From Desulfarculaceae bacterium (GTDB taxonomy: Bacteria; Desulfobacterota; Desulfarculia; Desulfarculales; Desulfarculaceae), in contig JAMOVV010000023.1 of assembly GCA_027067385.1 (NCBI GenBank), positions 1-59,683 on the forward strand: 59,683 nucleotides of DNA, read 5' to 3'. Below the pieces are notes generated by a model. The model saw nothing but the letters and a program-made list of their open reading frames with translations, did no database searches and had not been told where the DNA came from. Numbering within the stretch: position 1 is the first letter of the stretch; each line of letters starts with the position of its first letter. This document shows positions 1 through 59,683 of this stretch, piece after piece. Made by a program: the position numbers and the translations under genes.

Positions 1-85
1 CCAGAAGGCGGTGGAGCTCTCCGGCGGCCACCCGGCCACCAAGCGGCTGCTACAGCGTTTGCAGCAAAAGCGAGGGGCCAAGTAG
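1..85 (+). CDS. 3' end of a CDS that begins upstream of the window (...LLQRLQQKRGAK*)
   Basis: The frame is open from the window edge (phase of nt 2) to TAG at 83-85. No recognisable motif. Confidence 0.3.
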   Translation, partial: QKAVELSGGHPATKRLLQRLQQKRGAK

Positions 86-379
86 TTGCCGCCGCGGGTC
101 AAGAATGTCAAGCTGTGGGCCGACGACCCCCGGCGGGAACAGAAGCTGGCCCAAGCCGCGGCCGAGCTGGCCCGGCAGGGACAGCGGGTAGAGTCGGTGC
201 AGGGGCCGTTGCCCCTGGAGAGCGGTGAGCTGATGTACGCCATAATCCTGGAGCCGGCCGGCGGCGGGAGCCGCGACGGCGCCTTGCCGGGCATGTGGCA
301 GTGCCCCGACTGCGGCGAGATGATGCCCGACGACGACCGGGTCTGCTCCATCTGCCTGGCCCGGCGCCCCGGCTCATGA
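86..379 (+). CDS. Small hypothetical protein with a C-terminal zinc-ribbon (CPDCG...CSIC)
   Basis: 97-aa ORF with a TTG start. It has a CxxC-x12-CxxC motif. Its stop overlaps the next ATG (ATGA at 376-379), which suggests translational coupling. Confidence 0.45.
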   Translation: MPPRVKNVKLWADDPRREQKLAQAAAELARQGQRVESVQGPLPLESGELMYAIILEPAGGGSRDGALPGMWQCPDCGEMMPDDDRVCSICLARRPGS

Positions 380-771
380 GCCGGCCGGGAGAGACCGTGA
401 AGAACCTGACGCAAGCCTTAATCCTGGGGTTGCTATGCGCCGCGCTGCTGGTCGCTGGTGCCTGCGGCGGTGGCGGCGACAGCGGCGGCGAGGTCTCGAG
501 CCTGGAGCGCGCCCTCATCGGACGCTGGGAGCGCACCGCCGGCGCGGCCGCCCTGCCCGACACCTTGATCTTTTCCACCCCGCCGGCCGCCGTGGCCATA
601 ACCGGCGCGACCCAGGTTCCCTTCACCTGGGTCCTGGCCGGCACGGTGCTGATCAACAACCTCGGCGGCCAGGTGAACCAGGCCACCCTCACCTGGATCG
701 ACGGCAACCACATCGCGATCGACGACCTCACCGCGGGCAGCGGCCCCAGCTCCTGGGAGCGCTCGCCCTAG
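376..771 (+). CDS. Putative lipoprotein
   Basis: An internal ATG at 376 gives MSRPGETVKNLTQALILGLLCAALLVAGACGGGG. This is a signal peptide plus a lipobox-like LVAGAC. The ATGA overlaps the upstream ORF. Confidence 0.55.
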   Translation: MSRPGETVKNLTQALILGLLCAALLVAGACGGGGDSGGEVSSLERALIGRWERTAGAAALPDTLIFSTPPAAVAITGATQVPFTWVLAGTVLINNLGGQVNQATLTWIDGNHIAIDDLTAGSGPSSWERSP

Positions 772-912
772 GGCGCCTTGACTCCGGTCGTCACCTATTG
801 TTCATGGCAGGCAGTCCGGCCGAAAGAGGCAGTCGTCCTGGCCGCAGTCCGGGATACGGCCAAAGCAGGCCGTGTACCCCAATTGCACCCCCGGCCGGCG
901 AAAGCGCCCGGG

Positions 913-2751
913 TTATTCGCAGCCCGAGGCTCCGCACAAGAGGCAGGTGCGGCAGCCGCCGTCGGTGGCCAGGGTGCCGCCGCAGCGGGGGCAGAGGTGG
1001 GTGGCCTGGGCCACCGGGGTGCTTGGGCGTCCGGGCAGGGGGGCCAGCTCCAGCACCTGGCGGCCGCGGCAGCCGTGCCTAAACACGGTGACCCCCTTGA
1101 GCCCCAAGCGGTGGGCCTGGGTAAAGACCTCGGCCACCGCCTGGGGGCTGGTTTCGGCCGGCAGGTTCACCGTCTTGGAGACCCCGTTGTCGGTGAACTC
1201 CTGGAAGGCCGCCTGCACCTGCAGATGCACCGCGGGGGCGATCTCGTGGGCGGTGGGGTAGAGCGCGGCCAGCCCGGGGTCCAGGCCGGCCACCGCCGAG
1301 GCCCGGCCGGTGGCCGCCAGGGCGGCCCGGTTGTCCGGGGTGTCCAAGCCCTGTCGTTGCAGCAGCCGCATGAAGCCGGGGTTGAGCTCCACCAGTTCCT
1401 CGCCGCCGAGCACCCGGCGGGTGTAGGCCAGGGCAAAGTGGGGCTCGATGGAGGCCGAGCAGCCCATGATGAGGCTGAGGGTGCCGGTGGGGGCGATGGT
1501 GGTGACGGTGGCGTTGCGCAGGTGACGGTAGCCCTGGGCCGGGTAGACGCTCTGCTCAAAGACCGGGAAGCTGCCCCGGCTCCGCCCCAGCTCCACGCTG
1601 GCCGCCCGCGCCGTCCCGGTGATGGCGGACATGATCCGGCGGCCCAACTCCAGCGACTCCGGCGAGCCGTAGACCAGGCCCAGCTCGCTCAAGAGATCGG
1701 CCAGGCCCATCACCCCCAGGCCCACCTTGCGGGTGCGGGCGGTGGCCTCGGCCACCTGGGGCAAGGGGTAGCGGTTCACCTCGATGACGTCGTCCAGGAA
1801 GCGCAAGCCCACGGCGGCCGCCTGCTCCAAGGCGGCCAGGTCCAGCTCGCGGTTCTTGATAAAGGCCGGCAGCACCAGGGAGCCGAGGTTGCAGGATTCG
1901 TAGGGCAATAGCGGCTGCTCGCCGCAGGGGTTGGTGGCCTCCAGGGGGCCCAGGGCCGGGACGGGGTTGGCCCGGTTGATGGCGTCGAAAAAGGCCAGGC
2001 CCGGCTCGCCGGAGGCGTGGGCCGACTCCACGATGAGCCCAAAAAGCTCGGCCGCCTCCACGGTGCGCACCACCTGGCCGTTGCGCGGGTTGACCAGCGG
2101 CCACTTATCGCCGGCGGCCGCGGCGGCCATGAAGGCGTCGTCGGCCATGACCGACAGGTTGAAGTTGCGCAGGCCGTGGTTATCGCGCTTGGCGGTGATG
2201 AACAGCTCGATGTCGGGATGGCCGGCGGCCAGCATGCCCATGTTGGCCCCCCGCCGGGTGCCGCCCTGCTTGATGGCCTCGGTGGCCACGTCAAAGACCC
2301 GCATGAAGCTCAAGGGGCCGGAGCTCACCCCCATGGTGGAGGAGACCACGTCGCCGGCCGGGCGCAGGCGGGAGAAGGAAAAACCGGTGCCCCCGCCGGA
2401 CTGGTGGATCATGGCGGTGTGGCCCACCGCGGCGAAGATGGACTCCAGGGAATCGTCCACCGGCAACACAAAGCAAGCGGCCAACTGCCCCAGGGGACGG
2501 CCGGCGTTCATCAGGGTGGGCGAGTTGGGTAGAAAGCGGCCGCTGGCCATGAGCTCGAAGAAGGCGTCGCGCCAGCGCCGCAGGGCCTGCGCGCCGCCGT
2601 AGGCCTCCTCGGCCGCGGCCACCGCGCCGGCCACCCGGGCCAGCATCTCCTCGGCCGTCTCGATTACGCGGCCGTCGGGGTCGCGGGCCAGGTAGCGCCG
2701 CCGCAGGATAAGCTCGGCGTGGGGTCCCAGGGGTAGTCCGTCGGTGCTCAT
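913..2751 (-). CDS. nrdJ: Adenosylcobalamin-dependent (class II) ribonucleotide reductase
   Basis: 612 aa. Motifs: LPNSPTLMNAG, ACFVLPV, TNPCGEQPL, SCNLGSL. C-terminal Cys-rich tail CPRCGG...CRTCLLCGASGC. Confidence 0.9.
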   Translation of the reverse strand: MSTDGLPLGPHAELILRRRYLARDPDGRVIETAEEMLARVAGAVAAAEEAYGGAQALRRWRDAFFELMASGRFLPNSPTLMNAGRPLGQLAACFVLPVDDSLESIFAAVGHTAMIHQSGGGTGFSFSRLRPAGDVVSSTMGVSSGPLSFMRVFDVATEAIKQGGTRRGANMGMLAAGHPDIELFITAKRDNHGLRNFNLSVMADDAFMAAAAAGDKWPLVNPRNGQVVRTVEAAELFGLIVESAHASGEPGLAFFDAINRANPVPALGPLEATNPCGEQPLLPYESCNLGSLVLPAFIKNRELDLAALEQAAAVGLRFLDDVIEVNRYPLPQVAEATARTRKVGLGVMGLADLLSELGLVYGSPESLELGRRIMSAITGTARAASVELGRSRGSFPVFEQSVYPAQGYRHLRNATVTTIAPTGTLSLIMGCSASIEPHFALAYTRRVLGGEELVELNPGFMRLLQRQGLDTPDNRAALAATGRASAVAGLDPGLAALYPTAHEIAPAVHLQVQAAFQEFTDNGVSKTVNLPAETSPQAVAEVFTQAHRLGLKGVTVFRHGCRGRQVLELAPLPGRPSTPVAQATHLCPRCGGTLATDGGCRTCLLCGASGCE

Positions 2752-2832
2752 GGGAATAAGGCTAACGGTTTGCCGGCCGCTTGGGAAGGGGGATTCGGCA
2801 GGACCACTCCGCCGCGGCCCCGGCGGCCGGGG

Positions 2833-5244
<2,412 letters not shown>

Positions 5245-5255
5245 CGTCCCTCGTT

Positions 5256-6368
5256 TCAATCGCGAACGTAATGGTTGCCGGCCTGTTGACTCACCAGGCC
5301 GGCCATCTCCAGGTTGATCAGCAGGGCGCTCACCTCCTGGGACTTGAGCCCGCTCTCGCGGACCAAAACATCTATGTGCACCGGCTCGGCCCCCACCAAG
5401 GCCAGCAGCCGCGCAGCCTCCTCCGGCAGGTCCGGAGGCGGCGCCACCGGCTCGGCGCGGCCCGGCCCCAGAGGAGGCAGGACCCCACGGCCCAGCACGT
5501 CATCGGGACCGCGGTAAAGACGCGCTCCGGTCTCGATGAGGGCGTGGCAGCCCTGGCTGGTGGGCGAGTCCACCGGGCCGGGCATGGCCAGCACCTCGCG
5601 TCCCTGGTCGGCACCGTGGCGCGCGGTGATCAAGGCGCCGCTGCGCAGGCCGGCCTCCACCACCACCACCGCCCGGGACATGCCGCTTATAATGCGGTTG
5701 CGCCCGGGAAAATTACCCGCGCTGGGCGCGGTGCCCAAGGGATGCTCGCTCACCAGGGCACCCTCGGCGGCCACCCGCTGCATCAGCTCGGCGTTCTCCG
5801 GTGGATAGGCCACGTCGAGCCCGCAGCCCATCACCCCCACCGTGTGGCCGCCAGCGGCCAGGGCGGCGGAGTGCACCGCGGTGTCCACCCCACGGGCCAG
5901 GCCCGAGATGGCGCTTACCCTGGCCTTGCCCAGGGCGCGCCCCAGCTCCTCGGCCTTGCGGCGGCCGTAAGGGCTGAACTTGCGCGAGCCCACCACGGCC
6001 ACGCCGCCGTCGCGGCAGCCGGCCAGATCGCCCCGCACGAAAATCACCGGGGGAGGATGGATGATCTCCTTGAGCAGCGGCGGATACTCCGGGTCCCGCA
6101 CGGTCACCGCGCGGCCCCCCAGGCGCTCCAGGCGGGCCAACTCCTCCTGGGGGTCGCGCGCCCAGCGGCGCTGGCTCACCGCCGCGGCCAAGCTGGGCCC
6201 CACCCCGGACAGGGCCTGCAGGCGCCGGCGGTCGGCCCCCAGGGCCGCCGACGGCGAGCCCAAGGCCTCCACCAAGCGGTGGAAGGTAACCGCGCCCACC
6301 CCGGGCACCAGGCGCAGCCCCACCCAATCGGCCAATTCAGAGGGGTCCATGTGGTTTCTGCCCTCCAT
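5256..6368 (-). CDS. dprA: DNA-processing protein DprA (Smf)
   Basis: 370 aa with the Rossmann-like core VVGSRKFSPYG...GLARGVDTAVHSAAL. Classic dprA-topA synteny. Confidence 0.9.
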   Translation of the reverse strand: MEGRNHMDPSELADWVGLRLVPGVGAVTFHRLVEALGSPSAALGADRRRLQALSGVGPSLAAAVSQRRWARDPQEELARLERLGGRAVTVRDPEYPPLLKEIIHPPPVIFVRGDLAGCRDGGVAVVGSRKFSPYGRRKAEELGRALGKARVSAISGLARGVDTAVHSAALAAGGHTVGVMGCGLDVAYPPENAELMQRVAAEGALVSEHPLGTAPSAGNFPGRNRIISGMSRAVVVVEAGLRSGALITARHGADQGREVLAMPGPVDSPTSQGCHALIETGARLYRGPDDVLGRGVLPPLGPGRAEPVAPPPDLPEEAARLLALVGAEPVHIDVLVRESGLKSQEVSALLINLEMAGLVSQQAGNHYVRD

Positions 6369-6510
6369 GAGGCAAAGAAGCTAACCAGCCAACCGAGGCG
6401 CGTCAAGGGGTTTTTCAAAATCACCCCCCTGCGCCAGACGAGGTTCACACCACCTCTGGCGGGCCGGGTATAATATAGATTGTTATGGCCCGGCGCACGA
6501 AAGGTCAACC

Positions 6511-8034
6511 ATGAGACTTAAACCAACCATCCGGCGCTTGCTCTATGCCCTGCTGGGGCTGCTGCTATTGACCACCCCGGCCCAGGCCAGGCCCATCCAA
6601 CGGCCGTGGAACCTGGCCGTGGTCCTGGACCTCAGCCAGAGCATGGGCCGGGAATGGCTCGGCTCCAGCCGGGTCCAGGTCTTGGAGCGCGCCCTGGGCG
6701 TGGAGCTGCGGAGCCTGCCGCGCCGGATCACCGCCGGGCTGTGGGCGGCCGCCGGCGGGCGGGTCCACCGTCTCATCGCCCCCTGCTCCGCGGCCCGGCT
6801 CAAGGGCGTGTACCTGCGCCTGCCGCGTCCCGGCGGCCACGGCGCCGTGACGGCCGCCCTGGAACGGGCCGCCGGTTGGCTGCAAAAAAACGGCGGCGGC
6901 TCCCTCCTGCTGCTCACCGGCCCCGACCCGCCCGCCGCACCGAAGGCCCTGCTCGACCGCCTGGAAAAGGCCAGCGTCTTTTGGCACATCTTCGCCGTGG
7001 CCCCGGGACCGGCCGCCAGGCGCATGAGAACCGCGGCCGCCATGGGCGGCGGGCTGCTGATCACCAGCGATCGGCCCGCTGATACCGCGCGCCTTTTAAG
7101 GCGCGCGGTAAGCGCGGCGCTGAGCCCGACCTTTGTACAAGTGTTGACCTATGATCAAAACAACAGACCTTTGCACCTGCCTTTTACCTTGCAGCGCCGC
7201 GACCAGGCCTGGGGCCTGGTCAGCGGGCGGGCGCACCGCCGTTTGCAGTTGCCATCCGGGGTGTACCGGCTATCGTGGCCTCAGGGCCCGCCGCCGTCTG
7301 CGGCCGCCCGGGCGCGGGTAGTAAACATTCCACGCCAGGGCACGGTCAAGCTATGGATCGGCGGCCGGTGCCGGCTGCTGATCCAGGCCCGAGACGCGAG
7401 GGGCCGGCCGCTGGCCTGGAAGGTAAAGGTGAGTGACATCGACAGCGGCCGGTTGATCACGCCGTACAAGCCGGCGCCGCTGGAGCTCAGCCTGTCCAGC
7501 GGCCGTTACCTGGTGCGCAGCCTTTCGCCGGCCCACCAGCGGCAGGTGGAGTTGGCGGCCGGCCAACGGGTGGAGATGATCCTGGGACCGCCGGGCCGGC
7601 TCACGGTAAAGCTGGCCGGTCCCCTGGGGCCGGTGCGCCTGCCCTACCGGGTGGTGGACCTGCGGGCCGGCCGGCGGGTGGCCACCGGTTACAGCAACTC
7701 GCCGATGGTCCTGCTGCCGGGCCGCTACCGCCTGGAGCCGGCCTTGTATCCGCCGCTGGTGCGCCAGGTGGTCATGCCGCCGGGCGGCCGGGTGGTGGTG
7801 GAGTTACCCCTGCTCGGCATGCTGCACATCAAGCGGTCCCGGGCAGCAGCGGCGCGGCGCTACCAAGTGCAGACCCCCTCGGGCCGGCGGGTGGCCAGCG
7901 GCAAGGGTCAACGCTACCTGCCCCTGGGCCCGGGGCGCTACCTGGTGGTGTTTGGTGGCGGGCACGCGGTAGCGGTCCAGGTTCGGGCCGGTCGGCTCAG
8001 CACCGTCACGGCGCCGGCCACCGAGTCTGATTGA
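6511..8034 (+). CDS. Secreted vWA-domain protein with four repeated beta-sandwich-like modules
   Basis: Signal peptide LLGLLLLTTPAQA and MIDAS-like VVLDLSQSMG (DxSxS). A G-x-Y-[RL]-[LV] motif recurs four times (GVYRLSW, GRYLVRS, GRYRLEP, GRYLVVF). Confidence 0.7.
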   Translation: MRLKPTIRRLLYALLGLLLLTTPAQARPIQRPWNLAVVLDLSQSMGREWLGSSRVQVLERALGVELRSLPRRITAGLWAAAGGRVHRLIAPCSAARLKGVYLRLPRPGGHGAVTAALERAAGWLQKNGGGSLLLLTGPDPPAAPKALLDRLEKASVFWHIFAVAPGPAARRMRTAAAMGGGLLITSDRPADTARLLRRAVSAALSPTFVQVLTYDQNNRPLHLPFTLQRRDQAWGLVSGRAHRRLQLPSGVYRLSWPQGPPPSAAARARVVNIPRQGTVKLWIGGRCRLLIQARDARGRPLAWKVKVSDIDSGRLITPYKPAPLELSLSSGRYLVRSLSPAHQRQVELAAGQRVEMILGPPGRLTVKLAGPLGPVRLPYRVVDLRAGRRVATGYSNSPMVLLPGRYRLEPALYPPLVRQVVMPPGGRVVVELPLLGMLHIKRSRAAAARRYQVQTPSGRRVASGKGQRYLPLGPGRYLVVFGGGHAVAVQVRAGRLSTVTAPATESD

Positions 8035-8128
8035 CATCATGGGCCTGTTTCCGGTATGTTTCGCCTTACCCTCGCACGGCCCAACAAAACGATCATGGAT
8101 CGGTTTTGATCCCTATGGGAGGTGAAGT

Positions 8129-9859
8129 ATGACCACTGACCTGGGTGACCGCCCTTGGTACGGGGATTGGCCGCAGGGCGTTCCCAAAAGCATCGACTAC
8201 CCCAAGATCGGCCTGGGCGAGCTATTGCGTGAGACCGCCCGAGCCAACGCCGACAAGACCGCCATCATCTTCGCGCTCAAACCTGGCGTGGAGTCGGTGA
8301 TCACTTACGGTCAGTTGGACGACTACGTGGACCGCATGGCCACCGGTTTGCACAAGCTGGGCCTGGTCAAGGGCGACGTACTGGCCATAATGCTGCCCAA
8401 CAGCCACCAGTTCGTCATCACCTTTTTCGCGGCCCAGCGGTTGGGCCTGGTGGTCACGGCCATCAACCCCACCTACAAGCCCATGGAGATCAAGCACCAG
8501 CTCAACGACTCCGGGGCCAAGGCCTTCGTGGTATTGGACGCGGTGTTCGAGGCGGCGGCCAAGGTGCTGCCCGAGACCGGGGTAAAACACGTCATCGGCA
8601 CCAACCTGGTGGACGTGGGCAACTTCAGCCCGGTCAAGAAATTCCTGGGCAAGCTGCTGGGCAAGATTCCCAGCGGCAAGATGCCCTCCACCGCCCTGGC
8701 CTTCAACGATCTGCTCAAGACCGAGCCCAACCTGCCCCAGGTGACGGTGGACCCGCTCAACGACCTGGCGGTGCTGCAATACACCGGCGGCACCACCGGC
8801 ACCCCCAAGGGGGCCATGCTCTCGGCCTATAACCTGGTCTCCAACCCCCTGGCCGGCAAGGCCTGGATCGGTGAGACCGACAAAAACCTGGGCTTCGTGG
8901 GCGTGCTGCCACTGTTCCACGTCTTTGCCATGACCTGCTGCATGAACATCGCCATCGCCACCGGCGCCTTCCAACTGCTGTTCCCCAAGCCGCCGGACGA
9001 CTTCAACGACTGGGCCGCCCTGGTGGAGAAGTGGGGCAAGGGCAACCAATTGGTGATGGCCGGGGTGGCGGTGCTGTTCAACAAGATCAACAACACCCCG
9101 GGCCTGGAGAAATACGACCTGAGCCCGCTGACCCACTGCCTCAGCGGGGCCGGTCCCCTGCCGCGCGACGTGCAGATGACCTTTGAGAAGAAATTCGGCG
9201 CCCTGGTGGTGGAGGGCTATGGCCTGTCGGAGTCTTCGCCGGTGGTCACGGCCAATCCCTTTGTCCTGCCCGAGGGCAAGGAGCGGGTGCTGGGCTCCAT
9301 CGGCCTGCCCTTCCCGGACACCGACCTGAAGATCATGGACCTGGAGACCGGCAACACCCAGTTGGGCTACGGCCCCGACCAGGTGGGCGAGCTGTGCGTC
9401 AAGGGACCCCAGGTAATGATGGGCTATTATAACCGCCCGGAGGAGAGCGCCGCCGCCCTGCGCGACGGCTGGCTCTACACCGGCGACATCGCCTACATGG
9501 ACGAGCGCGGCTGGACCTTTATCATGGACCGGGCGCGCGACCTGGTGAAGGTCAAGGGCTACAGCGTCTTCCCCAAGGAAGTGGAGGACTACATGTTCAG
9601 CCACCCGGACATCTTCGAGGTGGCGGTGGTGGGCCTGCCCCATCCCAAGATGGGCGAGTTCATCAAGGCCTACGTGGTGCTCAACCCCGAGTCCGAGGGC
9701 AAGGTGACCGGCGAAGAGATCATCGAGTGGTGCCGCGAAAACATGACCCACTACAAGGTCCCCTCGGAGGTGGAGTTCCGCCAGGAGCTGCCCAAGACCA
9801 TGGTGGGCAAGGTGCTTAGGCGGGTGCTCAAGGAAGAGGAGATGGCCAAGGCCCGCTAG
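8129..9859 (+). CDS. AMP-dependent acyl-CoA synthetase (long-chain fatty-acid-CoA ligase-like)
   Basis: 576 aa. AMP-binding signature LQYTGGTTGTPKGAM, then GYGLSE, YTGDIA and GKVLRR at the C-terminus. Confidence 0.85.
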   Translation: MTTDLGDRPWYGDWPQGVPKSIDYPKIGLGELLRETARANADKTAIIFALKPGVESVITYGQLDDYVDRMATGLHKLGLVKGDVLAIMLPNSHQFVITFFAAQRLGLVVTAINPTYKPMEIKHQLNDSGAKAFVVLDAVFEAAAKVLPETGVKHVIGTNLVDVGNFSPVKKFLGKLLGKIPSGKMPSTALAFNDLLKTEPNLPQVTVDPLNDLAVLQYTGGTTGTPKGAMLSAYNLVSNPLAGKAWIGETDKNLGFVGVLPLFHVFAMTCCMNIAIATGAFQLLFPKPPDDFNDWAALVEKWGKGNQLVMAGVAVLFNKINNTPGLEKYDLSPLTHCLSGAGPLPRDVQMTFEKKFGALVVEGYGLSESSPVVTANPFVLPEGKERVLGSIGLPFPDTDLKIMDLETGNTQLGYGPDQVGELCVKGPQVMMGYYNRPEESAAALRDGWLYTGDIAYMDERGWTFIMDRARDLVKVKGYSVFPKEVEDYMFSHPDIFEVAVVGLPHPKMGEFIKAYVVLNPESEGKVTGEEIIEWCRENMTHYKVPSEVEFRQELPKTMVGKVLRRVLKEEEMAKAR

Positions 9860-9861
9860 CC

Positions 9862-11025
9862 ATGGGCCGGCGTCCGGGGCCGGGGCTCTATATCCACCTG
9901 CCCTTTTGCCCGTCGCTCTGCCCCTACTGCGACTTTGCCACCCAAAAGTACCGACCCGGCCAGGCCCGCGAGTTGATCGCCGGTCTGGCCGTTCATTTGC
10001 GGCGCCTGGCCGGCGCGCTCCGGGGCCGCCGGCTGGAGACCATCTACTTCGGCGGCGGCACCCCCAGCATGTGGCCGGCGGCCGCCCTGGCCGGCCTGCT
10101 GGAGCTGGCGGTTGACTTGTGGGGCCTGGCGCCCGGCGGCGAGGTGAGCCTGGAGGCCAACCCCGGCACCCTGAGCCGGGGCAAGCTAAAGGCCCTGCGC
10201 GCCGCCGGCTTCAACCGGCTCAGCCTGGGGGCCCAGAGCTTTGACCCCGGCCGGTTGGCCGCCCTGGGCCGGCGCCACAGCGCCGATGACACCCGCCGGG
10301 CGGTGGACCAGGCCCGCGCGGCCGGCTTTGACAACCTCAACCTGGATATCATCTACGGCCTGCCGGGACAGGACCCGGCCGCGGCGGCGCGCGATCTGGC
10401 TCGCGCCCTGGCCCTGGAGCCGGAGCACCTGTCGCTCTACGAGCTCACCCTGGGGCCGGAGACCCCCTTTGGCCGGCGCTATAGCCAGGGCCGAGAGCCC
10501 CTGCCTTCCGAGGACCAGGTACTGGCCATGGAGGACGCGGCCCTGGCCGCCCTGGCCGCCGCCGGCCTGGAGCGCTACGAGGTGAGCAACTTTGCGCGGC
10601 CGGGTTTCCAGTGCCGCCACAACCAGTCCACCTGGCGCGGCGGCGACTACCTGGCCGCCGGTCCCGGGGCCCACGGCCACCTGGACGGCCGGCGCTGGGC
10701 CTACCTGCCCCAGGTGGGCCCCTACCTGGCCTCCCTGACCCAGGGCCGGGAGCCGTACCAGTTCGTGGAGGACCTGACGCCCCAACAGCGCTGCCTGGAG
10801 CTGTTCATGCTGGGGCTGCGCACCACGGCGGGGGTGGAGCTGGCGGCGGTTGAAGAAATCCTGGGCCGCGACCCGCGCCAAGTCTACGCCCCGGGGATAC
10901 GACGCCTGCAGGAGTTGGGCTGGGCCCGGCTCACCGCCACCCACCTGGTGCCCACCACCTTGGGCCTACGCATGGCCGATGCTGCCAGCGCCCAGTGCCT
11001 GGGTTCCCATATAGGCCGGACGTAA
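9862..11025 (+). CDS. hemW: Radical SAM heme chaperone HemW (HemN-like)
   Basis: YIHLPFCPSLCPYCDF (CxxxCxxC), GGGTPS, and a HemN_C-like C-terminus. Confidence 0.85.
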   Translation: MGRRPGPGLYIHLPFCPSLCPYCDFATQKYRPGQARELIAGLAVHLRRLAGALRGRRLETIYFGGGTPSMWPAAALAGLLELAVDLWGLAPGGEVSLEANPGTLSRGKLKALRAAGFNRLSLGAQSFDPGRLAALGRRHSADDTRRAVDQARAAGFDNLNLDIIYGLPGQDPAAAARDLARALALEPEHLSLYELTLGPETPFGRRYSQGREPLPSEDQVLAMEDAALAALAAAGLERYEVSNFARPGFQCRHNQSTWRGGDYLAAGPGAHGHLDGRRWAYLPQVGPYLASLTQGREPYQFVEDLTPQQRCLELFMLGLRTTAGVELAAVEEILGRDPRQVYAPGIRRLQELGWARLTATHLVPTTLGLRMADAASAQCLGSHIGRT

Positions 11026-11174
11026 CTTTCCATAGCCACCGCCCGTTCTTAATGCCCACCGATCTGGCCATGACGACAGGCCAAGCCCAGTGCCTGGGTC
11101 CCCATATGGGCCGGACGTAATGTTCCATACCCATCGCCCTTTCTTAATACCCGCCGATCTGGCTACGATGACAG
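10990..11174. repeat. Tandem direct duplication (2 x ~90 nt, period 95) that includes the last 36 nt of hemW
   Basis: Copy 1 (10990-11079) and copy 2 (11085-11174) align by eye with about 12 mismatches. Copy 2 retains an in-frame AQCLGPHMGRT-stop ghost of the hemW C-terminus. Confidence 0.8.
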
Positions 11175-11211
11175 CCCCCCAGTAAAACCGACCCGACCTT
11201 ACAGTCGGCCC

Positions 11212-11363
11212 CGAGCGGAGCAGGTTGGTGGACGAGCCTTTAACGCCCCGGACTTGGACCCACTACGGGAGCCCAGGCACTGGGCTTCGAGCGGAGGATG
11301 GCGGGGGACGAGCCTTTAACCCCACGGACTTGGACCCACTACGGCAGCCGAGGCCCTCGGCCC
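11212..11363. repeat. Second tandem direct repeat (2 units, period 76)
   Basis: The cgagcggag...ggacgagcctttaac[gc]cc[cgac]ggacttggacccactacgg core occurs at 11230-11268 and 11306-11344. The spacer carries cccaggcactgggc, the reverse complement of the start of the first repeat family. Confidence 0.75.
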
Positions 11364-11710
11364 GAGAGCCAGTGCTTGATTTGGATTACCTTGCCGGGGT
11401 CTTTTTGCAGGCTCTGCAAAAGGGCCTGGGCGGCCTCCAAGCGCTGGAGGTGATCGCCGGCGCCGTGGTCCGGACGGTGGCGCTTAACCAGCCGTGGCCA
11501 GAACCGGACCAGGATGAGGCCCAGGGCCAAGCCCAGGAGCAGGCCCAAGGCCAGCCCAACCCACAGGAGTTCCGCCCCGGGGCCGGGTGGGCCGGGCGGC
11601 GGGTGGCCAAAGAGACCCGTCGCCGGCGCCGTGGCCGGTATCCTGCCGGCGCAGGCCGCCAGCCCAGCCAGCGTCGTGGCGGCGATCGCGGGTTTGAGGT
11701 CAAGGGGCAT
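11339..11710 (-). CDS. Small hypothetical membrane/lipoprotein
   Basis: ATG at 11710 is preceded by GGGAGA. N-terminus MPLDLKPAIAATTLAGLAAC is lipobox-like, followed by a hydrophobic helix LLWVGLALGLLLGLALGLILV. No family recognised. Its 3' end runs into the repeat region. Confidence 0.4.
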   Translation of the reverse strand: MPLDLKPAIAATTLAGLAACAGRIPATAPATGLFGHPPPGPPGPGAELLWVGLALGLLLGLALGLILVRFWPRLVKRHRPDHGAGDHLQRLEAAQALLQSLQKDPGKVIQIKHWLSGRGPRLP

Positions 11711-11896
11711 GGCTTCTCCCGGGCCGCGGTGGCGCGGCACGGGAGAGGTTTTTGCAAAAGACCCGCCAGGCAGGTGGCGGATGGGGTCGTTTCTGGTTAG
11801 CTGGTGATATCACGTTGTTGGGGACATGGCCCGGCCGCGGCCGCGGCCGGGGGGCGCAAATTAACCGCTAACGCCCTTGGTGGATGCGGCTAATTT

Positions 11897-12859
11897 TTAG
11901 CTGAAATCATAGTCCGGCCGCTGGCGCATCTGGCTAAGCACCACCACGGTGGCCGCCGCGGCCTTTTGCACCGGCTCGTGGGTATCGGCCAAAAGGGCGG
12001 CGGCGGCCTCCAGGGCCTCGGTGGCGCGCACGTTGGCCAGGGCCTTGAGGCAGGCCTCGCGCACCGCGGCGTCGCGGTCGCCGAGACCCTTACGCAGGGA
12101 ACCCACCACCGCGGCGTCCTTGTGCCGGGTGTTGCCCAGGGCGATGGCCGCCACCCGGCGCACCGCGTCGTCCTGGTCGTCCATCAGGCCGGTGAGGGCC
12201 TCCACCGCCCGCTTGGCCTTGAGGTGGTTCAAGGCGATAACCGCCTCGCGCCGCACCGAGGCCTCGGGATCGCTCAACAGCTTGATCAGCCCGTCCACCG
12301 CCCGCTCTTCGCGCAGGCGGCCCAGGCAGGCGGCCGCGGCGGCGCGCACGGCCGGCTCCTGGTGCTCCAGCAGGGCCAGCATCTCGTCACGCCCGCCGGT
12401 GGATTCCAGGTTGCCCAGCCCGGCCATGGCCGCCTCCATGAGGCTGGCCTGGCCGGAGGCCAGCGCCCCCAACAGGGCATCCTCGGCCACCTGGGGCTGG
12501 ATGCGGTTCAGGGCCACCGCTGCGGCCCGTTTCACCTCGGGGTGGGTCTCGCCATCGGAGGCCGGCGGGGCCGACTTGGTAAGGGCGGCCGCGGCCAGCA
12601 CCTTTTGGCGCAGGTCGGCCTCGCTGGCCTTTAGCAGGCGGCGCAAAAAGGGCACCGCCCCTTGCGAACCTATCTTGCCCAGGGCCTCGGCTGCGGCCGC
12701 CTGGACCTGCCACGCCTGGTGCCCCAAGGCCTTGAGCAGGCCACGTTCGGCCGGGGCCAGCCCCAGCAGGCCGGCCAACATGCAAGCGGCCCGGACTATA
12801 TTGGGGTCTTCCTTATCCAAAGACTCCAGCACTACGGTTTCGAGTTGTTCGGCCATCAC
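11897..12859 (-). CDS. HEAT-repeat (PBS-lyase-like) protein
   Basis: 320 aa made of repeated ~31-aa units of the type D..VR..A..ALG... Confidence 0.75.
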   Translation of the reverse strand: MMAEQLETVVLESLDKEDPNIVRAACMLAGLLGLAPAERGLLKALGHQAWQVQAAAAEALGKIGSQGAVPFLRRLLKASEADLRQKVLAAAALTKSAPPASDGETHPEVKRAAAVALNRIQPQVAEDALLGALASGQASLMEAAMAGLGNLESTGGRDEMLALLEHQEPAVRAAAAACLGRLREERAVDGLIKLLSDPEASVRREAVIALNHLKAKRAVEALTGLMDDQDDAVRRVAAIALGNTRHKDAAVVGSLRKGLGDRDAAVREACLKALANVRATEALEAAAALLADTHEPVQKAAAATVVVLSQMRQRPDYDFS

Positions 12860-12888
12860 GTCCCCAATTCGCAGATGATATTATTTTA

Positions 12889-12918
12889 ATACTACAGTTG
12901 TTTCAGAGCCTTTTTCAA
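12889..12918 (-). promoter_or_regulatory. Candidate sigma70-type promoter for the HEAT-repeat gene
   Basis: The minus strand reads TTGAAA-N18-TAGTAT in a locally AT-rich stretch about 30 nt upstream of the ATG at 12859. Confidence 0.35.
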
Positions 12919-12948
12919 CCGGACCGTGGCGCGACACCGCATAAATGA

Positions 12949-12977
12949 GCGCCGCCGGCCCGTTAGACCGGCGGCGC
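12949..12977 (-). terminator. GC-rich hairpin downstream of the GlcD-HdrD fusion gene
   Basis: gcgccgccgg / ccggcggcgc form a 10-bp stem. On the minus strand the stem is followed by TCATTTAT. A second short hairpin lies at 12993-13010. Confidence 0.5.
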
Positions 12978-13019
12978 GGTTATGGTTGGCTCGCCCGCCT
13001 GGCGGCGGGCCCGGTGGTC

Positions 13020-15611
13020 CTACTTGGCCAGGCGCTTGGCCACCAACTCGGTGATGTCGGCCACCTTGATCTTGCCCAACCCCTCCTTGCGGGCGCGGGC
13101 GGCGGCCTGGTTCAGCGAGTTTTTACACGAGGGGCAGGCGCTCACCACCATGTCAGCCCCCTGGTTGATGGCCGTCACGATGCGCTCCAGGGCGATATCA
13201 GAGCCCAGTTGGTTGGCGTAGGCCTTCACCCCGCCGCCGCCGCCGCAGCACTTGGCCAGGTTGCGGTTCTGGGGGAACTCCAGCAGCTCGACCCCGGGCA
13301 GGGCCTTGATCACGTTGCGCGGCGGCTCGAATATCTGCAGGTGGCGGCCCAGGTCGCAGGGGTCGTGATAGATCACCTTGGTGGCCTTGGCCTTGTCCTT
13401 GAACTTGAGCTTGCCCTCGCCGATGAGGCGTTCCATGGTCTCCACGATATGCTCGGGCCGGTAGCCGTCGTGGTAGCCGTACTCGGGATAGAGGTGGTCG
13501 AAGGTCTTGTGGCAGCCGGCGCAGGTGGTGAGCAGGGTCTTGACCCCGGCCTTTTTAAAGGCCCTCTTGTTCTTGGCGGCCACCTTCTTGAAAGTGGCCA
13601 TGTCGCCCACCAGGTAGGCCAGGTAGCCGCAGCAGTTCTCCTTGGTGCCCTCGGTCTTGAAGGGCACGCCGGCGGCGTCGAGAATCTTCATCACGCTGGG
13701 GATGATCTTGACGTCCTGGTAGGAGGAGGAGCATCCCAGGTGCAGCAGGGTGTCGGCCTTGGGATTGTCGGCGTAGCCCACGGGATAGCTGTCGGTGCGG
13801 GTCTCGCGCGGCAGGGCGTAGGGATTACCCTTGTCGATCATGTCGGACATGAGCTGCTTGAAGGTTTTGGGCAGGCGTCCGGCCTCGGCCACCCGGACGC
13901 GGGCGGCCTGGATCACCTTGGCCACGTCCACCTGGGCCGGGCAGGTGTACTTGCAGTTGAGGCACATCATGCACTGGTACAGGCGGTCGCCCATCTCGGC
14001 GGTGGGCTTGGCCGCGCCGGTGAGCAGGCTGAAGGCCAGGGAGATGCGTCCGCGGGCGTTCATGGTCTCGATGGTGGTCTGGCCGTAGGTGGGGCAGCCC
14101 AGCTTGCAGAAGCCGCACTGGATGCAGGCCACGATCTCGTTATCCACCCCGGTGCCGAAGGAGACCACCTTGTCCGAGCCCTTGCGCAGGGGCTCGAAGC
14201 CGTTTTTGGCGTACACGTCGCGGATGGAACCCTTGAGCCCCTCCTTGCCGGGGTTGAGGATGTTCTTGGGGTCCAGGGCGTCCTTGATCGACTGCATCAC
14301 CGCGATGCCGGCCTGGCCCAACTCGGTCTTGAGGTAGGGGCTCTTGGCCATGCCCACCCCGTGCTCGGCGCTCATGGTGCCTTCCATGGCGGCGGTGACC
14401 TCCACCAGTTCCAGGGCGATCTTCTTCACCGCCTCCCACTCCTTGGCCTTCTTCACGTCCATGATGAAGGTGGCGTGCAGGTTGCCGTCGCCGATATGGC
14501 CGAAGGTGGCGATGGGGAAGCCGTACTTTTCGCCGATGGCCTGGATCTCCTTGATGGTCTGGGGAATCTTGGTCATGGGCACCCCGAAGTCCTCCATCAA
14601 GGGCACCAGGCGGTAGCCCGGCTTGAGCCGGCTCATGGCCGGCACCAGCTTGTGGCGGGCCTCCCACAGGGGGGCCTTCTCGGCCTCGTCGTCGGTCCAG
14701 TTGTGCGAAAGCACGCCGTGGGACTCGGCGATTTTATTCACCTGCTCGACGTTGTCCATCACCGCCGCCTTGTGGCCGTCGATCTCCATCATGATCATGC
14801 AGCCGATGTTCGCCGGCAGGTCCAGGCCGATGCTCTTGCGCAGCACCTCGATGGAGACGTTGTCCAGTATCTCGCAGGTGGCGATGGGGATGCCGCTGGT
14901 GAGCATCTCGGTAACCGCTTGGCCGGCGCTGTCGATGTCGGGGAAGTCCAGGCGGGCGCTGATGGCGTACGGCGGGGTGGGGATGATCTTCACCGTGGCC
15001 TCGGTCACCACGCCCAGGGTGCCCTCGGAGCAGCTAAACAGGTGGGTGAGATCGTAACCGCTGGAGGTCTTGGGCGCGGCCGAGCCGGTCTTGACCACGG
15101 TGCCGTCGGCCAGCACCACGGTGAGCCCCATGACGAAGTCCTTGGTGGTGCCGTACTTGATGGCCCGGATGCCGCTGGCGTTGGTGTTGATCATGCCGCC
15201 GATGGTGGCGATAGCCGCCGAGCCGGGGTCGGGCGGGAAGAAGTAGTTGTCCTTGGCCAGGGCGCCGTTGAGCGCGGCGCAGACCACGCCGGGCTCCACC
15301 CGGGCGTAGTGGTCGGCCAGGTTGACCTCCAACACCCGGTTCATGCGCACCAGGTTGAGGATGATGCCGCCCTTGGCGGCCAGGGCCGCGCCGGTAACCG
15401 AGGTGCCGCCGCCGCGGGGGGTGACCGGCACGCCCGCCCGGTGGCAGGTCTCCATGATTTGGGACACCTGCTCGGTGGTCTCGGCAAAGACCACCGCCTT
15501 GGGTATCGCCATGTGTACCGACATGTCGCGCGAATAGCCCAGGCAGTCGGTCCGGCTGGTCAGTACGTTTTCGGCCCCTACGATCTTCGCCAGTTTGGCC
15601 GCGATTTCCAT
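13020..15611 (-). CDS. Fusion protein: FAD-linked (GlcD-type) 2-hydroxyacid dehydrogenase + 2x[4Fe-4S] + two CCG (HdrD/GlpC-like) domains
   Basis: 863 aa. N-terminal FAD-binding PVTPRGGGTSVTG. Middle CIQCGFCKLGCP and CMMCLNCKYTCP. C-terminal CCGY..., PCDLGRH, CCGGGGG, ACPSCK. Confidence 0.9.
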   Translation of the reverse strand: MEIAAKLAKIVGAENVLTSRTDCLGYSRDMSVHMAIPKAVVFAETTEQVSQIMETCHRAGVPVTPRGGGTSVTGAALAAKGGIILNLVRMNRVLEVNLADHYARVEPGVVCAALNGALAKDNYFFPPDPGSAAIATIGGMINTNASGIRAIKYGTTKDFVMGLTVVLADGTVVKTGSAAPKTSSGYDLTHLFSCSEGTLGVVTEATVKIIPTPPYAISARLDFPDIDSAGQAVTEMLTSGIPIATCEILDNVSIEVLRKSIGLDLPANIGCMIMMEIDGHKAAVMDNVEQVNKIAESHGVLSHNWTDDEAEKAPLWEARHKLVPAMSRLKPGYRLVPLMEDFGVPMTKIPQTIKEIQAIGEKYGFPIATFGHIGDGNLHATFIMDVKKAKEWEAVKKIALELVEVTAAMEGTMSAEHGVGMAKSPYLKTELGQAGIAVMQSIKDALDPKNILNPGKEGLKGSIRDVYAKNGFEPLRKGSDKVVSFGTGVDNEIVACIQCGFCKLGCPTYGQTTIETMNARGRISLAFSLLTGAAKPTAEMGDRLYQCMMCLNCKYTCPAQVDVAKVIQAARVRVAEAGRLPKTFKQLMSDMIDKGNPYALPRETRTDSYPVGYADNPKADTLLHLGCSSSYQDVKIIPSVMKILDAAGVPFKTEGTKENCCGYLAYLVGDMATFKKVAAKNKRAFKKAGVKTLLTTCAGCHKTFDHLYPEYGYHDGYRPEHIVETMERLIGEGKLKFKDKAKATKVIYHDPCDLGRHLQIFEPPRNVIKALPGVELLEFPQNRNLAKCCGGGGGVKAYANQLGSDIALERIVTAINQGADMVVSACPSCKNSLNQAAARARKEGLGKIKVADITELVAKRLAK

Positions 15612-15781
15612 GACGGTTCCTCCCGGGGCGACCCCGCCGGGCGGCCCCTAAAACACCGGGGAGAGGCCGATGGACCCCTCCCCGTGAATATTCTACTGAC
15701 CACGCCGGGTAAAGGTGCGGGGCGCGCGGCCCCACCCTCCCGGCGTGCAATATCGATAATAAGCAAGCACCATGGCCGGCC

Positions 15782-16201
15782 TTACTTGTCCATCTTCTCG
15801 ATCTCGGCGCTCACCCATTTCTTGTAGGCGTCGCCCTGCATCAGGTTGCCCAGCTCGGCGTCCAGGTCGCTGGGCTCGATCTTGGCGATCCAGCCCTTGC
15901 CGTAGCAGTCCTGGTTGATCAGCTCGGGCTCGTCCTCCAAGTCCTCGTTGCCCTCGGCGATCTCCCCGGAGACCACGGCGTAGACCCGGCCCACCCACTT
16001 GCCGCTCTCGATGGAGCCGAAGGGTTTGCCCTGGGTAACCTCGTCCTCTTCCTCGGGCACGTCCACGAAGGTGATCTCGCCGGCCAACTTCTGGGTCAGG
16101 TCGGTGGTGCCCATGATCACCAGGTCACCGTCCACCTTGGCCCAAAAATGGTTTTGATCGTAATAGAGGTCGTCGGGGAAGTTATAGCCTTTAACCTTCA
16201 T
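15782..16201 (-). CDS. GcvH-like lipoyl-carrier protein
   Basis: 139 aa. Sequence YYDQNHFWAKVDGDLVIMGTTDLTQKLAGEITFVDVP...SIESGKWVGRVYAVVSGEI aligns with the H-protein lipoyl-lysine region ESVKAASDIYAPVSGEI. Confidence 0.85.
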   Translation of the reverse strand: MKVKGYNFPDDLYYDQNHFWAKVDGDLVIMGTTDLTQKLAGEITFVDVPEEEDEVTQGKPFGSIESGKWVGRVYAVVSGEIAEGNEDLEDEPELINQDCYGKGWIAKIEPSDLDAELGNLMQGDAYKKWVSAEIEKMDK

Positions 16202-16309
16202 GGGTGTATTCCTCCAGCCCTTGCGTGGGTGTTTTACATTTCCGGGGCCGGCCGTCGCCGGCGGCCGCTGTCCGTACTCCTAATATTTTATCACGCCGCC
16301 GCGCGGCGG

Positions 16310-17182
16310 TTACTTAAAGGCTTTCACCAGGTCCTTGGGCTTGATCCGGTTCAGCTTGAAGCCCAGTTCCTTGGGCTTGAAGCCCAGGGCCAGCCCCAGC
16401 ACCTGGGTGACGTAGACCACCGGCACCTTGAGCTCGGTCGCCAGCTTCTTGGCGATGGTCTTTTGCTGGCCCTCGTACATCACGTTGCAAAAGGGACACA
16501 GCAGGGCCAGGGCGGTCACCTCCCGCGCCGCCAGGTCCACCAGCTTGGTGCCGGCCATGCGACCGGCCAGCCGCTCGTCGGCCCCCAGCACGCCGCCGCC
16601 GCAGCACTCCTTCATAGAGTCGTAGGCCACCGCCTCGGCCCCGGTGAGCTCGATGAGCCGGGCCAGGCTGGTGGGGTCCTCGGGGTCGTCCAGGCCGCCG
16701 AGCACTTGGCTGGGCTTGAGGTAGTGGCAACCGTAGTGGGGCGCAAAGCTGAATCCCTCCAGGCTGCGGGTGAGCTTTTTCTTAATGGCCGCCTCGCCCA
16801 CGTCTTCGAGCAAAAAGCGCACCAGGTGCTTCACCCGCACCCCCGGCCGGTAGGCCAGCCCCAGGGGGGCCAGCTCGCGGTTGACCCGCCGGCGGGCCGC
16901 GGCGTCGTGGTCCAGGTGGTGGGCCGCCTCGGCCAGGGTGCCGGTGCAGGCCGAGCACAGCGGGGTGAGGGTGAGCCCGCCCTCGCCGGCCTGGGCCAGG
17001 GCGCGGGCCGCGATGACCAGGGCGGCCGCCTGGTCGGTGGCCTTGAGCGGGAAGCCGCAGCAGCCGGCCTCGGTCAGGTCGCGGAGCTTCACCCCCAGGG
17101 CCGCGGCCACCTTGCGGGCCGATAGTTCGTAGTTCAGGTTGCGCACCGGCACGGTGCATCCCAGGTACAGCAGCGCCTCCAT
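16310..17182 (-). CDS. hdrB: Heterodisulfide reductase subunit B-like (two CCG domains)
   Basis: True start is MEALLYLGCTVP at 17182 (the ORF track extends further upstream). Motifs: CCGFP, CSACTG, CCGGG, CPFC. One-nt overlap with the hdrC stop. Confidence 0.85.
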   Translation of the reverse strand: MEALLYLGCTVPVRNLNYELSARKVAAALGVKLRDLTEAGCCGFPLKATDQAAALVIAARALAQAGEGGLTLTPLCSACTGTLAEAAHHLDHDAAARRRVNRELAPLGLAYRPGVRVKHLVRFLLEDVGEAAIKKKLTRSLEGFSFAPHYGCHYLKPSQVLGGLDDPEDPTSLARLIELTGAEAVAYDSMKECCGGGVLGADERLAGRMAGTKLVDLAAREVTALALLCPFCNVMYEGQQKTIAKKLATELKVPVVYVTQVLGLALGFKPKELGFKLNRIKPKDLVKAFK

Positions 17183-17664
17183 CAGCTCTTCCCCCCGGCT
17201 GGCTCGACTCCCAACACTTTCTGGAAGTGGGCCGGGGCCTCCGCCACCTCGGGCAGCCCCAGGTCGGTCCGCCGCTGGTTCTCGAACTCGCCCACCTCCA
17301 GCAGCCGGCCGTGGGCGGCCAGTTGGTCGATGACGGCCTCGGTGGCCGGCGGGCCGTAGCCGGCGCGGGCCGCGATATTCTTGATGGCTGTGAGCACCTC
17401 GGTGAAAGACACCTGCTGGGGGCAGACCTCCTGGCAGGAGTAGCAGGTGGAGCACAGCCAGATCAGGGGGCTGGCCAGCACTTCTTCCCGCCGGCCCAGC
17501 AGGACCAGCCGGATGAGGCGCCGGGGGTCGTAGCCTTCCACGTGGCCAGCCACCGGGCAGCGGGCGGTGCAGGCGGCGCAGGCGAAACAGGCCTTGATGC
17601 CCTGGCCGCCGGGCTCGGCGGCCACCTGGTGCTTAAAGCCGGGATCACAGTCGTTGAGCAGCAT
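17182..17664 (-). CDS. hdrC: Heterodisulfide reductase subunit C-like (2x[4Fe-4S])
   Basis: 160 aa with CFACAACTARCP and CSTCYSCQEVCP. Confidence 0.85.
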   Translation of the reverse strand: MLLNDCDPGFKHQVAAEPGGQGIKACFACAACTARCPVAGHVEGYDPRRLIRLVLLGRREEVLASPLIWLCSTCYSCQEVCPQQVSFTEVLTAIKNIAARAGYGPPATEAVIDQLAAHGRLLEVGEFENQRRTDLGLPEVAEAPAHFQKVLGVEPAGGKS

Positions 17665-17666
17665 GT

Positions 17667-19523
17667 CTATTTCTCCCCGGCCGTTTGGGCCAGCTCGGCC
17701 ACCGCCTGGGCCAGGGCCCGGGGTTGATTGGATGCCAGGTGCATAAAGCGCACCTGCTCGGGCCGGCCGCCCACCTGGGCCAGCAGATCAGCCGCCTCGC
17801 CGGAGCGCAGCTTGGCCCGCAGGTTGCCGTTTAACGAGCGGCAGTTGCCCTGGTGGCAGCCGGCCACCAGCACTCCGCCGGCTCCCAAAGACAGGGCCCG
17901 CAGGATTAGCTGGACGCCCACCCGGCCGGCGCAGTTGACCGGCACCATCAAGAGCCCCTTGGGCCACTGGTGCCCGGCCAGGCTCAGGGCGCGGGCCGCG
18001 TCCATGCCGGAGTTGCGGCAGGCAAACAGCACCAGCTTGTCGCCGGCGGCCGCCTTGAGCCCGGCGGCCAGGGACGCGATCATCTCGCGGTTGGACCAGC
18101 CCGGCGGGGCGATGGCCTCGGCCGGGCACTCGGCGGTGCACACCCCGCAGGCCAGGCAGGCGGCCGGGGCGGGGGCGATGTGGTCCTCGGCGTAGCACAC
18201 CACGCCGTGGGGACAGACCCGCACGCAGGTGAGGCAGGAGGCGCATAACACGTCGCGCACCGCCGGCACCGCCACCGCCTCGCCCGAAAGCAGGCCGTGC
18301 AGGTCGGCCGCCGCGGCCGCGGCCTGGGCCCGGCGCGGGTCGCCCGGGGCGGCGCCGCGCGCCCCGCCGATGAGATAGAGCCCGCTGCGGGCGGTGCGGC
18401 CGGCCTGCAGGCGGGGATGGTCGGGCAGGTCCTGGTCCCAGGCCGTGGTGACCAGGGGGTTGTCCAGCCAGGCCGGGGCCCGGCCGGTAACCTCCTCGCT
18501 AAGCACCACCAAGTCGGGCCGCAGGTCCACCGGCTCGCCGAGCACCGGGTCGTCGAAAGACAGCTTGCGGCCGTCGCGGCTCACCCGCAGCCCGCCGGGC
18601 TCCACCCGCATGGCCAGCACCCCCTGGCGCCGGGCGTCGCGGTAGAGCCGCTCGCCGCCCTCGGAGGCCACCTTGGCCTCGCCCAGGAACAGGGTGACCT
18701 GCACCCGGGGCCGCTTTTGCAGGGCCAGGGCCGCGGTCACCGCCCGGGCAAAGCCGTGGGCCGTGGCCCCGGGGCCCAGGGGCGCGATCACCGCCGCTTG
18801 CAACCACTGTTCGCCGCCTTGGTACTGCTTGGGCTTAAGCCGGCTCACCGGCAGGGTGATGTCTTCGGCCGTGGCCGGCATGTCGCCGGGCACCGCGTAG
18901 GCGCTGGGCGGGGCCAGCACCACCGCCCCGAAGCGCCGCCGGCTGGTGCGGCGCGGACCCTGCAGCCGGGCCTGGAAGTCGCCGCCGGCCCCGAGCAACT
19001 CCACCAGCTCGGTGCCGGTGACCACCTCCACCTGGGCCGGCAGCCCGGCCAGGGCCCGTTTCACCTCGGCCGGTTTCTCGTCGGCGCAGGCGGCCCGGGC
19101 CCGGGTGGTCTCCAGGGCCAGCAGCACCGGGTGGCCCAGGGCGGCGGCCTGGTGGGCCGCGGCCACGGCGGCCAGGCCGCGGCCGGCCACCAACACCTCT
19201 TGGTTGGGCTGGCGGGTGTAGCGCTGGGCCATGGTGCCCAGGGCGGCCGAGCCGGCCGCGCGGGCCACCGCGGCCGCGGCCCGGGCCTGGCGCAGGGCCA
19301 GGGGACCGCCGCCCACCTCGGCGGCCAGGTCCAACCACTTCACCGGGTAGCCCTTGAGCCGGTTGACCAGGCTGCGGGGGGCCCGCGCCTCGGTGGTGGT
19401 CACCACCGCCGCCTCCACCAGCCCGCCGTCAGACAGCGCCACCCCGGCCTTCTTGGCCGCCTTGGCCGGGTCCAGCCCCTCCAGCCCCGCTTCCTCGATC
19501 CAGATGAGGCTCACCTCAGGCAT
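17667..19523 (-). CDS. HdrA/QmoB-like oxidoreductase with 2x[4Fe-4S] and a C-terminal MvhD domain
   Basis: 618 aa. Dinucleotide fold VLVAGRGLAAVAAA. CASCLTCVRVCP and CLACGVCTAECP. MvhD-like FACRNSG...VNCAGRV...AGCHQGNC. Confidence 0.8.
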   Translation of the reverse strand: MPEVSLIWIEEAGLEGLDPAKAAKKAGVALSDGGLVEAAVVTTTEARAPRSLVNRLKGYPVKWLDLAAEVGGGPLALRQARAAAAVARAAGSAALGTMAQRYTRQPNQEVLVAGRGLAAVAAAHQAAALGHPVLLALETTRARAACADEKPAEVKRALAGLPAQVEVVTGTELVELLGAGGDFQARLQGPRRTSRRRFGAVVLAPPSAYAVPGDMPATAEDITLPVSRLKPKQYQGGEQWLQAAVIAPLGPGATAHGFARAVTAALALQKRPRVQVTLFLGEAKVASEGGERLYRDARRQGVLAMRVEPGGLRVSRDGRKLSFDDPVLGEPVDLRPDLVVLSEEVTGRAPAWLDNPLVTTAWDQDLPDHPRLQAGRTARSGLYLIGGARGAAPGDPRRAQAAAAAADLHGLLSGEAVAVPAVRDVLCASCLTCVRVCPHGVVCYAEDHIAPAPAACLACGVCTAECPAEAIAPPGWSNREMIASLAAGLKAAAGDKLVLFACRNSGMDAARALSLAGHQWPKGLLMVPVNCAGRVGVQLILRALSLGAGGVLVAGCHQGNCRSLNGNLRAKLRSGEAADLLAQVGGRPEQVRFMHLASNQPRALAQAVAELAQTAGEK

Positions 19524-20616
19524 GGGCCGCCTCCCGAACCAGGGGCTGGAGATGCCCGGCGGCCGCAGCCGCGGCCACCGCCCCGTGCTCTATGGACTCC
19601 ACGATGGACATGGGCCCCCGGGCCGAGCCGGCGATGAAGACACCGGCCGCCCCACTGGCCACCGGCTCGGCGTCGGAGCCCAAAAATCCGTCGCTGGTGC
19701 GGGTGCAGGCAAAGAGCTGGCTCAGGGCCGCCGCGCCCACCGGCGGACGCATCCCTTGGCTCAGCACCACCAGGTCGAACTCGGCGGTCTGGCTGCGGCC
19801 GCCGGCGGCGTAGACCACCTGGGGTCCGCCCGGGCCGGCGGTCACCTCGCCGGGCATGGCCCGCACAAAGTTCATTTGCTCTCGCATCTCCGCCAGCTCC
19901 CCGGCCCAGGCGCGGCCGTAGGTCTGCACGTCCATGTGGAAGAAGGTTATCTCGGTCCCGGGCCGGCGGGCCTGGATCACCCGGGCCATGCGCAGGGCGA
20001 ACCCGCAGCACACCCGGCTGCAATATAGATGACCCAGGGACTCGTCGCGGCTGCCCACGCACTGGATAAAGGCCACCCGCCGCGGGTCGCGCCCCCCGGC
20101 CAACTCGGCCAGGGAGTGCTCCAGGGCGCCCTCCAGCTCCAGGGCGCTCACCACGCCGGGCACCCGGCGATAGCCGAAACGACTCTTGGCCGAGGGGTCA
20201 AACGGCGTGGCCCCCACCGCCAGGATCACCGCCCCGGCCTGGACCTGGCTGCGCCGCGGCAGCGGCCCACCGGCCAGCTCCACCACCGGGGCCGGTCCGT
20301 TGTTGCGCTGGGGCTCCAGGGTGAGCCGCCAGCCATCGCCATCGGCCTCGGCGGCCACCGGCTTGGCCGAGGTGTAAATCGCTATCTCCGGCCGGGCGGC
20401 AACCCGGCGTACCAGGTCGGCCAAACGGCAGGCCCCGCAGCGGACGCAAGAGTCGGTCGCCTTGCAGCAGAAATCGGCCACCCGGCCCCCTAAACGGGGG
20501 CCGCGCTCCACCACCAGCGAGGATAGCCCCCGCCGGGACAGATCGATGGCCGCCGCCAGCCCAGCCACGCCGCCCCCGATGATGACGGCTGGCGTTTTAA
20601 TTGTCTTAACAGCCAC
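19516..20616 (-). CDS. HdrA/QmoA-like FAD-dependent subunit
   Basis: 366 aa with VIIGGGVAGLAAA and the HdrA signature CVGSRDESLGHLYCSRVCC. An 8-nt overlap (ATGCCTGA) with the next gene. Confidence 0.85.
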   Translation of the reverse strand: MAVKTIKTPAVIIGGGVAGLAAAIDLSRRGLSSLVVERGPRLGGRVADFCCKATDSCVRCGACRLADLVRRVAARPEIAIYTSAKPVAAEADGDGWRLTLEPQRNNGPAPVVELAGGPLPRRSQVQAGAVILAVGATPFDPSAKSRFGYRRVPGVVSALELEGALEHSLAELAGGRDPRRVAFIQCVGSRDESLGHLYCSRVCCGFALRMARVIQARRPGTEITFFHMDVQTYGRAWAGELAEMREQMNFVRAMPGEVTAGPGGPQVVYAAGGRSQTAEFDLVVLSQGMRPPVGAAALSQLFACTRTSDGFLGSDAEPVASGAAGVFIAGSARGPMSIVESIEHGAVAAAAAAGHLQPLVREAAHA

Positions 20617-20726
20617 TTAAATTGTCTCCCCACCCAACACAACAGCAGGGCGGCGCCTGGTGTTTCATGCCTGCCCCCACCCGCGGCAACCCCTGGCGCA
20701 GGGGGTCCCATCCGGGACTTTTCAGC

Positions 20727-20756
20727 TTGACAAGCCGCGATTTTCCCGCCTATAGT
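20727..20756 (+). promoter_or_regulatory. Candidate sigma70 promoter for the dehydratase operon
   Basis: TTGACA (20727-20732), N18, TATAGT (20751-20756), about 120 nt upstream of the start codon. Confidence 0.4.
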
Positions 20757-20769
20757 GCGTAATAGCTGG

Positions 20770-20799
20770 ATTGTAGCTAACATGTAATCATTTTGTCTA
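20770..20799 (-). promoter_or_regulatory. Candidate sigma70 promoter for the Qmo/Hdr-like operon
   Basis: The minus strand reads TAGACA-N18-TACAAT. It interdigitates with the plus-strand candidate. Confidence 0.3.
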
Positions 20800-20881
20800 C
20801 CCGTTTTTCGCTTTTCGCGCCGCTTTTTTTGTCTGCCGGCAGGTTTTTGCGGCCGGCGCGAGAGGCCCTCGAAGGATGGTT

Positions 20882-22105
20882 ATGCCTCCCATCAAAGCCA
20901 CCAAGCAGATGAAAAAGCTCATGGAAGACCACTTCCTGGGACTGGCCAAGGCCAAGGAGGAGGGCAATCCCAAGGTGGCCTGGTGCACCTCGGTGGGGCC
21001 GGCCGAGCTGCTGCACGCCATGGGCTTTGATGTCTACTTCCCGGAGAACCACGGGGCCATGCTGGGGGCCACCCGCATGGCCACCGATCTCATCCCCGAG
21101 GCGGTGGCCGCCGGCTACTCGCCGGAGATATGCTCCTACCTCACCTCGGACGTGGGATCCTACCTGGCCGGCCAGACCCCGCTGACCCGGGCCTATGGCC
21201 TGGAGTCGGTACCCCGGGCCGACGTGCTGGTGTTCAACAACAACCAGTGCCGGGAGGTGCAGGACTGGTTCATGTTCTACGCCCGGGAGTGGGACGTGCC
21301 CCTGGTGGGCATCAACAACCCGCGGGTGATCCACGAGGTGAAGGAAAGCCACGTGGCCGACGTTAAGAGCCAGATGCACGACATGATCCCGGTGTTGGAG
21401 CAGGTCAGCGGCAACAAGTTCGACATCGACCGTTTCCGCGAGGTGGTGGGGCTGTCCAAGCAGTGCACCATCCGCTGGCGCAAGGTGCTCGAGGGGGCGG
21501 CCCACCACCCCAGCCCCATGACCTTCTTCGACCACTGCATCCACATGGCCCCGGCGGTGGTGCTGCGCGGCAAGCAGGAGGCGGTGGACTACTACGACCT
21601 GCTGCTGGCCGAGATCGACCAGATGGTGCAAGACCAGGTGGCGGCGGTGCCCGGGGAGCAGGTGCGCCTGTACTGGGACGGCATGCCGGTGTGGGGACGG
21701 CTGCGTATGCTCTCGGAGCTGCTGAACGAGCTGCAGGCGCCCATCGTCTCCTCCACCTACTGCAACTCCTGGATTTTCGACGCCCTGGATGAGCGCGACC
21801 CCTTCGACTCCATGGCCCGCGCCGCCCTGGAGCTGTTCAACGTGCGCGACGATGACTTCAAGGAGGGCTATGTCAAGGAGTGGGTGGAGCGTTGCGGGGT
21901 CGCGGGCATCATCTTCCACGACGCCAAGACCTGCCCCTACAACACCAACAGCCGCTTTGCCATGCCCCAACGTCTGTCTCAGGAACTGGGTCTGCCCACC
22001 CTGGTGATCAACGGCGATCTCAACGACCTGCGCTTTTTCAGCGACGAACAGGCCAAGACCAACATCGAGGCCTTCGTGGAGCAGTTGTTGGAGCAGGCGG
22101 CCTAG
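20882..22105 (+). CDS. 2-hydroxyacyl-CoA dehydratase family protein (D-component; HgdB/BcrC-like), single subunit
   Basis: About 407 aa. N-terminus PKVAWCTSVGPAELLHAMGFDVYFPENHGA is typical of the family. ATG at 20882 has better spacing to GAAGGA than the ATG at 20876. Confidence 0.85.
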   Translation: MPPIKATKQMKKLMEDHFLGLAKAKEEGNPKVAWCTSVGPAELLHAMGFDVYFPENHGAMLGATRMATDLIPEAVAAGYSPEICSYLTSDVGSYLAGQTPLTRAYGLESVPRADVLVFNNNQCREVQDWFMFYAREWDVPLVGINNPRVIHEVKESHVADVKSQMHDMIPVLEQVSGNKFDIDRFREVVGLSKQCTIRWRKVLEGAAHHPSPMTFFDHCIHMAPAVVLRGKQEAVDYYDLLLAEIDQMVQDQVAAVPGEQVRLYWDGMPVWGRLRMLSELLNELQAPIVSSTYCNSWIFDALDERDPFDSMARAALELFNVRDDDFKEGYVKEWVERCGVAGIIFHDAKTCPYNTNSRFAMPQRLSQELGLPTLVINGDLNDLRFFSDEQAKTNIEAFVEQLLEQAA

Positions 22106-22129
22106 GGGCCGGCGGTAGCGGGAGCTGAC

Positions 22130-22906
22130 TTGGCGAGCCATTTTGCCGGTATAGACGTGGGAGCCAGCGCCACCAAGGTGGCGGTGGTCGATGAACAAGG
22201 CGATCTCCAGGGCCACGCGGTGCGCCGTTCGGGGGTGGACTTCGCCGCCAGCGCCCAGGAGGGCTTCCAGCGGGCCCTGGCCATGGCCGGGCTGCAGGCC
22301 CAGGACATTGCCGGGGTGATATCCACCGGCTACGGCCGCAAGAACGTGCCCTTTGCCGGCGCCAGTCGCACCGAGATCGCCTGCCACGGAGCCGGAGCCT
22401 ACTTCCACTATCCCCAGGCGATAACCGTGGTGGACATCGGGGGCCAGGACAACAAGATCATCAAGTTGGACGCCCAGGGCCGGCGCAAATCGTTCAAGAT
22501 GAACCGTAAGTGCGCCGCCGGCACCGGGGCCTTCTTGGAAGAGATGGCCCTGCGCCTGGACCTGGAACTGGGCGCCATGAACCAACTGGCCGCGGCGGCC
22601 CGGGAGGAGGTCACCCTGGGGGCCTTTTGTACCGTGTTCACCGGCACCGAGCTGCTGAGCAAGATTCGCGAGGGGGTGCGGGTGGAGCCGCTGGTCAAGG
22701 GGCTTTTCCGGTCGGTGGTCAAGCGGGTGCGGGAGATGGACACCCTCACCAACCTGGTGGTGATGACCGGCGGGGTGGTGGCCCACAACCCGTTTCTCAT
22801 GGAGATGATGGCCCAGGAGGTGGGGCGCGAGGTGGTGACCACCCCCCGTCCCCAGCTCAACGGGGCCTGGGGTGCGGCCCTGCTGGCCCGTGACCAACTG
22901 ACGTAG
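22130..22906 (+). CDS. BadF/BadG/BcrA/BcrD-type ATPase (dehydratase activator, HgdC-like)
   Basis: 258 aa. GIDVGASATKVAVV, the cluster-bridging Cys contexts NRKCAAGTG and AFCTVF, and MTGGV. TTG start preceded by GGGAG. Confidence 0.85.
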   Translation: MASHFAGIDVGASATKVAVVDEQGDLQGHAVRRSGVDFAASAQEGFQRALAMAGLQAQDIAGVISTGYGRKNVPFAGASRTEIACHGAGAYFHYPQAITVVDIGGQDNKIIKLDAQGRRKSFKMNRKCAAGTGAFLEEMALRLDLELGAMNQLAAAAREEVTLGAFCTVFTGTELLSKIREGVRVEPLVKGLFRSVVKRVREMDTLTNLVVMTGGVVAHNPFLMEMMAQEVGREVVTTPRPQLNGAWGAALLARDQLT

Positions 22907-23004
22907 AGTTTTTATACGCTAAACAACACACCGCGCGGCCACGGGACGGCGGCTCGCCGCCGGCGGCCCCGGGTCGGCCCACGCAAGAGGGAGGTAGATA
23001 CAAT

Positions 23005-24588
23005 ATGAATCGCTGGTTGACCGTTGGCGACATACTCCGGGTAAACGCCACCATGTTCGCCGACAAGGAGGGAGCGGCAGACCTGTACAGGTCGCTTACC
23101 TTTAAGGAGTGGAACGAACGCTGCTGCCGCCTGGCCAACGCCCTGGCCGACCGCGGGCTGCAAAAGGGTGACCGCATAGCCATGATCGCCTTCAACTGCC
23201 TGGAGTGGTTGGAGTTCTACGGCGCCTGCGCCAAGGGCGGTTTCGTGGCGGTGCCGATCATGTTCCGGCTCACCCCGGCGGAATACGGCTATATCCTCAA
23301 CAACGCCGAGTGCAAGGCCTTCATCGTGGAAAAGCCCTTTGCCGATGACGTGGCCGGGGCCAAGGCCGACCTGGAGACCATCGACGCCGACAAGTACTTC
23401 TTCTTTGGCGAGGGGGACGCGCCCGAGGGCTTTGTGCACCTGGAGGACCTGTTCAAGGAAGGTTCGGCGGTGGAGCCCCCGGTGAAGGTGATCGACGAGG
23501 ACACCTGGATCATCATGTACACCTCCGGCACCACCGGCCGTCCCAAGGGCGTGGTGCGCACCCACGAGTCGCTGGCCGGCAAGTACTGGACCAACATCGC
23601 GGCCATGGGCTACGACCGCGACGACCGGGGCCTGTTGGTGATGCCCATGTGCCACATCAACAGCGTCTTCTACTCCTTTGTCTTCACCTGCCTGGGGGCC
23701 GCGGCCATCGTCTACAATTCGGTGTCCTTCGACCCAGAGCACATGATCAAGACCCTCAGCGAGTTCGGGGTGACCTTCACATCCCTGGTGCCTACCCACT
23801 ACATCATGATGCTGGCCCTGCCCGAGGAGGTTAAGAGCAAGTACAACGTGGACTGCGTCAAGAAGCTGCTCATCTCCTCGGCCCCGGCCCGGCGCGATCT
23901 CAAGCTGGCCATCATGGACTACTTCAAGAACAGCCAGCTCTACGAGGCCTACGGCTCCACCGAGGCCGGCCTGGTCACCCTGCTGCTGCCCGACGAGCAG
24001 TTCGACAAGCTCGGCTCCATCGGCCGCGAGATACCGGGTACCGACCTGCTCAAGATTCTCGACGAGGACGGCAACGAGGTGCCCGACGGCGAGGTGGGCG
24101 AGCTCTACTCCCGCGGGCCGGCCCTGTTCAGCGAGTACTGGAAGCTGCCCGAGGAGACCAAGGCCGCCTTTGTGGGCGACTTCTTCAGCGCCGGCGACAT
24201 GGCCTACCGCGACCAGGAAGGTTACTACTACCTGGTGGACCGCAAAAAGAACATGATCATCACCGGCGGCGAGAACGTCTACCCCTCGGAGGTGGAAGAC
24301 TGCATCGGCGGCCACAACGCGGTCAAGGACGTGGCGGTCATCGGGGTGCCCGACGAGAAATGGGGCGAAAAGGTCACTGCGGTGATCATCCTGCACGATG
24401 GTTACCAGCCCACCGACGAGCTGGCCGCCGAGCTGCGCGACTTCACCAAGGGCAAGATCGCCGGCTTCAAACGGCCCAAGGCCGTACACTTTGTGACCGA
24501 AGAAGAAATGCCCCGCACCGGCACCGGCAAGATCCTGCACCGCGTGCTGCGCGAGCGCTACGGCCACTGGTCCGAGGCCGAGAAATAG
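23005..24588 (+). CDS. AMP-dependent acyl-CoA synthetase/ligase
   Basis: 527 aa with YTSGTTGRPKGV, YGSTE, SAGDMAY, GKILHR. Confidence 0.85.
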   Translation: MNRWLTVGDILRVNATMFADKEGAADLYRSLTFKEWNERCCRLANALADRGLQKGDRIAMIAFNCLEWLEFYGACAKGGFVAVPIMFRLTPAEYGYILNNAECKAFIVEKPFADDVAGAKADLETIDADKYFFFGEGDAPEGFVHLEDLFKEGSAVEPPVKVIDEDTWIIMYTSGTTGRPKGVVRTHESLAGKYWTNIAAMGYDRDDRGLLVMPMCHINSVFYSFVFTCLGAAAIVYNSVSFDPEHMIKTLSEFGVTFTSLVPTHYIMMLALPEEVKSKYNVDCVKKLLISSAPARRDLKLAIMDYFKNSQLYEAYGSTEAGLVTLLLPDEQFDKLGSIGREIPGTDLLKILDEDGNEVPDGEVGELYSRGPALFSEYWKLPEETKAAFVGDFFSAGDMAYRDQEGYYYLVDRKKNMIITGGENVYPSEVEDCIGGHNAVKDVAVIGVPDEKWGEKVTAVIILHDGYQPTDELAAELRDFTKGKIAGFKRPKAVHFVTEEEMPRTGTGKILHRVLRERYGHWSEAEK

Positions 24589-24676
24589 CCGCAGCCCCGG
24601 GAGCTGGGCTTTATATTTTTAAACTTGGTACCGGCTGATCAAGCTGACTTGCCAACGCAACCCAAGGAGACAGGAC

Positions 24677-25870
24677 ATGTTCACCAAGTCGTTTATCCCC
24701 CACAAGGGCTACTGGTCCTCGCCCTTTTCCCGATGGCAGATGTCCTTCCAGAACGAGCACGCCATCGTACTGGCTGCGGCCACGACCAAAAAATTCTTCG
24801 AGCTGCGCCAGATAGACCCCGCCGTCTTTGACTGGGGCGTACTGGGCATGACCATCGGCCAGAAATCCTGGTTCTACGCCTGCCCCTGGTACTGCGCCCT
24901 GGCCGGGGCCGAGAAGATCGCCGGCCCCACCATCAGCCAGGCCTGCGCCACCAGCGCCACCTCCATCTACACCGGCGCCGCCGCGGTGGAGCTGGGCAGC
25001 GCCGAGTGCGTGCTGGTGGGCACCACCGACCGCTGCTCCAACGGCCCCCACACCGTGTGGCCCAATCCCAAGGGTCCCGGCGGCGAGGTGATCCACGAGA
25101 ACTGGCTCATGGACAACTTCAACATCGACCCCTGGGGCGGCGAGGCCATGGTCAAGACGGCCGAGAACGTGGCCGCCGACCACGGCGGGGTCACCAAGGA
25201 AGAGTCCGACGCCCTGGCCCTGCGGCGTTACGAGCAGTACCTCATGTCCCTGGAAAACGACCGCGCCTTCCAAAAAGAATACATGATCCCGGTGGACATC
25301 AAGGTCTCTAAGAAAAAGACCATCACCATCGAAGGGGATGAAGGCATCATGCCGGTGACCGCCGAGGGCCTGGCCCCGCTCAAGCCGGTGGTGCCCGGCG
25401 GCTCCATCACCTTCGGCGCCCAGACCCACCCGGCCGACGGCAACGCCGGCTTCGTGGTCACCACCGAGGAAAAGGCCAAGGAGCTCAGCGCCGACAAGAG
25501 CATCACCATCCAGATACTCTCCTACGGCTACGCCCGGGCCCCCAAGGCCCGCATGGCCGCCGCGGTCACCCCCTCGGCCGAGATGGCCCTGGCCAAGGCC
25601 GGCATCGGCGTGAGCGATCTGGCCGCGGTGAAGACCCACAACCCCTTCACCGCCAATGACATCGTCATGGGCCGCCTGATGAAGATACCCGAGGAGATAT
25701 TCAACAACTACGGCTCCTCGCTGGTCTTCGGACACCCCCAGGGTCCCACCGGCGCCCGCTGCACGGTGGAGCTGATCGAGGAACTCGTCAAGCTCGGCGG
25801 CGGCTACGGCCTCTTTGCCGGCTGCGCCGCCGGCGACACCGCCGCGGCCCTGGTGATCAAGGTCTCCTAG
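24677..25870 (+). CDS. Thiolase-family protein (divergent acetyl-CoA acyltransferase-like)
   Basis: 397 aa. Nucleophile context ISQACATSAT, then GHPQGPTGAR and C-terminal GCAAGDTAAAL. The N-terminus is atypical. Confidence 0.8.
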   Translation: MFTKSFIPHKGYWSSPFSRWQMSFQNEHAIVLAAATTKKFFELRQIDPAVFDWGVLGMTIGQKSWFYACPWYCALAGAEKIAGPTISQACATSATSIYTGAAAVELGSAECVLVGTTDRCSNGPHTVWPNPKGPGGEVIHENWLMDNFNIDPWGGEAMVKTAENVAADHGGVTKEESDALALRRYEQYLMSLENDRAFQKEYMIPVDIKVSKKKTITIEGDEGIMPVTAEGLAPLKPVVPGGSITFGAQTHPADGNAGFVVTTEEKAKELSADKSITIQILSYGYARAPKARMAAAVTPSAEMALAKAGIGVSDLAAVKTHNPFTANDIVMGRLMKIPEEIFNNYGSSLVFGHPQGPTGARCTVELIEELVKLGGGYGLFAGCAAGDTAAALVIKVS

Positions 25871-25928
25871 GCCCACTCCCGGCCGGGGGCTCACCCCCGC
25901 CGGGGACATGCGCCCTGCGCGCCTTTAC

Positions 25929-25974
25929 CAAACGGCCGGTCCCATCGCGATCCCGCGGCGGGACCGGCCGTTTG
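25929..25974 (+). terminator. Strong hairpin after the thiolase-like gene
   Basis: caaacggccggtccc / gggaccggccgtttg form a 15-bp stem. There is no clear U-tract. Confidence 0.45.
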
Positions 25975-26120
25975 CCGTTAGCCGCCCGGGTCAACTAATA
26001 TCGGCCGAGGGCAGGTGGGGCTTGCACCCCACCTCGCCCTGGAGTACCTTGGGGGCGTTTGGGCAGGCAAACGAGCTCCAGCAGACCACCAGGGCCGGCC
26101 GCCGGCGGGGATAGCAAGAC

Positions 26121-27380
26121 ATGGGCATGACCCTCAGCGAAAAGATTTTGGCCGCCCACGCCGGGCGCCATGTCCTGCGCCCCGGCCAGATCGTGGAGGC
26201 CCGGGCGGACCTGCTCATGGCCAACGACATCACCGCGCCGCTGGCCATCGACGCCTTTAAAGACACCGGGGCCCTCAAGGTCTTCGACCCCGACCGGGTG
26301 GTGCTCATCGCCGATCACTTCACGCCCAACAAGGACCTGGCCACCGCCCGGCAGGTGCGCAAGATGCTGGACTTCGCCGCCGCCCAGATGCTCACCCACC
26401 GCTTCGAGGGCGGCCGGGCCGGGGTGGAGCATGTGCTGCTGCCCGAACAGGGGCTGGCCCTGCCCGGTGAGATCATCGCCGGGGCCGACAGCCACACCAG
26501 CACCATGGGGGCCTGCGGGGCCTGGGCCGTGGGAGTGGGCTCCACCGACATCGGGGCGGCCATGGCCACCGGCAAGGTTTGGTTCAAGGTGCCGGCCACC
26601 CTGCGGGTGGAGCTCACCGGCTCCTTGGGCCCCTGGAGCTCGGCCAAGGACCTGGCCCTGGAGATGCTGCGCCGCCTGGGGCCCGACGGGGCCGACTATC
26701 TGGCCCTGGAGTTCCACGGTCCCCTGGCCGGCCGCCTCAGCATGAGCCAGCGCCAGTGCCTGGCCAACATGGCGGTGGAGGCCGGGGCCAAGACCGGTAT
26801 CTTCGGAGTGGACGACATCACCCGCGACTACCTGGCCGACCGGGCCCGCCGGCCGTGGCAGGCGGTGGCGCCTGACCCCGACGCGGTGTACCACGACACC
26901 ATCACCATCAACGCCGACGGCCTGGGGCCGCTCATCGCCCGCCCCCACAGCCCCTACGACGTGGCCCCGGCCGGCGAGAGCTCGCGCGAGGCCATCAACC
27001 AGGTGTTCATCGGCTCCTGCACCAACGGCCGCTTAGACGACCTGCGGCAGGCGGCCGCCGTGCTGCAGGGGCGGCAGGTGCACTCGCGGGTGCGGCTCAT
27101 CGTGCTGCCGGCCACCCCGGCTATCTACCGGCAAGCCCTCAAGGAAGGGGTGCTGGAGACTATCGTGGAGGCCGGCGGCCAGGTGGGGCCGCCCTCCTGC
27201 GGCCCATGCCTGGGCGGGCACCTGGGGGTGTTGGCCCCCGGCGAGGTGGCGGTGGCCACCAGCAACCGCAACTTCATCGGCCGCATGGGACACCGCACCA
27301 GCCGGGTCTACCTGGCCGGTCCCATGGTGGCGGCGGCCAGCGCGGTCCTGGGCCGGGTGGCCTCGCCGGAGGAGCTGTAG
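26121..27380 (+). CDS. leuC: 3-isopropylmalate/homoaconitate dehydratase large subunit (short, archaeal-type aconitase family)
   Basis: 419 aa with LSEKILAAH, DHFTPN, ADSHTSTMGA, GSCTNGR, PSCGPCLG. Confidence 0.85.
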   Translation: MGMTLSEKILAAHAGRHVLRPGQIVEARADLLMANDITAPLAIDAFKDTGALKVFDPDRVVLIADHFTPNKDLATARQVRKMLDFAAAQMLTHRFEGGRAGVEHVLLPEQGLALPGEIIAGADSHTSTMGACGAWAVGVGSTDIGAAMATGKVWFKVPATLRVELTGSLGPWSSAKDLALEMLRRLGPDGADYLALEFHGPLAGRLSMSQRQCLANMAVEAGAKTGIFGVDDITRDYLADRARRPWQAVAPDPDAVYHDTITINADGLGPLIARPHSPYDVAPAGESSREAINQVFIGSCTNGRLDDLRQAAAVLQGRQVHSRVRLIVLPATPAIYRQALKEGVLETIVEAGGQVGPPSCGPCLGGHLGVLAPGEVAVATSNRNFIGRMGHRTSRVYLAGPMVAAASAVLGRVASPEEL

Positions 27381-27382
27381 CC

Positions 27383-27874
27383 ATGCACTATCGACGCGCC
27401 TGGGTCTTGGGCGACCACGTGGACACCGACGCCATCATCGCCGCCCGCTACCTCATCACCTCCAATCCGCGCCGCTTGGCCCCCCACGTGCTGGAGGACC
27501 TGCGGGCCGATTTTTGCGAGCAGGTGGCCTTTGGCGACTTCCTGGTGGCCGGTCGCAACTTTGGCTGCGGCTCCTCGCGCGAGCACGCCCCCCTGGCCAT
27601 CCGGGCCACCGGGGTGGCTGCGGTGGTGGCCGCCAGCTTCTCGCGCATCTTTTGCCGCAACGCCTTCAACACCGGCCTGTTGGCCCTGCGCTCGCCCCAG
27701 GCCGCCGCCGGGGTGCGCGAGGGCGACCGCCTGCGCCTGGACCTCAAGCGCGGGGTGATCGAAAACGGCGACCAAAAGACCGAGTACGCCATCGAACCCC
27801 TGGACCCGTTTCTGATGGAGCTGGTCGCCGGCGGCGGGCTCATCGCCCGGGTGCGGCGCCAGTTGGGCACCTGA
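27383..27874 (+). CDS. leuD: 3-isopropylmalate/homoaconitate dehydratase small subunit
   Basis: Internal ATG at 27383 lies 2 nt after the leuC stop. Motifs: GDHVDTDAIIAARYL, GRNFGCGSSREHA. Confidence 0.85.
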   Translation: MHYRRAWVLGDHVDTDAIIAARYLITSNPRRLAPHVLEDLRADFCEQVAFGDFLVAGRNFGCGSSREHAPLAIRATGVAAVVAASFSRIFCRNAFNTGLLALRSPQAAAGVREGDRLRLDLKRGVIENGDQKTEYAIEPLDPFLMELVAGGGLIARVRRQLGT

Positions 27875-27897
27875 GTCCCCGGAAAACGGCCGGGGAC
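27875..27897 (+). terminator. Short hairpin directly after leuD
   Basis: gtccccgg-aaaacgg-ccggggac, followed by the tandem ccggggaccggcg x2. Confidence 0.35.
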
Positions 27898-28081
27898 CGG
27901 CGCCGGGGACCGGCGCAATCTCAAATAAATTTGCAAAGGGCCGCGACCTTGTTTAAAACAATACCTCTACGGGGGTGTTAGGGACCATGACCATGCCCTT
28001 GGCGGAACCACCGGGCCCCGGGGTGCCCCCAGGAGCAATGTCACCGGGGCCGCGGGCGGCTCCGAGCTGGAGAGACAACAC

Positions 28082-29101
<1,020 letters not shown>

Positions 29102-29109
29102 GCGGAAGG

Positions 29110-29667
29110 TTGGCCATGCTGCGAATCGTAGCGGGGGAACTGGGAGGCCGGCGGCTCAGCGCCCCGGCGGGTATGGGTACACGGCCCACCAGCGAAAAAG
29201 TGCGCGAGGCCCTGTTCGCCATATTGGGCGAATGGCTGGTGGACAAGCGAGCGGCGGACTTCTTCGCCGGCTCCGGGGCCCTGGGCTTGGAGGCCCTGAG
29301 CCGGGGCGCCGCCTGGTGCCTGTTCGTGGAACACAGCCACAAGGTGGGGCGGGTTCTGCGCAGCAACCTCGACCGCCTGGAGGTGCAAGAGCGCAGCCAA
29401 CTGGAGGTGACCGACGCCATACGCCCGGACCTCCGGGTGCTGGAACTGGCCCCCTTTGACCTGGTGCTGGCCGATCCCCCTTACGAGCGCGGACTGGTCT
29501 CGCGCTTTGTGAGGACCTGCCGGGACGAGGAACTGGTGGCCCCGGGGGGTAAACTGGTCATTGAGCATTCCCCGGCCGAGCGCCCCCCCGAAAGCTCGCA
29601 CCTCAAGTTGACCGACCAAAGGCGCTACGGACAAACCGAGCTTAGCTTTTTGGACTCGCTAGTATGA
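29110..29667 (+). CDS. rsmD: 16S rRNA (guanine966-N2)-methyltransferase
   Basis: RIVAGELGGRRL, RPTSEKVREALF, FAGSGALGLEALSRGA, LADPPYE. Starts at TTG 29110 or ATG 29116. Confidence 0.85.
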   Translation: MAMLRIVAGELGGRRLSAPAGMGTRPTSEKVREALFAILGEWLVDKRAADFFAGSGALGLEALSRGAAWCLFVEHSHKVGRVLRSNLDRLEVQERSQLEVTDAIRPDLRVLELAPFDLVLADPPYERGLVSRFVRTCRDEELVAPGGKLVIEHSPAERPPESSHLKLTDQRRYGQTELSFLDSLV

Positions 29668-30173
29668 GCAACAAGGAAAAGTGCATGAAGGCCGCTATCT
29701 ACCCCGGCTCCTTCGACCCCATCACCAACGGACATCTCTCTATCATTCGCCGGGGAAGAGAGATTTTTGACCAAGTCATCGTGGCGGTGGCCATTAACTC
29801 CGAAAAAGAAGGCCTGTTCACCATTGCCGAACGCATAGCCATGGTCAACGAAGTGGTGGGTGACATGGAAGGCGTCAGCGTGGATACCTTCGAGGGCCTG
29901 CTGGTGGACTACGTCCAGAAAAACAACCACAACGTGATCTTGCGGGGGCTGCGGGCCCTGAGCGATTTCGAGTACGAGTTCCAACTGGCCCTGATGAACC
30001 GCAAGCTGGCCGGCGACGTGCAGTCGGTCTTTTTGATGACCGACTACAAGTGGTTCTACGTCAGCTCCACCATCATCAAGGAGGCCGCCCGCCTGGGGGG
30101 CAACATCTCCGGCTTGGTGCCGCCCACGGTGGAAAAGCGCCTAGCCGAAAAATACCACGGCGCCACCGGCTAA
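29664..30173 (+). CDS. coaD: Phosphopantetheine adenylyltransferase
   Basis: YPGSFDPITNGH. ATGA overlap with the rsmD stop. The alternative start at ATG 29685 (MKAAIYPG) is equally plausible. Confidence 0.9.
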   Translation: MSNKEKCMKAAIYPGSFDPITNGHLSIIRRGREIFDQVIVAVAINSEKEGLFTIAERIAMVNEVVGDMEGVSVDTFEGLLVDYVQKNNHNVILRGLRALSDFEYEFQLALMNRKLAGDVQSVFLMTDYKWFYVSSTIIKEAARLGGNISGLVPPTVEKRLAEKYHGATG

Positions 30174-30212
30174 CCCGCCGAGGGTGTGGGCGCGGGTCAC
30201 CGGGACGCGGGA

Positions 30213-30366
30213 CCGGATCGCGGGATGGGAGCCAGGTTGCATGACGCAAGTCCGGGTTGCGGGCCGCGGGGGCATGGTGCCTGGGCCGGCGGGCATGCTT
30301 GCGGGAGACGGCGGCCGGATCGCGTGACGCAGGTCCGGGTTGCATGACGCGGGGACCGGGTCACGC
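30213..30366. repeat. Degenerate GC-rich direct repeats between convergent genes
   Basis: ccggatcgcg occurs at 30213 and 30315. gacgca[ag]gtccgggttgc occurs at 30243 and 30326. ggttgcatgacgc occurs at 30235 and 30338. Confidence 0.6.
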
Positions 30367-30400
30367 AAAGCGGGTTTAACCGGGACGCTGGCGCGGGCTC

Positions 30401-30964
30401 TCAGTCGTTATTCTCGCCAAAGACCTGGGCGCTGAAGATAAATATCTGTACATCGTCATCTCGCCAACAACCGGGCTGCATACCGGCCTTGACGCAGGTC
30501 TGGTCCAGGAAGGTATCGCGGTCCCAGCCCCACTCGGTGGCCACCTGGGGCAGCAGCACTCCACGGCCGCGCGGGCTCACCAGGTAGATGCCGTGGGTGC
30601 CCACCTGTATGCGGCTCACGTCGTCGATGGGCTCCAGCGGTGAAAGCACGCTGATCTCCAGGTCCAACTCGTCGAGCTCCTGCGGGGTGACCGGGGGAAA
30701 GCGGGGATCGCGCAGGGCGGCCGAAACCGCCATCTCCTGCACCGTGTCCACCAGCGGTCCCTGGGAGACGAAGTTGCCGATGCAGCCGCGCAGTTGGCCG
30801 CGCCGGTGCAGGGTGACAAAGGCCCCGCGTTCAAAGCCCAGCCCCTCGGGCTCGGGGTCAATCTTGCCCGGCCGGCGGCCGTGGGCGGCGTCATGCACCG
30901 CCTGGCGGGCGATCTCCAGCAGGCGCCGCTGCTCCTGGGGAGTGAGCTCGCGATACTCAACCAT
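30401..30964 (-). CDS. AMMECR1-domain protein
   Basis: GAFVTLHRRGQLRGCIG, ISVLSP, YLVSPRGRGVLLPQV. ATG at 30964 is preferred; the ORF track starts at 30988. Confidence 0.8.
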   Translation of the reverse strand: MVEYRELTPQEQRRLLEIARQAVHDAAHGRRPGKIDPEPEGLGFERGAFVTLHRRGQLRGCIGNFVSQGPLVDTVQEMAVSAALRDPRFPPVTPQELDELDLEISVLSPLEPIDDVSRIQVGTHGIYLVSPRGRGVLLPQVATEWGWDRDTFLDQTCVKAGMQPGCWRDDDVQIFIFSAQVFGENND

Positions 30965-30980
30965 GGCTAACCTCCACCTT

Positions 30981-31328
30981 TCAACCACCGGTGTCCGGGC
31001 GCAGGCAAACCTCCATGGCCGGTCCGTTCACCGTCAGTTGAGCCTTGCATTCCACGCACATGAGGGCGTTCTGTTTGGGGCTCAAGGAAAACTCGCTGCC
31101 GCAAGAGGGGCACACGGCGTGGTAGCTGGTCCACACCGTGTAGAGCGTCACCACGGGCAACAGCAGGCCGAAAGGCACGGCCAGCCAGGGACCGACCACC
31201 GGGATTTCCCATACCGCCTTACCGATCAGGGCGCCCACCGAACCAGCCGCCAGGATGACGAATATCGACAACCAGACCTTCTTGGAGGTGGGGTCGGGCT
31301 CAATCTTACTGCAGGGGGACTCGCTCAT
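30981..31328 (-). CDS. Hypothetical membrane protein with a C-terminal zinc ribbon
   Basis: Two hydrophobic helices followed by CPSCG...CVEC. Overlaps both neighbours (coupled). Confidence 0.5.
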   Translation of the reverse strand: MSESPCSKIEPDPTSKKVWLSIFVILAAGSVGALIGKAVWEIPVVGPWLAVPFGLLLPVVTLYTVWTSYHAVCPSCGSEFSLSPKQNALMCVECKAQLTVNGPAMEVCLRPDTGG

Positions 31329-31828
31329 CGGCCTATCTCTCCCGGGTTGCGGGGCAACCTCGCCCCGGCACGGCGCTCACCCCGCCAGGCCAGGTAGTCG
31401 TTCACAATACGTTGGTGGTCAAAACACAGCCGCCCCGGCGGCGACTGGGCCGGCGCCACCACCACCTGACCGGCGTCGTCGCCGGCCGCCGGCACCCCCC
31501 GGGCGCGGCCCACGAACACCACCGACAAGGTGTGCTGCCGGGGATCGCGCGCCGGGTCGGAGTACACCCCCAACAGGTGCACCAGCTCCACCGCCAGCGA
31601 GGTCTCCTCGGCCGCCTCGCGCACCGCCGCCTGCTCCACCGTCTCGCCGTAGTCCACGAAACCACCCGGCAGGGCCCAACCCCGGGGAGGGTTGCGGCGC
31701 TCGATAAAGACGATCGGCGGCCCGTCGCCGCCGTCGGCCAGCTCGATGACCACGTCCACCGTGGGCACCGGGTTGCGATAAACCAACACCCGCGCCCCGC
31801 ACTCGGGACATGTCACCCGCCCGCTCAC
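31325..31828 (-). CDS. NUDIX hydrolase with an N-terminal zinc ribbon
   Basis: CPECG at the N-terminus. Nudix box GGFVDYGETVEQAAVREAAEETSL. Confidence 0.8.
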   Translation of the reverse strand: MSGRVTCPECGARVLVYRNPVPTVDVVIELADGGDGPPIVFIERRNPPRGWALPGGFVDYGETVEQAAVREAAEETSLAVELVHLLGVYSDPARDPRQHTLSVVFVGRARGVPAAGDDAGQVVVAPAQSPPGRLCFDHQRIVNDYLAWRGERRAGARLPRNPGEIGR

Positions 31829-32226
31829 CCGGCCCGGCCCTCCTGGTCCCGGTGGTCACGCCGCCGCAGGTAGTAGTCGCAGCGCCCCTGGCATCCCGGC
31901 AGCAGCATCAGGCAATAGATGAGATGTTGGTGCAGGCAAAGGGAGCCGTCTCCGCCGGAGGCCACGAACCCGGGGCAGGTGAGCGCGCTGATGGCCTTGA
32001 TGTTCTGGTTGATCACGTGCCGCCGGGCCACCTCGCGGTCGTCTTCGTCGGCCAGGCGCTTGAGCCGCTCCAGGCGGTCCAGGGTCTTTACCCCCATCTT
32101 GCGCCGGGCGTCGAGCAGTTGGCAGCGGGCCTGGTCCTGCTCGTCGCGGTTAAAGGTGCGGGTACAGCGCCCCTGCTGGAAATAACTGCAACCCTCGCCG
32201 CCGAGACGATAAACCGCGCTCATCAC
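31825..32226 (-). CDS. Hypothetical Cys-rich protein
   Basis: 133 aa with about 10 Cys (GCSYFQQGRC, CPGF, CLHQHLIYC, PGCQGRC). It starts directly after the MOSC stop and has a 4-nt overlap with the Nudix gene. No family recognised. Confidence 0.5.
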   Translation of the reverse strand: MMSAVYRLGGEGCSYFQQGRCTRTFNRDEQDQARCQLLDARRKMGVKTLDRLERLKRLADEDDREVARRHVINQNIKAISALTCPGFVASGGDGSLCLHQHLIYCLMLLPGCQGRCDYYLRRRDHRDQEGRAG

Positions 32227-32679
32227 TTATGGTCCTTCGCCGGTCTCCAGCCGACACACCGGATCACCCGGCTTGACGGTGCCCGGGTTGAGCACCCGCA
32301 CAAAGATGCCCTCCCGCGGCATCACGCAATCCCCGGTCTTCTGGCGAATGGCGCACCCGGCGTGACACTCCTTGCCGATCTGGGTCACCTCCACCTCCAC
32401 CTCGCCCAAACGCAAACGGGTGCCGACGGGCAGGGTGTGCAGGATCAGTCCCTCGGTGGTGATGTTCTCAGCAAAATCACCGGGCTTCACCTCCAAACCC
32501 TTGGCACGCATGGTGTCGATGGACTCGGCGGCCAACAGCGATAACTGGCGGTGCCAAGCACCGGAATGAGCATCACCCACCAGGCCCACGTCGGGCTCCA
32601 GGCGACCCTCGGGCAGCGGCGTTTTGCATACGCCCTTGGTGCTGCTAATATTTACCGATACTACTTGGGCTTTTTTCAT
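32227..32679 (-). CDS. MOSC-domain protein
   Basis: True start is MKKAQVVSVNIS at 32679 (the ORF track runs 600 nt further upstream). Motifs: GLVGDAH, GDFAENITTEG, CHAGCAI. Confidence 0.8.
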   Translation of the reverse strand: MKKAQVVSVNISSTKGVCKTPLPEGRLEPDVGLVGDAHSGAWHRQLSLLAAESIDTMRAKGLEVKPGDFAENITTEGLILHTLPVGTRLRLGEVEVEVTQIGKECHAGCAIRQKTGDCVMPREGIFVRVLNPGTVKPGDPVCRLETGEGP

Positions 32680-32707
32680 AACCGGCTCGCAAAAATAACT
32701 GGATGAC

Positions 32708-34102
32708 ATGAGCTTAGCCCCGCCCAACCAAGACGTCAAGGGAGCACCCGCGCCCGGCCTGGCCGGCCGGCTGCCCGGCCCCGGCCCCCTGCTGGTCGGC
32801 GTCAGCGGCGGGGCCGACTCGGTGGCCTGCGCGCGCCTGCTGGCCCTACGGGCCAGCCAGCTCCAATGGCAGGTGGTCTTGGGACACGTGGACCACCAAC
32901 TGCGCCCCGACTCCCACCTCGACGCCGAGTTCACCCGGGAGCTGGCCGCCGGGCTGGGCCTGGGGTTTAAGCTTACCCGGGTGGATTGCCGAACGGCCGG
33001 GGATTCGCCGGAAGCGGCGGCCCGGGCGGCCCGGCGGCAGGCGCTAAGGGCCATGGCCCACGAGATCGGGGCCGGGGCCATCGCCCTGGCCCACACGGCC
33101 GACGACCAGGCCGAGACCATCTTGGGCCGGGCGCTCACCGGCACCGGTCTCACCGGCCTGGCCGGCATGCGGGTGTGGCGGGGCATCTGGTGGCGGCCGC
33201 TGCTCTTTTGCCGCCGGCAACAACTGCGCGCTTGGCTTGAGAGCCTGGGCCAGCCCTGGCGCGAGGATCCCAGCAACCAGGATCAGGGTCCCCTGCGCAA
33301 CCGTCTGCGCTTGAGCCTGTTGCCCCTGGCCGAGGAGTTGATCAACCCCCGCGTGGTGGAGGCCCTGGGCCGGCTGGCCGAGCTGGCCGGCGCTGAGGAG
33401 GACTTCTGGCGCCACTGGTGCGCCCAGCGGGCGGCAGCCGGCTTCAAGCGCCAGGGCACCAGTCTGTTGATGACCTCGGCGGTGCTAAGGGATTTGCACC
33501 CGGCCCAACTGCGCCGCCTGCTGCGCCACGCGGCCGGCCTGGTCAGCGGGGGGGGGCAGCACCTGCTGGCCGATCAACTGGCCCGCCTGGTGGAGCTGTG
33601 GCAGGGCCGGCCGGGACGCCGGGCCACCCTGGGGGCCGGGCTGGAGGCCTGGCGGGAGCCCGGTGGCCTACGCCTGGATATTGCCGGCGATCCGCCGGTA
33701 TTCAGCTATCGCCTGGATGGCCCCGGCAGCCTGGAGCTGCCGCACTTGGGCCTGCGCCTGGAAGTGGGTGAGGCGAAAACTACCGAGCCCCTCGCGGCCG
33801 CCGGGTCCCAGGCCTGGCTGCCGGCGGCGCGGGTTAACTGGCCGCTTACGGTGCGCAGCCCGCAGGCCGGCGAGCGCTTTCATCCCCTGGGCGCACCCGG
33901 TTCCAAGCGCCTGAGCCGCTTTTTCATCGACCGCCGGGTGCCCCCCTGGTGGCGTCGGCGCACCCCGGTGGTGGCCGACGCGGCCGGCACCTGGTGGGTG
34001 GCCCCCTGGTCGGTGGCCGAAAGGGCCCGCCGCCGAGGTAAAGAGGCCCTTCTTCGGCTGCGCCTCGTTGACACCAAGGGGGGTGGACCCTATACTTGGT
34101 AG
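32708..34102 (+). CDS. tilS: tRNA(Ile)-lysidine synthetase
   Basis: PP-loop LLVGVSGGADSVA, LAHTADDQAET, and a C-terminal TilS domain. Confidence 0.85.
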   Translation: MSLAPPNQDVKGAPAPGLAGRLPGPGPLLVGVSGGADSVACARLLALRASQLQWQVVLGHVDHQLRPDSHLDAEFTRELAAGLGLGFKLTRVDCRTAGDSPEAAARAARRQALRAMAHEIGAGAIALAHTADDQAETILGRALTGTGLTGLAGMRVWRGIWWRPLLFCRRQQLRAWLESLGQPWREDPSNQDQGPLRNRLRLSLLPLAEELINPRVVEALGRLAELAGAEEDFWRHWCAQRAAAGFKRQGTSLLMTSAVLRDLHPAQLRRLLRHAAGLVSGGGQHLLADQLARLVELWQGRPGRRATLGAGLEAWREPGGLRLDIAGDPPVFSYRLDGPGSLELPHLGLRLEVGEAKTTEPLAAAGSQAWLPAARVNWPLTVRSPQAGERFHPLGAPGSKRLSRFFIDRRVPPWWRRRTPVVADAAGTWWVAPWSVAERARRRGKEALLRLRLVDTKGGGPYTW

Positions 34103-34295
34103 CAAATATGTATGGGCCGCAAGCGGTTAATTCTCGGTGAAAAAGTCCGCCAAGGTCCTTTGCCGGGCCGTCGTTGATCCGGGGGGGGTGGGTCGGTGCC
34201 CTCCCAGTCATTCCATGGCCGATTAAGCTGGTTGGCGCGACCCGGTCGGCGGGGTCTTCTTACGGCGCGCTGGCCCACAATTTCAGGAGACTGTA

Positions 34296-36254
34296 GTGAA
34301 CCCTTTTTTCAAGAACCTTGCCTTGTGGCTGGTTATCAGCCTGCTGATGGTGCTACTGTTCAATTTTTTCAATCACACCGTCCAGCCCAGCAAGAAGATT
34401 CCCTACTCGGACTTTTTAGAGCAGGTAGATTCTGGCGGGGTCACCAGTGTAGTTATCCAGGGCCGTGAGATTCACGGCCTCACTCCCGAAGGCGTCCACT
34501 TCCGCACCTACGCCCCCGACGATCCCAAGCTGATCGGGCTACTCACCGCCAAGAAGATCAAGATTACCGTCAAGCCGGAGAACGACTCGCCCTGGTACGT
34601 AACCGTGCTGGCCTCCTGGTTCCCCATGATTTTATTGATCGGGGTGTGGATATTTTTCATGCGCCAGATGCAGTCCGGCGGTGGCAAGGCCATGAGCTTT
34701 GGCAAGAGCCGCGCCCGTCTGATGAGCGAGCCCGGCGGCAAGAAGGTGACCTTCGAGGACGTGGCCGGGGTGGAGGAGGCCAAGGAGGAGCTCACCGAGA
34801 TCATCGAGTTTTTGCGCGACCCCAAGAAGTTCACCCGCCTGGGCGGACGCATTCCCAAGGGCGTGCTGCTGGTGGGCCCCCCGGGCACCGGCAAGACCCT
34901 GATGGCCCGGGCCATCGCCGGCGAGGCCGGGGTGCCCTTTTTCTCTATCAGCGGCTCGGACTTCGTGGAGATGTTCGTGGGGGTGGGGGCCAGCCGGGTG
35001 CGCGACCTGTTCAACCAGGGCAAGAAGAACGCGCCCTGCATTATTTTCATCGACGAGATCGACGCCGTGGGCCGGCACCGCGGGGCCGGCCTGGGCGGCG
35101 GGCACGACGAACGCGAGCAGACTCTCAACCAACTGCTGGTGGAGATGGACGGTTTCGAGTCCAACGAAGGGGTCATCCTCATTTCGGCCACCAACCGGCC
35201 CGACGTGTTGGACCCGGCCCTCCTGCGGCCCGGCCGTTTTGACCGCCAGGTGGTGGTTCCCACCCCGGACGTCAAGGGGCGCGAGGCCATCTTGCGGGTG
35301 CACACCCGGCGCAGCCCCCTGGCCCCGGACGTGGACCTGTCGGTACTGGCCCGTGGGACCCCCGGCTTCTCCGGGGCCGACCTGGAGAACATGGTCAACG
35401 AGGCGGCTCTGCTGGCCGCGCGGCGCAATAAGGACGCCCTGGAGATGGAGGACTTTGAGGACGCCAAGGACAAGGTTATGATGGGCACCGAGCGGCGCAG
35501 CCTCATCCTCACCGACGAGCAGAAGCACCAGACCGCCTACCACGAGTCCGGTCACGCCCTGGTGGCCAAGCTCCTGCCGGGCACCGACCCGGTGCACAAG
35601 GTGACCATCATCCCGCGCGGCCGCGCCCTGGGACTCACCCAGATGCTGCCCGAGGATGACCGCTACACCCACGACCGCGAGTACCTGCGCAACCAATTGG
35701 CGGTGCTCCTGGGAGGGCGGGCGGCCGAGGAGATCGTACTGGGCACCCTCACCACCGGGGCGGGCCACGACATCGAACAGGCCACCGCCATCGCGCGCAA
35801 CATGGTGTGCAAGTGGGGCATGAGCTCCAAGTTGGGCCCCTTGTCTTTCGGAGCCCGTGAGGAACAGATATTCCTGGGCCGCGAGATTGCGCAACACCGC
35901 GACTACTCCGAGGACACCGCCAGGATCATCGACCAGGAGGTGCGCCGCCTGGTGGATGAGGCCCAGAAGACCGCCTTGCGCCTGCTCACCGAAAACCGCG
36001 ACAAGCTCGACGCCATAGCCAAGGCCCTCCTGGAGGTGGAGACCCTGGACGCCGAAGCGGTGGAGGCCATCGTGGAAGGCCGTCCCTTTGTGGCCAAGCA
36101 CAAAAACCACCGCCCGCCGGCCGATCCTCCGGCCGAGAGCGACCAGCCGGCGGTTACCGCGTCGGAGCTCTACCGCGACCAGGCCGAGCCACCGCCGGAC
36201 CAAGCGGACTCCCCGCCCGAGGGCACCGGGTCCGAGGGAGAAGGCGATGGTTAG
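34296..36254 (+). CDS. ftsH: ATP-dependent zinc metalloprotease FtsH
   Basis: Two N-terminal TM helices, [15 protein letters not shown], Zn site HESGHAL. GTG start. Confidence 0.95.
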
Positions 36255-37110
36255 CGGACGGCCGCCATGGGTGTTGCCCGGCCGGGAGATGGGTTTCGCC
36301 GGCGGCACCCGCATCATGGGGGTGGTCAACGTCACCCCCGACTCCTTTTCCGATGGCGGCAAGTTCCAAGATCACGACGCGGCGGTGGCCCAGGGGCTGC
36401 GCCTGGCCGACGAGGGGGCCGACATCCTGGACGTGGGCGGCGAATCCAGCCGACCCGGGTCCCGGCCGGTGAGCGCCGCGGTGGAGATCGACCGGGTCAT
36501 CCCGGTAATCCGCCAACTGGCCGAGCGCTCTTCGGCGGTCATCAGCGTGGACACCACCAAGGCCGAAGTGGCCGCCGCCGCCCTGGACGCCGGGGCCACG
36601 GTGATCAACGATATCAGCGCCCTGCGGGCCGATCCGGAGATGGCCCCCTTGGCCGCCAAGCGGCGGGCGGGAGTGGTGCTGATGCACATGCTGGGCACCC
36701 CCCGCACCATGCAGGACAACCCCACCTACCAAGACGTGGTGGCCGAGGTCTGCGATTTCCTGGCCCAGAGGCTGCAGTCGGCCGTGGCGGCGGGCATCGA
36801 CCAGCGCCGGTTGGTGCTGGACCCGGGTATCGGCTTTGGCAAGACCCTGGAGCACAACCTGCTGCTGGTGCGCCACCTCAAACGACTGCATAGCCTGGGC
36901 CGGCCGGTCTTGCTGGGGGCCAGCCGCAAGGCCTTCCTGGGGGTGCTCACCGGGCGCCGGGAAGCCGGCCAGCGGCTGTGGTCTTCGCTGGGGGTGCACG
37001 TGCTGGGGGCGGCCCTGGGAGCCGATATCGTACGGGTACACGACGTGGCCCCGGTGCGCGAAGCCCTGCTGGTGGGCGACGCGGTAATGGCGGCGGGGGG
37101 CGACTTATGA
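36247..37110 (+). CDS. folP: Dihydropteroate synthase
   Basis: Internal ATG at 36247 overlaps the ftsH stop by 8 nt. Motifs: [33 protein letters not shown]. Confidence 0.9.
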
Positions 37111-37907
37111 CCGAACTTCTGGGCTTGCTCAAGCAGATACGCTGGCATGACCTGGCCGATATCGCCCTGGTGAGCTTCGTGGTCTACAAGGTCATCATGC
37201 AGCTCAAGGGCACCAGGGCCATGCAGATGCTCTTTGGCCTGGGCATCATCTTCATCTGCATGGTCATCATCCAAGAGCTCAACCTCATCACGGCCAACTG
37301 GATCATCAACTCCTTCCTCTCTTCCATTGTCTTGGTGGTCATCGTGCTGTTCCAGTCGGACTTGCGCCGCGCCCTGGCCCGGGTGGGCCGTGGGCCGCTG
37401 TGGCCCGGCGGCGAGGATTCGCGTTCCACCCTGGAGGAGGTGGGCCGGGCCTCGGTCACCCTGGCCTCGCGCATGACCGGGGCCCTCATCGTGTTGGAGC
37501 GGCGCATTGGCCTGGGCGACTACGTGGAGGGCGGGGTGGCCCTGAACGCCGAGGTGAGCCGTGAGCTGCTGGTGAGCATATTCCAGACCACCGGCCCCTT
37601 GCATGACGGCGCGGTGATCATCCGGGGTAAGACGGTGCTGGCCGCCCGTTGCGTGCTGCCGCTGACCACCTCCAAGGTGGGCCGCAACCTGGGCACCCGC
37701 CACCGGGCCGCCCTGGGCCTCAGCGAGGAGACCGACGCCGTGTGCGTGGTGGTGAGCGAGGAGCGCGGCCGGGTGAGCGTGGCGGTGCGCGGCAAACTGA
37801 CCCAGGACCTGGACGCCAAAGCCCTGCAACGCCTGCTGAGCCAGCTCTTCGACGCCGGCAAACGGCGCGGCCGCTGGCTGCTGGCCAAGGAGTCGTCCGG
37901 TGCTTAA
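37107..37907 (+). CDS. cdaA: Diadenylate cyclase (membrane-anchored, CdaA type)
   Basis: ATGA overlap with folP. Three N-terminal TM helices. DAC motifs GALIVLE, DGAVII, TRHRAALGLSEETDA. Confidence 0.9.
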   Translation: MTELLGLLKQIRWHDLADIALVSFVVYKVIMQLKGTRAMQMLFGLGIIFICMVIIQELNLITANWIINSFLSSIVLVVIVLFQSDLRRALARVGRGPLWPGGEDSRSTLEEVGRASVTLASRMTGALIVLERRIGLGDYVEGGVALNAEVSRELLVSIFQTTGPLHDGAVIIRGKTVLAARCVLPLTTSKVGRNLGTRHRAALGLSEETDAVCVVVSEERGRVSVAVRGKLTQDLDAKALQRLLSQLFDAGKRRGRWLLAKESSGA

Positions 37908-38628
37908 GTGGCTACTGAGCAACTGGCAGGTGAAGCTGCTGAGCCTGGCCATCGCCATCGCCTTGTGGGTCTTTGTGGTGGGCCAGGAGAACAGCGAGAT
38001 CGTCTTGCGCATGCCGGTGGAGATCACCAACGTACCCCACGGCATGATCGTGGTGGGCGACCAGGCCGACGTGGTGGAGGCACGAGTGCGCGGCCCCCGC
38101 AACCTGGTGCGCATCGCCGCCTCCCAGCGGTTGATCAAGGTGGTCGACCTGCGCGGGGCCAAGGTAGGCGAACACGTGTTCAGGGTGGAGACCGAGGACC
38201 TCAAGCTGCCCTCGGGGGTACAGGTGATGCGCCTGAGCCCGGTGACCATCAGGGTGCGGTTGGTGCCGGTGGCGGCGCGCATGTTGCCGGTGCGGCCGGT
38301 TTTACCCGGCGAGCCGGGCGACGGCTTCCGCATGGGCGAGGTGACCATCAAGCCGGACAAGGTGCGGGCCGAGGGGCTGCCCGACGACCTGGCCGCCCTG
38401 GAAAAGTGGGTCTGGACTAAGCCCATTGATATCCACGGGATTAAGCGAAGTATCCGGGTGAAGGTGCCGGTGCGCCTGGTCTGGGCCCGGGAGCGCAAGG
38501 TAGCCGGCCGGGTGGAGCTCAAGCCCGCCGAGGTGGAGGTGGTGGTGCCGATCATCCCCCTGGAAGACGGCCCGCCGGTTCGCAGACACAACGACACCCG
38601 GGACACCCCGGTGGGTTCAGGCCCCTAG
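37900..38628 (+). CDS. cdaR: YbbR-domain protein (CdaA regulator)
   Basis: GTG start overlaps cdaA by 8 nt. N-terminal anchor NWQVKLLSLAIAIALWVFVV, then repeated YbbR-like beta modules. Canonical cdaA-cdaR-glmM order. Confidence 0.75.
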   Translation: MLKWLLSNWQVKLLSLAIAIALWVFVVGQENSEIVLRMPVEITNVPHGMIVVGDQADVVEARVRGPRNLVRIAASQRLIKVVDLRGAKVGEHVFRVETEDLKLPSGVQVMRLSPVTIRVRLVPVAARMLPVRPVLPGEPGDGFRMGEVTIKPDKVRAEGLPDDLAALEKWVWTKPIDIHGIKRSIRVKVPVRLVWARERKVAGRVELKPAEVEVVVPIIPLEDGPPVRRHNDTRDTPVGSGP

Positions 38629-38664
38629 GCGACAGGGCGGCGGCAAGCCGCCCGGGAACGATCA

Positions 38665-40029
38665 ATGCAAGACAAGCCGAAAATCTTCGGAACCGACGGC
38701 GTGCGCGGGGTGGCCAACGTCTATCCCATGACCGTAGAGATGGCCATGGGCATCGGCCAGGGCATGGCCTCGCTCCTGAAAGGGCCGGCCTACCGCCGCA
38801 AGATCGTCATCGGCAAGGACACCCGCCTGTCGGGTTACATGCTGGAAAACGCCCTGGCCGCGGGCATCTGCTCCATGGGGGTGGACGTGCTCCTGGTGGG
38901 CCCCCTGCCCACCCCGGCCATCGCCTTCATCACCCGCAACATGCGGGCCGACGCCGGTATCGTCATCAGCGCCAGCCACAACCCCTACGAGGACAACGGC
39001 ATCAAGATATTCGGGCGCGACGGCTACAAGCTGCCCGAGCAGCAGGAGCGCGCCATCGAGCACTACGTGCACAGCCTCCAGCAGCACCGTAACGACGCCC
39101 CCCGCCCCACCGCCGACGACGTGGGCAAGGCCTTTCGCATCGATGACGCCATCGGCCGCTACATCGTGTTTTTGAAAAATTCCTTTCCCGCCGCCCACAC
39201 CCTGGACGGGCTCACCATCGCGGTGGACTGCGCCAACGGCGCCGGCTACAAGGTGGCCCCCATGGTGCTCTCGGAGCTGGGGGCCGAGTTGGTGATCATC
39301 GGGGCCGAGCCCAACGGGGTCAACATCAACGACGGGGTGGGCTCGCTCTATCCCGAGCAGGTGCAGGCGGCGGTGCGCCAGGGTCGGGCCGACCTGGGGC
39401 TGGCCTTGGATGGCGACGGCGACCGCCTGATCATGGTGGACGAAGACGGCGAGATCGTCGACGGCGACCAGATCATGGCCATCTGCGCCGACTACATGAT
39501 CGCCCGGGGACGCCTGCGTGAGGCCACGGTGGTGTCCACGGTGATGTCCAACCTGGGCCTGGAGCTGTGCCTGCGCGAGCGGGGCATCAAGATGCTGCGC
39601 ACCGACGTGGGCGACCGCTACGTGGTGGAAGCCATGCGCAGCGGCGGTTATAATCTCGGCGGCGAGCAGAGCGGCCACCTGGTGTTCTTGGACTACAACA
39701 CCACCGGCGACGGCGTGCTCAGCGCCCTGCAGGTGCTGGGAGTAATGGTCAAGACCGGCCGGCCGCTAAGCGAGCTCAAGACCATCATGACCCGTATGCC
39801 CCAGGTGCTGGTCAACCTGCGGGTCAAGGAGAAGAAGCCCATCGACCAGGTGGCCGGCCTGCGCCGGGCCATGGAGGCGGCCGAGGAGCGCCTGGGCCAG
39901 CGGGGCCGCATCCTGGTGCGCTACTCGGGCACCGAGCCCAAGCTGCGCATCATGGTGGAGGCCGAGAGCCAGCGGCTCACCGAGGAGGTGGCCCAGGAGC
40001 TCAAGCAGGCGGCCCGGCAGGAACTTTAA
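38665..40029 (+). CDS. glmM: Phosphoglucosamine mutase
   Basis: FGTDGVRG, phosphoserine loop [26 protein letters not shown]. Confidence 0.95.
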
Positions 40030-40053
40030 ACCACACTGGCGACCAGGCGGACC

Positions 40054-40823
<770 letters not shown>

Positions 40824-40824
<1 letters not shown>

Positions 40825-41729
40825 TGCACCCTGTCCGTCCACCCCGTTGGCCCAAGCCGGGCGCGCCCCTGGCGGTGGCCGCCCCGGCCGGCGCCCTACC
40901 ACACCGCGAGTTCCAGGCCGGCCTGGAGGTGCTGGCCGAGCTGGCCGGGCCCTCTCCCCTGCGGGTGGACGATGTACTCTGGGCCAAGGACGACTACCTG
41001 GCCGGCGACGACCGGCAGCGGGCCGATCACCTGCAAAGCCTCATGACCGACCCGGCGCTGGGGGCGGTGCTCTGCGCCCGCGGCGGCTTTGGGACCAGCC
41101 GCCTGCTGCCCCGGCTGGCGATGGCCCGCCTGGCCGCGGCCGGGGTATGCCTGGTCGGTTTTTCCGACCTCACTGCCCTGCTCAACCCCCTGGCCGCCGC
41201 CGGCCTGATGAGCGTACATGGGCCGGTGGTGACTCAACTGCCGCGCCTGGACGACCCCAGCCGGGAGGCCTACGCCGCCCTGTTGGCCGGCCGCCCGCCC
41301 TGGCCCGCACGCCTGCGCGGCCAGGGCCTCACCCGGGGCCGGGCCCGGGGCCGGCTGCTGGGCGGCAACCTCACCCTCTTGTGCCACCTGTTGGGCACCC
41401 CCTATTTCCCCGACCCCGCCGGGGCCATATGGTTTATCGAAGAAGTCAACGAGGAACCCTACCGCCTGGACCGCCTGTTCACCCAAATGGAGCTGGCCGG
41501 GGTGTTGGCGGCGGTGACCGGGGTGGCGGTGGGCCGGCTGGGCGACGGCCGCGACCACGACCCCAGCCTGGATGAAGTGGTGCGCCGCCGCCTGGGCGGC
41601 CTGGACCAGCCGGTGGTGGTGGGCCTGCCCTTTGGCCACGGCCCGGCCAACCGGCCGCTGCTGGTAGGCGCCGCGGCCGAGCTCGACGCGGCGGCCGGCA
41701 CCCTGCTGGTGGGAGCGGACCTTGGCTGA
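40824..41729 (+). CDS. ldcA: LD-carboxypeptidase (peptidase S66, muramoyltetrapeptide carboxypeptidase-like)
   Basis: ARGGFGTSRLL, nucleophile context VGFSDLTAL, FIEEVNEEPYRLDR, FGHG. Confidence 0.8.
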
Positions 41730-42777
41730 AACGGGAGCGCTAAAGGACCTGCTGGAGCTGGGAGTGGCCGACGGCGTGGCCCCGGCCATGGTGCTGGGGC
41801 TGTGGCGAGACGGCCGCGAGCTGGCGGTGCTGGCCGCCGGGGCGGCCGGGCCGGACACCGTCTTCGACCTGGCCTCGCTCACCAAGCCGCTGGCCACCGC
41901 CGCGCTGTGCCTGGAGATGGCCGCCGCCGGCCGCCTGCCCTGGGACACCACCCTGGGCCACATCTACGGCGCGGTGGTGCCGGCCGAAAAACGCGACATA
42001 AGCATAAGGCAGCTCTTGTGCCACGCCTCCGGCCTGGAGGCCTACCAGCCCTATTACACCGCCCTTGGGAAATTGCCGGTGACCATGCGCGCCGGCCTGC
42101 TCAAGGCCATGCTCATGAACCAACCGCTGGTGGCCCAGCCGGGACAAAGCGCGCTCTACAGCGACCTGGGCTACCTGCTGCTGGGGCTCATCGTGCAGGA
42201 GGCCGCCGGCATGAGCCTGGACCAGGCCCTGGACGCGTTGTACCAGCGCGCTGGAATCGACGGCCCGCGCTACGCCCCCCGCCCGGCCCCGCCGCCCTGG
42301 CCGCTCACCCGGGTGGCCCCCTGCGGCCCCCTACCCGGCCGGCCCCGGGTGCACGGCCGGGTGGAGGACGAAAACGCCCATGCCCTGGGCGGGGTGGCCG
42401 GCCACGCCGGCCTGTTCGGCACCGCCGGCCAGGTGGCCGCGGTGATGCTGCGCCTGGTGGAGGCGGCCGAGGGGCGCGGTCCCTGGCCGGCCGAGTTGGC
42501 CGGGCAATTGTTCGATCGCGACGCCGACACCCCGGGCTCTACCCGCACCCCGGGCTTTGACACCCCCAGCGGCCAGCCCAGCGCGGCCGGTGACCGGCCC
42601 CCGGACGGGCTGGTGGGCCATTTGGGATTTACCGGGGTGAGCCTGTGGTGGCACCGGCCAAGCAACAGCGGGGTGGTGCTGCTCACCAACCGGGTGGCCC
42701 TGGGGCGCGATAATGACCAGATCAAGCAGTTCCGGCCCCGGGTGCACGAGTTGGCCTGGCCGGTCCTGGGCCTTTAA
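41722..42777 (+). CDS. Serine hydrolase (beta-lactamase / PBP4*-like family)
   Basis: SxxK motif DLASLTKPLAT and YSDLGY (YxN-like). TTG start overlaps ldcA by 8 nt. Confidence 0.75.
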   Translation: MAETGALKDLLELGVADGVAPAMVLGLWRDGRELAVLAAGAAGPDTVFDLASLTKPLATAALCLEMAAAGRLPWDTTLGHIYGAVVPAEKRDISIRQLLCHASGLEAYQPYYTALGKLPVTMRAGLLKAMLMNQPLVAQPGQSALYSDLGYLLLGLIVQEAAGMSLDQALDALYQRAGIDGPRYAPRPAPPPWPLTRVAPCGPLPGRPRVHGRVEDENAHALGGVAGHAGLFGTAGQVAAVMLRLVEAAEGRGPWPAELAGQLFDRDADTPGSTRTPGFDTPSGQPSAAGDRPPDGLVGHLGFTGVSLWWHRPSNSGVVLLTNRVALGRDNDQIKQFRPRVHELAWPVLGL

Positions 42778-42796
42778 CCACCGTACCGGGAGCCCC

Positions 42797-44275
42797 ATGC
42801 CGCTGGACCCCAAACTCAACCGCTTTCCCTCCCAGGTGCGCACGGTATACCTCATGGGTATCGGCGGGGTGGCCATGGGCGCCCTGGCCGGGGCCCTGGC
42901 CGCGCGCGGCCTGGCGGTGCGCGGCTCGGACAACCCCCTGTACCCGCCCATGTCCACCTTCCTGGCCGAGCGCGGCATCGCGGTGGCCCAGGGCTACCGC
43001 GCCGCCAACCTGCAACCCCCGACCGACCTGGTCATCGTGGGCAACGTGATCCGGGCCGACAACCCCGAGGTGGCCGAGTTGGCCCGGCTGGGGCTGCCCT
43101 ACCTCTCGCTGCCCCAGGCCCTGGCCCGCTTCTTCCTGGACGGCAAGAAGCCCATCGTGGTGGCCGGCACCCACGGTAAGACCACCACCACCGCGCTCAT
43201 CGCCACGTCCCTGCGCGCCGCCGGCCGCGACGCCGGTTTCATGCTCGGAGGCATCATCAAGCAAGGTGGCGGCAATCTGTCCCCAGGCGCCGGCGAGCAC
43301 TTCGTGGTGGAGGGCGACGAATATGACACCGCCTTTTTCGCCAAGGTGCCCAAGTTCGTCTACTACCAGCCGGCTATCGCCGTGCTCACCAGCCTGGAGT
43401 TCGACCACGCCGACATCTACCCCGACCTGGCGGCGGTGCGCCGCGCCTTTGGCATGCTCATGGAAGTGTTGCCGGCCGGCGGGCGGCTCATCGCCTGGGG
43501 CGACGACCCCGAGGTGGTGGCCATGGCCGGCCGGGCCCCCTGCCCGGTGGTGACCTACGGCCGGGGGCGAGACTGCCACTGGCGGCTGCTGGCCGCCGAG
43601 CCGGCCGGCGACGGCGGGGCCCGCCTGGCGGTGCGGCCGCCGGCCGGCCGGGTGCTGGAGTTCACCACTCCCCTGGTGGGAGGCCACAATGCCCTCAACA
43701 CCACCGCCGCCCTGGCCGCCCTGGCCGCCGCCGGGCTCGCCCCGGAGCGCGCCGCCGGGCTGCAGGCCTCCTTCCCGGGGGTGCGGCGGCGGCAAGAGGT
43801 GCGCGGGGTGGCCGGCGGCGTGGTGGTGGTCGACGACTTCGCCCACCACCCCACCGCGGTGCGCGAAACGGTGGCGGCGGTGGCCCGCTTCGGACTGCCG
43901 GGCTGGCCGGCCGGCTCGGGACGGCTGGTGGCCTGCTTTGAACCCCGCTCCAACACCAGCCGGCGCAACTACTTCCAAGACGACTACCCCGCCTCCTTTG
44001 ACGGAGCCGACCTGGTACTGCTGCGCGAGCCCACACTGGTGGAGGACATCCCCGGGCCCCAACGCTTCAGCGCGGCCCGCCTGGCCCGCGACCTGGCCGA
44101 CCGCGGCCGGCCGGCGATGGCCTTTGCCCGCACCGGCGACCTGCTGGACCACCTGCTGGGCTACCTGCGCGCCGGTGACCTGTGCCTGGTCATGTCCAAC
44201 GGCGGTTTCGACGACCTGCACCAACGCCTGCTCACAGCCCTGGCCGCCGCCGGGCAAAAAAAAGGCGGAGCCTAA
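42797..44275 (+). CDS. mpl: UDP-N-acetylmuramate:L-Ala-gamma-D-Glu-meso-DAP ligase (murein peptide ligase)
   Basis: Internal ATG at 42797. Motifs: YLMGIGGVAMGALA, VAGTHGKTTTT, GDEYDTAFF. Confidence 0.85.
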   Translation: MPLDPKLNRFPSQVRTVYLMGIGGVAMGALAGALAARGLAVRGSDNPLYPPMSTFLAERGIAVAQGYRAANLQPPTDLVIVGNVIRADNPEVAELARLGLPYLSLPQALARFFLDGKKPIVVAGTHGKTTTTALIATSLRAAGRDAGFMLGGIIKQGGGNLSPGAGEHFVVEGDEYDTAFFAKVPKFVYYQPAIAVLTSLEFDHADIYPDLAAVRRAFGMLMEVLPAGGRLIAWGDDPEVVAMAGRAPCPVVTYGRGRDCHWRLLAAEPAGDGGARLAVRPPAGRVLEFTTPLVGGHNALNTTAALAALAAAGLAPERAAGLQASFPGVRRRQEVRGVAGGVVVVDDFAHHPTAVRETVAAVARFGLPGWPAGSGRLVACFEPRSNTSRRNYFQDDYPASFDGADLVLLREPTLVEDIPGPQRFSAARLARDLADRGRPAMAFARTGDLLDHLLGYLRAGDLCLVMSNGGFDDLHQRLLTALAAAGQKKGGA

Positions 44276-44323
44276 ACCGACCCCGGGCCGGTCCTCACTC
44301 CGCCGAATGGCACCAGGCGGCTG

Positions 44324-44770
44324 CTACGGCGCGATCTTGCCGCCCACGGCGCGGGCGTAGTCCTGGGCCGCCTTGATGCCGTCGGGCGTGTCGATGGTGT
44401 CTTCAATGACGTTGAGCGAGCCCAGGTCGGTCATGTCCATCTTGAAGACGTTTTCCATGGTATCGAAAATGTAGCCCGGGGCGTCGCCGCTGTGGGTGTA
44501 GGAGCCAAAGGCGCCGCCGACTTTGCCGGCCAGATCGGCCTGCTCCGCTAAAAAGAGAAAGGTCTTCATGGAGGCGGTCATGTCCCGGTGGTAGGTGGGG
44601 CAGCCGAAAAGATACCCCTGGTAGCCCGCCAGGTCGGCCGCATCTTTCAACTCGGAGATATTTTTTACCTCGACCTCGTGGCCGGACATGCGAATGCCCT
44701 CGGCCAGGTAGTCGGCGATCTTCTTGGTGTGCCCGGTACGGCTGGTATAGGCGATGAGAAACTTGGCCAT
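44324..44770 (-). CDS. Flavodoxin (short-chain)
   Basis: 148 aa. FMN phosphate loop AYTSRTGHTKK. Acidic. Visibly lower local G+C than its neighbours. Confidence 0.85.
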   Translation of the reverse strand: MAKFLIAYTSRTGHTKKIADYLAEGIRMSGHEVEVKNISELKDAADLAGYQGYLFGCPTYHRDMTASMKTFLFLAEQADLAGKVGGAFGSYTHSGDAPGYIFDTMENVFKMDMTDLGSLNVIEDTIDTPDGIKAAQDYARAVGGKIAP

Positions 44771-44956
44771 CTTGAATCCTTCCTTGGGGGTAATATTATT
44801 GCGAATTGTTACTAACTATTATCACTAAAGTACCCGGCAAAGTCAAGCCGGCAGCATGGGGCCGCGGTGCCGGCGGCCGCGGCGCCGGCATCGGTCTGGA
44901 TTGACACCGGCCACAGCGGCTGCCAGTATGGGCGGGAATTCTGCGGGATCGTAGGC

Positions 44957-46567
44957 ATGGATTTGGAAAAACGCTACCTGGAACTGGCGCCACCGAGCCT
45001 GGCGGACAACACGGCCGAGATCGACCGACTGGCCAAGGCCTGGCGCCGACTCACCGGCCAGTGGCCGGCCGCACCCCTGGGCCGGGTAATGGACTATGCC
45101 CGCACCCTGCGCGCCGCCGGCTACCGGGTCACGGCCACCGTGGCCACGGGCGAGCAGGGCGCGGTGCTGGTGGACCTGGAGCCCGGCGACACCACGAACC
45201 GGCCGCCCGATCCCGCCCTGGCCGAACGCGCCGCGGAGCTGCCGGCGGGGCCTTGGCCGCAAGATGGCCTGGGGGTGGCCCTGGATATCGGCTCCACCCA
45301 CCTGCAGGCCGCCTTGCTGGAGCTGTCCGACGGCCACCGCCTGGCCCGGGCCACCCGGCTCAACCCCCAGACCGAGGTGGGGGCCGACATCCTCACCCGC
45401 ATCCACGCCGCCGCCAGTCCCCAAGGCAGCGCCCGGCTACACGACATGCTGCGCCGCGCGGTGGTGGAGGTGGTGGGCGAGCTCTGCGCCGCCGCCGGCC
45501 GCCGGCCGGCCGAGGTGGTGGCCGTGGTGGCCGCCGGCAACACCACCATGACCCACTTCTTCCTGGGCCTGGACACCGGCTCCATCTGCCGCGAGCCCTA
45601 CATCCCCATCGTCAACCGGCCGGCGGCCTTTTTCGCCCGCGACCTGGAGCTGGGCCTGCATCCCCGGGCGGTGGTCTGGGCCCTGCCCAACGTGGGGTCT
45701 TACTTTGGCGGTGACCTGGTAGCCGGCATCGTGGCCGCCGACCTGCACCAGCGGCCCAACCCGGCCATACTGGTGGACGTGGGCACCAACGCCGAGGTGG
45801 TGCTGGGCAACCGCGACTGGCTGGTGGCCTGCGCCGGGGCGGCCGGCCCGGCCCTGGAGTCCGGGGTGGCCAAGATGGGCGTGCTGGCCCAGCCGGGGGC
45901 CATCGAAGGGGTGAGCATCGACCGGGAGACCTGGGAACCCACCCTCCAGATCATCCCGGCCCCCGACGGCACTATCCCCCGGCCCCTGGGGCTCTGCGGG
46001 TCCGGGCTGTTGCAGCTCTTGGCCCAGCTCTACCTCTGCCGGGCCATGGACATGCGCGGCAAGTTCACCGATCCGACGCACCCGCGCATCGTGGACACCG
46101 AAGAAGGTTTGGGCTACGTGGTAGTGCCGGCCAAGCAGGCGGCCGGCGGCCGGGCCATCGTGGTCACCGAGGTGGAGATCGACATCCTGCTGCGCTCCAA
46201 GGCGGCTATGTACACCATCTTGCGCACCGTGCTGCTGGAGGTGGGGCTGGAGTTTGACGACCTGGAGGCCTTTTTCATCGCCGGGGCCTTTGGCAATGTC
46301 ATCGACCCGGATACCGCCATAACCCTGGGCATGCTGCCGGACCTGCCGCGCGAGCGCTTCATCGCCCTGGGCAACTCCTCCTTGGCCGGCTGCCAACGGC
46401 TGCTGCGTGACCCCGCGGCCCGGCCCCAGGTGGAGGCGGTGGTGGACAAGCTCACCTACCTGGAGCTAAACGTCAACCAGGCCCTGATGAACCGCTTTTC
46501 GGCCGCCCGCTTCATTCCCCACACCGACGCCGAGCGCTTCCCCAGCGTTCCCGCCTGGGGACGGTGA
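44957..46567 (+). CDS. ASKHA-fold ATPase of the RACo C-terminal (DUF4445) family, lacking a ferredoxin domain
   Basis: LDIGSTHLQAALL, AAGNTTMTHFFLG, VDVGTNAEVVLG, GPALESG, GLCGSGLL, IAGAFG. The N-terminal ~120 aa contain no Cys. ATG at 44957 is preferred over the ORF-track start at 44867. Confidence 0.8.
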   Translation: MDLEKRYLELAPPSLADNTAEIDRLAKAWRRLTGQWPAAPLGRVMDYARTLRAAGYRVTATVATGEQGAVLVDLEPGDTTNRPPDPALAERAAELPAGPWPQDGLGVALDIGSTHLQAALLELSDGHRLARATRLNPQTEVGADILTRIHAAASPQGSARLHDMLRRAVVEVVGELCAAAGRRPAEVVAVVAAGNTTMTHFFLGLDTGSICREPYIPIVNRPAAFFARDLELGLHPRAVVWALPNVGSYFGGDLVAGIVAADLHQRPNPAILVDVGTNAEVVLGNRDWLVACAGAAGPALESGVAKMGVLAQPGAIEGVSIDRETWEPTLQIIPAPDGTIPRPLGLCGSGLLQLLAQLYLCRAMDMRGKFTDPTHPRIVDTEEGLGYVVVPAKQAAGGRAIVVTEVEIDILLRSKAAMYTILRTVLLEVGLEFDDLEAFFIAGAFGNVIDPDTAITLGMLPDLPRERFIALGNSSLAGCQRLLRDPAARPQVEAVVDKLTYLELNVNQALMNRFSAARFIPHTDAERFPSVPAWGR

Positions 46568-47544
46568 GCACGGCCATGGACCTCAAGGCGCGGGCCGAAG
46601 AGCTGCTGGGGCGCTCCCTTAATTCCCTCAAGGTGGTGGAGGACACCAGCCAGTTCATGGACCTGGGCATGGGCGACGTGCTGCACCTGGAGGGGCGCTA
46701 CCTGGTGCTGCGCGGCATGACCTACGAGGGGCGTTTCGGCCTGGACGAGGAGCCCAAGTACTGGGTGCGCACCGGGTACGACCTGGCCGACGGCTCGGCC
46801 AAGATCATCAAGATGGTTTTTTTCGAGGAGTTCGACCTGCCGGTGGGCGGGCTGATGATCCACTGTTACCGTAGCCCCCGCAAGGAGCAGCGGGTGCTGG
46901 ACACGGTGCGCGGCCACCGCTTGTTCATGCAGGGTGAGACCCTTTTCGACCGGGCCCACAACCCGGTGCGGGTGATCGACCGCATAAAGGGTGGGCCCCT
47001 GCACCGGCGCCTCGACGGCTTGTCCCAGGACCACCGGGCCTACTACCACGGCCACTTGCCGCGAATCCTGGACCGCTTCATCGCCTCGGTGGAGGCCATC
47101 GGTTTTTTGCACTCCCACCAGTTGGTGCACGGCGACATCCGGCGCGACCACATCTTCCTGGAGACCGACACCGGCCTGTGGCGCTGGATCGACTTTGACT
47201 ACAACTACAGCCTGCCCCAAAACCCCTTCGGCCTGGACCTGTTCGGCCTGGGCAACGTGCTGTGCTACCTGGTGGGCCGGGGCATCCCCACCCTGCACCA
47301 GCTAAAGAGAGAGCGCCCCGAGGCCCTGGAGCGCCTGGACACCGGCGATCTCTCCCTGGTGATTCCCAACCGGGTGTTCAACCTGAGAAAGTTGTATCCT
47401 TATATCCCGGAGGCGCTCAACCGGGTGCTGCTGCACTTTGCAGCCTCGGCCCCGGTGTTTTACGAGCAGGTGCCGGAATTTTTAGCCGATCTACGCGAGG
47501 CCGCCGCACAGGTGGCCCGTGACAGCCAGGAGGTGGCCCCATGA
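46564..47544 (+). CDS. Atypical protein-kinase-like fold protein
   Basis: GTGA overlap with the upstream gene. Catalytic-loop-like LVHGDIRRDHIF and DFD (DFG-like). Possible VAIK-type Lys in AKIIKMV. Confidence 0.6.
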   Translation: MSTAMDLKARAEELLGRSLNSLKVVEDTSQFMDLGMGDVLHLEGRYLVLRGMTYEGRFGLDEEPKYWVRTGYDLADGSAKIIKMVFFEEFDLPVGGLMIHCYRSPRKEQRVLDTVRGHRLFMQGETLFDRAHNPVRVIDRIKGGPLHRRLDGLSQDHRAYYHGHLPRILDRFIASVEAIGFLHSHQLVHGDIRRDHIFLETDTGLWRWIDFDYNYSLPQNPFGLDLFGLGNVLCYLVGRGIPTLHQLKRERPEALERLDTGDLSLVIPNRVFNLRKLYPYIPEALNRVLLHFAASAPVFYEQVPEFLADLREAAAQVARDSQEVAP

Positions 47545-48014
47545 ACCAAGGTCCGTCGGTGCTGATCTGGAACCGCATCCTGGTGGCGGTGGATGAAAAG
47601 GCCATCAGCCTGGAGGCGGTGGACTACGTGGCCGCGGTGCTCAGCGGCTCGGCCAACTGCCGGGTGGACCTGCTGGCCGTGCTGGTGCCGCCGGACCCCG
47701 ACAACTTCCCCGACCAGGCCGGCCACGCCGCCCGCGCCCGTGAATTGGAGCAGCAACTGCAGCAGGTCCTGGCCCGGGGCGAGCGGATATTGCTGGAGGC
47801 CGGCCTGGAGCGGCAGGCGGTGGCCAGCCGGCTGGTGGAGTCGGAGGGACGCCGGGTGAGCGAGGTGATCATGGAGTACCAGGCGGCCGGCGGCTATGGC
47901 ACGGTGGTGGTGGGACGCCGCGGCCTGTCCAAGGCCGAGGAGTTCTTGCTGGGTTCGGTCTCCAGCGCGGTGATGCACCAGGCGGCCGACTGCTGCGTGT
48001 GGGTGGTGGGCTGA
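47541..48014 (+). CDS. Universal stress protein (UspA family)
   Basis: ATGA overlap with the kinase-like gene. ATP-binding motif VVGRRGLSKAEEFLLGSVSSAVMHQA. Confidence 0.8.
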   Translation: MNQGPSVLIWNRILVAVDEKAISLEAVDYVAAVLSGSANCRVDLLAVLVPPDPDNFPDQAGHAARARELEQQLQQVLARGERILLEAGLERQAVASRLVESEGRRVSEVIMEYQAAGGYGTVVVGRRGLSKAEEFLLGSVSSAVMHQAADCCVWVVG

Positions 48015-48017
48015 GCG

Positions 48018-48314
48018 CTACAACTTCTCCCGCACGCTGTCGATCTTGGCCTGGGCCGTGGCCGCCTTGTCGCGGCGGTCGTCGATGTTGATAAGCGTCA
48101 TCACCCGGGCCGCGCCCTGCTCAAAGGGCAACTCGTGCACCCGGCGGATCACCTGGAGCAACTGGTCCAACTCGCCCTCCAGCACCGTGCCCATGGGAGT
48201 GAGCTGGTTGGTCACCCCGCTTTCTTCCAGCACCCGGTGGACCTGGGCCACGTATTGCGACAGGCTGGTGGAACCGGTGCCCAGCGGCACCACGGAAAAC
48301 TGTACAATCGCCAT
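48018..48314 (-). CDS. MTH1187/YkoF-like (DUF77) small protein
   Basis: MAIVQFSVVPLGTGSTSLSQYVA...LTPMGTVLEGELD is typical of the family. ATG at 48314. Confidence 0.75.
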   Translation of the reverse strand: MAIVQFSVVPLGTGSTSLSQYVAQVHRVLEESGVTNQLTPMGTVLEGELDQLLQVIRRVHELPFEQGAARVMTLINIDDRRDKAATAQAKIDSVREKL

Positions 48315-48447
48315 GAAACCCTCCTGGCCGGGGCACAATAGTGCAAATGCGCCTTGCCGGTCTGTCCGGCTTTGGGTATAGTCTAGAAGTAGGGTACCGG
48401 ATTAGGAATGCTTCCGGCACCCTCTTGTTTTCTCAAGGGATACTACC

Positions 48448-49344
48448 ATGCGCCTCACTGATTACCGCAACATGGACGCCGACCAACTGGCCGAGCTGCT
48501 GTTTATCGCTGAAGACCGGCTGGAGTTGGCCTGCGTGCAGGAGATGGCCCGCCGGGAGGAGATGCTACCCATCTTGTCCCAGGTGGTGACCACCAAGCAC
48601 AACTGGCTCAGTGAACTGCCGGCGTGGTGGGCGGTGGTCCATAGCACCTACATCCTGGGAATGCGCGGCGGCGAGGAAGCGGTGATGCCGCTGTTGGCCG
48701 CCCTGCGCTGGTCTGACGCCTTTGACTGCGACTGGGTCACCGAGGTGCTGCCGGCCATCTTCGGGCGGCTGGGACCGGCGGCCATCCCCGGCCTCACCGC
48801 GGTGATCCGTGATCCCTCGGCCGGGTGGGCGGTGCGCGACGTGGCCATGAAGGGCCTGGCCGCCATGAGCCTGAGCTGGCCCGAGTCCACCGAGCACGTC
48901 TTCCGTCTTATCGGCGAACGCTTCATGGACGAGGGCGAGGAGCCCTCGGTGCGCCACCTGGCCGGCCATATCCTGCTGGACTTCCGCCGGGCCGACTACC
49001 GGCTGGCCCTGGTGAAGTACGCCAAGGACCAGGCGCTGGTGAGCGAGTTCGACTACTGGTACAACCCGGGGCTCAACTCCGACGAGGTGGAGTGGGCCTT
49101 TAGGGGCGGCGAGCCCGAGCTGTGGCACTACACCGACGACTGGATGCGCTTCTATGAACCGGCCGAGATCCAGCGCCGCCAAAAACGCTGGATGCGCGAA
49201 CGGCTGGGAGCGGGACGCCTGCCGCGCGACCGCCAGCAGCCCGGCGGCGGGGGACGGGTGCTGCCCCTCTGGGACCGCAACCCGGACCAGGGAACCGCCG
49301 AGCCGCCCGCCAAACCCGAGCCCGACAATCCCGGCTCCAAGTAG
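48448..49344 (+). CDS. Hypothetical protein with HEAT-like helical repeats (DUF1186-like?)
   Basis: 298 aa. Coding-like composition, helical repeats and a basic/Pro-rich tail. The family assignment is uncertain. Confidence 0.55.
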   Translation: MRLTDYRNMDADQLAELLFIAEDRLELACVQEMARREEMLPILSQVVTTKHNWLSELPAWWAVVHSTYILGMRGGEEAVMPLLAALRWSDAFDCDWVTEVLPAIFGRLGPAAIPGLTAVIRDPSAGWAVRDVAMKGLAAMSLSWPESTEHVFRLIGERFMDEGEEPSVRHLAGHILLDFRRADYRLALVKYAKDQALVSEFDYWYNPGLNSDEVEWAFRGGEPELWHYTDDWMRFYEPAEIQRRQKRWMRERLGAGRLPRDRQQPGGGGRVLPLWDRNPDQGTAEPPAKPEPDNPGSK

Positions 49345-49454
49345 CCGGCCGTATTACCTTCCCCGGCGAAGGTCAAGCCAAGCCCTTTAAACCCCGGCCT
49401 CGGCCATGGTAAAGTGTTCGGATAAAAACGGACCAACTTGAGCGGAGGTCGAGG

Positions 49455-50201
49455 ATGCCCGGCCATCAAACAATAGCAACCCGGCGTTTGATTATCCTGT
49501 TGATCATCGTGGCGGCCACGCTGGCCTTTAGCGGCTGCGCGGCCATCAACCGGATCCGGGGCAAGGGAGACCCCGTCAAGCTGTCGGCGGCCTACTACAA
49601 CCGGGCCATGACCTTCATGCAGGCCCGCCGCTATCCCCAGGCGGTCACCGACCTGCAACGCGCCATCATGGCCGACCCCAACATGTACCAGGCCTACTAC
49701 CAACTGGGACGGGCCTACCAGGCCCAGGGCCAGGCCAAGCACGCCCGCCAGAGCTGGGTCATCGGCCTGGACAAGGCCCAGCACGGGCCGGAGCGCAAGG
49801 ACTATCCCCGGGCCAAGGCGATAGCCGAGCTGCGCGCCGCCCTGGCCGGCCAGGACGCACCGGCCACCGTGGCCAAGCCGGCCGCCACGGCCCGTCCGCG
49901 TAAACCCGCGGTAAAGACCACCGCGGTGGCCCCGCCCAAAAAGAGCCCCCCGGCCCGCCGCGGCTCGTGGGCGGTGCTCTATTCGTCCAACCTCAAGATC
50001 GCCAGCGCCCAGGCCGACGTGCGGCGCCTGCAGGCCCGGGGCATCAAGGCCATGGTCAAGACCCACAAGATAAAGGGACGCATCTGGCACCGGGTGTGGG
50101 TGGACTGCTGCACCAGCTACACCCTGGCCCGCCGCCGGGCCCGCCAGCTCAACGCCAAGGGCATCGCCCGCGGCGCGGTGGTGATGCGCCCGGGCAAGTA
50201 G
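49455..50201 (+). CDS. Lipoprotein with a TPR segment and a C-terminal SPOR domain
   Basis: Lipobox LAFSGC. TPR-like YYNRAMTFMQARRYPQAVTDLQRAI...YYQLGRAYQAQG. SPOR-like WAVLYSSNLKIASAQADVRRLQARG...WHRVWV. Confidence 0.7.
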   Translation: MPGHQTIATRRLIILLIIVAATLAFSGCAAINRIRGKGDPVKLSAAYYNRAMTFMQARRYPQAVTDLQRAIMADPNMYQAYYQLGRAYQAQGQAKHARQSWVIGLDKAQHGPERKDYPRAKAIAELRAALAGQDAPATVAKPAATARPRKPAVKTTAVAPPKKSPPARRGSWAVLYSSNLKIASAQADVRRLQARGIKAMVKTHKIKGRIWHRVWVDCCTSYTLARRRARQLNAKGIARGAVVMRPGK

Positions 50202-50235
50202 CGCCCCGGACCGCGGCCCAATTCCTTAGCCTCAT

Positions 50236-50265
50236 TTGACACCCCGGTGGCCCGGGTGCTATCTT
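50236..50265 (+). promoter_or_regulatory. Candidate sigma70 promoter for dnaX-ybaB-recR
   Basis: TTGACA (50236-50241), N18, TATCTT (50260-50265). Confidence 0.35.
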
Positions 50266-50340
50266 TACGCGAGCGTGTACGATTAATTCAATTTGTAATA
50301 TCAGGCTGTTAGCCATTAACCCCTCGCGGGGGAGACACCT

Positions 50341-51978
50341 TTGAGTTACCTGGTACTGGCCCGCAAGCACCGGCCCGCCACCTTTGACCAAGTAGTGGGG
50401 CAGGAGCATGTCACCCGCACCCTGGCCGGGGCCCTGGCCAGCGGACGCCTGGCCCACGCCTTCATGTTCACCGGACCGCGCGGGGTGGGCAAAACCTCGG
50501 TGGCCCGCATCCTGGCCAAGGCGCTCAACTGCGACGCCGGACCCACGGCCGAGCCCTGCGGCCAGTGCTCCCACTGCGCCGAGATCGACGCCGGCAACGC
50601 CCTGGACGTGCAGGAGATCGACGCCGCCTCCAACTCCAGCGTGGAAGACGTGCGCGAACTGCGCGAGGTGATCCGCTACCGCCCCCAGGCGGCGCGCTAC
50701 CGGGTCACCATCCTCGACGAGGTGCACATGCTCTCCAAGGCGGCCTTCAACGCCCTGCTCAAGACCCTGGAAGAGCCGCCCGAACACGCCGTCTTCATCC
50801 TGGCCACCACCGACGTGCACAAGGTGCCGCTCACCATCCTCTCCCGCTGCCAGCGCTACGACTTCCGCCGCCTGCCGCCCAAGCTCCTGGCCGAGCACCT
50901 GGATAACGTGCTGCGCTCCGAGGGCTGCCAACTGGCCCCCGAGAGCCTGGCTCTCATGGCCCGGGAGGCCGACGGCTCGGTGCGCGACGCCCTGAGCCTG
51001 TTGGACCAGGTGTTGAGCCTCGGCCGCCAGGAACTGGGCCACGCCGAGGTGGTGGAGCTGCTGGGCCTGGTGGACCGCGAGCTGGTGGCCGCCTGCGCCG
51101 ACGCGGTGCTGGCCGGCGACCCGGCCCGGGTATTGGATATCGTCAGCCAGGTCTACGGGGCCGGCGGCGAGATGCAGGCCTTTTACGGGGCCCTGCAAGA
51201 GGAACTGCGCAACCTGGCCGCCGCCAAGGCCGCGCCCCAGGGCATGGACCTGTTCGGCCTCACCGACGAAGAAGTGGCCTCCCTGCGCGCCCGGGGCCAG
51301 GACTTCAGCCCCGAGACCCTGCACGAGGTCTTCGATATCCTGGCCCGGGCCGAAGAGCTGTTCCGGCGGGCAGCCCAGCCGCGCCTGGTGCTGGAGATGA
51401 CCCTGCTGCGCCTCACCCAGGTCAAACCGGTGCTGAGCCTGGACCAGATAATCCAGGGCCTGGAAACGGCCGGCGGCGCCAACCCGGCGGCCGCTACCCC
51501 CGCCGCCCCCCACGCCGCGGCTGCGACCAACCGTAAGGCCGCGCCTGCCAAGCATACGGCTGCCGCACCCGCGGCCCCGCCGCCGTCCGGCGGCGGTCGG
51601 CCGAGCTCGGCCGAAAAAGCCCTCAAGGAGTTGGTGGACTACGCCAGCCGCCAGGAACCCATGATGTCCTCGCAGCTCGGCCGGGGCCGGGCCGAGTGGA
51701 ACGGTGACGTGTTGGTGATCACCCTGCCCCATGGGCCCCGGAACGGCCAATTGTGCAAGACCGACAACCAGGCCCGGCTGGGCCGCTTGGCCGCCGAGTT
51801 GTGGGGGGGCGGCTCCACGGTCCGGCTTACGGTCGCGACGCAACAGGAGGAACCCACTCCCCCGCCGGGGGCCGACGAGGCCGCCCGGGCCGCCGCCTTG
51901 GCCGAGCATCCGGCGGTGGCCGAGGCCATGGACGTCTTCGAGGCCCAGGTGGTCTCGTTAAAACCAAGCAAAGAATAA
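50341..51978 (+). CDS. dnaX: DNA polymerase III subunit gamma/tau
   Basis: TTG start. MSYLVLARKHRP, GPRGVGKTS, Zn module CGQCSHCAEI, ILDEVHMLS, SRCQRYDF. Ala/Pro-rich linker. Confidence 0.9.
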   Translation: MSYLVLARKHRPATFDQVVGQEHVTRTLAGALASGRLAHAFMFTGPRGVGKTSVARILAKALNCDAGPTAEPCGQCSHCAEIDAGNALDVQEIDAASNSSVEDVRELREVIRYRPQAARYRVTILDEVHMLSKAAFNALLKTLEEPPEHAVFILATTDVHKVPLTILSRCQRYDFRRLPPKLLAEHLDNVLRSEGCQLAPESLALMAREADGSVRDALSLLDQVLSLGRQELGHAEVVELLGLVDRELVAACADAVLAGDPARVLDIVSQVYGAGGEMQAFYGALQEELRNLAAAKAAPQGMDLFGLTDEEVASLRARGQDFSPETLHEVFDILARAEELFRRAAQPRLVLEMTLLRLTQVKPVLSLDQIIQGLETAGGANPAAATPAAPHAAAATNRKAAPAKHTAAAPAAPPPSGGGRPSSAEKALKELVDYASRQEPMMSSQLGRGRAEWNGDVLVITLPHGPRNGQLCKTDNQARLGRLAAELWGGGSTVRLTVATQQEEPTPPPGADEAARAAALAEHPAVAEAMDVFEAQVVSLKPSKE

Positions 51979-52003
51979 GCCTATAACTACGGAGAATATC
52001 CAG

Positions 52004-52321
52004 ATGAAACCCAAGGGTATGGGCAACCTGATGAAACAGGCCCAAAAGATGCAGCAGCAGATGCTCAAGATGCAGGAGGAGCTGGCCACCAGAACGGTTA
52101 GCGCCGCGGCCGGCGGCGGCATGGTGGAGGCCACGGTCAACGGCCAGGGCGAACTGGTGGGCCTGCGCTTGGAGCCGGAAGTGGTCGATCCCGACGACGT
52201 TGAAATGCTCTGCGACCTGGTGGTGGCCGCGGTGGGCGAGGCCCAGCGCCGCGCTCAGGAGATGACCCAGCAGGAGATGGCCAAGCTCACCGGCGGCATG
52301 AACATCCCCGGTATGTTTTAG
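52004..52321 (+). CDS. ybaB: Nucleoid-associated protein YbaB/EbfC
   Basis: 105 aa with NLMKQAQKMQQQMLKMQEEL. Conserved dnaX-ybaB-recR order. Confidence 0.9.
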   Translation: MKPKGMGNLMKQAQKMQQQMLKMQEELATRTVSAAAGGGMVEATVNGQGELVGLRLEPEVVDPDDVEMLCDLVVAAVGEAQRRAQEMTQQEMAKLTGGMNIPGMF

Positions 52322-52326
52322 GCGCC

Positions 52327-52932
52327 ATGGCCCTGTATCCTAAAGCCCTGCAAGAGCTCATCGCCGCGCTGAGCCGGCTGCCCGGCATCGGCCGCAAGAC
52401 GGCCGAGCGCCTGTCCCTGCACCTGGTGCGGGCCCCGGAGTCCGAGGCCCGCCGCTTGTCCCAGGCCCTGGCGCGCCTGCGCGACCAGGTGCGCACTTGC
52501 CAGGTCTGCCGTAACCTGGCCGACAGCGACCCCTGCCCCATATGCAGCGACCCGGCCCGCGACAGCGCCACCCTCTGCGTGGTGGAGACCCCGGCCGACC
52601 TGTCGGCCCTGGAAGCGGCCGGAACCTACCAAGGACGCTATTTCGTGCTGGCCGGCGCCCTGGACCCCCTGGAAGGCGTGGGGCCCGGTGAGCTCAACCT
52701 CCAGGACCTCGTCGGCCGGGTCAAAGACGGCGGGGTGACCGAGGTGATCATCGCCACCAACCCCACCGTGGAAGGCGAAGCCACCGCCGACCTCGTCCGC
52801 CGTAGCCTGCAACCCTCCGGCGTCACCATCACCCGCCTGGGCTACGGAATGCCCGTGGGCGGCGACCTAAAATACATGGACGGCGTAACCCTGGGCCGCT
52901 CGCTGGAGGCCAGGAAGAAGATGGAGGAATAG
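52327..52932 (+). CDS. recR: Recombination protein RecR
   Basis: LSRLPGIGRKTAERL (HhH), zinc finger CQVCRNL...CPIC, and Toprim VTEVIIATNPTVEGEATA. Confidence 0.95.
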   Translation: MALYPKALQELIAALSRLPGIGRKTAERLSLHLVRAPESEARRLSQALARLRDQVRTCQVCRNLADSDPCPICSDPARDSATLCVVETPADLSALEAAGTYQGRYFVLAGALDPLEGVGPGELNLQDLVGRVKDGGVTEVIIATNPTVEGEATADLVRRSLQPSGVTITRLGYGMPVGGDLKYMDGVTLGRSLEARKKMEE

Positions 52933-52940
52933 GGAGAGGA

Positions 52941-52990
52941 GCTTGGGGGAAACCCTTTCTTTTAGGAAAAAGAAAGGGTTTCCCCCAAGC
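52941..52990. repeat. Perfect 23-bp-stem palindrome (left copy of a repeated hairpin)
   Basis: gcttgggggaaaccctttctttt-agga-aaaagaaagggtttcccccaagc. Confidence 0.9.
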
Positions 52991-53010
52991 CCCCTTCCCA
53001 AAGAAAACCT

Positions 53011-53047
53011 GCGGGATATTGCTACGCAATATCCCGCCCGGGTTTTT
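53011..53047 (+). terminator. Intrinsic-terminator-like hairpin for the recR operon
   Basis: gcgggatattgc-tac-gcaatatcccgc forms a 12-bp stem, followed by ccgggTTTTT. Confidence 0.6.
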
Positions 53048-53080
53048 GGGAATTGGTTTGGGAGTTCCTATTACAGGAAC

Positions 53081-53180
53081 CTTTCCAATAATGGGAAATC
53101 AACAATTAAAATTATCTTTTTGGATTTTTAAATATAATCTTTTTCTAATCTATATTATCTTTTTTTAATCCCTCATTTAC
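53081..53180. other. AT-rich core with three phased A[TA]TATCTTTTT tracts
   Basis: attatcttttt at 53111, ataatcttttt at 53134, attatcttttttt at 53154 (spacing 23 and 20 nt). This contrasts sharply with the GC-rich flanks. Confidence 0.7.
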
Positions 53181-53228
53181 TACCAAACCCAAACATTGCC
53201 ATCTCACCGGGGTGCCGTGGACATACTT

Positions 53229-53280
53229 GGTTATGCGCCGGGGGGAGTTGACTCCAGTCAAGTCCTCCCGGCGCATAACC
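53229..53280. repeat. Long imperfect palindrome
   Basis: ggttatgcgccggg-g-gga-g-ttgact-cc-agtcaa-g-tcc-t-cccggcgcataacc. About 23 paired positions. Confidence 0.8.
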
Positions 53281-53302
53281 AGCCTTTTTCTTTGGGAGGG
53301 GT

Positions 53303-53345
53303 CTGGGGAACCCTTTCTTTTTGCAAAAAAGAAAGGGTTCCCCAG
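53303..53345. repeat. Perfect 20-bp-stem palindrome (right copy of the repeated hairpin)
   Basis: ctggggaaccctttcttttt-gca-aaaaagaaagggttccccag. Near-identical to the core of the hairpin at 52941-52990. Confidence 0.9.
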
Positions 53346-53377
53346 CTCTCCCCCACCTCACCCACCTCCCCCAGCTC

Positions 53378-54283
53378 TCACTCATCTTCCAAACTTCGCC
53401 TTACCAACAGTTGGCAGCACTGCATGATGCTTTCGGGCGAGTAGACCAGCAGTTCGTCTTGGTAGTAGTGGTCGAAGATTTGTTGGGCGATGGCCTGTTG
53501 GGTACAGCCGCGCCGGGTTTCGGTGTGGATAAAGGCGTGTTCGCGCTCCAGGTCTTGGACCACGCTTTGCAGGTAGGCGTTCACCGCCGGTCCGCTGAAC
53601 CAGTCTTGGTGGCCGCCGGCGAGCACCTCGGGTTTCAGCTCGGCGATTGATTCCAGGGTATCGCGGTAGGCTGCGTAGGAGACGAAGTACAGGGGGAAGC
53701 CGGGCGGGCGGCGGGTTACGAACCCGGCCGAGTCCGAGGCCAGCACCGCGGCGAGTTGGGGCACCAGGGCGGTGAGCCCGCCGGGCACGTGTCCTTCGGC
53801 GGCCAGCAGGCGCAGGGTGAGGTCGCCGAGGTCCAGCTCAAAGCCGGGCTCCACGACCTGCCACGGCTGGGGCAGCAGCTCCCCGGGGCGGGCGTCGGTA
53901 TCGGCCGGGTCGCCGGCGCGGGCCAGGGCGCGGTTGCTGTAGGCGTCTTCGGTGGCAAAGTCATCGGCGGTGGAGGGCTTGGCCAGGTATTTTTGGCTGG
54001 CGGCGGTGAGCAGCAGGGTGGCCTGGGGCAGCCCGGCCAGGAGCCCGGCCTGGCCGGTGGCGTGGTCGGCGTGGGCGTGGCTGAGCACCACCCAGCGCAC
54101 TTCCTCGCGGTCCAGGCCCAGGGAATCAAGTTGGGCCAGGATGGTGGCCACGGTGCCGGAGACGCCCACCTCGAAGAGGCAGGCGCCCTGGCGGCCGCGC
54201 ACCAGGAAGGCGGCGATGTGGTAGGTGCCCAGCCGCCACAGGCCGGGCGCCAGCTTTGCCGGCAGGTTCATCCCACCACCCAA
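53378..54283 (-). CDS. MBL-fold metallo-hydrolase
   Basis: 301 aa with the HAHADH metal motif. Confidence 0.8.
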   Translation of the reverse strand: MGGGMNLPAKLAPGLWRLGTYHIAAFLVRGRQGACLFEVGVSGTVATILAQLDSLGLDREEVRWVVLSHAHADHATGQAGLLAGLPQATLLLTAASQKYLAKPSTADDFATEDAYSNRALARAGDPADTDARPGELLPQPWQVVEPGFELDLGDLTLRLLAAEGHVPGGLTALVPQLAAVLASDSAGFVTRRPPGFPLYFVSYAAYRDTLESIAELKPEVLAGGHQDWFSGPAVNAYLQSVVQDLEREHAFIHTETRRGCTQQAIAQQIFDHYYQDELLVYSPESIMQCCQLLVRRSLEDE

Positions 54284-55203
54284 ACCGCGTGCTCCGGCAG
54301 GCGGGCCAGGACCTTGTCGGCCACGTGACCCAGCAGGAAGGATTTGTGCTCGCCGCGCCGGCCCAGCACCACCGTACCGAACTCCCCTTTTTCGGCGTGT
54401 TCCACGATGGCCCGCACCACGCCGAGGCGTCCCTCTTCCTCCAGGGTCTCGACCTGGTCGGGGTCGATGCCGGCGTCTTGCAGCACCTTTTGGGCCCGGC
54501 CGTAGAAGTCGCCCATGCAGCGCTGTTCGCTCTCCAGGATGTGGCCCTCGATCTCCCCGGCCATCTCCTGGGAGAAGTCCAGCTCACAGTAGTTGGACCA
54601 CGAGGCCCCCACGTGCAGCAGGGTGATCTTGGTGTGGGGGTTGCCCCCGAGCATGAAGGCCATGTGATCCACCGCCTTGAGCGCGCCGTCGGAGCCGTCC
54701 ACCGGCACCAGAATCTTGGGGCTGGTGGCCGCCGTCCCGATGGCCCACACCGGTATGCGCTGCGACTGCTGCACCACCCGGTTGGCGGTGGAGCCGGTGA
54801 ATATCTCCTGGGCCTTGCTGAGGTTGCGCCGGCCCAGGGCCACCGCGTCGTAGAGCCCCTGCTCGGCCTCGAAGATGATATTACGGGTGACCTCGGAGCT
54901 GCGGGGGGTGGCCTTGGTCTCCACCGCTTCCTCGGCCATGCCGTGATCCAAGAGGCGTTGCTTGGCCTCCTCCAGCACCCGCCGGGCCTGGTCCAGGTTG
55001 GAGCGCTCCATGGTCGACACCCGGCGGTGCATGGCGGTGTCGCGTTTGGCCTCCTGGCGCATGAAGTCGGGCACCGCCTTCATCACGAAAAACAGGCAGA
55101 CGCTCAGGTCCTTGATCACCTGGTCGGCCATCATGCCCACGTAGTCCAAGGCGTGCTGGGCCGCCGGCGAGTCGTCCACCGGCAGCAGGATCTTTTTGCG
55201 CAT
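54268..55203 (-). CDS. Tandem universal stress protein (two Usp domains)
   Basis: Two copies of the G-x2-G-x9-G[ST] motif (ALGRRNLSKAQEIFTGSTANRV and VLGRRGEHKSFLLGHVADKV). 16-nt overlap with the MBL gene. Confidence 0.8.
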   Translation of the reverse strand: MRKKILLPVDDSPAAQHALDYVGMMADQVIKDLSVCLFFVMKAVPDFMRQEAKRDTAMHRRVSTMERSNLDQARRVLEEAKQRLLDHGMAEEAVETKATPRSSEVTRNIIFEAEQGLYDAVALGRRNLSKAQEIFTGSTANRVVQQSQRIPVWAIGTAATSPKILVPVDGSDGALKAVDHMAFMLGGNPHTKITLLHVGASWSNYCELDFSQEMAGEIEGHILESEQRCMGDFYGRAQKVLQDAGIDPDQVETLEEEGRLGVVRAIVEHAEKGEFGTVVLGRRGEHKSFLLGHVADKVLARLPEHAVWVVG

Positions 55204-55224
55204 GGCGTCCCCCCGTAGCTTGGG

Positions 55225-55479
55225 TTACTCCCAGGACAACAGCAAGTGGTTGAGCTTCACCTGGAGATGCCTGATCTCGGTGGCCAACACCTGCTTCTTT
55301 TGCTTTAGCTCAAATATCTCGGCGGCGAACACACCCTGGCCGGTCGTCTCGCGCTCCAGGTAGCGGCGGGCCTCGGCCTCGCACTGCTCGCGCTTCTCGG
55401 CCAACCGGGCGATCGCGGCCTCCAGCTCCTGGCGGGTCATGGCGGGCTCGCTCCCCTGGTTTTCCCGGTGGGTATCCAC
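55225..55479 (-). CDS. Small coiled-coil protein (hypothetical)
   Basis: 84-aa ORF starting 4 nt after the icmF stop. Heptad-like and charged. The alternative start at ATG 55440 (MTRQELEAAI) is also possible. Confidence 0.4.
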   Translation of the reverse strand: MDTHRENQGSEPAMTRQELEAAIARLAEKREQCEAEARRYLERETTGQGVFAAEIFELKQKKQVLATEIRHLQVKLNHLLLSWE

Positions 55480-55482
55480 GGC

Positions 55483-58400
55483 CTACATCCCCCGCCGGTA
55501 CTGGCCGCCCACCTCGTACAGGGCCCGGGTGATCTGGCCCAGGGAGCAGACCCGCACGGTATCCATGAGCTCGGCGAAGATATTGCCCTCTTGCAGGGCC
55601 ACCTGCTGCAGCTTTTGCAAGGCCGCCGGCGCGGCCTCGGCGTGGCGGGCCTGGAAGTCGGCCAGGCGCTTGAGCTGGCTTTGCTTTTCCTCTTCGGTGG
55701 CCCGGGCCAGCTCCACCTTGCCGGTGAGCCCGTCCCAGTCGGAGTTGGGGTTGAGGAAGGTATTTACCCCGATCACCGGCAGCTCGCCGGAGTGCTTTTG
55801 CATCTCGTAGTAGATGCTTTCCTCCTGGATCTTGGAGCGCTGGTAGCCGGTCTCCATGGCCCCCAGCACCCCGCCGCGGGTGGCGATGCGCCTAAACTCG
55901 GCCAACACCGCCTCCTCCACCAGGTCGGTGAGCTCCTCTACGATGAAGGCGCCCTGCAGGGGATTTTCGTTCTTGGCCAGTCCCCACTCGCGGTTGATGA
56001 TGAGCTGGATGGCCAGGGCGCGGCGCACCGACTCCTCGGTGGGGGTGGTGATGGCCTCGTCGTAGGCATTGGTGTGCAGGCTGTTGCAGTTGTCGTAGAT
56101 GGCGCACAGGGCCTGCAGGGTGGTGCGGATGTCGTTGAACTGTATCTCCTGGGAGTGCAGGCTGCGGCCCGAGGTCTGGACATGGTACTTGAGCATCTGG
56201 CTGCGGGGGCCGGCGTGGTACATCTCGCGCATGGCGATGGCCCAGATGCGGCGGGCCACCCGGCCGATTACCGTGTACTCGGGGTCCATGCCGTTGCTGA
56301 AGAAGTAGCTGAGGTTGGGGGCGAAGTCGTCCACGTTCATGCCCCGGTGCAGGTAGTACTCCACGTAGGTGAAGCCGTTGGCCAGGGTAAAGGCCAACTG
56401 GCTGATGGGGTTGGCCCCAGCCTCGGCGATATGGTAGCCGCTGATGGACACGCTGTAGAAGTTCTTCACCTGGTTCTCGATGAAGAATTGCTGGATGTCG
56501 CCCATCATGCGCAGGGAAAACTCGGTGGAAAAGATGCAGGTGTTCTGGCCCTGGTCCTCCTTGAGGATGTCGGCCTGCACCGTGCCGCGCACGTTGGAAA
56601 GCACCATGGCCCGGATGCGCTGGTATTCCTCGGGGTCGGGGTCGCGGCCGTTGTCGGCCTTGAAGCGCTCCACCTGCTGATCGATGGCGGTGTTCATGAA
56701 GAAGGCCAGCATGATGGGGGCCGGGCCGTTGATGGTCATGGAGACCGAGGTGTTGGGGTCCAGCAGATCGAAGCCGTCGTAGAGCACCTTCATGTCATCG
56801 AGGGTGCAGATGCTCACCCCGGAGTTGCCCACCTTGCCGTAGATGTCGGGGCGCTCGTCCGGGTCCCAGCCGTAGAGGGTTACCGAGTCGAAGGCGGTGG
56901 AGAGCCGGGCGGCCTTGGCGTCGGCCGAGAGCAGCTTGAAGCGCCGGTTGGTGCGGAAGGGATCGCCCTCGCCGGCGAACATACGGGTGGGGTCCTCGTC
57001 GGTGCGCTTAAAGGGAAAGACTCCGGCGGTGTAGGGAAAGTGGCCGGCCACGTTTTCGCGGCGCATCCAGCGGTAGACCTCGCCCGGGTCCTCCCAGCGC
57101 GGCAGGCAGACCTTGGGCACGTCGGTGCCCGAGAGCGAACGGGTGGTAAGCGGCACCTTGAACTCGCGGTCGCGCACCTGGTAGACGTAGTGGCTGCCGC
57201 GGTAGGCCTCTTGCATCTGGGGCCATTCGGCCAGCAGGTGGTGGGTCTCCTCGCTAAAGCCTTCCTCCAGCTTGTGCACCTCCGCCCGCAGCTTTTCCAG
57301 GGCCGAGTCCAGGCCCTGCTGCCGCCAGGCGTCCTGCAGGGCGTCGTGCACCTGCTTCATCTGCCACACCCGGCGCACCAGGGCGGCCTGGCGCTCGGTC
57401 TCGCGGTGGTAGTCGCGCACCGTGTCGGCGATCTCGGCCAGGTAGCGGGTGCGCTCCGGCGGCACCAGCACGGTGGTGTCGGTGGAGTAGTGGATGTCGC
57501 CCACGTCGCGCGGGCTGTTGAAGGTAACCCCGGTAATCTCGCGCACCGCCCGCAACAGGGCCAGGTACAGGGCGGTGGTGCCGTCGTCGTTGAACTTGCT
57601 GGCGATGGTGCCGTAGACCGGCATGGTATCGGGGTCCACGTCCCACTGCTCGCGGTTGCGCTGCATCTGTTTGGCCACGTCACGCAGGGCGTCTTTGGCC
57701 CCCTGGCGGTCGAACTTGTTGATGGCCACCAGGTCGGCGAAGTCGAGCATGTCGATCTTTTCCAACTGGCTGGCCGCGCCGAACTCGCTGGTCATGACGT
57801 AGAGGCTTACGTCCACCACGTCCACCACCGCGGCGTCGCCCTGGCCGATGCCGGCGGTTTCCACGATCACCAGGTCATAGCCGGCCGCCCGCGCCACGTT
57901 GATCACGTCGGCCAGGCCCTGGCTGATCTCCATGCCCGAGCCCCGGGTGGCCAGGGAACGCAGGTAGACCCGCTCGGAGAACATGCTGTTCATGCGGATG
58001 CGGTCGCCCAAAAGCGCCCCGCCGCTCTTGCGCCGGGTGGGGTCCACGCTGATCACCGCCACCCGCTTGTCCGGGAAGTCCTGCAAGAAGCGCAGCAGCA
58101 TCTCGTCGGTGAGCGAGGATTTGCCCGAGCCGCCGGTGCCGGTGATGCCCACCACCGGGGCCTTGTGCCGCCCGTTGACCGAGCCGATCATCCGCCGCCA
58201 GCGCTTGAGGTCCCGGCCGCCGGACAGGGCGGCCAGCTCCATGAGGGTGATGGCCCGGGCCACCACCATGGGGTTGTCCGGCTTGAGCCCGGACAGGTCG
58301 AAGTCCTGGCTGGGGTCGCCCTGGGGATAGTCCACCGTCTGCACCAGGTGGTTGATGATCCCCTGCAGGCCCATCCTGCGGCCGTCTTCCGGCGAGTAGA

Positions 58401-58764
58401 TCTTGGTCACCCCGTAGGCCTGCAACTCGGCGATCTCCTCGGGTACGATCACCCCGCCGCCGCCGCCGAAAACCTTGATATGCCCGGCCCCGTTTTCCTT
58501 GAGTAGGTCCACGGTGTACTTGAAGAACTCCATGTGGCCGCCCTGGTAGCAGGACAGGCATATGGCCTGCACGTCCTCCTGCACCGCGGCGTCGACCACC
58601 TCGGCCACCGAACGGTTGTGCCCCAGGTGGATCACCTCCACCCCGGTGGATTGCAAGATGCGGCGGATGATGTTGATGGCCGCGTCGTGGCCGTCGAAAA
58701 GGCTGGCGGCGGTTACCGCGCGCACCGTGTTGCGGGGGGTATACGGTTTGCAATCAGCGGTCAT
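55483..58764 (-). CDS. icmF: Fused isobutyryl-CoA mutase (B12-binding domain + MeaB-like GTPase + acyl-CoA mutase barrel)
   Basis: 1093 aa. N-terminal [13 protein letters not shown] (DxHxxG-type B12 loop), P-loop [13 protein letters not shown], mutase core [12 protein letters not shown] and TINGPAP. Confidence 0.9.
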
Positions 58765-58791
58765 GGTGCATATCTCCGCGTGGCCAAAGGG

Positions 58792-59460
58792 TCAAACCAG
58801 CGCCCCCATGATGAGGTCGCTTTGTTGCCTGGCGTATTGTTCCAGGGTGAAATGGCGCGCCAGGGACCAGCGGCGAAAGGCCCACATGTGCCCCAACACC
58901 GCGATGTTGTGGGCCATGAGGGCTATCTCGCCCCGGTCCAGGGGCTTGAGGGAATAGTCCTCCACCCCGCGCTCCAGGATATCGCTGAAGATGGCGGTGA
59001 CCCGCTCCTCGTTGGCCAGCACGTAGCGCATAGACTCCGGCGGCAGGCTGGCCGTCTCCTGGTAGATGAGCAGTATGTGGTCAGCCATCTGGTCGCAGAC
59101 GTGGAAGTAAACCTCGATGGCCGCCTCCAGGGTGCGGGCCCCGTTGCCGCCGGCCATGATGCGCTGCTTGAGGCGCTTCTCCACCTCCTGGTGGATGGCG
59201 TCGCAGACCAGGTAGAGCACATCCTCCTTGGAGGCCACGTATTCATAGAGGGTGCCTATGGAGAACCCGGCGGCGCGGGCTATCTCGCGGGTAGTGGTTT
59301 TGTGAAAGCCCTTTTGGATGAACAGGGTCACCGCGGCGTCGACGATTTCGCGCCGGCGGCGGCTCACCAGTTGGTGGTCCTTCACCTCGGTGGGGATGTC
59401 GCGCGGCCCCCGGGGCTTGCGGGCCAGGGGTTGATACGCTTGTTGCACACTTCGTTTCAT
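58792..59460 (-). CDS. TetR/AcrR-family transcriptional regulator
   Basis: HTH TTREIARAAGFSIGTLYEYVASKEDVLY. 4-nt overlap with the upstream ORF. Confidence 0.85.
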   Translation of the reverse strand: MKRSVQQAYQPLARKPRGPRDIPTEVKDHQLVSRRRREIVDAAVTLFIQKGFHKTTTREIARAAGFSIGTLYEYVASKEDVLYLVCDAIHQEVEKRLKQRIMAGGNGARTLEAAIEVYFHVCDQMADHILLIYQETASLPPESMRYVLANEERVTAIFSDILERGVEDYSLKPLDRGEIALMAHNIAVLGHMWAFRRWSLARHFTLEQYARQQSDLIMGALV

Positions 59461-59683
59461 GAGACCTCGCTTCGGGCCACAACGCTCACCTGCATCTCCA
59501 CTTCACCATATCCGCCGCACTCCACCCCGGCGTCCGGGCAACGCACCCGGTGCATGAAGTGAAACTGGTTGGGATCAAGACCTTCGCTAAGACGCTCGTT
59601 GATCACCGCCACCGGCACCACCAACTGGGAGGCCAGGTAAACGCAGAGGCGCTTGGGACCCAGCTTGGTCAAGAAGTTGCCGT
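59457..59683 (-). CDS. 3' part of a CDS that continues beyond the window (unknown function)
   Basis: The frame stays open to the window edge (...GNFLTKLGPKRLCVYL...EVEMQVSVVARSEVS*). The M at 59672 in the ORF track is probably internal. Confidence 0.4.
   Translation of the reverse strand, partial: GNFLTKLGPKRLCVYLASQLVVPVAVINERLSEGLDPNQFHFMHRVRCPDAGVECGGYGEVEMQVSVVARSEVS

Follow-up and report, generated by a model that had tools for sequence, protein, structure and literature searches.

A soluble Hdr-type gene cluster with a candidate lipoyl carrier as proposed disulfide substrate in Desulfarculaceae

Which disulfide might serve an Hdr complex whose genes are followed by that of a GcvH-like protein? 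The question is raised by a Desulfarculaceae metagenome contig from a sulfate-reducer-like bacterium, the whole analysed stretch of which (59,683 nucleotides) is referred to as the window. Six open reading frames, here called A to F, lie on its minus strand where a preliminary description had placed them, the gene calls of the source contig being identical, and Pfam, NCBIfam and PDB sequence searches bear out the domain content then ascribed to their products:

19516..20616, minus strand: A, HdrA/sHdrA-like FAD flavoprotein, 366 aa (Pfam, NCBIfam and PDB searches)
17667..19523, minus strand: B, sequence-degenerate HdrA-like protein fused to MvhD, 618 aa (profile and PDB searches, AF2, Foldseek)
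17182..17664, minus strand: C, HdrC, 160 aa, with two [4Fe-4S] motifs (C26, C71; TIGR03290 at 5e-30)
16310..17182, minus strand: D, HdrB, 290 aa (TIGR03288 at 1e-62)
15782..16201, minus strand: E, GcvH-like putative lipoyl carrier of the 'ESGKWVGR' type, 139 aa (match to GCV_H; alignments)
13020..15611, minus strand: F, D-2-hydroxyacid (D-lactate/glycolate-type) FAD dehydrogenase with 2x[4Fe-4S] and two CCG motifs, 863 aa

The tight packing reported for the first four genes is found again: A and B overlap by 8 nt, B and C are separated by 2 nt, and C and D overlap by 1 nt provided that the internal ATG at 17182 is the true start of HdrB. Gaps of 108 nt and 170 nt separate D from E and E from F, respectively. 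As had been stated, no QmoC/HdrE, apr or dsr gene is present among the larger open reading frames of the window. The label "Qmo", however, is a misnomer because QmoC and apr are absent and B is a degenerate HdrA-MvhD fusion.

Our preferred reading, which we hold to be about evenly balanced between right and wrong, is that of a soluble Hdr complex with a dedicated lipoyl carrier as its disulfide substrate. A to D would form a cytoplasmic Hdr-type complex in which A acts as FAD/[4Fe-4S] HdrA-like flavoprotein, B as a degenerate HdrA-ferredoxin-MvhD fusion providing an electron-transfer scaffold, C as HdrC and D as HdrB with two noncubane clusters. Its substrate would be the dithiolane of a lipoate attached to Lys68 of E rather than a small heterodisulfide. 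The swinging arm of E, a GcvH homologue which has probably lost the residues that glycine cleavage requires, would undergo reduction or oxidation at the CCG site of HdrB and would, in Desulfarculaceae, also be used at a second CCG site, in F. No description of a soluble Hdr complex with a dedicated lipoyl carrier was found in the searchable literature.

Protein A contains a GxGxxG motif, an extra CX5CX2CX2C cysteine group and the cluster motif CVGSRD-x7-CSRVCC (C186...C199, C203, C204), whose spacing had been miscounted as x8. In the PDB search it matches methanogen HdrA (E 2e-52) and, over its full length, sHdrA (6TJR, E 4e-36), and its Cys and Gly residues are kept in 44-48 of 48 orthologues. 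Of the flavin bifurcation E/K signature the E is retained while the K is replaced by R, and the Hdr flavin may or may not be a bifurcating one. B lacks the CVGSRD cluster motif; it harbours two CxxCxxCxxxC motifs and a C-terminal FlpD/MvhD domain with the four Cys of MvhD, and its AF2 model (pLDDT 87.8) aligns in Foldseek over the full length with HdrA (8RVY_A and 5ODC_A). D aligns full-length with HdrB of known structure (5ODC_B, E 4e-51), and its ten Cys, which make up exactly two complete CCG motifs and are the predicted ligands of two noncubane [4Fe-4S] clusters, are all kept in 66-68 of 68 orthologues.

The linkage between Hdr and GcvH, for which a co-occurrence search had been proposed, extends far beyond this genome: among species-level loci from Desulfarculales, Desulfomonilales and Syntrophales, hdrB lies immediately upstream of this type of gcvH in 66 of 74. 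The conserved core is hdrC-hdrB-gcvH-like, and 44 of 63 loci possess all four of A, B, C and D. The flavoprotein partner varies; it consists of A and B in the window locus and of HdrL and MvhD in a single locus (L074, order gcvH-hdrC-hdrB-HdrL-mvhD), and two loci (L031, L033) hold hdrC-hdrB-gcvH with neither A nor B. In related orders the hdrCB-carrier unit is joined to MetV/MetVF or to an NAD(P)H-binding HdrL instead. Its recurrence in dozens of genomes shows that the gene set is no chance pattern, and the pairing of Hdr and carrier in dozens of related species suggests protein-bound lipoate as the disulfide, long looked for, on which bacterial Hdr enzymes act.

F, which had been counted as part of the operon, is accessory rather than core, since it occurs in only 26 of 66 loci, there always immediately after gcvH, and is preceded in the window by a terminator-like hairpin. 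Two such hairpins flank the gene, although terminator-like sites in the window show no enrichment over shuffled sequences:

15657..15684, minus strand: terminator-like or attenuator-like hairpin in the E-F gap, 12-bp stem (pattern match only)
12949..12977, minus strand: terminator-like hairpin after F, 13-bp stem (pattern match)

With its FAD_binding_4 and FAD-oxidase_C domains, 2x[4Fe-4S] and two CCG motifs F shares the architecture of Dld-II/YdiJ/GlcDEF-type enzymes, and each of 29 orthologues out of 29 keeps all of its 18 Cys. Matches to D-LDH (8JDC), glycolate oxidase and LctD fall in the N-terminal half; the C-terminal half is nearest to TfrB (1.7e-44), the thiol-using CCG subunit which couples the flavoenzyme to thiols in the thiol:fumarate reductase TfrAB. 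F differs from all of these in that it reaches no equivalog cut-off (NCBIfam yields YdiJ and LdhH matches) and in its genomic setting, as the gene immediately before it is that of the putative lipoyl carrier and an operon of the 2-hydroxyacyl-CoA dehydratase type lies beside it.

This operon, overlooked in the preliminary description, diverges from the hdr genes, goes with F and has a conserved control region in common with the hdr operon:

20727..20799, no strand: conserved bidirectional control region (comparison of 12 Desulfarculaceae genomes)
20727-20756, plus strand: predicted sigma-70-like promoter TTGACA-18-TATAGT (pattern match)
20799-20770, minus strand: predicted sigma-70-like promoter TAGACA-18-TACAAT (pattern match)
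20762-20780, in the A-G control region: palindrome TTAGCTA-N5-TAGCTAA, imperfect in the window
20876..22105, plus strand: G, HGD-D family protein, like the alpha subunit of 2-hydroxyacyl-CoA dehydratase (HadB)
22130..22906, plus strand: H, BcrAD/HgdC-type ATP-dependent activase (TIGR00241, 194.7 bits, cut-off 125.4; Pfam PF01869)
23005..24588, plus strand: I, AMP-forming acyl-CoA ligase
24677..25870, plus strand: J, thiolase-like protein, kept in Desulfarculaceae loci

The two predicted promoters between A and G cross each other, and a core of about 80 nt of this region is near-invariant in the 12 Desulfarculaceae genomes while its flanks diverge. G aligns over its full length with 3O3M_A (E 5.5e-50) and accompanies F in 21 loci; no gene for a dehydratase beta subunit is present in the locus. 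Orthologues of I (57-60% identity) adjoin gcvH-hdrCB in the distant loci L048, L054, L074, L075 and L082, and gcvH alone in L069.

FAD-FeS-CCG fusions are widespread and function in Dld-II and YdiJ without a lipoyl carrier, and disulfide use is not known for the CCG domains of GlcF, GlpC, LutA and Dld-II. F might be a Dld-II/YdiJ-type D-lactate/D-2-hydroxyacid dehydrogenase which delivers electrons to quinone or another acceptor, is independent of the Hdr-carrier module and merely lies downstream of it in some lineages, as its restricted occurrence and the hairpin between E and F would permit. We regard this as unlikely since genes for a membrane or quinone-binding subunit are missing from the vicinity and F, G, H and I are tied to gcvH in two architectures, one divergent and one co-directional at about 53-64% identity, with F next to gcvH in both at about 53% identity. 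In addition, Anaerolineae possess fusions of one to three GcvH-like domains with an F-type enzyme, one type of which has HdrD-like, HdrA, MvhD and [NiFe]-hydrogenase genes behind it. The formerly proposed link between carrier and GlcD-FeS-CCG enzyme is thus backed by two independent gene orders and by fusion proteins. The direction of electron flow then envisaged, from 2-hydroxyacid oxidation to the carrier, is opposite to that favoured by thermodynamics: the potential of the lipoyl couple lies about 100 mV below those of 2-oxoacid/2-hydroxyacid couples and, therefore, F is most plausibly a dihydrolipoyl-carrier:2-oxoacid reductase in the manner of TfrAB. F would then feed 2-hydroxyacid to the co-regulated divergent operon comprising ligase I, dehydratase G with activase H, and thiolase J.

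If E were an ordinary H-protein of glycine cleavage, the Hdr complex would have to use DsrC or another substrate. E shares with the H-protein the fold and the lipoyl-lysine hairpin, scores above the NCBIfam equivalog thresholds for GcvH (120 vs 115.85; 145 vs 117), stands, with 39% identity, nearer to E. coli GcvH than published LbpAs do, and is named GcvH in the source annotations. In related orders metV (25 loci) or metVF (7 loci), likewise overlooked before, lies directly upstream of the hdr genes, and E could adjoin the C1 genes of a MetVF-associated Wood-Ljungdahl Hdr complex because both use methylene-THF; clostridial Wood-Ljungdahl clusters, too, carry gcvH and lpdA (PMC8760232). Moreover, L035, L083 and L087 retain gcvH between the same flanks although hdr genes are missing there altogether. 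Yet the adjacency is specific to hdrB, holding without metV and with a changed flavoprotein, and gcvT, gcvP and lpd are absent from the window and, at the loci, from those neighbouring gene families that recur and are annotated. While Lys68 is retained, the Glu of HEW is replaced by Phe19 (Phe or Tyr clade-wide) and the Asp four positions after the lipoyl lysine by Arg72 (invariant in the clade), so that HEW becomes H[F/Y]W and K-x-x-x-D becomes K-W-V-G-R. We take the replaced residues to be the counterparts of Glu14 and Asp67 of pea H-protein, said to hold the aminomethyl-lipoyl arm in glycine cleavage. The nearest 50%-identity cluster representatives of E are mostly of the 'GKW' and not of the canonical 'ESVKAxSD' type, placing E by sequence in a "GKWVGR" subfamily. 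Sampled other members adjoin CCG proteins, lipoate ligases, LipS-like radical SAM genes or DsrE/TusA instead of gcvT/gcvP; HdrE/HdrD-like genes are found at L088, and LplA and LipS-like radical SAM genes are near L091 and L094. With these residue losses and neighbours E looks like a dedicated lipoyl carrier rather than a housekeeping H-protein, as already supposed, and the H-protein alternative appears quite improbable.

In the Anaerolineae fusions with F-type enzymes the GcvH-like domains are devoid of the lipoyl Lys, which shows that the fold can persist without lipoate, and a docking role would fit these domains better than that of a redox arm. That E itself is such a non-redox subunit, tethering F or MetV to the Hdr complex without lipoate chemistry, is very unlikely, as lipoate ligase and lipoyl synthase-like genes flank some relatives and Lys68 with the entire ESGKWVGR hairpin is invariant in free-standing members, including an Anaerolineae stand-alone copy beside HdrE/D-like genes, although this invariance is partly by construction since the loci were retrieved with the clade's own motifs.

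Least probable of all is a sulfur-handling pathway in which the lipoyl arm bears sulfane sulfur oxidised or reduced by the Hdr module: the full-length match of A to sHdrA, a GKW relative at L095 amid DsrK-like, DsrE, DsrH and TusA genes, and the constant use of lipoate-binding GcvH homologues by sHdr systems (PMC6067878) are outweighed by the lack of TusA, DsrE, rhodanese, a second hdrC2B2 pair, hyp and a dedicated ligase gene in the window, of any sulfur-transferase or ligase family among the recurrent neighbours in 80 Desulfobacterota loci, and of the two conserved Cys of bacterial LbpAs in E, whose single Cys (C99) gives way to Pro in 49 of 71 orthologues, and by recurrent neighbours that belong to carbon metabolism (MetVF, GlcD-type, HadB-type). 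The sHdr-LbpA system of the sulfur-oxidising Hyphomicrobium denitrificans and Thioalkalivibrio (Cao et al. 2018, PMC6067878) nevertheless resembles the dedicated-carrier arrangement in its cytoplasmic Hdr-like complex, short sHdrA-like flavoprotein, HdrB with CCG clusters and genetic tie to a GcvH-homologous lipoate-binding protein outside glycine cleavage. In contrast to its hdrC1B1A-hyp-hdrC2B2 order, the present locus has one hdrCB pair, the additional fusion B and no LipS gene nearby, and occurs in anaerobic Desulfobacterota beside carbon-metabolism genes (GlcD-type, HadB-type, MetVF).

With QmoABC the locus shares an HdrA-related pair, one short and one long with two [4Fe-4S] and an MvhD-like domain, and Gram-positive sulfate reducers have a QmoAB variant followed by hdrCB; unlike there, aprBA is not adjacent, a lipoyl carrier gene follows hdrB, and B has no cysteine cluster motif near the flavin. 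The methanogen MvhADG-HdrABC complex (5ODC) has HdrB, HdrC, the HdrA fold, the MvhD domain and the two sets of noncubane cluster ligands in common with A to D. The present hosts, however, make no CoM/CoB, the locus encodes no hydrogenase, neither the inserted ferredoxin domain nor the K409 signature can be recognised, and the proposed substrate is protein-bound lipoate. The MetFV-HdrABC-MvhD methylene-THF reductases of Moorella thermoacetica and Sporomusa ovata likewise combine HdrA, HdrB, HdrC and MvhD modules, their HdrB is without known substrate, and the Sporomusa enzyme, a point against the lipoyl-carrier reading, is unaffected by free dihydrolipoate (PMC9430772). Desulfomonilales and Syntrophales relatives, too, join Hdr modules to metV or metVF, whereas the window contains no metVF, HdrA is split into A and B instead of forming one giant subunit, and the gcvH-like gene is an integral neighbour.

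Six minus-strand open reading frames, which a preliminary description made from the sequence alone had interpreted as a Qmo/Hdr-type operon, are present at 13020-20616 and coincide with genes called in the source record. We refer to their products as A (HdrA/sHdrA-like), B (HdrA-like protein fused to MvhD), C (HdrC), D (HdrB), E (GcvH-like lipoyl carrier) and F (GlcD-type FAD-FeS-CCG enzyme). The junctions had also been read correctly (8-nt overlap, 2-nt gap and 1-nt overlap, followed by gaps of 108 and 170 nt), the 1-nt overlap between C and D assuming that HdrB starts at ATG 17182, and the domain content ascribed to the six products is borne out by Pfam, NCBIfam and PDB sequence searches. 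The sole factual slip concerns the motif of A, whose spacing had been given as x8 while it actually reads CVGSRD-x7-CSRVCC. The window (~68% G+C) is located inside a 106.6-kb metagenome contig (ENA ERZ27262658, k141_359081) and, to judge by best protein hits, stems from a member of the Desulfarculaceae; its remaining larger open reading frames are housekeeping genes. GcvT, GcvP, Lpd, MetF, MetV and lipoate ligase are not encoded by the larger open reading frames of the window, nor does the left end of the source contig harbour gcvT, gcvP, lpd or lipoate genes. A comparison of the gaps and 5' untranslated regions with Rfam was negative for riboswitches and other known RNAs. Promoters and terminators were called by consensus matching, and terminator-like sites are not enriched over shuffled sequences.

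A (366 aa) is an HdrA-type flavoprotein whose alignment to the sHdrA structure 6TJR spans the whole of A (E 4e-36). B (618 aa) combines two CxxCxxCxxxC motifs with an MvhD domain at the C-terminus; the CVGSRD...C...CC cluster motif is missing from it, and its N-terminal 400 residues have no Pfam match. Its AlphaFold model (pLDDT 87.8) aligns over the full length to methanogen HdrA. C is an HdrC with two [4Fe-4S] motifs which matches the qmoC model over the ferredoxin part only (63.6 versus 300 bits). The ten cysteines of D make up exactly two complete CCG motifs (CX31-39CCX35-36CXXC), and the protein aligns over its full length to HdrB 5ODC_B. D and C together correspond to an HdrABC-type catalytic module, defined by two CCG motifs in HdrB and two [4Fe-4S] motifs in HdrC. 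The hosts, being bacteria, are not expected to make CoM or CoB. The signature of bifurcating HdrA consists of E356 and K409 in M. thermolithotrophicus numbering (PMC9430772). At these sites A features E162 (E/D in 47 of 48) and, instead of the lysine, R209 (R in 43 of 48), and B is devoid of the motif of the E356/K409 region.

The carrier E matches GCV_H and retains the lipoyl lysine (Lys68) within a hairpin, ESGKWVGR, which is invariant in its HMMER-derived relatives. Thus, E shares the lipoyl-lysine hairpin with the H-protein of the glycine cleavage system and also scores, albeit narrowly, above the NCBIfam GcvH cut-offs (TIGR00527, 120.0 versus 115.85; NF002270, 145.3 versus 117); its identity to E. 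coli GcvH amounts to 39%. Comparison with the H-proteins of T. thermophilus and M. tuberculosis reveals, however, that the Glu of the HEW motif is replaced by Phe19 (Phe/Tyr across the clade) and that the Asp four residues after the lipoyl lysine is replaced by Arg72, which is invariant in the clade. In pea H-protein Glu14, within HEW, and Asp67, four positions beyond the lysine, reportedly help to lock the aminomethyl-lipoyl arm. The loss of the arm-holding Glu and Asp in E argues against a role in glycine cleavage, and the annotated gene families that recur around the related loci include neither gcvT nor gcvP nor lpd. Bacterial LbpAs possess, in addition to the lipoyl lysine, two strictly conserved cysteines, one N- and one C-terminal (PMC6067878). 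The single cysteine of E, C99, is not conserved, its position being occupied by Pro in 49 of 71 sequences.

Close relatives of E (63-89% identity), all named "GcvH" in their source records, stem from Desulfarculaceae, Desulfomonilaceae and related MAGs. A scan of one genome per GTDB species with the two most conserved peptides of the clade identified at least 561 genomes encoding a relative. The best 80 of these loci were inspected by tblastn with the window proteins, open reading frames being called there by a simple length and GC3 heuristic; since they were retrieved with the clade's own motifs, the invariance of these motifs among them is partly due to construction. Within these best 80, hdrB is situated directly upstream of gcvH in 66 of the 74 loci with enough flank. 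Of 63 loci, 56 contain hdrC and 44 have A, B, C and D complete. The hosts belong to the Desulfarculales, Desulfomonilales and Syntrophales; the linkage in related genomes, on which the preliminary description had made its claim depend, has therefore stood up insofar as the hdrB-gcvH adjacency recurs in three orders. hdrC-hdrB-gcvH is the constant unit while the flavoprotein partner varies. In a Syntrophaceae MAG (UBA2188; locus L074, 9992-16871) gcvH-hdrC-hdrB is followed by the gene of a 1503-aa HdrL-type protein, composed of two HdrA-like parts and a GltD-like NAD(P)H domain, and by mvhD. A CoA ligase of the type designated I below is encoded divergently in this locus. Two further loci (L031 and L033) contain hdrC-hdrB-gcvH without A or B. 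As a caveat, three loci (L035, L083 and L087) retain gcvH in the same flanks with no hdr gene at all. In these, gcvH stands alone (around 10001) in the flanks of the Desulfomonilaceae hdr locus, metV being missing as well, and a secreted 630-aa protein, a Zn-ADH and a small membrane protein are common to the flanks of all three. A MetV homologue (PF12225) is encoded directly upstream of A in Desulfomonilaceae and Syntrophaceae (25 loci), with MetF (PF02219) additionally present in seven loci. Downstream, PdxS, PdxT, TruA, DnaX and others recur in Desulfomonilaceae; they represent housekeeping synteny and were placed outside the system.

An exhaustive HMMER search over 1.84 billion cluster representatives showed that the nearest representatives to E are mostly of the "GKW" type, i.e. 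GcvH homologues with a GKWVGR hairpin, the canonical "HEW / ESVKAxSD" type accounting for 51 of the best 150. Of five GKW relatives looked up, one (L093) lies on a 513-bp contig without neighbour genes, leaving four informative ones. In Anaerolineae (L088, 4038-6727) a stand-alone GKWVGR gene precedes the genes of a NarI/HdrE-like cytochrome b and an HdrD-like CCG protein, an arrangement which may be a membrane-bound counterpart of the hdrCB-gcvH unit. In L095 (465-5926) the GKW gene is found amid genes for a multihaem cytochrome c, DsrK/HdrD-like, DsrE, DsrE, DsrH, TusA, DsrE and a CCG protein; this sulfur-relay setting is distinct from that of classical sHdr clusters. A 53%-identical relative (L091) is clustered with LplA, LplB, a GGR-like flavoprotein and two radical SAM genes, as is typical of the sLpl/LipS lipoylation pathway, and a fourth GKW gene (L094) adjoins LplA. 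Within the four samples, therefore, the GKW subfamily accompanies CCG enzymes or lipoylation genes and not gcvT/gcvP. A tandem GcvH-like pair was observed in L044 (5045-5992). Its first copy is distinguished by HLW, an unusual hairpin (LKTSRPGG) and a highly acidic tail while the second is of the GKWVGR type; both are non-canonical, which rules out a pair made up of a canonical and a GKW copy.

Among the cluster representatives, the top match is an Anaerolineae protein of 1391 aa in which three GcvH-like domains are joined to an F-type enzyme. Altogether, twelve clusters of such fusion proteins were found (P0172, P0322-P0332), comprising one to three GcvH-like domains and 953-1405 aa. Two of their genes are located as follows.

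L088, 10001-14200: fusion gene, Anaerolineae
L089, 10001-13690: fusion gene, Anaerolineae

Over 873 residues the dehydrogenase part of the fusion shares 27% identity with F, and the two are alike in architecture. Downstream of the fusion gene, L089 and L090 contain HdrD-like, HdrA, MvhD and [NiFe]-hydrogenase genes. Fusions and Hdr neighbours show the H-protein fold to be physically tied to F-type enzymes and Hdr. The fused GcvH-like domains, however, are devoid of the lipoyl lysine and may therefore be docking modules, which is a real caveat to the interpretation as a redox arm.

Among described systems sHdr-LbpA resembles the locus in that it likewise combines an Hdr-like complex with a lipoate-binding GcvH homologue. 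Its gene set, however, is hdrC1-hdrB1-hdrA-hyp-hdrC2-hdrB2, whereas the window has one hdrC, one hdrB and two HdrA-like genes. The sulfur transferases TusA, DsrE3 and rhodanese are found neither in the scanned open reading frames of the window nor among the recurrent neighbours of the 80 loci, the LbpA cysteine pair is absent from E despite the presence of the lipoyl lysine, and sLpl(AB)/LipS1/LipS2 genes occur neither in the window nor in those portions of the contig that were inspected. With regard to hdrBC pairs, sulfur transferases, LbpA cysteines and nearby maturation genes the locus is therefore not a member of the sHdr group. In the MetFV-HdrABC-MvhD methylene-THF reductase metF and metV are clustered with the hdr genes. 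As the window contains neither, its system is not such a reductase, although relatives of it are joined to metV or metVF. The "Qmo" label did not hold: as the preliminary description had itself remarked, no QmoC, HdrE, Apr or Dsr is encoded nearby, i.e. among the larger open reading frames of the window, and the lack of both QmoC, the membrane haem-b subunit, and aprBA rules out a genuine Qmo complex. An ordinary lactate-utilisation cluster accompanied by a housekeeping gcvH, given in the preliminary description as a refuting case, can be dismissed since LldEFG/LutABC, permease, pta and ack are missing and the gcvH is of non-canonical type and lies 3' of hdrB across three orders.

F combines FAD_binding_4 and FAD-oxidase_C, i.e. 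an FAD domain of the D-lactate/glycolate type, with two [4Fe-4S] and two CCG motifs in one chain. It has Dld-II/YdiJ architecture and reaches no equivalog cut-off; for its C-terminal half the best score is that against TfrB, the subunit of thiol:fumarate reductase which oxidises thiols. Since F directly follows gcvH in only 26 of 66 loci it has to be considered an accessory module. Thus, of the operon of six originally proposed, the Hdr-gcvH part is conserved while the inclusion of F does not extend to most loci. Directly downstream of F a HEAT-repeat protein is encoded (11897-12859, minus strand); its gene is near F in several Desulfarculaceae loci, in either orientation, and hence probably outside the operon. 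On the other side, a divergent operon is always found beside A in Desulfarculaceae, among them Desulfocarbo indianensis and Dethiosulfatarculus sandiegensis. This operon and the intervening region comprise the following features of the window.

20876-25870, plus strand: divergent operon encoding an HGD-D protein (G), an activase (H), an AMP-forming CoA ligase (I) and a thiolase-like protein (J)
20727-20799: control region with two crossed sigma-70-like promoter matches whose predicted starts almost coincide
20762-20780: palindrome TTAGCTA-N5-TAGCTAA, overlapping the -10 element of the hdr promoter

G aligns over its full length (E 5.5e-50) to HadB (3O3M_A), the alpha subunit of 2-hydroxyisocaproyl-CoA dehydratase, and H is an activase of the BcrAD/HgdC type. 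A 2-hydroxyacyl-CoA dehydratase comprises alpha and beta HGD-D subunits together with an ATP-dependent activator. The locus encodes the alpha-like G and the activase H and contains no second HGD-D gene for a beta subunit; a dehydratase or reductase that consists of one subunit and has an activase to itself is unusual. In a second, distant group (L048, L054, L065, L075, L082 and L084) the genes are co-directional in the order hdrA'-metV-metF-A-B-C-D-gcvH-F-G-H-I, with identities of ~53% for F and 59-64% for G. That the linkage outlasts this rearrangement argues for a functional connection. The A/G intergenic region contains a core of ~80 nt which hardly varies among 12 Desulfarculaceae genomes, in contrast to the diverging flanks. 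This conserved core with its crossed promoter matches and palindrome suggests that the hdr and divergent operons share one control region, at whose two crossed sites binding of RNA polymerase might be mutually exclusive.

In the best-supported reading, which is analogous to sHdr-LbpA albeit in a setting of carbon and energy metabolism, A, B, C and D would form a soluble Hdr complex whose disulfide substrate would be the lipoate on the dedicated carrier E. Lipoylation of E, complex formation and activity are what we infer from the sequences. F has a CCG site of its own. The pyruvate/lactate couple has a midpoint potential of ~ -190 mV. For lipoyl/dihydrolipoyl ~ -290 to -325 mV is given (PMC8760232) and for methylene-/methyl-THF -200 mV (PMC9430772). 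On the basis of these potentials direct exchange favours the reduction of a 2-oxoacid by dihydrolipoyl-E. Such a direction would fit the adjoining genes for a CoA ligase and a 2-hydroxyacyl-CoA dehydratase-type protein, which constitute reductive branches in amino-acid fermenters. A more far-reaching and, in our estimation, rather doubtful generalisation would be that GKWVGR-type GcvH homologues serve as a general protein-bound disulfide ("heterodisulfide equivalent") for CCG enzymes of the HdrB/HdrD type in non-methanogenic anaerobes of several phyla, including MetVF-attached Hdr modules and flavoenzymes with their own CCG site such as F, the lipoyl carrier diffusing between soluble redox complexes as a two-electron shuttle.

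To our knowledge, bacteria and non-methanogenic archaea possess many HdrABC- and HdrD-like enzymes while making no CoM-S-S-CoB, and we know of no thiol/disulfide substrates of these enzymes beyond DsrC and sHdr-LbpA. For the Hdr-type methylene-THF reductase of acetogens the second acceptor is termed "so-far-unknown"; "proteinogenic dithiols" were suggested, but the compounds assayed were free dihydrolipoate and glutathione only (PMC9430772). Linked to hdrCB in dozens to hundreds of Desulfobacterota species, in some cases within an operon that also contains metVF, a lipoyl carrier gene offers a concrete candidate, open to experimental test, for the missing thiol/disulfide substrate of Hdr modules in bacteria. 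A full-text literature search, reaching a minority of subscription-journal papers, found no description of hdrCB-gcvH in Desulfobacterota. Three related items came to light, namely the work on sHdr-LbpA (PMC6067878), a speculative proposal for Culexarchaeia in which HdrB might be served by GcvH (PMC9723716) and, for the MetVF of acetogens, a scheme involving GcvH/LpdA that was judged unlikely by its authors (PMC8760232). The pipeline label "glycine cleavage system protein GcvH" is a systematic mis-annotation which hides the module and can yield false calls of glycine cleavage or the reductive glycine pathway when the metabolism of sulfate reducers and syntrophs is reconstructed.

Some further features of the window are worth recording. 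A 1093-aa fused B12-binding/MeaB GTPase/mutase protein (IcmF-like acyl-CoA mutase) is encoded at 55483-59460 on the minus strand beside a TetR regulator. A RACo-type protein, which activates corrinoid proteins reductively and is a marker of the Wood-Ljungdahl pathway, is encoded at 44324-46567 beside a divergent flavodoxin gene. At 6511-8034 on the plus strand, an open reading frame of 507 aa, also called in the source contig, exhibits a strong coding signal and has no Pfam or NCBIfam match. Finally, a contig from the same sample (L096, k141_119609), which may represent a related strain or an assembly duplicate, encodes an identical TetR protein and also contains genes for FolD and an FTCD_C cyclohydrolase.

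Follow-up and report, generated by a model that had tools for sequence, protein, structure and literature searches.

The single D-component gene in this stretch of DNA, a 2-hydroxyacyl-CoA dehydratase homologue, belongs to a widespread, uncharacterised family with one catalytic gene rather than two. Members of this family are probably oxygen-sensitive dehydratases that feed 2-hydroxy acids into fatty-acid-type breakdown in anaerobes. We favour, with moderate confidence, a reading of the surrounding cassette as an ATP-primed radical (R)-2-hydroxyacyl-CoA dehydratase with one alpha-type subunit, presumably a homodimer, and a homodimeric activator, which would link 2-oxo and 2-hydroxy acids to beta-oxidation.

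The cassette and the divergent Hdr-like cluster

Four plus-strand ORFs at 20882-25870 encode a D-component, an activase, a ligase and a thiolase, an assignment made in the original prediction and confirmed by ORF and Pfam analysis. Their GC3 (0.88-0.92) is of the coding type, the GC content of the window (the whole stretch of DNA analysed, 59.7 kb) being 65-70%, and the four genes are confirmed as real. The features of the cassette are as follows.

20727..20756, + strand: candidate sigma-70-like promoter of the cassette (TTGACA, 18-nt spacer, TATAGT; 11/12 matches; consensus match only)
20882-22105, + strand: D-component, predicted alpha-type (catalytic), single gene, 407 aa (PF06050 HGD-D, E 3.7e-65)
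22130-22906, + strand: ASKHA-type ATP-dependent electron-transfer activator ('archerase'), 258 aa (TTG start; PF01869, E 7.5e-46)
23005-24588, + strand: AMP-forming acyl-CoA ligase (ANL superfamily), 527 aa (AMP-binding, E 3.5e-80; AMP-binding_C, E 9e-20)
24593..24610, + strand: weak terminator-like hairpin followed by a T-run, between ligase and thiolase
24677-25870, + strand: thiolase of a distinct subfamily, 397 aa (Thiolase_N, Thiolase_C)

An alternative in-frame ATG for D lies at 20876, two codons upstream of 20882. The start was taken as 20882 because an AAGGA ribosome-binding site fits there and the database protein P0001 has 407 aa. The promoter candidate stands about 125 nt upstream of this start, inside a 260-nt divergent intergenic region; two sigma-70-like sites were found against 0.8 expected in shuffles. 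Terminator-like sites numbered 7 against 4.4 expected, so that the hairpin at 24593..24610 is not significant alone. Directly downstream of the cassette in the window lie leuC, leuD and asd.

The activase scored 194.7 bits with TIGR00241, exceeding the cut-off of 125.4. It carries the KCAAGTG and AFCTVF motifs noted in the original prediction, which had assigned the cassette its own BcrAD/BadFG/HgdC-type activator; in the alignment the cysteines of these motifs have their counterparts in the HadI activator (4eht). Both bridging cysteines were aligned in the matches to HadI (E 1.1e-49) and to HgdC (1hux, E 3.2e-42), and the gene adjoins D in 67 of 83 loci. The protein is accordingly predicted, at the residue level, to be a dedicated ASKHA activator, that is, a homodimer with a [4Fe-4S] bridge held by two cysteines per monomer.

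The ligase had been proposed to stand where clostridial pathways use a CoA-transferase, and its AMP-binding and AMP-binding_C domains bear out its AMP-forming type. The top NCBIfam model, PRK06187, gave 440.8 bits against a cut-off of 476, so that a substrate-specific assignment is not possible; the nearest PDB matches are FadD5 and FadD13. Orthologues (45-85% identity) adjoin D in about 22 loci, while in about 22 others the ligase has given way to an unrelated enzyme, an ADP-forming acyl-CoA synthetase, at the corresponding position. Conversion of an acid to its CoA ester by an AMP-forming ligase is effectively irreversible, which favours the catabolic direction.

The N-terminus of the thiolase, MFTKSFIPHKGYWSSPFSRWQ, is as quoted in the original prediction and is indeed atypical. 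The protein scored 175.9 bits with TIGR01930, under the cut-off of 240.55. Its tetrad, Cys90, Asn322, His353 and Cys383, aligns with 3ss6 and is kept in 20 aligned sequences (Asn322 in 19/20). D-linked thiolases of Desulfarculaceae, Geobacter-type and Asgard loci have in common the signature M[FL]xK[AS][FY][IV]P[HY]xGY[WY]S[ST]PF[SA][RK]WQ. As judged from these scores and alignments, the thiolase represents a divergent subfamily, marked by an N-terminal signature of its own, and has an intact catalytic tetrad.

Divergently from D runs a second cluster with the following features.

20770..20799, - strand: candidate sigma-70-like promoter of the Hdr-like cluster (TAGACA, 18-nt spacer, TACAAT; 10/12 matches)
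19516..20616, - strand: HdrA-like FAD/NAD-binding protein (N-terminal part of HdrA), 366 aa (HdrA2 model, E 2.7e-60)
17667..19523, - strand: HdrA C-terminal / ferredoxin / MvhD(FlpD)-like protein, 618 aa (PF02662, E 4.9e-27; HdrA2, E 4e-45)
17182..17664, - strand: HdrC-like 2x[4Fe-4S] protein, 160 aa (TIGR03290, E 5.4e-30)
16310..17182, - strand: HdrB-like CCG-domain protein, ~290 aa (orthologues 291 aa)
15782..16201, - strand: GcvH-type lipoyl-carrier protein, 139 aa (PF01597, E 3e-39; ESGK lipoyl-lysine motif)
13020..15611, - strand: GlcD-like FAD-linked 2-hydroxyacid dehydrogenase + 2x[4Fe-4S] + HdrD-type CCG fusion, 863 aa (Pfam domains)

The HdrB-like gene starts at the ATG 17182-17180, overlapping the HdrC stop codon. 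The GcvH-type protein exceeded the PRK01202 cut-off (145.3 against 117). The GlcD/CCG fusion matched GlcD (E 2.5e-130), YdiJ D-2-hydroxyglutarate dehydrogenase (9e-67) and LdhH (1.9e-38), in all cases below the cut-offs. The divergent arrangement of the HdrA-like gene and D is kept in Desulfarculaceae, where the cassette is always paired with the six-gene Hdr-like/GcvH/FAD-oxidase/CCG cluster, giving a ten-gene unit. Conservation of the four-gene cassette, a check proposed with the original prediction, thus held in this family but not in Desulfomonilaceae-type loci, where D is linked with the activator only. In lineages outside Desulfarculaceae the Hdr-like/GcvH/FAD-oxidase cluster has the same operon orientation as D. 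At eleven loci (L029, L030, L032, L034, L040, L043, L044, L047, L048, L051 and L077) the gene immediately upstream of D, in the same orientation, is an orthologue of the fusion (47-73% identity). From this we infer a functional link between the D cassette and the Hdr/GcvH cluster.

The D-component and its cysteines

Compared with PDB entries, the D family profile matched the HadB alpha subunit with an E-value of 5.8e-62 and the HadC beta subunit with only 0.0036. MbdO (E 4.9e-39) and BzdO (E 1.5e-30) were also found, and DCCP (6eno) at E ~2e-5 with the C-terminal domain alone covered. An AF2 model of D (pLDDT 84) gave a TM of 0.90-0.92 and an rmsd of 2.3 A to HadB (3o3m_A), a TM of 0.83 to BzdO/MbdO and of ~0.75 to DCCP. 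On the strength of its match to HadB rather than HadC and of its predicted fold, D is assigned to the catalytic alpha type. None of the characterised dehydratases is its orthologue, since with every curated equivalog model D stayed far under the cut-off: 212.1 bits against 750 for the HadB model NF052455, 139 against 486.55 and 91 against 448.6 for the benzoyl-CoA reductase models TIGR02260 and TIGR03191, and 49.6 bits against 350 for the double-cubane model NF040772.

The cluster-ligating cysteines, which had been put forward for inspection, are all three present. Cys84, Cys123 and Cys351 align with Cys95, Cys128 and Cys380 of BzdO, whose identities as ligands are taken from PMC11971306, and with the HadB cysteines, and they are near-universal across 99 full-length representatives. 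These residues are the predicted ligands of a [4Fe-4S] cluster with one open iron site. Three more cysteines, Cys35, Cys195 and Cys294, are invariant in D and absent from HadB. In the alignment Cys294 falls on a double-cubane ligand of DCCP; Cys35 follows beta-1 of the N-domain, the place taken in BzdN by the ligand Cys36 (PMC11971306). Such extra cysteines, one of them matching a DCCP ligand, may indicate a different cluster and a different chemistry in D. The seven-cysteine DCCP motif CX19CX18-19CX29CX166-170CX32-34CX32C does not fit D, whose cysteines are spaced 35/84/123/195/294/351.

Neither tblastn nor a six-frame hmmsearch with the family profile revealed a second D-type gene in the window (next match E 3.9), and no second PF06050 gene was present within 10 kb of D in 84 related loci. 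The claim of a single D-component gene is therefore upheld, and the two different PF06050 subunits of a HAD heterodimer were found together neither in the window nor within 10 kb in the 84 loci. D is probably a homodimer. The original prediction had also contrasted the one subunit with the usual two; a single subunit is an exception among HAD-type proteins but not in the superfamily as a whole, since single-gene members with their own ATPase, DCCP and YjiM, are already known (PMC7317905).

Distribution and conserved neighbourhood

The description of D as an orphan did not survive comparison, as relatives at 57-78% identity were found in more than 590 species genomes (a lower bound), with hosts that include Desulfobacterota, Geobacter, Planctomycetota, Acidobacteriota, Chloroflexota and even Asgard archaea. 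The genome scan took in the best 80 loci by closeness to D. Neighbourhoods were tallied in the 38 loci that have 5 kb or more of sequence to either side of D; these counts are not phylogenetically independent. An activator was present in 31/38, a CoA-activating enzyme in 24/38 (AMP-forming orthologue in 13, ADP-forming synthetase in 13), a 2-oxo/2-hydroxyacid dehydrogenase candidate in 18/38, a beta-oxidation enzyme in 16/38 and the D-linked thiolase subfamily in 14/38. The dehydrogenases were either PanE-like, sometimes fused to D, or the GlcD/CCG fusion. In P0122 (49% identical to D) a PanE/ApbA reductase is fused to HGD-D; among the fusions found the partner was a reductase and never a second D. 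Other D-linked genes encode short-chain enoyl-CoA hydratase, 3-hydroxybutyryl-CoA dehydrogenase, glutaryl-CoA dehydrogenase, CoA-transferase, indolepyruvate:ferredoxin oxidoreductase (IOR), PaaK-like ligase, ACT protein, MaoC hydratases, aldehyde:ferredoxin oxidoreductase and M29 aminopeptidase. This gene set points to acyl-CoA and amino-acid/2-oxoacid catabolism.

Proposed reaction, alternatives and known systems

The reaction and direction proposed here are read from gene content, residues, neighbourhoods and fusions. The pathway would start from a free 2-hydroxy acid, perhaps made from or epimerised via a 2-oxo acid by the neighbouring GlcD/CCG flavoenzyme, or by a PanE-like reductase in other lineages, and the AMP-forming ligase would convert it into the CoA thioester. 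ATP hydrolysis by the activator would then drive one low-potential electron into the [4Fe-4S] cluster of D (three cysteines, one open iron), the thioester would be reduced to a ketyl radical and lose its 2-hydroxyl, and deprotonation with return of the electron would yield (E)-2-enoyl-CoA. Enoyl-CoA hydratase and 3-hydroxyacyl-CoA dehydrogenase, presumably encoded elsewhere in the genome, would follow, and the dedicated thiolase would cleave the 3-oxoacyl-CoA into acetyl-CoA and a shortened acyl-CoA. This sequence of acid activation, ketyl-radical chemistry and thiolysis is the one originally put forward, and comparative genomics backs it. The cassette is not self-contained, as had been claimed, since the window has no genes for the hydratase and dehydrogenase that must act after the dehydratase and before the thiolase; such genes adjoin D at related loci in other lineages. 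As the original prediction stated, the sequence does not reveal the substrate; the CoA esters of 2-hydroxybutyrate, 2-hydroxyglutarate, 2-hydroxyisocaproate, phenyllactate or longer 2-hydroxy acids are candidates.

Operation in the biosynthetic direction appears unlikely. Here thiolase condensation and reverse beta-oxidation would supply an enoyl-CoA, which D would hydrate to a 2-hydroxyacyl-CoA; release of this ester and its oxidation would provide a 2-oxo acid, such as 2-oxobutyrate, 2-oxoisocaproate or 2-oxoglutarate, for making amino acids. HAD reactions are reversible in principle, the ADP-forming synthetases near D (~22 loci) are reversible and often run from CoA ester to acid, and the 2-oxoacid reductase fusion fits either direction equally. 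The leuC, leuD and asd genes next to the cassette would suit such a role, but this adjacency is not kept in Desulfocarbo, Desulfoferula or the other loci compared. Moreover, the cassette's own ligase drives acid to CoA ester, and the genes linked to D elsewhere are catabolic in type (M29 aminopeptidase, IOR, CoA-transferase, glutaryl-CoA dehydrogenase).

The homodimer assumed in the dehydratase reading could be mistaken if D were half of a conventional alpha/beta heterodimer with its beta-type partner at a distant locus, which we regard as improbable. The genome was viewed here over 59.7 kb, and the D module is heterodimeric in every characterised HAD and class I BCR (PMC7317905, PMC11971306). 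However, the profile does detect HadC and, at 84 loci drawn from many phyla, found no beta-type gene within 10 kb of D, D is fused to a reductase and never to a second D, D and activator form a tight two-gene unit in most lineages, and a homodimeric single-gene relative exists (DCCP; PMC7317905). We give still less credence to D being a reductase, either a BCR-like enoyl-, dienoyl- or aryl-CoA reductase or a DCCP-like protein whose Fe-S cluster is extended and which reduces a substrate with stoichiometric ATP use. In favour of this, D is clearly related to MbdO and BzdO, five to six cysteines rather than three are invariant in the family, Cys294 and Cys35 take the positions described above, and an Hdr-like low-potential electron module is linked. 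Yet D is far closer to HadB than to reductases or DCCP in sequence and fold, and it fits neither the DCCP motif nor the double-cubane equivalog. A BCR contains two distinct ATPase subunits together with a partner subunit that carries a double cubane, whereas the cassette has one ATPase gene and no such partner; the linked 2-oxoacid reductases, including the fused ones, would make just the kind of substrate that a dehydratase needs.

By its description, the D gene resembles a lone, 'singular' FldB-like gene mentioned for another member of the Desulfobacterota, the sulphate-reducing benzene degrader BzS1; it is FldB/HadB-like and not characterised, its product was not detected in the proteome, and it was discussed for a hypothetical route from phenyllactyl-CoA via cinnamoyl-CoA to benzoyl-CoA and acetyl-CoA (PMC13416013). 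DCCP/DCCP-R and E. coli YjiM/YjiL (6eno, 7yyl) likewise combine one D-type gene with one ASKHA ATPase, and the D-type protein of DCCP is a homodimer with channels too narrow for CoA esters (PMC7317905). D is only remotely related to it (TM 0.75, match in the C-terminal domain), lacks the seven-cysteine motif and sits in an acyl-CoA gene context. BzdO and MbdO (8s02, 9g87), which bind CoA esters, belong to the same catalytic-subunit subfamily, and their ligands Cys95/128/380 are kept in D, but they are less similar to D than HadB is; TIGR02260 and TIGR03191 stay far under their cut-offs, and the cassette lacks the BzdN/MbdN double-cubane partner and has one ATPase gene, not two.

The closest likeness is to HadBC/HadI of Clostridioides difficile (3o3m, 4eht). 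D has the HadB fold at ~30% identity with the same three-cysteine site, the activator matches HadI (E 1e-49) with both bridging cysteines, and a D-2-hydroxyacid dehydrogenase step is linked to the D family as ldhA is to the had operon. The cassette differs in having no HadC-type beta subunit, in the three additional invariant cysteines and in an ATP-dependent ligase (AMP- or ADP-forming in the family) in place of the HadA CoA-transferase. In the had pathway the enoyl-CoA is reduced by acyl-CoA dehydrogenase/Etf, whereas in the D family it apparently passes to hydratase, dehydrogenase and thiolase. Hosts of had are Stickland fermenters, and those of the D family respiring or syntrophic anaerobes; if our reading is true, the cassette would be for respiring complete oxidisers what the 2-hydroxyacid fermentation branch is for clostridia.

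The cassette and its dehydratase-like component

The original prediction had described an orphan, single-subunit homologue of 2-hydroxyacyl-CoA dehydratases (HAD) with its own activator, CoA ligase and divergent thiolase. Four consecutive open reading frames were borne out on the + strand at 20876/20882-25870, with a coding-type GC3 of 0.88-0.92 (the GC content of the window is 65-70%), and the quoted motifs KCAAGTG, AFCTVF and MFTKSFIPHKGYWSSPFSRWQ were all found in their translations. The start of the first gene (D) at 20882 is backed by an AAGGA ribosome-binding site and by a database protein of 407 aa. Successive genes are separated by 24, 98 and 88 nt. The genes, with their Pfam matches, and a promoter candidate in the divergent intergenic region are as follows:

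20727-20756, + strand: strong sigma-70-like promoter candidate TTGACA-18-TATAGT (consensus match only)
20882-22105, + strand: D, HGD-D (E 3.7e-65)
22130-22906, + strand: activator, BcrAD_BadFG (E 7.5e-46)
23005-24588, + strand: AMP-forming ligase, AMP-binding (E 3.5e-80) and AMP-binding_C (E 9e-20)
24677-25870, + strand: thiolase, Thiolase_N (E 8.8e-23) and Thiolase_C (E 6.1e-20)

A terminator scan of the window gave sites not significantly commoner than background. Sequencing runs matching the sequence were of DNA type only, the best being a hydrothermal vent metagenome, the source of the window, whose host resembles the Desulfarculaceae.

A family profile built from 12 sequences was run against PDB sequences. 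It matched HadB, a catalytic alpha subunit, with an E-value of 5.8e-62, followed by MbdO (4.9e-39), BzdO (1.5e-30), the double-cubane cluster protein DCCP (~2e-5) and the beta subunit HadC (0.0036). The AlphaFold2 model of D (pLDDT 84, pTM 0.86) superposed on HadB with a TM-score of 0.90-0.92 and an rmsd of 2.3 Å; TM-scores were 0.83 for BzdO and MbdO, about 0.75 for DCCP and 0.68-0.73 for beta-type subunits. The expected cluster cysteines are present: Cys84, Cys123 and Cys351 (numbering of the 407-aa protein) align with Cys95, Cys128 and Cys380 of BzdO, the three ligands of the catalytic [4Fe-4S]-OH2 cluster in the BzdNO structure (PMC11971306). Taken together, the profile scores, the superposition and the three aligned cysteines indicate that D is, as judged from sequence and predicted fold, a catalytic alpha-type member of the radical enzyme family of HADs and benzoyl-CoA reductases (BCRs), nearest to the dehydratases. 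Equivalog models scored far below their cut-offs on D (HadB, 212 bits for a cut-off of 750; BcrB, 139 for 487; double-cubane, 50 for 350), and by this measure D is orthologous to no curated enzyme. Fold, cluster ligands and activator are those of a HAD with its archerase. No beta-type partner gene was found within 10 kb of D and every equivalog threshold is missed, and the system was therefore not filed as an orthologue of HadBC, HgdAB, FldBC or LcdAB. Assignment of D as a DCCP or a class I BCR was ruled out by the cysteine motif, the scores and the subunit content.

The presence of a single D gene was confirmed, as no other PF06050-like sequence was detected in the 59.7-kb window by tblastn or by a six-frame search with the family profile, which does detect HadC in the PDB. 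The same profile revealed no beta-type gene among all ORFs of 84 related loci, up to 10 kb on each side of D; the next match after D (E 0.09) was a shadow ORF. The missing beta-type neighbour is thus a feature of the D family, within at most 10 kb of D in these loci, and not of the window alone.

The activator matched HadI (E 1.1e-49), MbdQ and HgdC (E 3.2e-42), passed the TIGR00241 cut-off, and both its cluster-bridging cysteines align with those of HadI/HgdC-type activators. A RACo-type protein that reductively activates corrinoid proteins, and thus likewise belongs to the ASKHA ATP-dependent electron transferases, is encoded at 44867-46567 (+) and is followed at 46564-47544 (+) by a gene for a 326-aa protein with no Pfam match. 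ORFs with coding-type GC3 and no Pfam match at E <= 1e-5 were also observed at 6511-8034 (+), 11339-11740 (-) and 48448-49344 (+). The ligase is a generic ANL enzyme whose nearest relatives are the medium/long-chain PRK06187 subfamily, FadD5 and FadD13. A paralogue, 28% identical to it, lies at 8129-9859 (+), directly followed by a HemN-like radical SAM gene (9862-11025, +). The thiolase matched the best solved thiolases at only about 1e-33 and scored below the TIGR01930 cut-off, and it keeps the catalytic residues Cys90, Asn322, His353 and Cys383. Its N-terminus is as odd as had been quoted, yet it is the hallmark of a subfamily and is not confined to the window: the signature M[FL]xK[AS][FY][IV]P[HY]xGY[WY]S[ST]PF[SA][RK]WQ recurs in D-linked thiolases of Desulfarculaceae, Geobacter-type and Asgard loci. 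Reading the substrate from these two enzymes was rejected, since the best matches were generic medium/long-chain ligases and generic acetoacetyl-CoA thiolases, all below curated cut-offs, in agreement with the earlier statement that the substrate cannot be read from the sequence.

Distribution and gene neighbourhood of D relatives

The description of D as an orphan did not hold, as its relatives form a large conserved family. In a word-indexed search, 7,661 proteins reached E <= 1e-20; the closest of those with a named host are from Desulfocarbo indianensis (78%), Desulfoferula mesophila (69%) and Desulfomonile tiedjei (66%). Scanning one genome per species gave at least 591 confirmed stretches among the 600 matches listed. 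In the 80 best loci of at least 600 stretches, D is 57-74% identical, and the hosts are Desulfarculaceae, Desulfomonilaceae, Geobacter/Desulfuromonadales, Desulfobacterales, Syntrophales, Planctomycetota/Phycisphaerae, Aminicenantes, Acidobacteria, Dehalococcoidales and two Promethearchaeota. Among 1.84 billion representatives at 50% identity, searched exhaustively with HMMER, there are 1,588 relatives at E <= 0.001, of which 255 reach E <= 1e-30.

Neighbourhoods were analyzed by tblastn with the window proteins, all-against-all ORF clustering and family scans of recurrent neighbours. As counted over loci that are phylogenetically non-independent, the activator adjoins D in 67 of 83, orthologues of the AMP-forming ligase (45-85% identity) occur in about 22, and the special thiolase subfamily in 18-19. 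In about 22 other loci, the gene that immediately follows D on its strand encodes an ADP-forming acyl-CoA synthetase of 700 aa (CoA_binding, Succ_CoA_lig and ATP-grasp_5 domains), an unrelated enzyme predicted to do the same step as the ligase. A PanE/ApbA-type 2-oxoacid reductase lies upstream of D in 16 loci. A GlcD-like FAD-oxidase/CCG fusion occurs in about 21 loci and in many of them directly precedes D in the same orientation. Short-chain enoyl-CoA hydratase (13 loci) and 3-hydroxybutyryl-CoA dehydrogenase (5) were also found near D. Fewer loci contain a CoA-transferase, indolepyruvate:ferredoxin oxidoreductase, PaaK-like ligase, ACT protein, IclR regulator, TRAP transporter or non-decarboxylating glutaryl-CoA dehydrogenase (585 bits, cut-off 470). 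In a count restricted to the 38 loci whose flanks extend at least 5 kb to either side of D, the activator was present in 31, a CoA-activating enzyme in 24, a candidate 2-hydroxyacid dehydrogenase in 18, a beta-oxidation enzyme in 16 and the special thiolase in 14. A link to leucine biosynthesis through the downstream leuCD/asd genes was ruled out, the adjacency not being conserved.

Desulfomonilaceae-type loci have D and the activator only. In these (L013-L025) and in locus L001, the pair lies beside a spermidine-synthase-like gene, DUF4178 and pyrroline-5-carboxylate reductase, and not beside genes for a CoA ligase or thiolase; either its partner enzymes are encoded at other sites or it has a different role. 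In the two Promethearchaeota loci (L078 and L080, ~7090-11212 and flanks), ligase, thiolase and D are 49-59% identical to the bacterial proteins, and PanE, the activator and crotonase hydratases lie nearby, together with three Asgard extras: MaoC hydratases, an aldehyde:ferredoxin oxidoreductase and an M29 aminopeptidase. These loci suggest that the whole module has been transferred between domains.

Among the 50%-identity representatives, one protein of 728 aa with 49% identity to D (P0122) joins a PanE/ApbA reductase to HGD-D in a single chain, tying 2-oxoacid reduction to D as strongly as genomics can. Two others of this architecture (P0130 and P0156) have the three cluster cysteines replaced by S/G/S or T, and their D domain is therefore probably non-catalytic.

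The divergent Hdr-like cluster and a candidate route

Six genes, including a split HdrA-like pair, form a cluster (13020-20616, -) divergently upstream of the cassette (Hdr, heterodisulfide-reductase-like):

19516-20616, - strand: HdrA-like flavoprotein
17667-19523, - strand: HdrA-C/MvhD-like protein
17182-17664, - strand: HdrC-like protein
16310-17182, - strand: HdrB-like protein
15782-16201, - strand: bona fide GcvH-type lipoyl carrier (ESGK lysine motif)
13020-15611, - strand: GlcD/2x[4Fe-4S]/CCG fusion, 863 aa

The same ten-gene arrangement was found in Desulfocarbo, Desulfoferula, Dethiosulfatarculus and Desulfarculus MAGs, and in two loci (L034 and L043) the Hdr-like, GcvH and fusion genes all lie on one strand, ahead of D, activator and ligase. 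In Desulfarculaceae the cassette is half of a larger ten-gene unit. We infer from gene content that the Hdr-like/GcvH module may couple interconversion of 2-hydroxy and 2-oxo acids to low-potential electron carriers, which the activator would also need. The adjacency of an Hdr-like module to a lipoyl protein in a sulphate-reducer lineage suggests a protein-bound lipoyl disulfide as its substrate; lipoyl-GcvH has already been proposed by others as a disulfide substrate of such modules (PMC9723716).

In the proposed route, the ligase would activate a 2-hydroxy acid, possibly first made or epimerised via the 2-oxo acid, and the activator would deliver one ATP-energised electron to the D cluster. 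Ketyl-radical dehydration would then yield a 2-enoyl-CoA, and hydratase, dehydrogenase and the dedicated thiolase would complete a beta-oxidation round. The catabolic direction is favoured because the ligase is AMP-forming. Several candidate substrates can be named, none of them preferred on present evidence: 2-hydroxyglutarate, from glutaryl-CoA dehydrogenase and lower benzoyl-CoA pathway genes in one locus (L065); phenyllactate or related arylpyruvate products, from IOR, PaaK and ACT genes in Geobacter-type loci (a hypothetical route of this kind is considered in PMC13416013); 2-hydroxyisocaproate or 2-hydroxybutyrate; and longer 2-hydroxy acids, as the ligase resembles medium/long-chain enzymes. 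A 1,093-aa fused B12-binding/MeaB GTPase/methylmalonyl-CoA-mutase-family protein of IcmF-like architecture (isobutyryl-CoA/butyryl-CoA mutase type) is encoded at 55483-58764 (-), 30 kb from the cassette, and would be relevant if the cassette yields branched acyl-CoAs.

Additional cysteines and comparison with known systems

In addition to its three canonical ligands, the D family has three further invariant cysteines, Cys35, Cys195 and Cys294. Among 99 full-length representatives, the Cys35/Cys294 pair is nearly confined to the closest relatives, down to about 36% identity; at the two positions of the pair, alpha-type proteins typically carry V/I/L and T/S/P. Cys195 is seen in the closest representatives and only sporadically beyond them. 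These residues were placed by alignment and by the topology of the secondary structure. Cys294 coincides exactly in the alignment with the DCCP 'EETC' cysteine, by spacing the fifth of the double-cubane 7-Cys motif (PMC7317905). Cys35 ends beta-1 of the N-domain in the model and would topologically occupy the position of the BzdN cluster ligand Cys36 (PMC11971306). The authors of the BzdNO structure proposed that catalytic subunits arose via loss of the distal cubane, the freed space now holding substrate (PMC11971306). The D family may retain part of the distal-cubane site, the additional cysteines acting either as Fe-S ligands compensating for the missing beta subunit or as active-site thiols.

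A joint reading, which we consider rather unlikely, would make the D family a self-sufficient homodimeric dehydratase, intermediate in evolution between double-cubane proteins and heterodimeric HAD/BCR enzymes. Each subunit would combine the catalytic three-Cys cubane with vestigial or functional distal-cubane ligands (Cys35 and Cys294, with Cys195 in the narrow family), giving a modified or enlarged Fe-S site that takes over electron relay from the absent beta subunit. The enzyme would catalyse the key step of a previously unrecognised respiratory route from amino-acid-derived 2-oxo/2-hydroxy acids to beta-oxidation substrates (for example phenyllactyl-CoA to cinnamoyl-CoA to benzoyl-CoA and acetyl-CoA), primed with low-potential electrons from the linked Hdr-like/lipoyl-GcvH bifurcating module. 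The conserved additional cysteines make the evolution of cluster architecture in the superfamily directly testable.

A full-text literature search revealed no characterisation of a single-gene HadB-like enzyme, and none of the thiolase subfamily or the ten-gene unit; all that turned up was a 'singular' FldB-like gene, mentioned in passing in one paper (PMC13416013). In the searchable literature, a single-gene enzyme of the alpha, HadB-like type within a ligase/beta-oxidation module appears uncharacterised. The single-gene D is about 60% identical from Desulfobacterota to Asgard archaea, and its gene neighbourhoods connect it with ATP-dependent ligases, 2-oxoacid reductases and beta-oxidation enzymes. 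Should D prove to be an active homodimeric dehydratase, ketyl-radical dehydration would extend beyond fermenters to sulphate and iron reducers, syntrophs and archaea of sediments and vents, and an anaerobic way for 2-hydroxy/2-oxo acids to enter beta-oxidation would be defined. D would also offer a simpler two-protein system for mechanism studies and for biocatalysis (enoyl-CoA or 2-hydroxyacyl-CoA).

The superfamily already includes pairs of a single D gene and an ATPase (DCCP, YjiM). Radical dehydratases of the HAD type are textbook enzymes of clostridial amino-acid fermentation; to our knowledge, all descriptions of them are of alpha/beta heterodimers that depend on CoA-transferases. The proposed route would form, in complete oxidisers, the counterpart of the reductive branch of clostridia: there the enoyl-CoA is reduced, whereas here it would enter beta-oxidation.
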